A DNA stretch of 63,138 bases, the filler included, from Octopus bimaculoides (taxonomy: Eukaryota): the NCBI RefSeq assembly GCF_001194135.2. It is 5 parts of 4 records of this genome, joined end to end, with 100 filler letters (N's around TTAATTAATTAA, not from the genome) between each part and the next. Parts side by side here need not be neighbours in the genome. Positions count along the whole stretch, not along the records: positions 1 to 19,736 come from NC_068986.1; positions 19,837 to 34,888 come from NC_068985.1; 3 more parts are not named here. One strand, written 5' to 3'. The notes beneath the pieces are model-generated. The model was given only the letters and a program-made list of their open reading frames with translations. It had not been told where the DNA came from and searched no databases. Shown here in pieces: positions 1-63,138 of this stretch (position 1 is the first letter of the stretch; each line of letters opens with the position of its first letter). The position numbers and the translations under genes are program-made.

Positions 1-2
1 GT

Positions 3-290
3 GGTGGTGAGTGCATAGTGACAAACTTGCCATTCACTTTAGGAGGAAACCAGTTTCCCGTTCGCCTGTGATATGCAACGGCTCTCAATAAATCACAGGG
101 CTAGACATTTGATAAAGTGGGACTATTCTCGCCTGAACCTGTATTCGACCATGGTCAGCTATATGTTGCATTCTGAAAGGCTCGCAAATTATCTGATGTG
201 AGAGTTAAAGTCATCAGCACTGACAAAGAAAGAAGAAGAAGAGGGAGAACTTACACGAAGAACATAGTTTGCAAAGGAGTATTGGATTGA
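3..290 (+). mobile_element. Helitron Rep/Hel PIF1-like helicase C-terminus, pseudogenised
   Basis: Frame +3 reads TNLPFTLGGNQFPVRL*YATALNKSQG*TFDKVGLFSPEPVFDHGQLYVAF*KAR...TYTKNIVCKGVLD*. This matches the Helitron helicase C-terminal motifs (QFPxRLAFAMTINKSQGQT, VFSHGQLYVALSR, TxNIVYxEVL). Three in-frame stops. Confidence 0.9.
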
Positions 291-607
291 AAGGTGTACG
301 CAAACTGAAATGTGCATTGGCTCTGACCCACCGCCTTGGCTTATAAGTTACCAGCGATGTGGTTTTCAGAGTATGCCATGACGCATGAAATTTTCACCCC
401 CGTGAAATTGTGACCCCTGTATTTTACATATAAAATAATGTTTTTACTATAAATATTTTGTTTTCTAGATACGAAATTGTGAGCATGTTAATTTTAAATT
501 GTAATTTTTTCTCTTTATGGGAAAAATGGTAAAATAAGAGTGAATGTTTGTTTTATGAACGCTGTGTATTAAGTCTATGAAATTGTGCATAAAGTATATA
601 AATTATA

Positions 608-819
608 TACTCTTTTACTCTTTTACTTGTTTCAGTCATTTCACTGTGGCCATGCTGGAGCACCGCCTTTAGTCGAGAGAATCGACCCCAGGACTTATTC
701 TTTGGAAGCCTAGTACTTATTCTATCGGTCTCTTTTGCCGAACCGCTAAGTTACGGGGACGTAAACAAACCAGCATCGGTTGAAAAGCGATGTTGGGGGA
801 CAAACACAGACACACAAAA

Positions 820-852
<33 letters not shown>

Positions 853-1033
853 GATATATACATATATACGACGGGCTTCTTTCAGTTTCCGTCTACCAAA
901 TCCACTCAAAAGGCTTTGGTCGGCCTGAGGCTATAGTAGACGACACTTGCCCAAGGTGCCACGCAGTGGGACTGAACCCGGAACCATGTGGTTGGTAAGC
1001 AAGCTACTTACCACACAGCCACTCTTACGCCTA
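608..1033 (-). mobile_element. tRNA-derived SINE, family A, near full length
   Basis: On the minus strand: head with A-box-like TGGCTGTGTGG and B-box-like GGTTCAGTCCC, conserved body (GGGCAAGTGTCGTCTACTATAGCCTCAGGCCGACCAAAGCC), internal (TG)n and a (AAAAGAGT)n tail. Many related copies in the window. Confidence 0.9.
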
Positions 1034-1765
1034 TATATATAAAGTGTATTAAGAATACATCGTATTTCCTTCACATTTCAATGAATAGCAGATGAGCGAC
1101 TATCTTTTGATATATACACAACACAGGCTACGCTTTAAGGCCTTTGGGGGTAAAGTTTTCAGGAATAACCCAATAAGTTTACTATTAACTCCGTGAAATA
1201 TTCACGATTCCTTCTAGTGTCAATGATTATCTTAAGTGATAAAAGATTAGCTACTGTTCTACTAATGTTACTTCTATGAGCGAGTGATCGTAAAGAATAT
1301 TAATATGCCTAAGCTTCTCGTTGAGTTTAAAATATGGTTTAAATCTGTTCGTTTAAAATGCTGAGAGACGACCAAGCAATTTAAAACGCTGAATGGTAGG
1401 TGCTAAACAAACGCATCAAGTAAGAATAGCCGTTAACTTTACACGAAGCACTAAAATATTTTGTCAGATTCCAAGTATTACTAACCGAGGCAAATATCTA
1501 CTCAAGCCTCCCGTATAAAATTCAAAGAAATATCGTATTGTGATATATTGACATCGGTAAAACAATTTTCTTGTGAAATAGACTTAATGAGAATCTTATT
1601 CATATCTGTAATTGAAACATATTTTGTCTTTGTACCTTTACTAATCTATATAAACCAATCAGCAATTTGAATACATTGAATAATTACAAAACAAATCTAA
1701 CCAAATGAAATAGAGAATCATTTCGGTTAGAATGCAATATAAAATATATATAGCCAACTATCAAG

Positions 1766-1800
<35 letters not shown>

Positions 1801-1919
1801 CTTAGATATATATCTTTTCTCCCTTACTGGCTTCAACCAGAAGCTGGGACCATGATGGGTATCGCCTTTCAGTATGATTGCGGCTTTTTTTCTCTGTTGT
1901 GTATTCTGAAGTAGCTTGT

Positions 1920-2250
1920 GGGTCGAAGCTGCTCTTCTTTATGACTCCTATTGGAATGCGGGTTCATCTGGTACCACAGAAAAATATTTGTGCCGACGTT
2001 TTTTTGAAGAGCTCCAAAACATCACCTCGCAAATTTCTGAGGCTGTTTTGCAAAACGTTGAAAAGTTGTGAGCCCTTGAAACTCACGCTGTTACAGTACT
2101 TGATCCCTGTTCTAGATGGAGAAGTCAATTGGTAAGTTTAGAGCTAGAGCTTCCATTATCTTCCCTATGTGTATCTCTGCGTATCTTTCATGCCTTCTCT
2201 CTATGGTATAAAGCTTTAGTTCCTTGCCTAGTCTACGTGTAGTAGCGTGA
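1920..2250 (-). mobile_element. CR1-group LINE ORF2 C-terminal remnant
   Basis: Minus-strand frames give KELKLYTIERRHERYAEIHIGKIMEAL, then SVSFKGSQLFNVLQNSLRNLRGDVLELFKKRRHKYFSVVPDEP. These resemble the post-RT C-terminus of CR1/L2-group ORF2 (LxLxSLExRRxR..., FNxLPxxxR...FKxxLD..PDxP). Frameshifted. Confidence 0.65.
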
Positions 2251-2594
2251 CATACTATGTGAGTGTATTTGTATGTGTGTGTGTGTATATGTGCATGTGT
2301 GTATGTGCGTGTGTTTATGTGTGTGTGTACGTGTGTGTGTGTGTGTGTTGAACAAAAATGTGTTAAGTGACAAATCAGAGTGGTCAGTGACATGCATAGG
2401 AACAACACAAGCATATCTAGGTACATCAAATACCATAAAGCATAAATTCTTCACTCATTAAACTTATCTCCGGCTCTTGAGGATTTGTCACAATTACCAA
2501 ATGACAATTGGAAGAACGGGTTCTCAAGAATCAATGTTTCTTCAAGGTTGAAATGTCACTAACGCAAACGACAACTTTATTGTCTATCACCCTT

Positions 2595-2625
<31 letters not shown>

Positions 2626-2629
<4 letters not shown>

Positions 2630-3188
2630 TTATTCTTTTATTCGTTTCAGTCATTTGACTGCGGCCATGCTAGAGCACCATCTTTACTCGAACAACTCGA
2701 CCCCAGGACTTATTCNNNNNNNNNNNNNNNNNNNNNNNNNNNNNNNNNNNNNNNNNNNNNNNNNNNNNNNNNNNNNNNNNNNNNNNNNNNNNNNNNNNNN
2801 NNNNNNNNNNNNNNNNNNNNNNNNNNNNNNNNNNNNNNNNNNNNNNNNNNNNNNNNNNNNNNNNNNNNNNNNNNNNNNNNNNNNNNNNNNNNNNNNNNNN
2901 NNNNNNNNNNNNNNNNNNNNNNNNNNNNNNNNNNNNNNNNNNNNNNNNNNNNNNNNNNNNNNNNNNNNNNNNNNNNNNNNNNNNNNNNNNNNNNNNNNNN
3001 NNNNNNNNNNNNNNNNNNATATATATATATATATATATACATATACACAACGGGTTTTTTCAGTTTCCGTCTGCCAGATCCACTCACAAGGCTTTGGTCG
3101 GCCCGGGGCTATAGAAGAAGACACTTGATCAAGGTGCCACGCGGTGGGACTGAACCTGGAACTACGTCGTTGGTAAGCGAGCTACTTT
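2626..3188 (-). mobile_element. SINE family A copy interrupted by an assembly gap
   Basis: Tail and 3' body at 2626-2715 and core plus head at 3019-3188 are collinear with the 608-1033 copy. Confidence 0.85.
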
Positions 3189-3382
3189 ATTTCATAAAAT
3201 TTGTCATGAAGGCATTACAAAGAGGGGACGAACAAAGACAAACATAAAAAGCTGCTAATCGATTAAAAATTTATGATGCTAAATTAAAACAGTTAAAAAT
3301 TCCATATTACAAATTACAATTTCACAGACATGGTCCTCATTGCGACTTGCAATGGATTCCCTGAAGGAAAGGCATCCAACAA

Positions 3383-3917
3383 TCAGGGTAGAACCCTTGC
3401 TTTCTTTCGAACATCCACTTACCTGGTGCCAATCGCTCCCAGCTTTCTTGCCACAGGCTTCAATTTTTTCTCGAATCTTTCTCGTGACAGGTACCTCTTC
3501 TCCAGCCTGATCATACTGCTGAGGTGGTACCTAAAAAAATTAACAAACCCCTGGACAGATACAAAGGTACCCGTCACTATTCCTCTCACACGCGTCTTCC
3601 ATACTGTTTCTTTCAGTATGGCTACTACGCCGAAAAAAGCAAGCCTTTCTTCTCCCTGTTAGGGGAAGGAGGCAGCGCAATCTAGATGATAGACTCAGCC
3701 TATAGCTGCGCTCTTCCCATCGATGACAACAGTTGTTCTGTGAAAACTATCATTCCCGTTAATTCCGGACATTCCACAAATGCATGCAAGACGGTTTTCC
3801 TGTCCTGCCTGCACCTCGGACATGTCGGCGAGACGGCACTTCCGAGCCTTGACAGTTTATTACGAACAGGTAACGCCGCACGGAAGCACTGCCAAGCCAG
3901 AGATTTTGGTACATTTT
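3383..3917 (-). mobile_element. Tx1/L1-clade LINE ORF2 C-terminus with CCHC zinc knuckle, degenerate
   Basis: Minus strand reads WQCFRAALPVRNKLSRLGSAVSPTCPRCRQDRKTVLHAFVECPEL (zf-RVT-type CxxC..H....C), then AILKETVWKTRVRG...FFRYHLSSMIRLEK. Internal stops; 5' part runs into a gap. Confidence 0.8.
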
Positions 3918-4295
3918 NNNNNNNNNNNNNNNNNNNNNNNNNNNNNNNNNNNNNNNNNNNNNNNNNNNNNNNNNNNNNNNNNNNNNNNNNNNNNNNNNNN
4001 NNNNNNNNNNNNNNNNNNNNNNNNNNNNNNNNNNNNNNNNNNNNNNNNNNNNNNNNNNNNNNNNNNNNNNNNNNNNNNNNNNNNNNNNNNNNNNNNNNNN
4101 NNNNNNNNNNNNNNNNNNNNNNNNNNNNNNNNNNNNNNNNNNNNNNNNNNNNNNNNNNNNNNNNNNNNNNNNNNNNNNNNNNNNNNNNNNNNNNNNNNNN
4201 NNNNNNNNNNNNNNNNNNNNNNNNNNNNNNNNNNNNNNNNNNNNNNNNNNNNNNNNNNNNNNNNNNNNNNNNNNNNNNNNNNNNNNNNNNNNNNA

Positions 4296-4331
<36 letters not shown>

Positions 4332-4463
4332 TGTATGTATATAGGGTGCAGTGAATATATTGTCTTCTAAATTACGCAAAAATGAAAATAACACTGGCAT
4401 CTCATTCAACAGGTATATTTATCAAAATTACATAAAAATATCTTGAAAAACTAAGGAGTAAAT

Positions 4464-5455
4464 TTATTCAATAAAATCGCCATTGGATTAAACCACGACG
4501 TCCAAACCACTTCGGAAACTCCTGCAACTGTTCTGGATGGTCTCCGTGCTGTCAATGCTGTCATAATCCTTGCCTTTGGTTTATCTCTGGTGTAACAAGG
4601 ACTTTTTTTGGTCTCTCGCTCAACTGCACCCAGACATAATAATCAAGGGGCTGCAGCCTTGGGAGTTAGGTGGCCAGATGTTAGGGGTGATGTGGCCGCA
4701 GAAATTATCTGACATCATGACGGGGTTGTCCTGTTTATGTGACATGGTGCAGAGTCCTGTTACCAGACACAGGATCTTCCAGCAGCCACTTTCCTCAGCC
4801 AGAGCAGCATTACCGCCTCCAGGTCTCTGTGTTGAGGCTGAGGCCGTGTGGCAAGATGAATGGAGGCATAACGTCGCCATCACTTGTGATCAATCCAAAT
4901 ACCAGGATGCTGACAGGATGTTTGACTTTTATCACTCTCAGTACATGTTTCGGGGACACGGGAAGCCAACGTTTGTTCTGTGCGTTCACCATCTGATCCT
5001 GGCAGAGATTTCTCTCGTCTGAGAAAGTCGAAAGCATATTCGGTTGGAGGGGATGCTGCAGTTTGTTGAAAAGCTTCGTAGTGCGGTCTTTCCTCTTGTC
5101 GTTGATTGTTTGGGATAAAAATTGTCCCTTTTCCATCTTATATGAGGAATACCGAATGTCTTCTTGTACTACCTGTCTGATAAGAAACTCAGACACTCCC
5201 ATGGCGATGGACTTGATTGACTTGGAAGGATGGTTGTCAATCATGGCCTAGATCTCCCCTACAAATTCAGGAGTTCTTTTCCCATCAGAACAACCAGAGT
5301 TAGTTTTCCGGGCTACCGTACCTTCGTAATCACCATTACACTCATCAATCTTTTTCCGAGTCCTCTGCACTGTCGTCATTCTGACACCCAAACACTCTGA
5401 AATGTTCGTATTGGAGCTTTCGATTCGAAATTTCTGGCAGTGTGAATTGCGTCAT
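4464..5455 (-). mobile_element. Tc1/mariner-superfamily transposase pseudogene (maT/DD37D-like)
   Basis: Runs from ATG 5455 (MTQFTLPE..SNTNISECLGV..TVQR, HTH) through FSDE, VFGLITSDGDVMPPF, VW*QDSAPCH and NIWPPNSQGCSPL to the C-terminal CRSFRSGLDVVV*SNGDFIE* (stop 4464-4466). Several frameshifts; TIRs not clearly recovered. Confidence 0.85.
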
Positions 5456-5827
5456 AGTATTGTTTTTCTCACAGATGGTGCCTAACTGGCCCAACTATAC
5501 TGTGTAGTTGGCAAAATCAAAAACAATAATTAATAACTGTTTTTGGAGTGGCAGCTATAGAACTATAGCTTTGTAGTAGTCTTGCTTTGGCAAGTATAGA
5601 TACTTTTAATCGTAACACGAGGAACATTCTCCAAAACATTTTGTATTACATAATGCTTTATGTATTATACATTGCAGAGTCGCACATCCAACGGCTATAG
5701 TCTCCCAGGAAAAACGGTAGTAGTCTATTAGTTTGATTAAAACCCTTCAAGACGGTGCCCCAGCATGTCCGCATTTGAATAACTAAGACAAGCAGAAGAT
5801 TAAAATTAAAACTAAATGAGACATCCA

Positions 5828-6004
5828 CGTTATTCATTGTGTTTTGAAGGCTTGTGGCGTAGTGGTTAATAGCCCGGGCTACTAACCCCAAGATTCCGAG
5901 TTCGATTCCAGGCAATGACCTGAATAGTAATAATAATAATAATAATAAAAACATCGAAAAATACCTTAGGAATGAGAACCCAGGTTCGAAATTTCCCAAA
6001 GACA
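5828..6004 (+). mobile_element. tRNA-headed SINE-like unit, family D, truncated just before its hammerhead
   Basis: A-box TGGCGTAGTGG at 5855-5865, B-box GAGTTCGATTCC at 5898-5909, then (AAT)n and body identical to 9146-9337(-). Ends at ...CCCAAAGACA. Confidence 0.85.
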
Positions 6005-6974
6005 ACTATTTTTTAAATTTTATTTTATTAAAATATCTATACGTATATTGACGAAGAGATTATTTTATTAATCATATTCATAAATGAATGAATGCAATCA
6101 TTTTATGATTGATTTCAACTCCTATAATGACTAATACCTTTAATACNNNNNNNNNNNNNNNNNNNNNNNNNNNNNNNNNNNNNNNNNNNNNNNNNNNNNN
6201 NNNNNNNNNNNNNNNNNNNNNNNNNNNNNNNNNNNNNNNNNNNNNNNNNNNNNNNNNNNNNNNNNNNNNNNNNNNNNNNNNNNNNNNNNNNNNNNNNNNN
6301 NNNNNNNNNNNNNNNNNNNNNNNNNNNNNNNNNNNNNNNNNNNNNNNNNNNNNNNNNNNNNNNNNNNNNNNNNNNNNNNNNNNNNNNNNNNNNNNNNNNN
6401 NNNNNNNNNNNNNNNNNNNNNNNNNNNNNNNNNNNNNNNNNNNNNNNNNNNNNNNNNNNNNNNNNNNNNNNNNNNNNNNNNNNNNNNNNNNNNNNNNNNN
6501 NNNNNNNNNNNNNNNNNNNNNNNNNNNNNNNNNNNNNNNNNNNNNNNNNNNNNNNNNNNNNNNNNNNNNNNNNNNNNNNNNNNNNNNNNNNNNNNNNNNN
6601 NNNNNNNNNNNNNNNNNNNNNNNNNNNNNNNNNNNNNNNNNNNNNNNNNNNNNNNNNNNNNNNNNNNNNNNNNNNNNNNNNNNNNNNNNNNNNNNNNNNN
6701 NNNNNGCCAGATAGTGGCCGAGGTGAAAGAATATATTAAAACGTAAAATGAAAACAGAACACAAAGGATTCCGCGGTACACGTGTTTCAAGCTTTATACA
6801 CAAACTGTCGTTGTATCATTATATGAGTATATAATTGATAGAAAGGATGGTTTAAAACTATCTTCAGCCGCAAACATTTTCAGTCCCAAGATTACATCAC
6901 AAAGAAAACAGAAAATAGAGAGAAAAAGGAAAAGTCCACTTAGTATTATCCATTGTAATATGCTTATCCTCGAC

Positions 6975-7090
6975 ATACATATACATGCACATACATACAT
7001 ACATACATACATACATACATACATACATACATACATGCATCCATACATACATATATACATACATACATATATATATACATACATACATAT
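6975..7090. repeat. (CATA)n/(TA)n microsatellite
   Basis: Direct reading. Confidence 0.9.
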
Positions 7091-7829
7091 TCATATGTTT
7101 GTATACGAAATTATATAAGAGTACATTCATAATTACGTATATATCAAATGAAATCGCCACCAAAACAATGAAACAGTTTGGTGATAGTCATTTAAGGTAC
7201 AAAGTTACTCTACGACGTTCAGCTCGTGAGAAAAGTTGTCTTCTCATCCCAGTACACCGTTGATATGTTAATAGTTGTGGCTTTCAATAGCAACCGATAA
7301 GGAGAGATGCAGGAAATGTGATTAATACGCAAACATTCACACACACACACACACTACGTGCGCGCGCACATAGAGGGAGAAAGAGAGAGAAGGAGGAAGA
7401 AGAGAAGCCGAGCAAAGAAGAGTTATTGGCGGCAACATGATGGAGGAAAAAGGGATAAAGTCTGTGGATTAATGGGAAAAGTGTAAAGAGAGTAAGCAGA
7501 ACAGAGAGATGGAGAGAAAGAAAGAATACGAAAAAAAAAAGTGGAGGGAAAAAACAGAAAAGACAGAAATAGAAAAAGGAAAACGAAGTAAGGGAGGAAA
7601 TAATAGGAGGGAGTTATAGGTCGCTGGAAGAAGAGAGAACGGATAAAAATGGCATTATGGCGGTAGGTAGAGGAGAAGGATTGGTTTGTTAACTGGAGCT
7701 GGCACTGTTATCGATCTAAGTCCTATTGGAAGCGGAATCAGCAACAAATGTAAGGATTATTGCCTAACAAACATAGCAAAAATAAATAAATAAACGAATA
7801 AATAAACAGCCAAAGATGGCGACTGCCAG

Positions 7830-8265
7830 AACAGCATCACCATCACTGTCGTCATCATCAACATCATCATCGTCATCATCATCATCAGCAGCAGCAGCAG
7901 AAGCAGCAGCAGCGTTATCATCGTCGTCATAATTAGGTTGATTATTATAACCAGGATCACCATGATAACCATATGAACATCACATCACGATGGATATCAT
8001 CATCATCACTATCATCATCATCACTATCATCATCATCATCATCATGACTATCATCATAATCATCATCATCATCATCATCATCAACAACAACAACAACAAC
8101 AACAACAATAACACCATCTCTACCACCACAATCATCAACAACAATAGCAGCAACAGCCACACCAACACTACCACCACCACCACCACCACCACCACCACCA
8201 CCACTACCAACAACAATTACTACAGTAACACCAGGGACAACATTAATAGCAACAATAATGAACAG
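7830..8265. repeat. Compound trinucleotide microsatellite (CAT/CAG/CAA/CAC)n
   Basis: Direct reading; explains the poly-I/N/T/D ORFs. Confidence 0.9.
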
Positions 8266-8515
8266 TTATAATATCGTCTTTCTACATGATTGACGAGCTT
8301 CGCTATGGACGAAGTCTTTGAAGTATTACTCCCAACTACGCACATTCTTATATACACAAAAGTGGGCATGCGCACACACATTCATATCCACATATGTATT
8401 TATATATATGGCGTATATGAATATATGGCATACATATATATGTATGTGTGTATGTATGTATATATATATATATTTATATATGTATATACATATATATATA
8501 CGCATATATATATAC

Positions 8516-8564
<49 letters not shown>

Positions 8565-9025
8565 TTTATATATATATCAAAGGCGAGAGCGAGAGCATAT
8601 GTATATGTATACACACACACACACACACACACACANNNNNNNNNNTATATATATATATATATATAGGTATATAGTTATATGCCTGCTCAGCCGAGTGGCT
8701 GAAAAGTCTCTTTCACAATCTTGAGAATCGAGATTCATCGCCACTCGCGCAGTATCTTGAGCAAGACTCTTGCCACAACTTCATTCGACCTTAGCCTTGT
8801 ATCTGAAATTGGTTAAACGCAAACAGTGTGGAAGTACATTGGATGGACTGTACCTTTAGTATACAGGACCAACCTTTTCACTGAGCTCATGCCTTACAAT
8901 TATGTTAAGTCTAATAGTAATAGTTGCTTATATGCCTACACAACACATCATGGAAACCAACAGTGATCTGTTTATTATAATGATATTCACCTGTATAATA
9001 TTAATATGTAAGTGTATGTATTAGA

Positions 9026-9197
9026 GTTCTATATTTAAGAGATGAGGAATTATGTACATTATTTACATTTGACGGATATTTGTCCTCATCTTGTTTCTTA
9101 TCAACACAACGTTTGGGCTAATATACCCTCCAGCCTTCATCAGGTGTCTTTGGGAAATTTCGAACCTGGGTTCTCATTCCTAAGGTATTTTTCGATG

Positions 9198-9243
<46 letters not shown>

Positions 9244-9337
9244 TCAGGTCATTGCCTGGAATCGAACTCGGAATCTTGGGGTTAGTAGCCCGTGCTATTA
9301 ACCACTACGCCACAAGCCTTCAAAACAACGAATAACG
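9026..9337 (-). mobile_element. tRNA-headed SINE-like unit, family D, full length, carrying a hammerhead motif
   Basis: Minus strand: A/B boxes, (AAT)n, body, hammerhead, then tail ...CCGTCAAATGTAAATAATGTAC. Collinear with 52525-52755(+). Confidence 0.9.
9103..9150 (-). ncRNA. Minimal type-I hammerhead ribozyme, family D, with a G12-to-C defect
   Basis: Minus strand: AAGACAC-CUGAUGA-A-GGCUG(GAGGGUAUAU)UAGCC-CAAAC-GU-U-GUGUU. Stem I is GACAC/GUGUU; stem III is the palindromic ACGU. The GAAA core reads CAAA (position 9115). Confidence 0.7.
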
Positions 9338-9740
9338 TTGGTGCCAGGGACCATGTACGTGTGGGAATATCTGTGTATACATATATGTATGTGTGTACGT
9401 ATGTGTGAGAGGATATATATATATATATATACGTATATTCCCCCTCAAATGTGGTGGCAGTGACTGTTCACGTACATCTGGACACACATATGTACTCATC
9501 TATATATGCTTTTAAATCGTTTGATATCCAAGTATGGTTATGTACACAGACACAGACATGTGTATTGGAGTGTCTAAAACCATCTGTATGACCTTATATA
9601 CTGTTTGTAGTCTTTTTATGTGTCATATTTTTATATTTTCATTTTTCATTCATTTATTTTATTTTTACTGTATTCTTATTTGTATTTCTATTTTATTTTT
9701 ATTTTTATTCTTTACGTTATATTTGTGTTGAATTTTTGTG

Positions 9741-9848
9741 AATCTCTGAAGAGGCCTAGCGAATCATGCATGTACCCCCATTTCAGCATTTCATCTACTA
9801 ATTACTCCGGCAGGAGCTATTCGGATAGAATGGGGCATGCCAACGCTA
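9741..9848 (+). ncRNA. 5' half of a type-I hammerhead with a long loop-II insert, family E; 3' half lost in the gap
   Basis: AATCT-CTGAAGA-GGCCTAG, then ~86 nt containing TATTCGGATAGAATGGGG, then CTA|NNN. The complementary 3' half is seen in the paralogue at 28875-28926. Confidence 0.6.
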
Positions 9849-10435
9849 NNNNNNNNNNNNNNNNNNNNNNNNNNNNNNNNNNNNNNNNNNNNNNNNNNNN
9901 NNNNNNNNNNNNNNNNNNNNNNNNNNNNNNNNNNNNNNNNNNNNNNNNNNNNNNNNNNNNNNNNNNNNNNNNNNNNNNNNNNNNNNNNNNNNNNNNNNNN
10001 NNNNNNNNNNNNNNNNNNNNNNNNNNNNNNNNNNNNNNNNNNNNNNNNNNNNNNNNNNNNNNNNNNNNNNNNNNNNNNNNNNNNNNNNNNNNNNNNNNNN
10101 NNNNNNNNNNNNNNNNNNNNNNNNNNNNNNNNNNNNNNNNNNNNNNNNNNNNNNNNNNNNNNNNNNNNNNNNNNNNNNNNNNNNNNNNNNNNNNNNNNNN
10201 NNNNNNNNNNNNNNNNNNNNNNNNNNNNNNNNNNNNNNNNNNNNNNNNNNNNNNNNNNNNNNNNNNNNNNNNNNNNNNNNNNNNNNNNNNNNNNNNNNNN
10301 NNNNNNNNNNNNNNNNNNNNNNNNNNNNNNNNNNNNNNNNNNNNNNNNNNNNNNNNNNNNNNNNNNNNNNNNNNNNNNNNNNNNNNNNNNNNNNNNNNAT
10401 CGATGATAGTAACGGCGATTTTTTAATGATAATCC

Positions 10436-10511
<76 letters not shown>

Positions 10512-10550
10512 GATGATGATGATGACGATGATGATGATGATGATGATGAT
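10436..10550. repeat. (GAT)n microsatellite
   Basis: Direct reading. Confidence 0.95.
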
Positions 10551-11039
10551 TTGTGGAAAGAGGATCGACATGACGTTGATCATGAACAGAAGTTGAAATT
10601 TTAAAAAATGCAATATCTCAGAGAATCGGATACAAAACTGAAACTAAATCCCCAAAGTTCGGACAACGCCTTTTAAAGGACAATCGTTCACAAACCTCCA
10701 GAACTATCACAACGGAATCCTCAACCCACTCACCAAACACATAATCTTCAAATACAAAACGGAAAAGGCCATGCATATACGATAAATCTACGCTAGTAGT
10801 TTGACATATACAATAAGGAGATTTCGAAAACCTGGATTAACTGATATTATCAATGCAATTATGCGATAAAATCCCTCAGTACTATAGTTTGAATTATAAA
10901 ACCAACAAGTTAGAGAGATTAGTCCCATAATATTCTTAATCAAAGTCACTGGATTCTCTCTGCTTCTGCATATTTTGATTCACGCCAACGCAATGCCGAC
11001 TGATAGGAATATTCTTCATTAAAGAGTTATTTATCGTGT

Positions 11040-11236
11040 ATCTTTTATCTTTAATTTGTTTCAATCATTAGAATGTTGCCATGCTGGAGCACCGCCTTGA
11101 AAGGTTTAGTCGAACAAATCGACATTTTTTGTGGGGGGGGTTTTTGTGTGTTTGTTCTATCGGTCTCGTTCTCCGAACTACTAAGTTACGAGAACGTAAA
11201 CAGTACACCAATCCGATTGTCAAGCAGTATTGGGGA

Positions 11237-11268
<32 letters not shown>
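11040..11268 (-). mobile_element. SINE family A, 3' half
   Basis: CCATGCTGGAGCACCGCC...GTCGAACAAATCGAC...TTGTCAAGC..GGGGACAAACACAC matches the 608-1033 copy. Confidence 0.8.
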
Positions 11269-11272
<4 letters not shown>

Positions 11273-11650
11273 GCTATTCATTTCTCCTTTCCGACGAAGA
11301 GCTATGTTCGAAACGCCAAACTCACTCTTCACCNNNNNNNNNNNNNNNNNNNNNNNNNNNNNNNNNNNNNNNNNNNNNNNNNNNNNNNNNNNNNNNNNNN
11401 NNNNNNNNNNNNNNNNNNNNNNNNNNNNNNNNNNNNNNNNNNNNNNNNNNNNNNNNNNNNNNNNNNNNNNNNNNNNNNNNNNNNNNNNNNNNNNNNNNNN
11501 NNNNNNNNNNNNNNNNNNNNNNNNNNNNNNNNNNNNNNNNNNNNNNNNNNNNNNNNNNNNNNNNNNNNNNNNNNNNNNNNNNNNNNNNNNNNNNNNNNNN
11601 NNNNNNNNNNNNNNNNNNNNNNNNNNNNNNNNNNNNNNNNNNNNNNNNNN

Positions 11651-11681
<31 letters not shown>

Positions 11682-11854
11682 TATACACACACATAATTAA
11701 GGGATCAGCAACAGTTGCTTCACCACATACCGAAAATTAGAAATAGCAGTTAAAGAGCTAATTCTACTACTAGAATAAGTCTCCAACAAATAGCAAATAC
11801 AAGAAGAAAAAATAGCGAAACTAACCAGCCTGTGTATGTATGTATATGTATAAA

Positions 11855-12230
11855 TTGACTCCGTCGGTCACGAATGACCATGGGTGTACCTAAGAGATTC
11901 CCTCTCCGAGGTACAAGTCTGGGCGCAAAGTCGCCTCACCGGCGAAAGCACAACCTAGGGTTGTTTGTATGTAAAACCTGTAGTCGCCCATGCCTACTAG
12001 CTTCCCCTCTCTATGCCACCGATGTTATCCAATGGAAAGGGAAAGGCAAGGGCCAATACAGATTGGCACCAGTGACCTCGAAACTCATTTCTAGAGCTGA
12101 GTGAACTGGAGCAACGAGAAATAAAGTGTCTTGCTCAAGAGCACAACGCGCAGCCCGGTCCTGGAATCGAACTTTCAACCTCATGATCGTAAGCTCGACG
12201 CTCTAACCACACTGAGCCATGCGCCTTCAC
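11855..12230 (-). mobile_element. tRNA-derived SINE, family B (core resembles CORE/Meta-type SINE domains)
   Basis: Minus head GGCGCATGGCTCAGTGTGGTTAGAGCG...AGTTCGATTCCAGG (A/B boxes), then TTGAGCAAGACACTT...GCTCCAGTTCACTCAGCT. The domain name is from recall. Confidence 0.8.
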
Positions 12231-12644
12231 TATATATGCGCGATTATATANNNNNNNNNNNNNNNNNNNNNNNNNNNNNNNNNNNNNNNNNNNNNNNNNN
12301 NNNNNNNNNNNNNNNNNNNNNNNNNNNNNNNNNNNNNNNNNNNNNNNNNNNNNNNNNNNNNNNNNNNNNNNNNNNNNNNNNNNNNNNNNNNNNNNNNNNN
12401 NNNNNNNNNNNNNNNNNNNNNNNNNNNNNNNNNNNNNNNNNNNNNNNNNNNNNNNNNNNNNNNNNNNNNNNNNATATATATATATATAAGACGAATAAAT
12501 TAAATAGAGAGATACAATTGACAATCTATTGATTTATTTATATTATAACATCTGCACTATGAATATAATATATGACATTTTAAAAAATCATAAAAAATCC
12601 CCCAAAAGTCAACAATTTGTTTCAAATATACATTATTTGATATA

Positions 12645-12820
12645 AAAGCGGTATTTCGTCTGTCTTTACGTTCTGATTTCAAATTCCGCCGAAGTCGACT
12701 TTGCCTTTCATCCTTTCGGGAACGATAAATTAAGTACCAGTAGCGTACTGAGGTCGATCCAATCGACTGCCCACCTCCTCAAAAATTTCGGGCCTTGTGC
12801 CTAGAGTAGAAAAGATTATT
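12645..12820 (+). mobile_element. SINE family C, 5'-truncated
   Basis: Collinear with the full copy at 61960-62175 (GTCGACTTTGCCTTTCATCCTTTCG..GATAAATTAAGTACCAG ... GGGCCTTGTGCCTAGAGTAGAAAAG). Confidence 0.85.
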
Positions 12821-13974
12821 TTCATGGGTAATTTCAGATAATCGAAGTCTTTCAATATAATGTATTTAGTATATTGTATTTAGAGCTTATTGTAAGTGTA
12901 TTAAGTATGCAGAACGACATTCTGAATATGCCATACCACCTAGAAGTTTATATTCTGGATTATTTGCATAAAGAATCCCTAACTTAAGTGAATGAGAATA
13001 TATAGGGATGATGGGATTATTAGAATCTGTAATATAAACAGACTTGAGTTAAATATGCTAAGGAAGAATCTTATTGATACGAACTTAAGTGATGTCCACG
13101 TCTAAGATGTCATTTTAAGCAGTTTTATATCATACTGAACTTCTAATGAAATTGCAACTGCCTATCTAGAATTTTCTAGAATATAGTTTATAGTTTAGAT
13201 GAATATATTTCTTTATTATCAGTAGTTAAGGCGGCCTTTATTATAGCTTCACCTTAACAACAATGATGCCCTGAAAGGAAGTTGGTTCTCAGAACAGATC
13301 CACTGAAAATAATTTGAGGAGATCTCACAGAAATAGGATTAGAAAGGTCATGTGATCTAGACATTCAGTACGACTACAAAAAAAAAGCCATAAGTATTAC
13401 AGAATATTCAACAGAAACAATGTGAACGTTAGCTAGAACTTCCTCTCGTTAGTAACATAAGATAAAAAGATTCCGAATCCAATCAAAATTAGTAAAATCT
13501 CAGCAACTGCCTACTTAACAGAAGACCTAAAGTGAGCTTTTCAGATGAAGCACCTTGGAATATTGTCCTACATCGAGTAAAAGCCATTCTATTGTTATTC
13601 TAAATATCTGAATATAGTTTTAACGATGTGGCATAGGTCTTCCTAGGTTTTACTACATAATTTTTCATACCATTAGATAATGTATGCTGCGTGTTAACTC
13701 GTGGGAATAATACAAGAAACAAACTTTAAAAGTAACATCAAGACTTAATTCCTCCGTTATATAGTACAGGGGACAAAATGAACATATCACGAATTCCGGT
13801 GGTTGTATAGTTCCTCAATAGATTCGATAACTCAGCTCAGTCCGTCGTTGGTTATATGTGCTCCATTATATTAATTTTGTTCTGGTGAATAACGGCACGA
13901 AACTAACATGACTCGCCTTCAAGAAAATCGCTCACCCATCCGCTAATAGATGCTTTCCATATCCCGCGCAATAC

Positions 13975-14075
13975 TCATCCAATCAAAGAACAGGACTCAA
14001 CCAATGTTCCAAGCTCACGTGTTAGGTAAGACAGCCAATCATTTTAGATTAACGCGCTGAGCCTATAAAAGGCTG
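13975..14075 (+). promoter_or_regulatory. Candidate Pol II promoter: three CCAAT boxes, an E-box and a TATA box
   Basis: CCAAT at 13979, 14001 and 14035 (flanks ATCCAATCA, AACCAATG, AGCCAATCA); CACGTG at 14016-14021; TATAAAA at 14064-14070. All on one strand in a locally CpG-rich patch. Confidence 0.55.
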
Positions 14076-14984
14076 ATCGCCTTCGATGTACCATAACAGA
14101 ATTTGATCTCATTACACAGTGATTGACTATTTGGAAACAGTAGCCTATGTCACTCAAAGCACGTCCTATTGTCTTTCAAAGAATACTCGATAAACAATGA
14201 TGATGCCCCTACAAATAGTAACCAAATCACGATCAAATCTCACCTTACTTTCTTTAAAACAGATTTTAGTTTGAAAAAAATTATGTGTAACTCGCAGTTT
14301 GTAATAATTTTCTGTTCTATCATGGAAGCAAACAACAACAACAACAACCGGCAGTTTGAAAGAGTAATACTGTATTACCTGATCAACACGTTTTATGGAG
14401 CTGCACATCATTGTTACATGAAAGTATTTGATTAGGTTTCTCTAAATCATAGAAACTTATCAGGAAATTGTTTAAACAACAGACGTGTGGAGTTAATTAT
14501 TACATAACTATTTTCTTATTAAACAGCTGAATCGTAACGCTATAGTTCTTACTACACAATAGCATTTTCTACTTTAGAATATTTCCTGAGTTATAGTATC
14601 TCCTGTCCTATAATACTGGCTACACACCAGTATTTTCTGCATCATAATACTTTCTCCGCAATAGTATTTTTTTGCGTTATAATGCTACCTATTCTATTTT
14701 ATGCCTATTGTTAAAAATAGTAAGTCGGGTATAACCTGGAAGGTTGTACCCTAGCATGGCCGCAGTCCAATGACTGAAGGAAGTAAAATGAAAAAGATAA
14801 AAGATTCACCGCTGTTATCACAATGAAATACGAGACAATCACTGCAAAACACACAAGTAAACACATACAAGCACACATATACATGTAAACTCACACACAT
14901 ACAAAGAAATGAAATTGAGAACATTTGCTATTTGATAAAAAGAAAAAACAACAAAACACCGAAAATTTGAAGTTGGTAACTGTT

Positions 14985-15176
14985 ATAAGCACAAGGCTTG
15001 AAATTTTGGCGGAGAGAGAGCTTGTCGATTTCAACGACTCAAGTATTTGAGTGTTACTTTATTTATCGACTCTGAAAGGATGAAATACAAAGTCGACCTC
15101 GGAGCAACAAGAACCCAGAACCTAAAGCTTAGTATTGTGTTCGGCAGGTTAAAAATTCTTCCAGCTCGTCGCCTTG
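14985..15176 (-). mobile_element. SINE family C, diverged
   Basis: Reverse complement of the family C head (AAGGCGACGAGCTGG) and core (TTTATCGAC...AAGGATGAAA..CAAAGTCGACCTCGG). Confidence 0.7.
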
Positions 15177-15757
15177 AACTTGTTAATGTACGTAATTCGT
15201 TGATGTAAAGAATTTAATGAACTTCTTCTCGTCTTATAGGAGTTAAAGCCAAATTTCTATATTTGTAAGTCATTAATAAGTTATTAAAAGGTGCCAAAAC
15301 AAAAGAAACAATGTTTAAAAAAGGACTAACAAATGAATTAATAAAATATCACCAACGACAACAGCAACTACAGCAACGAAGAAATAAACAAATACTTCAT
15401 TAGTTTTATAGACTTAAAAGGAAATGTTCATAATAGTGTGTTGGATGTATGTACTATTCAACCTAGTACCACATCCATCTTATCCCCCACCAACATCACC
15501 ACTAACCACCTTCATCATCTCAAAGAACCAAGCACCATCTTGCCCCACCATCGTCCTGCAGCATCTCGGTTTCTCTTTCAATTCTGCAACGACATTACTT
15601 TACACACACATGTCTATCTATATATCTATATATGTACACAGATAAAACTCACAAACACATTCAAAGATTAGCGATTCGATTAATCTTCGTGTATTATTCT
15701 TTCTTTCTCCCTTCTTTCTTTCTCCCTTCTTTCTCTCATCTATCTCCCTGATTACAT

Positions 15758-15758
<1 letters not shown>

Positions 15759-15788
<30 letters not shown>

Positions 15789-15815
15789 TTCTCTCTCTCT
15801 ATCTCTCTCTCTCTA

Positions 15816-15906
<91 letters not shown>
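15759..15906. repeat. (CT)n microsatellite
   Basis: Direct reading. Confidence 0.95.
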
Positions 15907-15909
<3 letters not shown>

Positions 15910-16273
15910 TTTCTATCTATTTGTGTCCACGTCTCAATAGCTTCCTGTTTTTCACGCTCTTCTTTTCTCATTCCATGAGATTCATTTAACTTAAACAAGC
16001 AAAATGTATGCCAGACACAATGCAAAACGAAATATTTTCTTATTTACGTGTTCGTGTGATAAAAACTATCCACTTAGATGTTGTAGCGTGTATTGGAATG
16101 TAGGTTCAAACCTAGTTTAAAATCTAAAGTTTAAGATCACTTTCTCTGTAATCATTCTCTGTAATCATGCACAACATATATCAAGACATGTTTAACTTTT
16201 TACAGACTAGTTTCCGGATCACTAAAAATTTTATTGTATAAATTCACACGTGCATACACATGCACACGTGCAT

Positions 16274-16343
<70 letters not shown>

Positions 16344-16959
16344 ACACACATTCACAGATATGAGCGCAACCGTCTCTAAAGTGAGTATAGTTTGGTAATA
16401 AACAGTATCCTTTCGTCACTTGTTTTAGCCAACTATGAAGTCTTGAGCAGAGATAGATACCCTTTCTGCCCTTTCACCCTAAGTGCAGTGGGACATCGGG
16501 AATATAACAGTTAGGAGAGGGAACTGCCACAGCAGTCAGCTTGTGCCTAATTTTCAGTTGAGTCGACTAAAGTAACATGCATAATGCTCTTCCATTTAGA
16601 TTCGTAGTTTTATTGAATGCAGACTGCTCTGGCTTTCATTCTATCCGAAGTCTTGTAAAGTTTCGCATAGCCTTAGCGTAAGCAATATTCTCATTGATTC
16701 CGAGGTATTCACAACATTCATTACCGGAGAAAGAATAGATGAACAAGTCATCCGTATCTATGTTTCTTGTCTGGTCGACAATCCTCGTTTGAAATTAGCA
16801 AATAGGAATTCTTATTTTGACAGAATTCCGTTCCTATGTCCCACAGAAATGTACTCAGTTCTTGGTGCCGTTCATATCACTTGAATACAGACATAGGAAA
16901 TTAAGAAAAGAGTGTGAGTAACATTAATTTTTATCTTTTCTGTTGGTCATATCTTGTCA

Positions 16960-18600
16960 TGTAATCTACGCCGATAAAAGCGCAAGTTCTTCAGCTGCCT
17001 TTCCATTTTCGTCTTACCAGCTTGTAATAATGTCCATCCATTGCGTTCTCTACCTGCTTCTTGTTCTACTACCCTCTACTCTTCCTCCATGATAATGTTT
17101 TTCGGACCTCTACCTCTTCGAATATAGCTATGATAGAAGAGCTTTCGTTTTTACACAATGCTAAGGCGTGGTATTTCACCTACTTGTTGTAACACCCATT
17201 CAGTTGTTCGATGGTCCTTGTAAGAGGCTCATAACATTTTTATATTCACCCACATTTTAAATGCATTGATTATATTCTCTTCAATTATGTTCAAAGTTCA
17301 CGCTTCAGAACTACAAATGCTTATCAGTCAAATGAGTGCATGGACTAGCCTTGTTTTTAAATAAGTTCGGACACTTTTGCTACTCCAGATGTTATTAAGC
17401 TTTCTATGAACGTTTTGCCATGGCTAGCCATGTCCTAATTTCTTTCTTACAGGTATCTTCATCAGAGATTTGGGCTCCAATGTATTCATGCAATTCAGCT
17501 TGTTCGAGTCTCTTTTTGCCCAGTTTGATGTTAACATTTACTTTCTTTTTTCCTACTACCATGACTTTTGTTTTCTTATTGTTGAGATAAAAACTATGCG
17601 TATTTGATAACTTCTCGACTCTATTTATCATTTCCAATCAAATTTATCCAGTATAATCTACATACTTTAGATTAGAAATATGCAAACCGTGTATTATAAT
17701 GCCATCTTCCTGTATTGTATCTCGCATCATCTACTCAACATAGATGCAGAACAAGCATGAAAAATGAATACAACCCTGAGGAACTCCATTTCCATTTTTG
17801 AACTTTTCTGTGTCATCATTATTTACACGAATACAGGACTCTTACTGAATGTAAAGCTGCTTGGTGAACCTAAGGATGTGTCTCGGAATGTCGTGATTTG
17901 ACATAACGCACCACATGTTGATATAGTTTGCACCGTCAAAGGCCTTTCTGTAGTCAAATATATCAGAAGAAAGTTGTAAGGTTGTGTAAGGTTGCAAGTT
18001 GTTTTCTAAAATTGTGTGGATATTTTGCAGATATCTTGTGCCACGTCCACTTCTAATCCAGTCTGTTCTCTAACTATTTCTTGTTCGGGGAACAGTTTCA
18101 AACTTAGGATGATGACCAAAAGTATTTTACTTGCATGTAGTATCAGTGTGATTGTTCGATGATTATCACACATAAGCAGGCCTCCCCTTTTGTGTGTGGG
18201 TGCATATTCTATAGAGGTTGTGGAAGTATCGTTATTGAACTCTTTCCTGCACTTTTGATCAATTCAATCGACACTGCATTGAGACCTGGTACTTTTTCAT
18301 CTTCTAAAAATCTTTCCCAGAGCTTTCTCTACCTCACTCCTTAGTGTCAATCACAGCGACTATTCGAGTACTTTCATACAATTTCTTGGTGTATTCCAAC
18401 CATCTTTGTTTTACCAGTCTTGCTGCTGTTATAACTATTTCTGCTTGTGATTTTATACTGTCCGTGTTTGCAGTGTATTCTCTTTGAGATGCTTCACTTC
18501 TTTTGAGTTAGAGAAGACTTTTCAAGTTATGTTTACTTTGTTCTTCCTGAGTTTCTCAGAAATTGGTTATGTACTTGTAGCGTTTGCATTTCCTTAACCT
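16960..18600 (-). mobile_element. RTE-clade LINE ORF2 remnant (RT domain and C-terminus)
   Basis: Minus frames: HASKILLVII...EQEIVREQTG..SGRGTRD; NMWCVMSNHDIPRHILRFTKQLY...KFKNGNGVPQG; LNNKKTKVMV...EYIGAQISDEDTCKKEIRTWLAMAK; AFKMW...TTEWVLQQVG...KRKLFYHSYIRR...RVEG.R.R.R..QWMDII. Many stops and frameshifts. Confidence 0.85.
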
Positions 18601-18764
18601 GGCTAACAAGGGGTTCAGTGCTAGGACAGGGAGCATTCCAAATAAGCTTTCACTCCAGAATATTCCTGTTGGAAGCCTAGAAATTATAATAGTTTCTTCA
18701 GTCATTATTATTATTAGCTCTGTCGATGATGTTGTTGTCAGTCTCTTAATTGTAATGACTATAG

Positions 18765-19018
18765 CAGTGGTTCTGAACCAATTTTTGCCTATGGACCCCT
18801 TTGATTTCAGTTTTACTCTACTAGGCCGCCATAACCATTCATTGTGTATATTTTAAAAATCCTACTGCATTCTGACAATAAATATCATTAGGAATTGTAA
18901 AAAAATTAAAGTATTTTGTGTAATGTCAAAGTATAAGCAATCTATTATCAATAAATTTTAATAGCAAAAGCTTTTCTGGACGCCCAAGGACAATATGGAT
19001 CCCGATTGAGAACCACTG
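18765..19018. mobile_element. hAT-superfamily MITE (Charlie-type TIRs) with 8-bp TSD
   Basis: TIRs CAGTGGTTCTGAACC (18765) and GATTGAGAACCACTG (ends 19018). Flanks GACTATAG (18757-18764) and GATTATAG (19019-19026), 7/8 identical. Confidence 0.9.
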
Positions 19019-20644
19019 GATTATAGCAATAAAAACCATACCAGGTTAGTAGTGACTCTACAATTAACCAAGGACAAAATCAAAAACCTGCTTGTAGTTG
19101 GCCCAGACTATCAGTAGATTTCGGCCGTGCTGTTTAGTCCCTTAACGACAGCATTGTTAATCAGAAGCTGCTTATCACCGTTTCAGGTACCTTTTTTACC
19201 CTTTTTTACTTGCTCATTCGTCACTACATTGTATATTTAACGATGATCCTGGAAGAAAACATTCAAACAGCCTTTGTGTAACTCATACGTGTCTTTCAAT
19301 CACGCTGTTGACTTGTAGTGTTCAGCCACACGTGTCCCCTGAGCAATTAGTGTTGTACGCACAATTACCAACTGATCTGATACGTCAAGATCAGCGTTCA
19401 GCGTTCTTTCGGACAGGTTAACCAGGGTAGAATATGAGCTCTCTGTACCAATAACCCATTAACAGGTCTTCCCTAGGTGATTCTCTGTTTGCTAGTTTTT
19501 CAACAACCGGTAGGAGAGTCTCAGTGCAGACATAGGTTGAGATATTAATCACTTCGTAGCTCGTGGAATCACATATCACGAAAACTATTTGCTGTTTACA
19601 TACCAGCTGCCACCTTAAAAAAATTTACACTGCTTTTTTATGTATGTATGTATGTATGTATGTAGGTATATGTGTGTGTTTATGTGTGTGCGTTTGAGAG
19701 GTATCTCTCTCTTCCTGTATATATATATATATATATNNNNNNNNNNNNNNNNNNNNNNNNNNNNNNNNNNNNNNNNNNNNTTAATTAATTAANNNNNNNN
19801 NNNNNNNNNNNNNNNNNNNNNNNNNNNNNNNNNNNNAGGAGGAGGAGGAGGAGGAGAGGTTCAGTCCCTGATGGTAAAAATTGTATACTGCTCAGTTACC
19901 AATTATCAAAAAAAAATTCATTTAGATTAACTATGTAAATTTGTTATCACCAAAAGAAAATTTTGTGAAAATGCACAAAATAATTTAGGTCCTATTCTTG
20001 TAAATATGTTTTATGCATGTTTATGGCACTCACCTATAAAGCAGTAAATTGGAAGAGTTGTTAAAGTGACAGAGGAAATAACATGTAGAATTTATTTCAG
20101 TAGCTTGAATCTTGAGTTCAAATCCATCCAAGGTCAACTTTCCCTCTCAGCCTTTCATATCAGTAAATGAAGTATCAGTTCTAAGGTGGTGGGCTGTTGT
20201 AAATGTTAGCATGCTTGGCCAGGTGTCTTACTGTATTGATTCTGATTCTTTGTAATCTGGGTTCAAATCCCACTGTGGCTTACTTCAATTGTAGACTTAA
20301 TCCTTCACCTAGTTTAAGATCACCACCTGGTAACTTGGATGCATTTAGCAGTCTACTCTGTTGTAAATATTCAGGTGAGATCTCCACTTTGAGGACATCT
20401 TCCTCTCCCTCCCACCAGATTTGCAGGCCCTGGCCCTCACTCCTGATTGAGAAATAAACAAAACGATTTGAATCACATTTTCAATTGCTTTGATTCAACA
20501 AATCCCATAAAATCAATATTGCTGGGCCAACTAAAAATTGTCAACACATGTGCATGCATGCATACACTCACACACACACACACAGACATACATACATACA
20601 TACATACATACATACATACACACATACATACATGTTGTTTTCTT

Positions 20645-20980
20645 TGACATGGTTTCTATGGCTGGTTGCCCTTCCTGACACCAACCACTTTACAGAGTGA
20701 ATGAATACCTTTGCATGACACCAGTACCAGCAACGTACTCAAATTACTTGCAAGGCAAGCCTCCTCAACTGAGTGGGGAGTAGTATTGAGGGAGGTGACT
20801 TTGGTGCAGCCCACTTTCTTGCCAGTTCCTGTCAAACCATCCAACTCATGCCAGTATAGAAAACAGACATTAAACCATGTTCATAATGATGATGATAACA
20901 ATGATGACAATGATGATAACAACGATGACAACAACAATGACGATAACAACAATGACAACAATGTTGAAGATGATATCTAA
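20645..20980 (+). mobile_element. Non-autonomous retroposon related to the RTE 3' UTR, with (GAT/CAA)n tail
   Basis: 3' segment GGTGCAGC...CATGCCAGTATAGAAAACAGACATTAAA plus trinucleotide tail matches the RTE 3' UTR at 25978-26130. Confidence 0.6.
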
Positions 20981-22146
20981 ATGATGTGGTTTCATAGCCA
21001 TAGTAAGGGTAATCTGTTACATGAGGGCAACATGTGTTCCAGAAGCTATAGTGAATGCAACCCATCTAAGAAACTCTGAAACTGAATTTCAATCAGAGAT
21101 CAGATACAGTATGGAGAAGGAAACTTCTGCTTTATNNNNNNNNNNNNNNNNNNNNNNNNNNNNNNNNNNNNNNNNNNNNNNNNNNNNNNNNNNNNNNNNN
21201 NNNNNNNNNNNNNNNNNNNNNNNNNNNNNNNNNNNNNNNNNNNNNNNNNNNNNNNNNNNNNNNNNNNNNNNNNNNNNNNNNNNNNNNNNNNNNNNNNNNN
21301 NNNNNNNNNNNNNNNNNNNNNNNNNNNNNNNNNNNNNNNNNNNNNNNNNNNNNNNNNNNNNNNNNNNNNNNNNNNNNNNNNNNNNNNNNNNNNNNNNNNN
21401 NNNNNNNNNNNNNNNNNNNNNNNNNNNNNNNNNNNNNNNNNNNNNNNNNNNNNNNNNNNNNNNNNNNNNNNNNNNNNNNNNNNNNNNNNNNNNNNNNNNN
21501 NNNNNNNNNNNNNNNNNNNNNNNNNNNNNNNNNNNNNNNNNNNNNNNNNNNNNNNNNNNNNNNNNNNNNNNNNNNNNNNNNNNNNNNNNNNNNNNNNNNN
21601 NNNNNNNNNNNNNNNNNNNNNNNNNNNNNNNNNNNNNNNNNNNNNNNNNNNNNNNNNNNNNNNNNNNNNNNNNNNNNNNNNNNNNNNNNNNNNNNNNNNN
21701 NNNNNNNNNNNNNNNNNNNNNNNNNNNNNNNNNNNNNNNNNNNNNNNNNNNNNNNNNNNNNNNNNNNNNNNNNNNNNNNNNNNNNNNNNNNNNNNNNNNN
21801 NNNNNNNNNNNNNNNNNNNNNNNNNNNNNNNNNNNNNNNNNNNNNNNNNNNNNNNNNNNNNNNNNNNNNNNNNNNNNNNNNNNNNNNNNNNNNNNNNNNN
21901 NNNNNNNNNNAGGATAAGATCGATATTTAAAATATTGATCTTATCAAGTGGTCAGCATGGGAATAAAAACCATCAAAGGTAATAATTATTTAAAATTATA
22001 ATACAGGGTATCTAAGAGATACCACCACACTGAAAAATAGCAGTCAAATCCTGACTCTAAAACCACAATAAATGTCCACATAGCATGAGTAGCGAAGACG
22101 AAGACCAAATAAACCAGTAAAAATAACAAGATATATATATATATTT

Positions 22147-22194
<48 letters not shown>

Positions 22195-22393
22195 TTTACA
22201 TCAGTGTAGAACAATCCCTGTTGTTGTTTATTTTCAAATGGTGTCAAATTAAGTACTTCACTGAAGTAAGCATTGGGGTCAATATAATCAATTTAAGAAC
22301 CCTTGATGGTTGTGCCCAAGCAAGACTAGAGTCCAATGACTGCAACTAGTGAAAGAATAAAAAATTATGCATGCATTCTGCTTCATAAACACA

Positions 22394-22478
<85 letters not shown>

Positions 22479-23446
22479 GCACACGCATACAATAGATACA
22501 TTGCTTTTAAAATCTAATCCTATTAAAAATATGACTAATGTATTTTTAATCGGCAGTACATATGAAAATAATTTTCTGTCAGATTTTTTCCCATTCTACA
22601 GATTTTTTTTATGTACTACTAAAACTGTTTGTGTCATCTAATATGCTTAGATTTCAAGTGTTTTGACTTTCTTGAAATATTAGTAAAAATCTCATTCAAA
22701 TACCATCTAAAAAGAGAATGAAAATTTGTGGTAATCTCTTCCAGTTTCATGCTTGACTAAAGCATAAGATGACCATGAGTGGAATATCCTTGATCAATGA
22801 TCTGATAGATCAGGGTTAAACTGGAGATAAACAACAATAACATCATCAACAATGATAACAACAATAACAACAACAAGAAAGAACACATTGGATAGTGAAG
22901 TGAGATACAGTGCATCTGAAAAGTGGTGGGTCATAAGAGAATCTTTGATCATAAGTCTGGTGAATAAGAGCAGGTCTGAAGCTAAATAATCACTTGTTAA
23001 GAGTTTTTAAACTATTAGATAGCTCATTGTGTTACAAACAGAATGAATAAAATTTCATTTCATCACAATGCAGCTACATATTTGAAAAAGAAAAGAAAAA
23101 AGAAAAATTACACAATTTAGAAATAAGATGCCCATTAATTTTTGTCTTTGTATATATCTATATACAACCTTATATACAAAATCCAAATCCAGATTTTGTA
23201 CTGAAGAAGTGAGCCACCACTGCCATCAATAAATGTGGCAGAATTGTGCTAACAAGTTGAATTGTATTCTGGCTCCCAGTGCTGCAACATCCATAACACC
23301 TAAGTTAGCACTGTTATAACATACAGTAAGTTTTGGGCATGTCAAACTTCCCCAAACATCAGTCTGCTGACCAGTGGTTAAGTCGTACTGCTCCATGGTG
23401 TGTCTTTGTTTTTGCAGTGCTTCTCCCCTGTTCATCAATTTTTGTG

Positions 23447-24155
23447 ATGGCTGAAACAAAGGAAGAGCATGCTACCATGAAATTCTGTTTTCGGCTGGGG
23501 AAAATGGTGGCCAAAACAGTTGTCATGCATTAGACAGCTTACAAGAACGCTGCCATGACCAAAACACAAGTTTACAAGTGGTTTCCATGCATTAGGAATG
23601 GTCACTTGTTGCTTGAGGACCAACCTCATCCAGGATGACCATCAACCTCCCAAACAAATGAAAACATCATGAAAATTCATGAACTGATCTTAGAGAACTG
23701 TCACCGAAAAATTGACAAACCTGTTGATATGACTGGTGTGTCCTGGAGCTCCTGCCAACGAATTTTCAGTGAGGAATTGTGAATGAAAAGAGATGCAGCA
23801 AAATTTGTGCCTCACTTGCTCACAGAAGATCAAAAGCAGTCACGACTGAATGCATGTCATGAACTGAAAGAACAGTTGGAAGTTGATCAGGATCTTCTTT
23901 TAGAGGTCATCACTGGTGACAAAAGCTGGTGCTACAGAATTTGCAGATGTGGAAGAGGTGAAAAAAAAATGATGGAGGCATTAAAAGGCATCACTTTGCA
24001 AGAGTTCCAGCACTGCTTCAAATAGTGGAAAACACATCTGGACTGATATATTGCTTCAAATGGAGAATACTTTGAAGGCAATAAAAGTGTAAACATGTAA
24101 AACTGAGTGAATAAAATAATACTGCAAAATTCCGGTTTCTTTTGGGTACCCCTCA
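23447..24155 (+). mobile_element. Mariner-type transposon remnant with internal deletion
   Basis: MAETKEEHATMKFCFRLGK..., KFVPHLLTEDQKQSRLNACHELKEQLE..VITGDKSWCY joined directly to FADVEEVKKK...W..H...IASNGEYFEG. Right end ...TTCCGGTTTCTTTTGGGTACCCCTCA is followed by TA. Confidence 0.85.
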
Positions 24156-24543
24156 TATATATATATACTACATATATATGTGTATATGTACATATGTGAA
24201 TGCAAGTGTGTGTGTATGTATGTGTGTGTGTGTGTGCTTGTATGTATGCATGTATGTGTGTATGTATTAATATGTACATAGAATGCATATGTGAATAGAT
24301 AAATAGATGGATGTAATGTAAATAAAGCTGTAGTCTTTATTCACATTTCGTTTCTAGCCTAACCTACGCTCAATATTTAGTCATGATGAGAATCAACTTA
24401 TAAAAGAAGAATAAGCTTAGGCCTGAATGTTTAAGTAAATATTTTAATATTGAATTAAAAGCTGAGTTGGGTTATATGTTAGATGTTTATACTATGACAT
24501 TTCCACCTGCTTCAATAAGCAATAAGATATTTTAACATATACA

Positions 24544-24586
<43 letters not shown>

Positions 24587-25144
24587 TCATGGTACTTGTG
24601 TGTCATATCTGTGTGTACGTGTGTTTGAGCTCTCACACATACATTCATATATATATATATATATACATACACCTACACACACTCACACCTACACACATCC
24701 ACACACCTACACACACACACACACACACACACACATGCACATGCACACTCACACACACACACACACACACACATAGCACCCATCTAAGTAGGTATGTGCA
24801 TTAGATTTTAAATTTTATATATGTATGACTATACATGTTGTATTTAGCAAAGTTATCTTTGCTACACTAAACATGTAAAATGCAGAAATATATATATATA
24901 TGTTTGTGTGCGTGCGTGTGTGTGNNNNNNNNNNNNNNNNNNNNNNNNNNNNNNNNNNNNNNNNNNNNNNNNNNNNNNNNNNNNNNNNNNNNNNNNNNNN
25001 NNNNNNNNNNNNNNNNNNNNNNNNNNNNNNNNNNNNNNNNNNNNNNNNNNNNNNNNNNNNNNNNNNNNNNNNNNNNNNNNNNNNNNNNNNNNNNNNNNNN
25101 NNNNNNNNNNNNNNNNNNNNNNNNNNNNNNNNNNNNNNNNNNNN

Positions 25145-25224
<80 letters not shown>

Positions 25225-25625
25225 ATCTTTTATTGTTTATCTTTTATTTCAGTCATTAGACACCGACCATGCTGGAGCACAGCCATGAAGAATTTTGTAC
25301 TCAAATGAATCCAGTACTTTTTAAAAGCCTGGTACTTATTCTATCATTCTCTTTTGCTAAACTGCTAAGTTAAGGAGATGTAATCACATCAGTACCAGTT
25401 GTCAAGCAGTGGGGTTGACAGAGACATTGACACATACACACACACACACATATGTATATTAAACAATGAGCTTCTTTCAATTTCCTTCTTCCAAATCCAC
25501 TCACAAGGCTTTGGTCAGCCTCAGGCTATAGTAAAAGACACTTGGCTAAGATGCTATGCAGTGGGACTGAAACCAGAACCATGTGGTTGGGAAGCAGACT
25601 TCTTACCACACGGCCATACCTGCAC
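25225..25625 (-). mobile_element. SINE family A, near full length, diverged
   Basis: Collinear with 608-1033 from tail to head. Confidence 0.85.
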
Positions 25626-25666
25626 GTATGAAGTAGGCACAGACATGGCTGATATATATATATAAG

Positions 25667-26055
25667 TGCCGATCTCTCACTGTGGAGGGAACCTGTGGAA
25701 GAGGTAGACCCAGGAAGATGTAGGATGAGGTTGTGAAATATGGTCTTTGAATGTTGAGTCTCATGAAGGTGATAACAAGTGACAAAGACTGTTGGTGATT
25801 TGTTGTGCTTGAGAAGACACATCCAAGCAAAGTGAAGTCATAGTTGTGGCCAGTGCCAGAGACATGTAAAAGGCATTCATGCCAATATCATATATAAAAT
25901 ACCCAGTACACTCTATGGAGTGGTTGGCATCAAGAAGAGCATCCAGCCATAGAAACCAAGCCAAAATAGACTGGAGCCTGGTGCAGCTCTCCAGTTTACA
26001 AGTTCCAGTCAACCTGTAAAAACATGCCGTCATGGAAAATGAATGCTAAATGACA

Positions 26056-26130
<75 letters not shown>
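25667..26130 (+). mobile_element. RTE-clade LINE 3' end: ORF2 terminus, 3' UTR and (GAT)n tail
   Basis: RSLTVEGTCGRGRPRKM*DEVVKYGL*MLSL...DKDCW*FVVLEKT matches the RTE VEGxRxRGRPRKTW motif; ends in (GAT)n. Confidence 0.8.
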
Positions 26131-26132
<2 letters not shown>

Positions 26133-26899
26133 CTGCACTAAATATTTGTTTTTGTTTTGTTCTTTTTTTTTTGCAAAAATGAAGAGACCTCAATATATGT
26201 TAAAGGGTATCATATTTGTACAAAATGAATGAATCATTTCATTTATTCTCAGTTTCTCACTTCAAGCAGCAATAGATATGAAGGAAATATTAAGCTAATC
26301 TGCAGTTCATCTCTATTGCCATTTGGAAGTTCACATTGAGAGAGAGTGACTTTGAAAAACTACAAAATGAATCACTAGCTTCCCACTCACAGCTTTACAC
26401 TCTCTGACTATGTCTCTGTTAAGTCTCCCTCTTGTTCATTATACACTCACCCTCTTATTTACTGGATCATATAACCTGTATAAGGAAGGATGGATTTGTA
26501 CCTGTCTGTCTTTGATTTTCCGCCACCACCCTTTATCACTCTACATATCTTCCATCATGACGTCTATTTAACAAAGGATGTCATTAGCTCTATTTGTGTT
26601 CAATATCCACTATTTTCACCCTTCTTTGCTACTGATCATCCCACACACACACACATAATTTCACAGCATTTCTGAATTTCTCTGCACATAATCAATCAAG
26701 TGACAAAAAGATAAATAGGAAATATTGTTTAGACTGATTTTGAGTGTTCAACGGTGAGCAAAGGGTGCAGAGACTGTAGCATTCCTTAGCAGAAGCAGCT
26801 GGTGCTAGATGACAACTCAGTGTAATATGATGAAAGTTTATTACTATCAAATAAGAAAGGGAGGAGAGGCTTGCAGACAAATGATCTACGACAAGAGAA

Positions 26900-27290
26900 G
26901 CTACTCTGTCTGGATCGAGAAAAATTTTACTAAGTTTCTTTGTCTGGTGACAAAATGATAAAATTTAGCATTTCTTAATTAATGTACTGGATAATTGTGT
27001 CAGAATAAGTTATTTTCAGATTGGTATAAGTTACATCGTCTTACTCCATTTGTGTTCAGATGTGCAGTATCCCTAATGTTCCTGGTTAAGGAGATGCCTT
27101 TATTTTTAGTGTCCCTTAATTTCCAGGTACATACAGATAGAAAAATGAAAATATTTCTATCTTTGAACTTAAATGAATATACATGCTGGTTGTACCTAAT
27201 CTTAAAAGTGCACACTGTTAGTCCAATATCATTCTTTTCAATACAGTTGTTAGAAGAGGACACGTCTGTTTTCATTCCTCCTCTTCACTC
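26900..27290 (-). mobile_element. Penelope-like element GIY-YIG endonuclease remnant
   Basis: ORF 27000-27275: DIGLTVCTFKIRYNQHVYSFK...LSVCTWKLRD...GVRRCNLYQSE, matching the PLE YIGxT..FKxRYxxH..SF....LSxxxWxL.D....CxLCxxE pattern. Confidence 0.8.
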
Positions 27291-27348
27291 TCTATTTCTT
27301 CTCTATATCTTCTCTAGAATAACTATTGCTTAACCATTTTCTCACACC

Positions 27349-27396
27349 GACTCCGATGAAGGGACATATAAAATATCCCAGAAACCGCTGTAAGAC
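27349..27396 (+). ncRNA. Decayed type-I hammerhead ribozyme, family F
   Basis: GACU-CCGAUGA-A-GGGACAU(AUAAA)AUAUCCC-A-GAAAC-CGCU-GU-A-AGAC. U4 is changed to C, with one mismatch each in stems I and II. Confidence 0.55.
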
Positions 27397-27453
27397 CTTC
27401 TCTTTATAAATGTTCTGAAATCTTTCACAGCCTTGGATTTTTATCTCATTCTG

Positions 27454-27489
<36 letters not shown>

Positions 27490-27493
<4 letters not shown>

Positions 27494-27553
27494 TTTATTC
27501 TTTTACTTGTTTCAGTCATTTGACTACAGCCATACTGGAGCACCAGTTTAGTT
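27490..27553 (-). mobile_element. SINE family A tail running into a gap
   Basis: TTCTTTTACTTGTTTCAGTCATTTGACTACAGCCATACTGGAGCACC. Confidence 0.75.
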
Positions 27554-28526
27554 NNNNNNNNNNNNNNNNNNNNNNNNNNNNNNNNNNNNNNNNNNNNNNN
27601 NNNNNNNNNNNNNNNNNNNNNNNNNNNNNNNNNNNNNNNNNNNNNNNNNNNNNNNNNNNNNNNNNNNNNNNNNNNNNNNNNNNNNNNNNNNNNNNNNNNN
27701 NNNNNNNNNNNNNNNNNNNNNNNNNNNNNNNNNNNNNNNNNNNNNNNNNNNNNNNNNNNNNNNNNNNNNNNNNNNNNNNNNNNNNNNNNNNNNNNNNNNN
27801 NNNNNNNNNNNNNNNNNNNNNNNNNNNNNNNNNNNNNNNNNNNNNNNNNNNNNNNNNNNNNNNNNNNNNNNNNNNNNNNNNNNNNNNNNNNNNNNNNNNN
27901 NNNNNNNNNNNNNNNNNNNNNNNNNNNNNNNNNNNNNNNNNNNNNNNNNNNNNNNNNNNNNNNNNNNNNNNNNNNNNNNNNNNNNNNNNNNNNNNNNNNN
28001 NNNNNNNNNNNNNNNNNNNNNNNNNNNNNNNNNNNNNNNNNNNNNNNNNNNNNNNNNNNNNNNNNNNNNNNNNNNNNNNNNNNNNNNNNNNNNNNNNNNN
28101 NNNNNNNNNNNNNNNNNNNNNNNNNNNNNNNNNNNNNNNNNNNNNNNNNNNNNNNNNNNNNNNNNNNNNNNNNNNNNNNNNNNNNNNNNNNNNNNNNNNN
28201 NNNNNNNNNNNNNNNNNNNNNNNNNNNNNNNNNNNNNNNNNNNNNNNNNNNNNNNNNNNNNNNNNNNNNNNNNNNNNNNNNNNNNNNNNNNNNNNNNNNN
28301 NNNNNNNNNNNNNNNNNNNNNNNNNNNNNNNNNNNNNNNNNNNNNNNNNNNNNNNNNNNNNNNNNNNNNNNNNNNNNNNNNNNNNNNNNNNNNNNNNNNN
28401 NNNNNNNNNNNNNNNNNNNNNNNNNNNNNNNNNNNNNNNNNNNNNNNNNNNNNNNNNNNNNNNNNNNNNNNNNNNNNNNNNNNNNNNNNNNNNNNNNNNN
28501 NNNNNNNNNNNNNNNNNNNNNNNNNN

Positions 28527-28563
<37 letters not shown>

Positions 28564-28874
28564 AACGTATGTATGTATGCATGCATCTATCTATCTATGT
28601 GCGTGTATGTGTGTGTGTTTGTGTGTGCATGTATGTATATATATCTATAAATCTCTGTCTGTGAGTATAGTGGAAGTAATTTATTATGATCCCTTTGGGA
28701 AAGAGGTTTTTAGATACAAAAAACTGGTCAGTAGCACTTAAAAGAGAGTATAATAGTATCCTGAGCTTGTTTGGTATCCATTGATTTTGATAACAATAAC
28801 TGTCTGATAACATTAAATACTAGTATAATAAACAGCTTCCACAATATACATACATACATACATACATAGATACA

Positions 28875-28926
28875 TATTCGGATAGAATGGGGTCTGCCAA
28901 AACTAGGCCGTAACAGCTGTAAGATT
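28875..28926 (+). ncRNA. 3' half of the long-loop hammerhead, family E
   Basis: TATTCGGATAGAATGGGG..GCCAAAA-CTAGGCC-GTAAC-AGCT-GT-A-AGATT. CTAGGCC and AGATT are exact complements of GGCCTAG and AATCT at 9741-9759. A13 is changed to U in this copy. Confidence 0.6.
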
Positions 28927-29972
28927 AAACTTCTGTTCATCCTCTAATTCCTTATGTACTTTGTACTTCTATATGTAAACCATGTTGGCAAAATAACATA
29001 GTCTGCCATGGACACCTGTGCTTTGGTTCTTTCTTTCTTTTTCTTTTCTTCCTTCCTTTGTCACTTTTGCTATGAATTAAATTAATGAATTCAACGGGAT
29101 ACACCGTCTGCAAGTAGTTGGGTTCAGCATATTATCCTCCATTTTCTAATTGTTACACAAATTTTGGGTAAAACCTCNNNNNNNNNNNNNNNNNNNNNNN
29201 NNNNNNNNNNNNNNNNNNNNNNNNNNNNNNNNNNNNNNNNNNNNNNNNNNNNNNNNNNNNNNNNNNNNNNNNNNNNNNNNNNNNNNNNNNNNNNNNNNNN
29301 NNNNNNNNNNNNNNNNNNNNNNNNNNNNNNNNNNNNNNNNNNNNNNNNNNNNNNNNNNNNNNNNNNNNNNNNNNNNNNNNNNNNNNNNNNNNNNNNNNNN
29401 NNNNNNNNNNNNNNNNNNNNNNNNNNNNNNNNNNNNNNNNNNNNNNNNNNNNNNNNNNNNNNNNNNNNNNNNNNNNNNNNNNNNNNNNNNNNNNNNNNNN
29501 NNNNNNNNNNNNNNNNNNNNNNNNNNNNNNNNNNNNNNNNNNNNNNNNNNNNNNNNNNNNNNNNNNNNNNNNNNNNNNNNNNNNNNNNNNNNNNNNNNNN
29601 NNNNNNNNNNNNNNNNNNNNNNNNNNNNNNNNNNNNNNNNNNNNNNNNNNNNNNNNNNNNNNNNNNNNNNNNNNNNNNNNNNNNNNNNNNNNNNNNNNNN
29701 NNNNNNNNNNNNNNNNNNNNNNNNNNNNNNNNNNNNNNNNNNNNNNNNNNNNNNNNNNNNNNNNNNNNNNNNNNNNNNNNNNNNNNNNNNNNNNNNNNNN
29801 NNNNNNNNNNNNNNNNNNNNNNNNNNNNNNNNNNNNNNNNNNNNNNNNNNNNNNNNNNNNNNNNNNNNNNNNNNNNNNNNNNNNNNNNNNNNNNNNNNNN
29901 NNNNNNNNNNNNNNNNNNNNNNNNNNNNNNNNNNNNNNNNNNNNNNNNNNNNNNNNNNNNNNNNNNNNNNNN

Positions 29973-30287
29973 TAGTACTTATTTTATTGGTCTCTTTTTG
30001 CCGAACCGCTAAGTGATGGTGACATAAACACACCAGCATCGGTTGTCAAGCAATGCTAGGGGGACAAACACAGACACACAAACATACACACACACAAACA
30101 TACACACACACATACATATATACGACGGGCTTCTTTCAGTTTCCGTCTACCAAATCCATTCACAAGGCTTTGGTCGGCCCGAGGCTATAGTAGAAGACAC
30201 TTGCCCAAGGTGCCACGCAGTGGGACTGAACCCGGAACCATGTGGTTGGTAAGCAAGCTACTTACCACACAGCCACTCCTGCACCTA
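29973..30287 (-). mobile_element. SINE family A, young copy; 3' end in gap
   Basis: Nearly identical to 608-1033 over core and head. Confidence 0.9.
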
Positions 30288-31439
30288 TTAGCCACTCCTG
30301 CGTCATTGTTCAGTTTTATTTCAAGATTTCTTGCCAAGATAGAAAGAGCCAGTTTCTAACCTAGAAATTCCTTCATTGGAATTTCAACATCAATAGAGTT
30401 TTTTTGCATGAATGTGTGTATATGTCTAGTATTTGGAGTCAGTGAATGTGCAGATTTGTACGTTTTGTTTTGTGTATGTATGTATGTATGTATGTATGTA
30501 TGTATGGATAGAAAGGTGGATAGATAGATAGATGTATGGAGGGATGGATATGCTTGTATAACAGTGTATGTGTGTGTATCAGTTTGTTTACTTACACATG
30601 TATTTATATTAAGAAAGATCTGTTGAAGTATATATATATATGTGCATGTTTATGTATGTATGTATGTATGTATGTATGTATGTATGTATGTATGTATGTA
30701 TATATATGTATGTATGAGTATGTGTGTGCATGATTGCATGAATGTGAGCATTTCATATGTTGGTGTGTGCATGTATTTGCATGCACATATGCATGATACA
30801 CATGAGCGTGCTTGTGTGGGGATTTAAAACTTTTCACTACCTTTCCACTATTTTCTATAAAATGTTAGCTTGTCAAAAGGTGGAGGTTAAAAAAATGAGG
30901 TTGCAGAATAGGATAGAGGTAGAAACAGAGGGAGAGAAAGTGGATGATACATGGGTTGAAAGTGATGAGTATGGAGAAGGTTATGCTCTGCTAAGAAGAA
31001 CTAATAAGACAGAAACATCTCCATAATTACTGCCTCACTACTTCTATCACTACACAGCACTTGTGAAGAGCAGATTAAATTGATATTAACCAGTGAGCTA
31101 ATGTTTTTGTTCTCCTCACCATATAAATATTATTTATTATTCAGAGTTGTTTTCTTTCATACATTAAGTACGATGGCCCAGATTTTACTACAAATGTAGG
31201 TAAAACATGAAATACTTGAGAGGGGCTAAGTAGAGAGAAAATTAAGACAGGTTTAATAAGAGATAAACCAAGAAATTATATACCTTGCAATATATGTATG
31301 TGTGTGTGTGTGTATTTATATTATATATTTCATATACATATATATATAGATAGATACATAGGCATACATACATACATACATGTATACATACATGTGTGTA
31401 TATGCATACACACACAACACGCACAAACAGGTACAGAGA

Positions 31440-31460
31440 TAGAGATAGAGAGAGAGAGAT

Positions 31461-31545
<85 letters not shown>

Positions 31546-31595
31546 AGGAAGGAAGGGAAGAAGGAAGGGAAGAAAGAAGGGAAGAAAGAAGGGAA

Positions 31596-31641
<46 letters not shown>

Positions 31642-31690
31642 AATAAAAAAAGAAAACTAGAAAAAAGGAAGGAAGAAAGAGAAAGAAAGT
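31440..31690. repeat. Polypurine (GA)n/(GAAA)n/(GGAA)n tract
   Basis: Direct reading. Confidence 0.9.
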
Positions 31691-31956
31691 GACAGAGTAA
31701 ACGCTACAATTAGGTGTACAGGAGGTGAGGGGCCCCACAGTAGATTGGCTTGGCTTGTAGAACTGAGAGAAGGAAAAGATTAATAGAAAGGCCAAAGTTA
31801 TCGGGAAAGCTGAAGAAATGAAGAGAAATAGTGAGAGAAAATAATGGAGTCGTTTACAGAGATAGAGAAGAGCAAAAGAGAGAGGGGGGAAACGAAATGG
31901 AGGAAGAGAGAGAAGGAACGTGAGAGAGAAAGGCATTAACCAGAGATATATAGGAC

Positions 31957-31995
<39 letters not shown>

Positions 31996-32082
31996 NNNNN
32001 NNNNNNNNNNNNNNNNNNNNNNNNNNNNNNNNNNNNNNNNNNNNNNNNNNNNNNNNNNNNNNNNNNNNNNNNNNNNNNNNNN

Positions 32083-32128
<46 letters not shown>

Positions 32129-32323
32129 ATACATATATACATATATATACATACATACATACATACAGATAGACAGACAGACAGACAGACAGACAAACAT
32201 ACATACATATATATATATATATATCGTTTGTAGAAAACATAAATCTGGAGAAGCACATCATACATACGTACATACATACATACACACATACACACATACA
32301 TAAATATATACAATATATTAGAG

Positions 32324-32372
<49 letters not shown>

Positions 32373-32382
32373 NNNNNNNNNN

Positions 32383-32428
<46 letters not shown>

Positions 32429-32940
32429 TGGAGAGAGAAAGAAGGGGAGAGAGGTAGAGAGGTGAGGAGTATACGTTGGTGTGTGCGTGTGTGTATATAT
32501 ATATATGTAGATGTGTGTATGTGTAGATAGAGTAGATAGATATATAGATACATATACATACATACATACATGCATACACACGCACGCGCGCAGGCAGACT
32601 GTTAGGCATAGACGAACACATACATACAGAAAATGATTGAAGAAGAAAAGAGATACGAAAGCGAGAAAATTACTAAAAAAAAAAAGAGAGAGAAAAGGAT
32701 GAGAAAAAGCAATTAATAAAGAAAGGACATGATATTGAAAGGAATAGAAAAGATGGCAAGTAGTCCATGATTGGGAAGTCTATAAGATGTTTGTAAAGTG
32801 GAGTTGTGAAGATCGATACTTACATAGCGATGGCAGCAAGCAAGAACAGCACATGGCAGGTTGGTTGGTCAACATTCACATGAAAACAGTCTCCACCTCA
32901 TTGTTTTCTATACATGTCCGTCCGTCTGTCTGGCGGCAGG

Positions 32941-33450
32941 AAAACTGTCGTCTGCTTACTGGACTATGAGTGAGGGGATTGGATGAGTGAATGAGTGAGG
33001 AAGTGAAGGAGGGGGAGGGAGAGGTGTAGAATGTGAGGGAGTAAGGAAAGCAAAGTTGTCGTCTGCTTACAGGGAAAAGAGAGAGAGAGAAAGAAAGAAA
33101 GAGGTTGAGTGAAGAAGAGGAAGTGAGTGAGAGAAAGAGGAAGAGAGAGAAACAGATTGATAGAGTGAGGAAAGCAAACCGTCGTCTGCTTACTGGAAAA
33201 TAAGAGAGAGTGAGTAAAGAAAATGAAGCGTGTGAGAGACAGAGGGGAAAAGACAGAGAGACAAACAGATTAAGAGAGTAAGCAAATAAACTGTCGTCTG
33301 CTTACGAGAAAGGGAAACTTGACTGAGTGAAGAAGTGAAAAGAAGAAAGAGAAAAAAGAATAAAAGAGAGAGAGTGTGTGTGTGTGTGTGAGGAAGAAAG
33401 AGAAAGGAAGGAAGAATGCGTTTGCGGCGATAGAAAAATATCGTCTGCTC
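32941..33450. repeat. Array of five spaced copies of GTCGTCTGCTTAC separated by unrelated purine-rich spacers
   Basis: Exact 13-mer at 32947, 33058, 33181 and 33293; degenerate copy at 33440. Spacing 111, 123, 112 and 147 bp. Confidence 0.85.
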
Positions 33451-33644
33451 TATAGAAAGGAACTACTTTATAGAGTAAGAAGAGTGTGAATAGAGGATAA
33501 AGGATGAGAGAAAACGAGGAAGAGGAGAGACTAATATATGTGAATGAGTGAGTGAGTGAGTGAGTGAGTGAGTGAGTGAGTGAGTGAGTGGGTGAGTGAG
33601 TGAGTAAGTGATAAATAGAGCACGTGGAAGAAATAGCAGGAAAA

Positions 33645-33704
<60 letters not shown>

Positions 33705-34471
33705 GCAGGCAGGCAGACAGACAGCTGCAGAGAGACAAGCAAAGAGGAAGGAGAAAAGCGTGATGAGAAAGTAGAAAGGAAGAGAAACAGAGAAAAAGAG
33801 ACGAAAGGAAGTATGAAAAAAAAAACGGAGAGAGAGAGAGAGAGAAAAGAGATTCATACAAAGAGGTAGTCAGAGGAAGACTGCAAATGCTGCGAGAAAG
33901 ACTGCAGCGTGCGAATTAAAAATAAAGCACCCCTCTTGTTTTTTTTCATATATACCTTGCCATCAGCTAGGTAAGGGAGTCAGGTAGAAGAGAGTAAAGA
34001 AGAGACGACTGAGGTAAAGAATGATAAAGATGATGGCCGATAGGTCATCTTCGAGCTGATGGGGCTGAAATGTCGCGTGACTTGCTTTCACCTTCGCTGT
34101 CGAGGCACTACAGTCCCCCTATATGTTAGTGAACCCCAGCAACTATTTATTATTGTGTTCATACTTCAGCCTCATTCATTCATTCACTCAACAACTCACT
34201 CTTAATCGATTTCTCTTTCACAAACTAAGAGAGAAATGTGAGGTAAATATAGGGAGTGAAGGAGGCATGTAAGGTAAAGAGAAGGAGAGTGACAGAGACA
34301 GAGACAGAGACAGAGAAAGACAGAGGAGAAGAGAGAAAAGAGAGACGATAAGACTAAGACATTAGAGGTAAAGAATGAAACATTGAGATATAAGTACATT
34401 CAAATATATTTATATACATGCGTTTCCACACACGGTCACACACACGCATACATTTTGTAGAATGATGATAA

Positions 34472-34506
<35 letters not shown>

Positions 34507-34730
34507 GGAAAGGTATAAATTGAAAAGAGAAAATATGGTACAGAAGTGTGTGTGTGTGTACGCACGCATGTGTGTGCAAATAGTCAAACGAACATGCAGG
34601 TTCATTTACCTGTGCTCGTCCCGGTTTCTGAGGCAAATAAGCGACTGCGAATACACGAATTCCACCTGAGCAGGACGCCATTCCATTTCGGTTTTAACCC
34701 TCCAGTTGGAACTCATTTTCAGCTGAGCAT

Positions 34731-34761
<31 letters not shown>

Positions 34762-34811
34762 CATGTATATATATATATATATATATAAGAATTTAAGGAA
34801 ATACACATAAT

Positions 34812-34858
<47 letters not shown>

Positions 34859-34988
34859 CTCTGTGTGTGTGTGTGTGTGTGTGTGTGTNNNNNNNNNNNN
34901 NNNNNNNNNNNNNNNNNNNNNNNNNNNNNNNNTTAATTAATTAANNNNNNNNNNNNNNNNNNNNNNNNNNNNNNNNNNNNNNNNNNNN

Positions 34989-35020
<32 letters not shown>

Positions 35021-35735
35021 CGTATATTTATAAAACTGAATAATAAGTACAGTTATACATACATACACTCACATGGACATATTTAGCTATCTTTCCTTTG
35101 TTTATAAGTTATAATGAACGAACTCATTCAGCTATTATATAATTCATTTACAAACCTTTCCCTTTCTGTTCTTTCTTTAGTTGTCGTCCGTTTTCTAACG
35201 ACTTATAAACAATATTCAGCTATATTCAATTTCATGCGTTATTTACGTCGGGGCTGCGTTTTTTAATCATTGTTTCAAAGGATAACATGGCTCAGATGCT
35301 TGACATAATATTAAACAAAACATCGCACGTACAAAATTAAGAAATTATATTATTGCTTCTGGAAAAAACATTTTTACTCCCAATCTTTACTGTTTAGTCG
35401 AAGTGGTTATTCTCAGCAGAACGTGTTGCTTAGTTTTAATTACAGATGATCTGTTCGACGGGGCAGTCATGGGTATAAACTTAGAGACGTGTGCGCAGCA
35501 AACTTGTGATTTCGGATTCATTGCTTCTGCCTGGCACCTTGGGCAAGAATCAAGACGGTGAATGCCTTCGGAATCAATATGGAAGTTGAAAACTATGTGA
35601 AAGTCCGTTTTGTAGATACAGGGTGTTGATATTTTGCATAAATATAAATGAACATCCAATACCGTAACCAAAAATTAAAAGTATTTTACAAAGTCAAAAC
35701 TATGATCTACATTATTGCTGGGAGATTATATGAAT

Positions 35736-36180
35736 TTACTGAAAGATGTCGCCAGCAATTTCCACCACGGTGTCAAGACGCCTCCAGAATATAGAAAATG
35801 CCATCGTTGCTGTCTTCGTGGGACAAACTTCGAAAGCCCCCTTGATCCTGACCATCATATCAGCATTGGTCATACAGGCAAGACAGTTTGTGTCTGCCTC
35901 GAACGTACCCAGCACAGAGTTAGCCAAGGGATTACAATCGGTGCAATTAGATCGCCAGAAATTAATGCTGATATCGTCGAAGAAATTCTCCGATAACATC
36001 TTCTGTCCCCTTTCCGAGGTAAGGCAAGGAGCGCCGAATCCTGCTGCCAGAAATATGCATTTCTAGGAGCAACCCTTCGTAACCAGGGTTTGATCAGCTT
36101 CTACACTAGTTTTACATCTGAATTGAGCCTAAGGTCGTGTTCAAGGATATCAGCAGGAATAAAAATAGCGTGCAGACGCG
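35736..36180 (-). mobile_element. Second maT/DD37D-like transposase remnant (catalytic C-terminal half)
   Basis: Minus frames: LRLNSD...IKPWLRRVA..AYFWQQDSA; LSENFFDDISINFWRSNCTDCNPLANSVLGTFEADTN...RRLDTVVEIAGDIFQ*. Homologous to 4464-5455. Confidence 0.75.
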
Positions 36181-37094
36181 GTCAGACACCTGGTGTGTCA
36201 CTTCTTGCTTGTTTCTATTGCCGAAAGCCATGTCACATCTTACAGCCTCTCTAGTGTTCACAGAGTATTAACAACCGACATGATGTTGGCATTTGATACC
36301 GAGCGCGACACAGGTTTTTCTTTTCCGATATCCAGATGATCTTGTGTTTATATTTGTAACAAATTCAGGAGTAACTACTATTAGCTTATTTCTGAGTGTA
36401 TCTATGCTATCATGTACACCATACATTTTACAACACGATAGGAACGTTTGGAACATCATCTTGAAATGTGAAATATTTCGTTAAAATAATGCAGAGCACG
36501 AACATTCGCCTTCTCTAACAGACATGATTATTTAAAGAATAAAGGACCGAAGTAATCAATCAATGTTAAATGCTACCTTCGTAGGTCATACTGGGGCAGC
36601 ACATTATGGATTTCATAATGGAAATTTTAATTCATATTTGAATATCATTTTCCCATTAAATCATAGATAATTCTCAGTGTTAAAATTTCTGAAGAATTCT
36701 TCTTTCTGTATATAATAACTACCCAATAAGATAATGGTAATCGTCTGTACGAAATACGGGAAGAGAACTCGATATAGAATAACGCCTACACTTTCCTGAG
36801 CAATGTTGTAAAACTGTTGATTTTTTGATTTAGGAGCAAGCCGCGAAAATTTGAAGGGAGGTCTTAGTCCATATCATCTCAGATAATACTTTTCCTCGGT
36901 GACTACGAAGGGAGAATATGTGAAGTTTTACTGAGAAGGCTATTCAAAAGATAAGAGACTCTCAGTAGAAACCATGTTAAATTGGTGGAACAACACTTGT
37001 TTTAAAACAATCTTTACTATGTCTATATTAAACAGTTGTACTTTCTACTCCAACTTTAACGAATTTTCAAATATTTTTATAACAAGATATATTT

Positions 37095-37447
37095 TTCTTT
37101 TTCTTTTACTTTTGCCGGTCATTAGGCTGAAGCCATACTGGTGCACTGGGTCGAAGAATGTTTAGTCGAACGTACATTCTGAACTGTTCATTTTAATTTC
37201 TAATAAATTACTTTGGCGATCCGCTTACTTACGTGGACGTAAACACATCGTTTATCAAACGGTGGTGGAGGCAAACGCAAACACATACTCACATATTTCT
37301 TACAGTTTCTGTTTAGCAGATACACTGAGTTTGGCCGGTCCGAGCCTAGTGTAGAAGACACACGCCCAATGTGCGACGTAGTCGGAATGAACTTAAACTA
37401 TGTGGTTGGGTAGCAAACATCTTACCACACACTTACGCCTATGCCTA
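37095..37447 (-). mobile_element. SINE family A, old diverged copy
   Basis: Collinear with 608-1033, with many substitutions. Confidence 0.7.
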
Positions 37448-37494
37448 CATATTCAGTTTTCCATATTTATTCTCATGCCTTCCGTTATTTGTAT

Positions 37495-37740
37495 GGGAAG
37501 AAGTCGCACGGCCAAGTAGTTAGGCTTCATAGTCTCACGATCAAACAAAATCTTCCTTCCGAATCCCAGAGAGGAGAATACGTTGTGTTCTTGAGCGAAG
37601 TAAGTGACTTCACTTTGCTCCCGTACACTAAGCTGCGAGTGAGTAATGTTGCGACGGACTGACGTCCTTTCAGCTGGTAGTTACGATCTGTGTCAGTTAT
37701 ACTCTGCGTAACCTGCTTTGCGAGTTCAGGGACTCGAGAC
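37495..37740 (+). mobile_element. SINE family B, diverged
   Basis: CGTTGTGTTCTTGAGC...CACTTTGCTCC...CACTAAGCTG resembles the 11855-12230 core. Confidence 0.55.
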
Positions 37741-38759
37741 AGTAATTATTTTGGTGATACTAATAAATGTTACACGTAGATTATAGAGTGTAAGATAATC
37801 TTCACATGCAGAAAAATATCTATTTTTTGCGTCTTAACATTGGATTCCATATTGAACAGTGAAAGTATCCACGGCCTGGAGATTTTTCCATTGGTTATCT
37901 AACGCCATTAAACCAATCGCCCTCCTTCCCTATTCTTATTTTAGATATCAAAATGTCAAATGCATTTTTTATTGGGAAACAATCACGGATTTAATAAGAG
38001 TTTTATGCACCATTATATACAGAAATCAATAGAGTGATAATTTCAGGATATGATCAATAAACGTTCTCTTTCTCAAAAGTCATGCAGCTATTTTAGCAAT
38101 TATAAACAGTGTGATATAAAATAATGGATGTCCACACGCAATTAAATAGAACTTGCTGTGGATACAGATATTTTAAGTGTTTTTTCTATGAAGATTCAAG
38201 TGTTTAAACTTTTAGCAATTTCATTTCTTCGATCAATGTATAAAGACATTATTTTTAATAAAACTGTTCATTGTTCTCTTTAAAAGACCACTGGCATAAT
38301 GTCATTGATTGTTGAGAGGAAAATCACAATTCTTTTGACCAGGTGAAGTAAAAATTTAAAATTATGGGCGGGTACACTTAGAATAAAGTCTCTTTCACCG
38401 GCAATCGCTTCGAGGCATATTTATTTAAGTTGTGCTTTACATATTTTTATAGGAATATTCTTTTAAAATCTTTATATCTGAAGGTGAAAGAAACAGATAA
38501 AATTGATCACGTCAAAGGTGAAAATGTGAAATTTTAAATCATAGATTTATTCACAATATTTTCTTTTTTTTCAATTTTTCGTATTAAGAATACATTTAAT
38601 GCGAACATAAGGCAGAATTGTTAGAGCGTCTGTGAAAATACTGTGAGGTATTTCTTTAGCTTGCTTACTGAGTTGAAATTCAATTGAAGCAAACTTTTCC
38701 TTTCAACCATTCGGTGTCGATCAGATATTGGTTTGAAATTTTGTCACATGACCAGCAGA

Positions 38760-38920
38760 TTCGGCGAGGGAATGGATCGACACATGGACCCTCCCTACCA
38801 GTGTTATCGACCTCGGGATGGTGCAAGTCAAAGTCGACTTGCGCGGAATTTGGACTCACGACGTAAAGAGGATGATAGGCCGCTAAACATATTGTCCGGC
38901 GTACTAATATTTATGCCAGA
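38760..38920 (-). mobile_element. SINE family C, diverged
   Basis: TTATCGACCTCGGGATGG..AAAGTCGACTTGCGCGGAATTTGGACTCACGACGTAAAG is the reverse complement of the family C core and B-box. Confidence 0.65.
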
Positions 38921-52755: not shown

Positions 52756-53449
52756 TTCATTTTATTTTATCATGTACGTATTTCTACTTCATTTTATCTG
52801 TGGAACACTTCTATCAATGTTTTGAGGAATCGATGGTTTGAGCTACCATATTTGTCTATTAGGAATTACAATACGCTTTTCAATATGTGTTATTGCATCA
52901 CTACAATAAATAGGGGACCTTTCCTTCACGTAATCTTTCTTCTCTCTGTGGATAACGTGCTTCGCTAAGTGATTATTCAAGTCCTCCGGGAAAACATTTC
53001 CTTTCCTTGCTTTATTCCTTTTGTTAGCAGAGCAGTAAAAGGAGACAACAATGTTATAACTAAGAATACACATTTAATTTACATAATTATATACCATAAT
53101 AGCCATACGAAAAACTTTTGCTTTTCCATACATTTATATTATGCAAATAACGGTAGCATACCAAGCACATAATAAAAACAAGGATGAGGTAGTTAAAAAA
53201 TTCTGTCAGCAAAGAGGAAAGAGAGAAGAAAAAGGGAAAAGAATAAGGCATGTTTGTGAGAAGTTTCTGTTTCCTACTTTAAAGAAATCAATTAACGCAT
53301 GCTAATGAAGGCAGGAATGCAAAAAAAAAAAAAAAAAAGCATTCGTGAAGCTAAAGAAAGCATGGAATTGCGTTAATGAAGATATTACTGCACGAATTGG
53401 TAGATATTTCTCATGCAAAAATAATGTAACATTGAAGAATATACAAACA

Positions 53450-53930
53450 TGGACTTCACAGCAGGAAACCTCATCTTTCACCTCGTCGTCTTGCTGAAGT
53501 GCTTTTCAAACAAATGTTCTTTCAAGAGATGGTATTCAGTAAGTACCAAGTTCGGACTATATGGTGAGTTGCTGTTTATGGACTTCTGTGAGAATTCGTG
53601 GGGCCCAACTTGTGTGCACCTTCCGATATTGCAAGTTTTCACTCAAGACCCTATGAATGGTGCTTCTGGTAACCTCAGGAACCAAAATGCGGAGATCATC
53701 CAAAGTGATCCGCCGATTTTCACGTACGATTTGCTCAACCTTCGCGATTCTCTCATCGGAAATTTATCATCACCCACTTATTTCATCGTCATGAATTCCA
53801 GTACGACCAGCTGCAAACTCTTTACATCACTTGCAGATGTTTTTGACTTCCATGCACGACTCGCCGTACACTTCTTGGATGAAATCAACTTGGATAAGGT
53901 GAGCCTCCGTCATCAGGGTTGAGAATATCA
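53450..53930 (-). mobile_element. Mariner transposase N-terminal (HTH) remnant
   Basis: Minus: IQEVYGESCMEVKNICK*CKEFAAGRTGIHDDE...RIAKVEQIVRENRRITLDDL...TIHRVLSENLQYRKVHTSWAPRILTEVHKQQ (mariner WVPxxL motif). Confidence 0.85.
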
Positions 53931-54411
53931 TACATATCAGATCTTAATGCAGAGATGTCCAAAGATTGAATGATTAAATGTGGAGAACTCGCTGTATTAG
54001 AGTGCGAAGGTTGGGGTGTCCGTTGGTTCATTGGAGGTTAAGACATTGAACGGCGAGAAGAGGTAACATAATTAGTTCCGGAACAGAATTTTAATAATGA
54101 TGGTTTTAAGAGAGTTGATAGCAGAGGTGGATATTTGTGAGATGAACGAGAGCGATAGGATTGATTGTAATTGAAGTGAAGTAAGTTATGTTGGGTTTGT
54201 GTTTAGGTGCGAAAATTTAAGGATTATAGCTATGGAATTATTGGACATTCAGATAGTAAGAGTGTTTCACCTGAGAATAGATCTCTATTTTCGATTTCTT
54301 TCTTGCTAAAGCTAATTAATTCTCTGAATACTGAATATCCTCATCCTCATCATCGTCATCCTCATCATCGTCATCCTCATCATCGTCATCATCATCATCA
54401 TCATCATCATC

Positions 54412-54820
54412 AGTATTATTCCTTCGTATCACAGTGTAGGTAAAAATGTATCGGAGTTTTAGTCATCTGTCAATTTACAAGAAGAGCCTCAGACAGATAA
54501 TACTTTCCTTAAGATGTGCGCTGTGCCTAATAAGGCTGCTTTTAAACATATCAATATTGCATGGGATTTCCAGATGCATTAAGAAGCCCTGACGTTTAAT
54601 GGAATTGAGCCCAACGGTCTGATCATCACTGGTATCACTTTTACATTACCCTCTCGCATTCCTTACAGTCTTGCCATTTCCAGATTCAATTCAGTGTACT
54701 TGGTTATTCTTTACTCAAAACATTGATGTCATTTGTTATGGCTACATCAATGATCTGACTGTATTTGTCTCTCTTATTCAGTATGACAATATCCGGGTGA
54801 CGATATTCGATTACACGATC
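54412..54820 (-). mobile_element. R4/Dong-like early-branching LINE 3' end (restriction-like endonuclease)
   Basis: Minus: DRVIEYRHPDIVILNKRDKYSQIIDVAITND...KYTEL...VKVIPVMIRPLGSIP...KAALLGTAHILRKVLSV* (RPD..D..K pattern plus ALLGTAHILRKVL terminus). Flanked by (GAT)n and (AAT)n. Confidence 0.8.
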
Positions 54821-54821
54821 C

Positions 54822-54827
54822 TATTAC

Positions 54828-54922
<95 letters not shown>
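54822..54922. repeat. (ATT)n microsatellite
   Basis: Direct reading. Confidence 0.95.
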
Positions 54923-55424
54923 GAGCTACTCCGTCCGTCCTAACATTGTGAGTTCAAATTCCGTACAAGTTGACTTTACTGTTCATAATTTCGGGTTCGA
55001 TAAATTAAGAAACATTTGAACAATGGGGTGGTTGTGATCGATTCAGCAGCGTCAATAATATTACAGGCCTTAAGCTAAAATTTGTAAGTTATTAAAACTG
55101 TTCGTGTTGTTGTTAGTGGTGTTGATGACTACTTGTGAGGTGGAAGTGGCTGGAGGTAATGGTTGTGTTATCACTGTCGTTATTATTATTAATAATATTG
55201 GTACTGGGCTAGTTAGTTAATTAACTAGTTACCTAATTGAAAGCGTGTCCAATCATTTGATCAATCAACAAGATGGGCTGTCAGAGTTAATTAGTCGCCA
55301 TTTTCGGCATCATTAGTCATTTGTCCTCGTCTTCTTCATGTCTGTCAGAGCTACAATTTCCTTAAATGATCTGACGCTCCGTCACGCATTCGATTAGGTA
55401 ATCAATTAACTGATTCAACAAAAA

Positions 55425-55468
55425 CAACAACAATAATAAAAATAATTATGATGATGATGATGATGATG

Positions 55469-55508
<40 letters not shown>

Positions 55509-55778
55509 GGATCATGATCATGATGATTATGTTGGTGGGGGTCGTCGTGGTCTTGGTCGTGGTCGTGGTCGTCGTTGTGATGACGATTACAATGCCAATG
55601 ATGATGATGGTGATGATGATGATGACGATGACGATGACGATGAAGAAGAAGAAGAAAAAAAAAGAAGAAGAAGAAGAAGAAGAAGAAGAAGGAGAAATAT
55701 ATGATGATGATGATAACTATGATGAAGAAGAAAAAGAAGACGAAAAAATAACAACAACAACAACAATAATAATAATAA

Positions 55779-55809
<31 letters not shown>

Positions 55810-55818
55810 AAGAAGAAG

Positions 55819-55853
<35 letters not shown>

Positions 55854-55905
55854 GATGATGATGATGATGATGTGGATGATGATGATGATGTGGATGATGA
55901 TGATA
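55425..55905. repeat. Compound (GAT/CAT/GAA/CAA/AAT)n microsatellite
   Basis: Direct reading; explains the homopolymer ORFs. Confidence 0.95.
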
Positions 55906-56834
55906 ATGTTGAAAATGGAAGCACCCGTCGAAGTTATTGTGCTTGTGTGTTCAGTTTTTTTTTAAATACCTTCAGACATGTTTTGCTTATAATGATTAAA
56001 AACATGTACTCGTTATAAGATCACCCCCAAAATCTAATCGACATGGCTTGTACAGTTTGAAATGAACTCAGAGCAAAGAGATATGAAGTATGTTGTTCAT
56101 GAACACAACTCACCACCCGGCCCAGCATTTCAGTTTCCGTCAGCGAAATCAACTCACATGTGGTGGGTCTGAGCCTGGAACTACGTATGTATATATATAT
56201 ATATATATATATAACACTTTGAAATAGCTGCTTAGTTAAAGGTACGAAGAAATATCGTTTGCAGTGAAAAATCATTCCTTTATTGGACAATTATGAATAT
56301 ATAAATAAAAGTGTTGAGTAGTAATGGTAAAAAAAATAATACCTGAAGTTATAAACTTTGAATAAATAAAACACGAACTTTCTGTAATTGCGTCATGTAA
56401 ATATATCGAGTGTTTGTGAATATATGGTCCAGTATTATCATTAATTTCTTCATGTGTGTATGTATTTGCACACGCATATATATTTACGGATGTCTGTGTC
56501 TGAACGTGCGTATGTTAAAGTGTGTATAAATGCGTATTTGAGTGTATGTGTGCGTGTGCGTACGTGCGTGTGCTTTTGAGCGCGTGTGTTTGTCTAAGTG
56601 AATAACTGTCTTCTTGGTTTCCAATAATCTTCACATAGGTATTTGTTCATATAAATATATATTTACATGTGTGTTAGTATTCTTATAAGATTTCATACTG
56701 CTTAAGAACTTTGATATCCATGCTTTTGTATGCGCATATTAATATATATTTATATACATGTGTGTGAGTGTGCGTGAATGTTCGTGCATTTGCCTGTGAG
56801 AGTGTGTGAGCGTGCATGACTGTGTATTTTTGTA

Positions 56835-56875
<41 letters not shown>

Positions 56876-58665
56876 NNNNNNNNNNNNNNNNNNNNNNNNN
56901 NNNNNNNNNNNNNNNNNNNNNNNNNNNNNNNNNNNNNNNNNNNNNNNNNNNNNNNNNNNNNNNNNNNNNNNNNNNNNNNNNNNNNNNNNNNNNNNNNNNN
57001 NNNNNNNNNNNNNNNNNNNNNNNNNNNNNNNNNNNNNNNNNNNNNNNNNNNNNNNNNNNNNNNNNNNNNNNNNNNNNNNNNNNNNNNNNNNNNNNNNNNN
57101 NNNNNNNNNNNNNNNNNNNNNNNNNNNNNNNNNNNNNNNNNNNNNNNNNNNNNNNNNNNNNNNNNNNNNNNNNNNNNNNNNNNNNNNNNNNNNNNNNNNN
57201 NNNNNNNNNNNNNNNNNNNNNNNNNNNNNNNNNNNNNNNNNNNNNNNNNNNNNNNNNNNNNNNNNNNNNNNNNNNNNNNNNNNNNNNNNNNNNNNNNNNN
57301 NNNNNNNNNNNNNNNNNNNNNNTATATATATAATTTTTATTTGATTTAGGCTACTGTGAATGTTTATGCAAATGAAAACTTATGTTAAACGTTTCTTCAG
57401 GTCTACATAAATCTACTAATGAATAAAGAATGAACTGTAAAGTATATGGACTGAGTTTGGGAAACTGAAAGAAGCGAACAAAATAGTGCATATAATTAAT
57501 TAAAATGGTCTGCGACTATTAATTGAATACAATTCTTTGTGTTGTAGCATTATATTAAATTAATATCATATATATTTAAAATGATTTCAACAGAATATCT
57601 ACATTAAATATTGCCTTTCTTTGCCTTTGAATAATATCGCATAATACCAAGTTATTTTGTAATTTTTATGTTTAGTTTTGATTTATATTAGTATATACAT
57701 ATTAATTTTGAAATGAAATTTAATGAATCATGAGATAGCATTAATTTCGAAGTCTTTCAAATATAATTTCATATACATCTATTCATATACACATACGCAC
57801 ACGCACATGCACGTATGCACATGCACACACAGAAATACACAGAACGCATATATATATACACACACACACACACAGAAACATATTTATACACGCACACGCT
57901 CACACATGTATATCCATTCACATATATTACTATATAAACACATGCAGGCATCCATACTCAAATGCATATTTACATACATTTATATATGTGTATTTATCGA
58001 TAGATACATACATATCGGAAATTCTTTCGTTATATAGATTCATGCAGATATATTCTATTACACGTTTGCATATCACAAATATTACAAATTTACGCAAACT
58101 AGCTGCAAATATACACATCATTCTAGTTTCAGTCCCACTTCGTGCCAACATGGTGGCGGGGTGAATTCACATGTGACCCATTGTGACCAATATTCTGTGA
58201 GTGTATTTCGTTGAAAATTCAATGATGCCCGATATATAAACCTGCATATGTATGCATATATGTGTATGCATTTGTATACGATAATTAAACGAAAATGGAG
58301 ATTTGTGATTGACATATAAAATTATTACCGCAAAATTATAATATTATTATAATATAGTATTGCATAATATAAGTATAAATATTATAATCCTACAATTGTT
58401 TCGATTCAGACTCAATAATGAATTTATAAGAGTATATTTTTGGGAGTAATAATCTCATCAGGGAAATATTTGACAAAAATTATCTATAAGGAGATATAGA
58501 TCCTAGAAAAATTGAGTGGTTCTATCACTATAGTTGAGCCTACTTTCCTTATATACATATATATNNNNNNNNNNNNNNNNNNNNNNNNNNNNNNNNNNNN
58601 NNNNNNNNTTAATTAATTAANNNNNNNNNNNNNNNNNNNNNNNNNNNNNNNNNNNNNNNNNNNNG

Positions 58666-60005
58666 ATCTCACTCAGGATATGTCCAAATCACTTATCTTC
58701 GTGCAAGGACTTATAGCACCTGAAGACAGAGAAATTCGGGCAAGAATTCTCTCGAAAAAGGAGCAAGCGAACCAGGATTTATCTCTACAGACAATCGCAG
58801 AAGAATGTCAGACTATGGTAAATCTTAAACATGATGTGAAAAAAATACAAGATAAAGACTCTGCAAAAATTAAAATGTGTCGTCCTGGGAAGCACAAAAA
58901 AAAAGTGCCAGGCTCCAATCCGTGTTATGGTCGTGGAGGCCTACACTACAAAAAGGATTGTCCGTTTAAAAAGCAAAAAGTGCTATAGTTGTCAGAACCT
59001 GGAACACAGAAATTCTCGTTGTAGAACAAACTACGAGGCTCCAACACAGAAAGTTCTAAGGTGTTTTCAGCAGAGTTCTAAGGTATGACACGCGAAGCAA
59101 GATTATTCATTGTGGATAATACCATCAATCCGTTTGGCTCAGACTGGTTAGAACTATTCGATTTATGGCACCTCCCCATAAACCTTTACTGCAATAACAT
59201 AAATGGTTGTCCCGTAGAAAAAACAAGTCTTCGGAAGAACTGAAGGAAAAATTGAAAAAAAATGTTCCCGCAAGTGTTGTCAGAGGATTTAGGTCTATGT
59301 AGAAAGATGGAAGCATATTTTGAAGTAAGTGGAAATGTTGTACCTGTATTTAAAGCAAACAGAAAAGTATCGTTCGCGACAATTGAAACCGTAAATGAAG
59401 AGTTGGACAGACTTGAAAGGAAGGGAGTCATCAAAAAAGTGGATTACTCGAAGTGGGTGGCACCCACAGTATGTATTTTAAAAAATAAGGTTAGGGTGTG
59501 TGCTGATTTCTCTACAGGATTGAACGATTGCTTAAAAACATACCACCATCCACTCCTAACTGTAGAGAACATTTTTTTCAAATTTAAATGGAAAATTTTT
59601 TTCTAAATTAGATCTGTCTGAAACCTATTTACAGATAAAAGTAAATGAAAAATGCTCAAAGTATTTGTCAATAAATACATACAGAAGATTGTAGAGATTG
59701 TACACACGATTTCATTTTGGATTAAAAGTTGCAGCAGCAATATTCCAACAAATCATGGATACTATGTTATCTAATTGTGAATTTGAAATCCTGTACCTGG
59801 ACGATAGTTTGATCAAGAGTAATTCTCATGAACAACATGTGGAACACAAAAGCTGTGTTTAAGAAAATTAAAGTTTTCGGGTTCAGTTTGAGTGAAGGGA
59901 AATGCAAATTCTTTTACCCCAAATTAAGTACTTAGGGCAGACGCAATAAGGAATATGTCTGCGCAGGCAAATATTCCAACTTTACAAGCATTTCTTGAGT
60001 TTAAG
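58666..60005 (+). mobile_element. Gypsy (Mag/K02A2.6-like) LTR retrotransposon gag-RT remnant
   Basis: Gag: LIFVQGLIAPEDREIRARIL...CYGRGGLHYKKDCPFK (zinc knuckle). RT: PVFKANRKVSF..VNEELDRLERKGVIKKVDYSKWVAPTV..VRVCADFSTGLN; KLDLSETYLQI; FGLKVAAAIFQQIMDTML..LYLDD; KCKFF..IKYLG. Frameshifted. Confidence 0.9.
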
Positions 60006-60378
60006 CGTGACGTACAAAGAGGGAGCAGGACGCTTGTAAACCTCCACCATTGACGAGAATATTCAGCAAGTTCGAGAGATGGTAACGCTGAACCGGTTCA
60101 CTATTACCATCTCTCGGATCACTGCTCTTTGGTCTTCTTTGGTGCACATTGCTAGTGGAGTGGCTATGCTTACACTGTAAAGCCAGAAAGAAAAATGGCT
60201 CAATCAGGCTCAAACTTCGATTTCATGACCACAATAGTACCAACTATAAGCAAATATGCGCAGAAGGCAATGTCACGATAATACAAATATGTTATGGTGA
60301 AAGTGAGGATAATTTTTGACTTCCCCTTGTGTGTGTATATATATATATATATATATAATAGTGGGATAGGCCGGTTTA

Positions 60379-60440
60379 TGGGGTTACCCTGGATTTCTCG
60401 CTCATAAGGGGTTAGCCTTATGGCGTATCTTCAGACTCCA
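60379..60440 (-). ncRNA. Type-I hammerhead ribozyme, family G, all core nucleotides intact
   Basis: Minus: UGGAGU-CUGAAGA-UA-CGC-CAUAAGG(CUAACC)CCUUAUG-A-GCG-A-GAAA-UC(CAG)GG-U-A-ACCCCA. Stem I 5/6 paired, perfect 7-bp stem II, GUA cleavage triplet. Confidence 0.75.
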
Positions 60441-60600
60441 AACACTGCTTTAAACCCTAGGTGATTACCTCCCTTTGCCATTGTCCATCGATCTTCAGCT
60501 ACGCTGCCATCGTGCGATCACCAAAGCACCACAAAGGTAAACGATTGTCTCCCTTCGACCTTGGCAGTTAGTTTCCGACTGCGGTGCCGCCATGCGAACT

Positions 60601-60900
60601 CTAAAACGCCAGCAGGAATTTTCTAAGATGCAGGCATGGTCCGAAAATCTCCGTCCTGGAGTTCCGGATGCCCCCTAGCACGAGTGAGTCTTTAAGGATC
60701 CTCATGTGCTTGGCAATGCACAACTTGTACCGTTTCGTCCCGTTTATGTAGGGTCCTGGGTTCTCGAGTATTTTCCATGCAATCAAGTATGGAATCTCCT
60801 CGTCTCGTAATTGCCAGATATGGCTGGCTGATCAGCAATGTCACGTATCTCCTTTCCGGGACTCTGAAAGAAGACAAATGATTGAAATATGCTGCTTGAG
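60601..60900 (-). mobile_element. Penelope-like element GIY-YIG C-terminal remnant
   Basis: HLSSFRVPERRYVTLL..HIWQLRDEEIPYLIAWKILENPGPYINGTKRYKLCIAKHMRIL...NSRTEIFGPCLHLRKFLLAF*, matching the PLE WxI...Y....CxLC..E....NxRxEI...CxHxxKFLL terminus. Confidence 0.8.
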
Positions 60901-61382
60901 AGAGTTCTCAGTACACTCCCCATGTATTTCTGTGCGCACGTGATGTCGTTGTGCCTGTTGCTGTTATAGATACTGCTGTTGTTGATGCTGTTGTTGCTGC
61001 CACTGCTACCGTTTTCGCTGGTTCCGTCAGCGGTGTTGTCGCTGCTAAAGCAGAGGCTGCTGCTGTTGATGCTGGTGTTAGCGTTGATGCTGGTGCTGGT
61101 GTTGGCGTCGCTGGGGTTGTGTATGCATGTATGTATGCATGTATGTATGTATGTATGTATGTATATATATATATATATNNNNNNNNNNNNNNNNNNNNNN
61201 NNNNNNNNNNNNNNNNNNNNNNTTAATTAATTAANNNNNNNNNNNNNNNNNNNNNNNNNNNNNNNNNNNNNNNNNNNNATATATATATGCATATGTATGT
61301 ATGTATGTATGTATGAATGTATGTATATATGTATGTATCAAAGATGGCCAACCTGGCTGTTATGTAACGACGTAATATTTAA

Positions 61383-61414
<32 letters not shown>

Positions 61415-61912
61415 GTGAATGAGAGAGAAGTACATGCCATCAAAGTGATGCTGGGATACAAACACACGAGATCCAATATACCCATCATGACTATCCTTCT
61501 GATAAGGGTACACCAGGCACATGCCTCACAACCATATGTGCGCGACATGGTGACTTCCTATCAAAATAAACAGCGCATGACCTTGCAGGTGGGCCAGTTA
61601 GAATTTTCTTCAGGTCGAGTACACTATGCTGCTCAAAAAATCCCTGAATAGCGGTGCAGTGAAGATGGTGAACGAAACACCCCTGCTTCCAGGGGCGAAT
61701 TTGTCACTACTTCAGCATGTGATCAGAGATGCTCATATCGTCAGCCACTAAGGGACATACTGAACTCGTTAAGGTCAAGCAAATCTGTGGTAGTGAGCAG
61801 AATATTTACAGTAGTCCATCTTTTATACCATGACAAAACATGTTCATGATAACACTTCCAATCAGTTAAGATCAAAAGGTATGTGAGCCAGTGCCTGGTG
61901 TTGCATAAGGAC

Positions 61913-61914
<2 letters not shown>
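61415..61914. mobile_element. ~500-bp interspersed repeat embedded in (ATT)n on both sides
   Basis: Non-coding block bounded by (ATT)n at 61383-61414 and 61915-61958. Resembles an abundant octopus repeat from recall only; no second copy in the window. Confidence 0.5.
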
Positions 61915-61959
<45 letters not shown>

Positions 61960-62175
61960 GGGCGGCGAGCTGGCAGAAACGTTAGCACGCCGGTCGAAAT
62001 GCTTAACGGTATTTCGTCTGTCTTTATGCTCTGAGTTCAAATTCCGCCGAGGTCGGCTTTGCCTTTCATCCTTTCGAGGTGGACAAATTAGGTACTAGTC
62101 GCGTAATGGGGTCGATCTAATCGACTGCCCCGCCTCTCCAAAAATTTCGGGCCTTGTGCCTAGAGTAGAAAAGAT
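61960..62175 (+). mobile_element. tRNA-derived SINE family C, full length
   Basis: Head GGGCGGCGAGCTGGCAGAAACGTTAGC, B-box GAGTTCAAATTCC, core GCCTTTCATCCTTTCGAGGT..AAATTAGGTAC (resembles Nin-type SINE domain, from recall), and (ATT)n tail. Confidence 0.9.
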
Positions 62176-62689
62176 TGTCATTATTATTATTATTATCATT
62201 ATTATTATTATCATCATCATCATCATCTGACTCGCGTAGTATGAAGACATCTTTTTGATTTTTCCCTCCGAAACACATTCTGTTTTCAAACATTACCAAA
62301 TGAATTTTCCTTCAAACTCTTGCAAAAAGAATTATAATTGCTTAATGGCGGACTGCCTTCAATATCCAGGGTTAGAAAAAAAAGGAAAAGAGAAAAGAAA
62401 CCCCGAAACAATGTTGTTTCAGAATCTTTTAAAATGTTATTGTAAAACCCCCAATAACACTTCTTTGTCACATGAGATAATTCAGGAGAGAGTGAAGGTA
62501 AATTCTTACATATCTTCGCTAAAGCTGGAAGCAGATTAAGCTTTCCCTCGCGTTAAGCGGCACAATAAACCCTCCAAGATACATCGGGAGAAATTAAATC
62601 AATTGAAACAAGAAAATTGCAGCAAGGCATCGAGATAGTGGTTTCAGATGTGGCATGCAAACCATCATATAACTTGATTTATTCTTCTA

Positions 62690-62811
62690 TTCCGTTTTAT
62701 TTTGACATGCCCATTGCGTTTTTATTTTTCTCTTCCGTTTAATTTTGACATGCGCATTGCGTTTTTATTTTTCTCTTCCGTTTAATTTTGACATGCGCAT
62801 TGTGTTTTTAT
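62690..62811. repeat. 43-bp minisatellite, ~2.8 copies
   Basis: TTCCGTTT(T/A)ATTTTGACATGC(C/G)CATTGCGTTTTTATTTTTCTC starts at 62690, 62733 and 62776. Confidence 0.9.
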
Positions 62812-62877
62812 TCCCCGTTTTACGAATTGATTGTGCACACGCGCATTGCATGATAATGAATAATAATAATAATAATA

Positions 62878-62923
62878 GACTACACCGGGGATGTTTAACA
62901 GACTACACCGAGGATGTTTAACA
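62878..62923. repeat. 23-bp tandem duplication
   Basis: GACTACACCG(G/A)GGATGTTTAACA twice. Confidence 0.9.
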
Positions 62924-63138
62924 TGTGAGAACGATAAATCACTGCTCTGAAATTTATCCAAAAACATCGGAAATAAAGACATCGTATGGAGCCAAAAAAT
63001 AGCTGACAAAGGGTTGGACTATATCCGAGTAAGTAATACTCATTGAAATTTATTTCTATTTTTCCAAATATAATGATGTATTTTAACTTGATACCTCCAC
63101 TACCCGCACAGCGATCGTAAACACACGTGTTACATCCG

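Follow-up and report, generated by a model that had tools for sequence, protein, structure and literature searches.

An octopus repeat family with a type I hammerhead signature and an 86-nt insert in loop II as a candidate Penelope-like pseudo-LTR

Two fragments (copies A and B) in a 63,138-nt stretch of Octopus bimaculoides DNA, hereafter the window, are, judged by their sequence, pieces of one multi-copy repeat family with a type I hammerhead signature. The family combines a complete type I core with a stem II extended by a predicted hairpin of about 86 nt, and on balance we favour the reading that it represents the 3′ end (pseudo-LTR, pLTR) of a Penelope-like retroelement or a non-autonomous derivative. 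The family is intact, whereas neither window copy is demonstrably so; the window contains no whole copy, and N gaps lie directly beside both copies. The features of the two copies are as follows.

9445..9620, + strand: repeat upstream of copy A, at lower depth, after (TA)n at 9413-9431 (read and contig comparison)
9620..9740, + strand: U-rich 5′ flank of copy A (sequence; family reads similarly T-rich before 9734, in an overhang comparison that left out 9626-9719 as repeat)
9741..9745, + strand: copy A stem I 5′ strand, AATCT (sequence; cofold pairing with 28922-28926, pair probability 0.46-0.84)
9746..9752, + strand: copy A catalytic core C3-A9, CTGAAGA (sequence; no extra nucleotide before stem II)
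9753..9759, + strand: copy A basal stem II 5′ strand, GGCCTAG (sequence and fold)
9760..9845, + strand: loop II insert of 86 nt, predicted interrupted hairpin (folds; family variants and indels)
9846..9848, + strand: copy A stem II 3′ strand, beginning CTA and interrupted by the gap (sequence; family overhangs continue it)
9849..10398, no strand: assembly gap of 550 N covering the remainder of copy A (sequence)
28875..28902, + strand: 3′ arm of the insert in copy B, a 5′-truncated copy (sequence, blastn)
28903..28909, + strand: copy B stem II 3′ strand, CTAGGCC (sequence and fold)
28910..28921, + strand: copy B second core half, helix III and GUA (sequence; family letters from reads and contigs)
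28922..28926, + strand: copy B stem I 3′ strand, AGATT (sequence and fold)
28927..28981, + strand: pyrimidine-rich tail 3′ of the copy B hammerhead (sequence; weak post hoc likeness of its last 25 nt to the upstream side of subfamily-2 copies)

All the letters that the first-pass annotation gave for the two copies were found at their positions. Copy B begins where an (ATAC)n microsatellite (28846-28876) ends and reads GTAAC at 28910-28914, AGCT at 28915-28918 and GTA at 28919-28921, with the palindrome ACAGCTGT at 28913-28920; the palindrome homoduplex, computed for the 12-nt stretch 28910-28921, comprises 8 bp at −13.1 kcal/mol, and the cut in this copy is predicted to fall between 28921 and 28922. 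Copies A and B have in common a stretch of 24/26 letters (blastn within the window, E 1.4e-5), and an 18-mer occurs within the window at 9818 and 28875 only. The repeat at 9445-9620 is possibly the upstream part of copy A's own element.

Comparison of the locus with four of 24 listed public runs (X1, X6, X16 and X22; three organism labels) indicated that the join of the two halves is not due to chance, since overhangs past 9848 gave the predicted continuation in all four. The sequence that had been predicted for the gap was recovered at the level of the family, with 21/21 letters in X1 (8 contigs) and X6 (7 contigs) and 20/21 in X16 (5 contigs) and X22 (82 reads), further rows of the latter two runs giving 21/21; for the locus itself it found no such backing, as no listed record spans both the locus flank and the gap. 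Single contigs carry both halves together, as had been expected. Record 13 of X16 covers 9735-9842 plus 31 letters that agree with a one-contig overhang through GAAAC, GUA and AGATT, and records 12 and 14 likewise cover the 5′ half and continue beyond. With the GAAAC core intact and the halves joined on single contigs, the proposed long-loop-II hammerhead family is supported, whereas the core merged across the two copies was right for the family only, copy B being broken at this point (GTAA versus GAAA in the family). At least two subfamilies exist, and copy B belongs to subfamily 2. One overhang consensus in X16 and X22 is AGTTT instead of AGATT, which may break one stem I pair unless 9743 co-varies; no co-varying 9743 row was present among the 40 of 65 variant rows listed. 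A-to-I editing as the origin of A9797G was rejected, G being the majority letter in DNA contigs too (668.7/727.4, X1).

In the family layout, stem I has 5 bp and the basal part of stem II 7 bp, stem III is palindromic and the predicted cleavage triplet is GUA. The conserved core CUGANGA ... GAAA ... UH is complete in the family, its 5′ half coming from copy A and GAAAC and GUA from reads and contigs, and is closed by three helices with positions 1.1-2.1, 10.1-11.1 and 15.1-16.1 paired and with the 5′ and 3′ ends open at helix I. Helix III comprises 2 bp and a palindromic tetraloop and is not favoured in the predicted monomer fold, and G10.1 comes straight after CTGAAGA, with no extra nucleotide in between. 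Docking on loop I normally keeps loop II of a hammerhead short; in this family a short loop II is absent and 86 nt lie between the stem II strands, though an internal loop predicted above the basal stem could in principle serve as the loop I/loop II contact. Among the 40 of 65 rows listed, copy A's core CTGAAGA and stem II strand GGCCTAG showed no variants, and variant places numbered 0/22 in the core and basal stems versus 17/86 in the insert (Fisher p 0.014); neither the two diverged subfamilies nor the three organism labels brought a listed variant into the core and basal stems.

The insert is predicted to form an interrupted hairpin prolonging stem II, in which 9767/8-9772 would pair with 9836-9840/1, 9776-9782 with 9829-9835, and about 9793-9798 with 9821-9826, below an apex of 9805-9808 with 9813-9816. 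Family variants seem mostly to avoid these helices, a weak tendency with p of about 0.01-0.04: pair-breaking variants fell at 3/50 paired versus 9/36 unpaired places (p 0.014) when one helix register was picked with the variants already known, and at 6/52 versus 10/34 (p 0.037) with the a-priori fold, in both cases among 40 of 65 rows. Indels were concentrated at the bulge (9788) and the apex (9809-9817), and folding stability was modestly above that of shuffles overall (z −1.7 to −1.9). No double-sided compensatory change was found among the listed variants, three of which break pairs. A conserved ORF starting in the insert was also considered and, on inspection by eye, rejected; the ATG frames of copy A meet a stop in the family GTAAG, and subfamily-2 letters place a stop directly after the ATG at 9770.

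The assignment to a Penelope-like pLTR is based on the style of the hammerhead and on 5′-truncated copies at microsatellites. The family displays the U-rich flank, short helix I, long helix II, CUGAAGA and palindromic helix III of the Penelope style in the PMC4209133 alignment, and copy B and one truncated copy in X16 adjoin microsatellites, towards which a bias has been reported for Penelope-like elements (PMC8557442). Penelope-like families are reported to be active in the genus Octopus (PMC13282606), and the closest named homologue found for one protein fragment of the window comes from Octopus vulgaris (85%). As the first-pass annotation had remarked of Penelope ORFs, no RT or GIY-YIG ORF lies next to either copy in the visible window, gaps adjoining both; the nearest Penelope-like fragment in the window is at 52022-52495. 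Against Penelope typing stands the missing extra nucleotide after A9, a typical mark of Penelope hammerheads that only 2/44 published rows compared also lack, and against the pLTR reading stand RNA reads that continue through the predicted cut site and a downstream/upstream likeness that hints at tandem units.

Considering these results, we propose the following scenario. Copies would be transcribed and then copied back by a Penelope-type reverse transcriptase, leaving 5′-truncated copies at microsatellites. The lone RNA would adopt an inactive fold, in which the core CUG is paired with the CAG of the palindrome; the inactive monomer fold was computed to lie 4.8 kcal/mol below the hammerhead fold. 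Pairing of two copies via ACAGCUGU, or binding of an element protein, would then free the core for the cut after GUA. Self-cleavage after GUA is predicted for the family and would probably depend on dimerization or on the protein of the element; protein-assisted cleavage has been demonstrated for the Penelope hammerhead of an anole (PMC11167929). Loop II would be free to grow in a ribozyme type that may dispense with the usual loop I/loop II contact, and the hairpin would most likely be retained as a structured handle for the element protein, which is the least certain step of the scenario.

The main rival of the pLTR reading, possible though in our judgement rather doubtful, is a non-LTR retrozyme with a tandem unit of about 180-190 nt, mostly hammerhead plus long arm, that would be cut as a dimer and ligated into small circular RNAs, the window copies being dispersed monomer fragments. 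In a preprint (bioRxiv 10.64898/2026.07.22.740005), dispersed monomers are described as common in retrozyme families and non-LTR retrozymes as derived from Penelope pLTRs. The palindromic helix III fits tandem dimers, the 550-N gap might conceal further units, and about half of the X22 RNA reads carry subfamily-2 letters, versus about 10-17% of the X1 DNA contig depth, in different samples. Furthermore, the sequence lying 30-55 nt downstream of copy B looks like the 30 letters ahead of subfamily-2 copies. However, this resemblance is short, AT-rich, weak and post hoc, its glocal score being equalled by 9/2726 window tiles and 21/2000 shuffles, and the comparison of copy A upstream with copy B downstream was null (990/1000 shuffles equally good). 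Both window copies appear isolated, with no tandem unit in the visible window, and neither the RNA nor the DNA listings contained a go-back joint, a weak test in which three joints were dropped at repeats. Less probable still is a catalytically dead, SINE-like descendant of a hammerhead, whose likeness to one would reflect shared ancestry and recent amplification in the absence of selection for cutting. RNA reads, which come from one RNA run (X22), do cross the predicted site: 82 of them, their strand not readable, pass 9848 by a median of 69 letters, the cut site lying 16 letters in. These fragmented cDNA reads showed no pile-up of molecule ends within the compared stretch, outside which the cut site lies. 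A dead repeat would also fit the predicted inactivity of the monomer fold, the in vitro insertion of the anole Penelope element, which did not require cleavage (PMC11167929), and the 8/9 Xenopus retrozyme dimers without cleavage in the preprint (bioRxiv 10.64898/2026.07.22.740005). Yet the core and basal stems are invariant among the listed rows while 17 insert places vary, and the anole hammerhead likewise gives uncleaved reads though it cleaves with its protein (PMC11167929).

It is very unlikely that the insert is a removable or captured cargo, such as a spliceosomal intron of the pLTR or a tRNA or SINE piece, within a working ribozyme with a short loop II. Introns are possible in Penelope pLTRs (PMC4209133) and the insert contains one GT (9772) and four AG, but coverage by RNA reads stays level over the insert (about 65-100 per mate direction), with no joint skipping it among the 296 X22 RNA reads compared. 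ARAGORN, which also misses the tRNA-like head of another repeat in the window, returned 0 tRNA genes, though the family may extend further 5′; 9440-9848 gave no notable Rfam match, and the insert matched other window repeats with nothing above a 13-mer. Of the 'cargo' originally proposed for loop II, the 86-nt insert itself is present, but the prediction makes it a structured elongation of helix II, and nothing indicates capture. That the two fragments are unrelated, and the hammerhead an artefact of joining by eye, has a negligible chance of being correct. A core with a 4-bp stem II at such spacing does occur by chance, this looser pattern matching 3 metagenome and 8 viral loci, but a stem I of at least three pairs was found at 0/11 of these loci, none of which was insert-like, and they were dismissed as chance matches. 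The predicted continuation in 4/4 runs and the single contigs joining the halves refute the artefact at family level.

We retain the Penelope-like pLTR as the preferred reading. The exact family motifs gave 0 matches in viral, metagenome and genome contig collections. Identity with the published Octopus Naiad ends was rejected, as three family motifs had no match in the PMC8557442 supplement; the 3′ ends of Naiad_Obim and Naiad_Ovul were unlike the family by eye. Rfam returned 0 matches on the window at gathering score, and by E-value only microsatellite-driven miRNA noise, and a strict hammerhead scan gave 0 matches, as expected for a window without a whole copy. Because of the lack of a whole copy, the Rfam blank is an unfair test of the earlier claim that short-loop searches would miss this form, a claim upheld instead by the min-HHR descriptor, which limits loop 2 to 10 nt (PMC4209133 supplement). 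The literature search turned up no cephalopod hammerhead family described as having a long loop II, although precedent is possible in Repbase and Dfam, which it did not cover.

Tentatively, and as a suggestion that may well prove wrong, the family could be the first representative of a hidden group of animal hammerheads whose helix II has become a conserved domain, about 100 nt long, that either regulates the cut or brings in a Penelope protein, and possibly forms most of a small circular retrozyme RNA. If so, long-loop-II ribozymes, including the Naiad 'half cores', would be systematically missed by short-loop descriptors, and 'hammerhead-less' Penelope lineages may carry them. A conserved, transcribed, multi-copy family with an 86-nt, predicted structured loop II suggests that genomic hammerhead censuses undercount and casts doubt on the claim of Penelope lineages without hammerheads. 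The family also offers a natural construct for the role of the Penelope hammerhead and its switching-on by dimer or protein, and its long stem II a ready scaffold for engineered switches.

Among known systems, the Penelope pLTR hammerheads described in PMC4209133 have in common with the octopus family the type I form, U-rich 5′ flank, 5-bp helix I, 7-bp helix II, CUGAAGA, a palindromic helix III implying dimer use and many dispersed single copies. The octopus loop II, of about 86 nt and predicted to be structured, contrasts with 3-9 nt in the 44 rows compared from that source and falls outside the 3-10 nt that its descriptor allows for loop 2; Saccoglossus (2) is the row among these 44 nearest in layout. 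The Naiad 'HHR_half_core' (Craig et al., 2021, PMC8557442), which includes Naiad_Ovul, likewise has a Penelope-like context and core halves beyond descriptor spacing, but the Naiad halves are spaced 35-50 nt and not modelled as complete ribozymes, whereas the octopus family has 100 nt and all three helices. Non-LTR retrozymes, described by Cervera and de la Pena (2020, PMC7229834) and in the Li et al. (2026) preprint, are also short, low-GC, transcribed, multi-copy animal repeats of type I with a 2-bp helix III and tetraloop; they form head-to-tail units of about 150-450 bp with circular RNA and a short loop 2, whereas the octopus family has no short loop 2 for the canonical loop-loop contact, and cephalopods are absent from the main texts of both. 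The mammalian Clec2 discontinuous hammerhead (Martick et al., 2008, via the review PMC2950038) similarly holds a large stretch inside a loop, hidden from searches, though the search concerned tolerated large insertions in loop 1 or 3, not in loop 2, and Clec2 is a host mRNA element of few genes instead of a repeat family. Stem II is where the ORF of the Poseidon PAc of Anolis (Frangieh et al., 2024, PMC11167929) begins, whereas the ATGs of the octopus insert open short frames only; the parallel with the octopus family lies in protein-assisted cleavage, here proposed, and in RNA-seq reads without ends at the cut.

The first-pass annotation proposed a hammerhead family with a long insert in loop II, rebuilt from a 5′ half at 9741-9848 (copy A) and a 3′ half at 28875-28926 (copy B), and each motif that it listed was found in place. 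The window is rich in microsatellites; 56,337 of its bases are called, and its N gaps number 25. At 19737-19836, 34889-34988, 58565-58664 and 61179-61278, two 44-N runs flank 12 called letters, probably through an artefact of assembly or masking. The shared 18-mer occurs at two places in it (9818 and 28875), and in a within-window comparison the likeness spans 26 letters, of which 24 agree (E 1.4e-5). Copy A ends directly after CTA at a 550-N gap, and copy B starts where an (ATAC)n array ends. The core half of copy B reads GTAA, and because the hammerhead core requires GAAA, copy B is a dead copy by established core requirements.

The annotation had also predicted how copy A continues into the gap, and this was borne out at the family level in four of four public sequencing runs; among the pieces listed, none spans both the locus flank and the gap. 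Twenty of the 24 runs found, which bear three organism labels, carry part of 9445-9848, and four were aligned to 9445-9900 at 80% likeness (X1, 237 contigs; X6, 345; X16, 48; X22, 296 raw RNA reads; totals for the entire 9445-9900 stretch). The consensus of the loose ends behind 9848 (the letters continuing past the aligned stretch) agrees with the prediction at all 21 letters in X1 (8 contigs) and X6 (7) and at 20 of the 21 in X16 (5) and X22 (82 reads), which have AGTTT instead of AGATT. The full prediction was also read behind 9840 and 9842 in X16 and behind 9843 in X22. Record 13 of X16 aligned at 9735-9842 and continued for 31 letters, which match the single-contig loose end traversing the core's second half, the GUA site and stem I, and records 12 and 14 cover the 5′ half and continue beyond it. 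The family therefore retains both halves together, with an intact GAAAC, though repeat-derived contigs may be mosaics of several copies.

The 86-nt insert (9760-9845), folded alone or with the 3′ end of copy B as a second strand, was predicted to form an interrupted hairpin atop the basal stem:

9768-9772 with 9836-9840, insert helix of the predicted fold
9776-9781 with 9830-9835, insert helix of the predicted fold
middle helix and 4-bp apex of the predicted fold

Most of the helices have pair probabilities of 0.85-1.0, the middle one about 0.5, and total stability was only modestly above that of shuffles (insert, z -1.85; two strands, z -1.72, 25/500). The variant tests draw on the 40 rows shown (25 were hidden), among which no double-sided compensatory change was demonstrated. 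Variable places numbered 0 of 22 in the core, stem I and basal stem II vs 17 of 86 in the insert (p 0.014). Pair-breaking changes fell on 6 of 52 paired vs 10 of 34 unpaired places in the a priori fold (p 0.037), and on 3 of 50 vs 9 of 36 in a register chosen after the variants had been seen (p 0.014). In this post hoc register, T9796C converts U.G to C-G, A9797G, C9798A and T9767G make new pairs, and C9760A, G9816A and A9837C break pairs; indels were located at 9788 (bulge) and 9809-9817 (apex). Family variation thus moderately backs the predicted fold. RNA coverage is even across the insert and no joint in the X22 reads skips it, so it was not seen spliced. The insert had no tRNA or Rfam family match, and shared nothing beyond a 13-mer with other repeats in the window.

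About half of the X22 reads have one letter set in common (e.g., A9763T in 47/97 and 45/86), and reads with copy-B-style ends, like those whose upstream sequence differs, are probably members of that subfamily as well, a linkage that we infer. These letters make up about 10-17% of X1 contig depth, which is not copy number and gives no copy count; preferential transcription of the subfamily is a mere hint, because the X22 and X1 samples differ. Separately, about one-third to one-half of the X22 RNA reads carry C9811A and A9837C, letters that no X1 or X16 contig shows, which suggests that much of this sample's RNA comes from one locus or a few. Over 9797-9844 in X6, summed contig depth rises to about 36,000-77,000 and G9816A predominates, a pattern that suggests a subfamily or array of very recent origin and high copy number in organism B. 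The X22 reads extend a median of 69 letters past 9848, with the predicted cut site 16 letters in; no read-end pile-up was listed in the aligned stretch, which excludes that site. Mate directions were about equal, so the sense of these reads cannot be told.

None of the family motifs matched in three public collections of non-animal sequence. With a looser pattern, 11 loci were hit in collections of this kind, none with at least three pairs in stem I; core and short stem II can thus arise by chance, and the full helix set did not. We propose the following scenario. In the monomer, the core CUG is predicted to pair with the palindrome's CAG in an inactive fold, at -37.6 kcal/mol for this fold and -32.8 for the hammerhead one (both calculated on the mutated core of copy B), and an 8-bp homoduplex is predicted for the palindrome. 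This fits the dimer model of those animal type I hammerheads whose helix III is palindromic (PMC4209133, PMC6765202 and PMC3088659). It also fits protein-assisted cleavage, shown for the anole Poseidon element (PMC11167929), whose RNA-seq likewise lacks ends at the cut site. The hammerhead-family reading is supported and the feature is real; the family would work like a dimer- or protein-dependent Penelope-type hammerhead, a predicted ribozyme and candidate pLTR. The reading adopted is that of a Penelope-mobilised element whose cleavage would be conditional on a dimer or protein, with the long arm as a putative protein handle.

Other repeats and coding remnants in the window are as follows:

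52526-52754 (+), 9054-9338 (-) and 5827-6007 (+), tRNA-like/hammerhead repeat, unrelated to the long-loop family
52022-52495 (+), ORF fragment with a YSIPCSC..Y.GET...EH pattern
611-1034, 2598-3187, 11036-11272, 25221-25629 and 29973-30288, dispersed SINE-like families, part 1 (self-blast)
39515-39623, 12647-12817, 47810-48256 and 61962-62176, dispersed SINE-like families, part 2 (self-blast)
58617-59606 (+), 4810-5247 (-), 35743-36066 (+) and 3700-3917 (-), decayed coding remnants (by eye)

The tRNA-like/hammerhead repeat opens with a tRNA-like head (recognised by eye; not called by ARAGORN or Rfam), followed by an (AAT)n tract and a minimal hammerhead of Penelope type with a short loop of 10 nt (stem I ACAC/GTGT; CTGATGA and an extra A; 5-bp stem II; GAAA-CG-TT); about 55 nt of tail come last. 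Of the three copies, two extend into the hammerhead, and both carry a change that damages it. The repeat looks like a tRNA-SINE with a Penelope 3′ end, possibly a Penelope-dependent SINE. The ORF fragment ends about 30 nt before the copy at 52526-52754, and we take its pattern to be the C-terminal GIY-YIG endonuclease of Penelope-like elements. Neither it nor six homologs tested matched Pfam, except for one sub-threshold match; for the protein fragment at 52115-52492, 21 of 21 candidates were homologous, the only named one being from Octopus vulgaris (85% identity), which makes an octopus the likely host. Several other SINE-like families are dispersed in numerous copies. By eye, the decayed remnants look like gag/pol of LTR retrotransposons, Tc1/mariner transposase and the ends of non-LTR RTs, and those tested had no significant Pfam match.

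In the long-loop family the flank is U-rich, helix I short and helix II long, and with CUGAAGA and the palindrome this layout matches the published Penelope alignment (PMC4209133), although, unlike typical Penelope hammerheads, it lacks an extra nucleotide after A9. Truncated copies, copy B and one seen in X16 as a loose end before 9799, adjoin microsatellites; such a bias is described for Penelope-like elements (PMC8557442), and Penelope-like families are recently active in O. vulgaris (PMC13282606). Together these features point to a Penelope pLTR or derivative as the likely parent. No Penelope ORF linked to either copy was found in the window, and, with 9626-9719 skipped in the alignment of runs, the upstream repeat at 9445-9620 could not be linked to the hammerhead. 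Tandem retrozyme units are a weaker candidate: the 30 letters upstream of subfamily 2, which includes copy B, weakly resemble the tail of copy B (9/2726 tiles and 21/2000 shuffles reach the glocal score, and 57 tiles and 82 shuffles the local one), whereas the equivalent comparison for copy A gave a null result. The available text of a 2026 preprint (bioRxiv 10.64898/2026.07.22.740005) argues for pLTR descent of such retrozymes, so both readings share an origin.

No report of this family was found in the literature searched, and the family with its long loop II is likely, but not certainly, new. The word 'hammerhead' does not occur in the main text of two octopus or cephalopod repeat papers, one of them PMC13282606; the giant squid paper, in its available text, gives 235 Rfam Hammerhead_1 loci and no detail, and the accessible portions of PMC7229834, PMC7761336, PMC10085705 and PMC10886601 hold no precedent. 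The min-HHR descriptor sets loop 2 at 3-10 nt (PMC4209133), the search for discontinuous mammalian hammerheads permitted a large loop 1 or 3 (review, PMC2950038), and Craig et al. (PMC8557442) sought core halves 7-17 nt apart and reported eight 'half cores' at 35-50 nt. In that paper's supplement, the entry before Naiad_Lpol has both core halves around a 5-bp stem II and a loop of about 30 nt, and in loop length this Naiad 3′ end stands midway from the short-loop forms to the 86-nt loop of the family.
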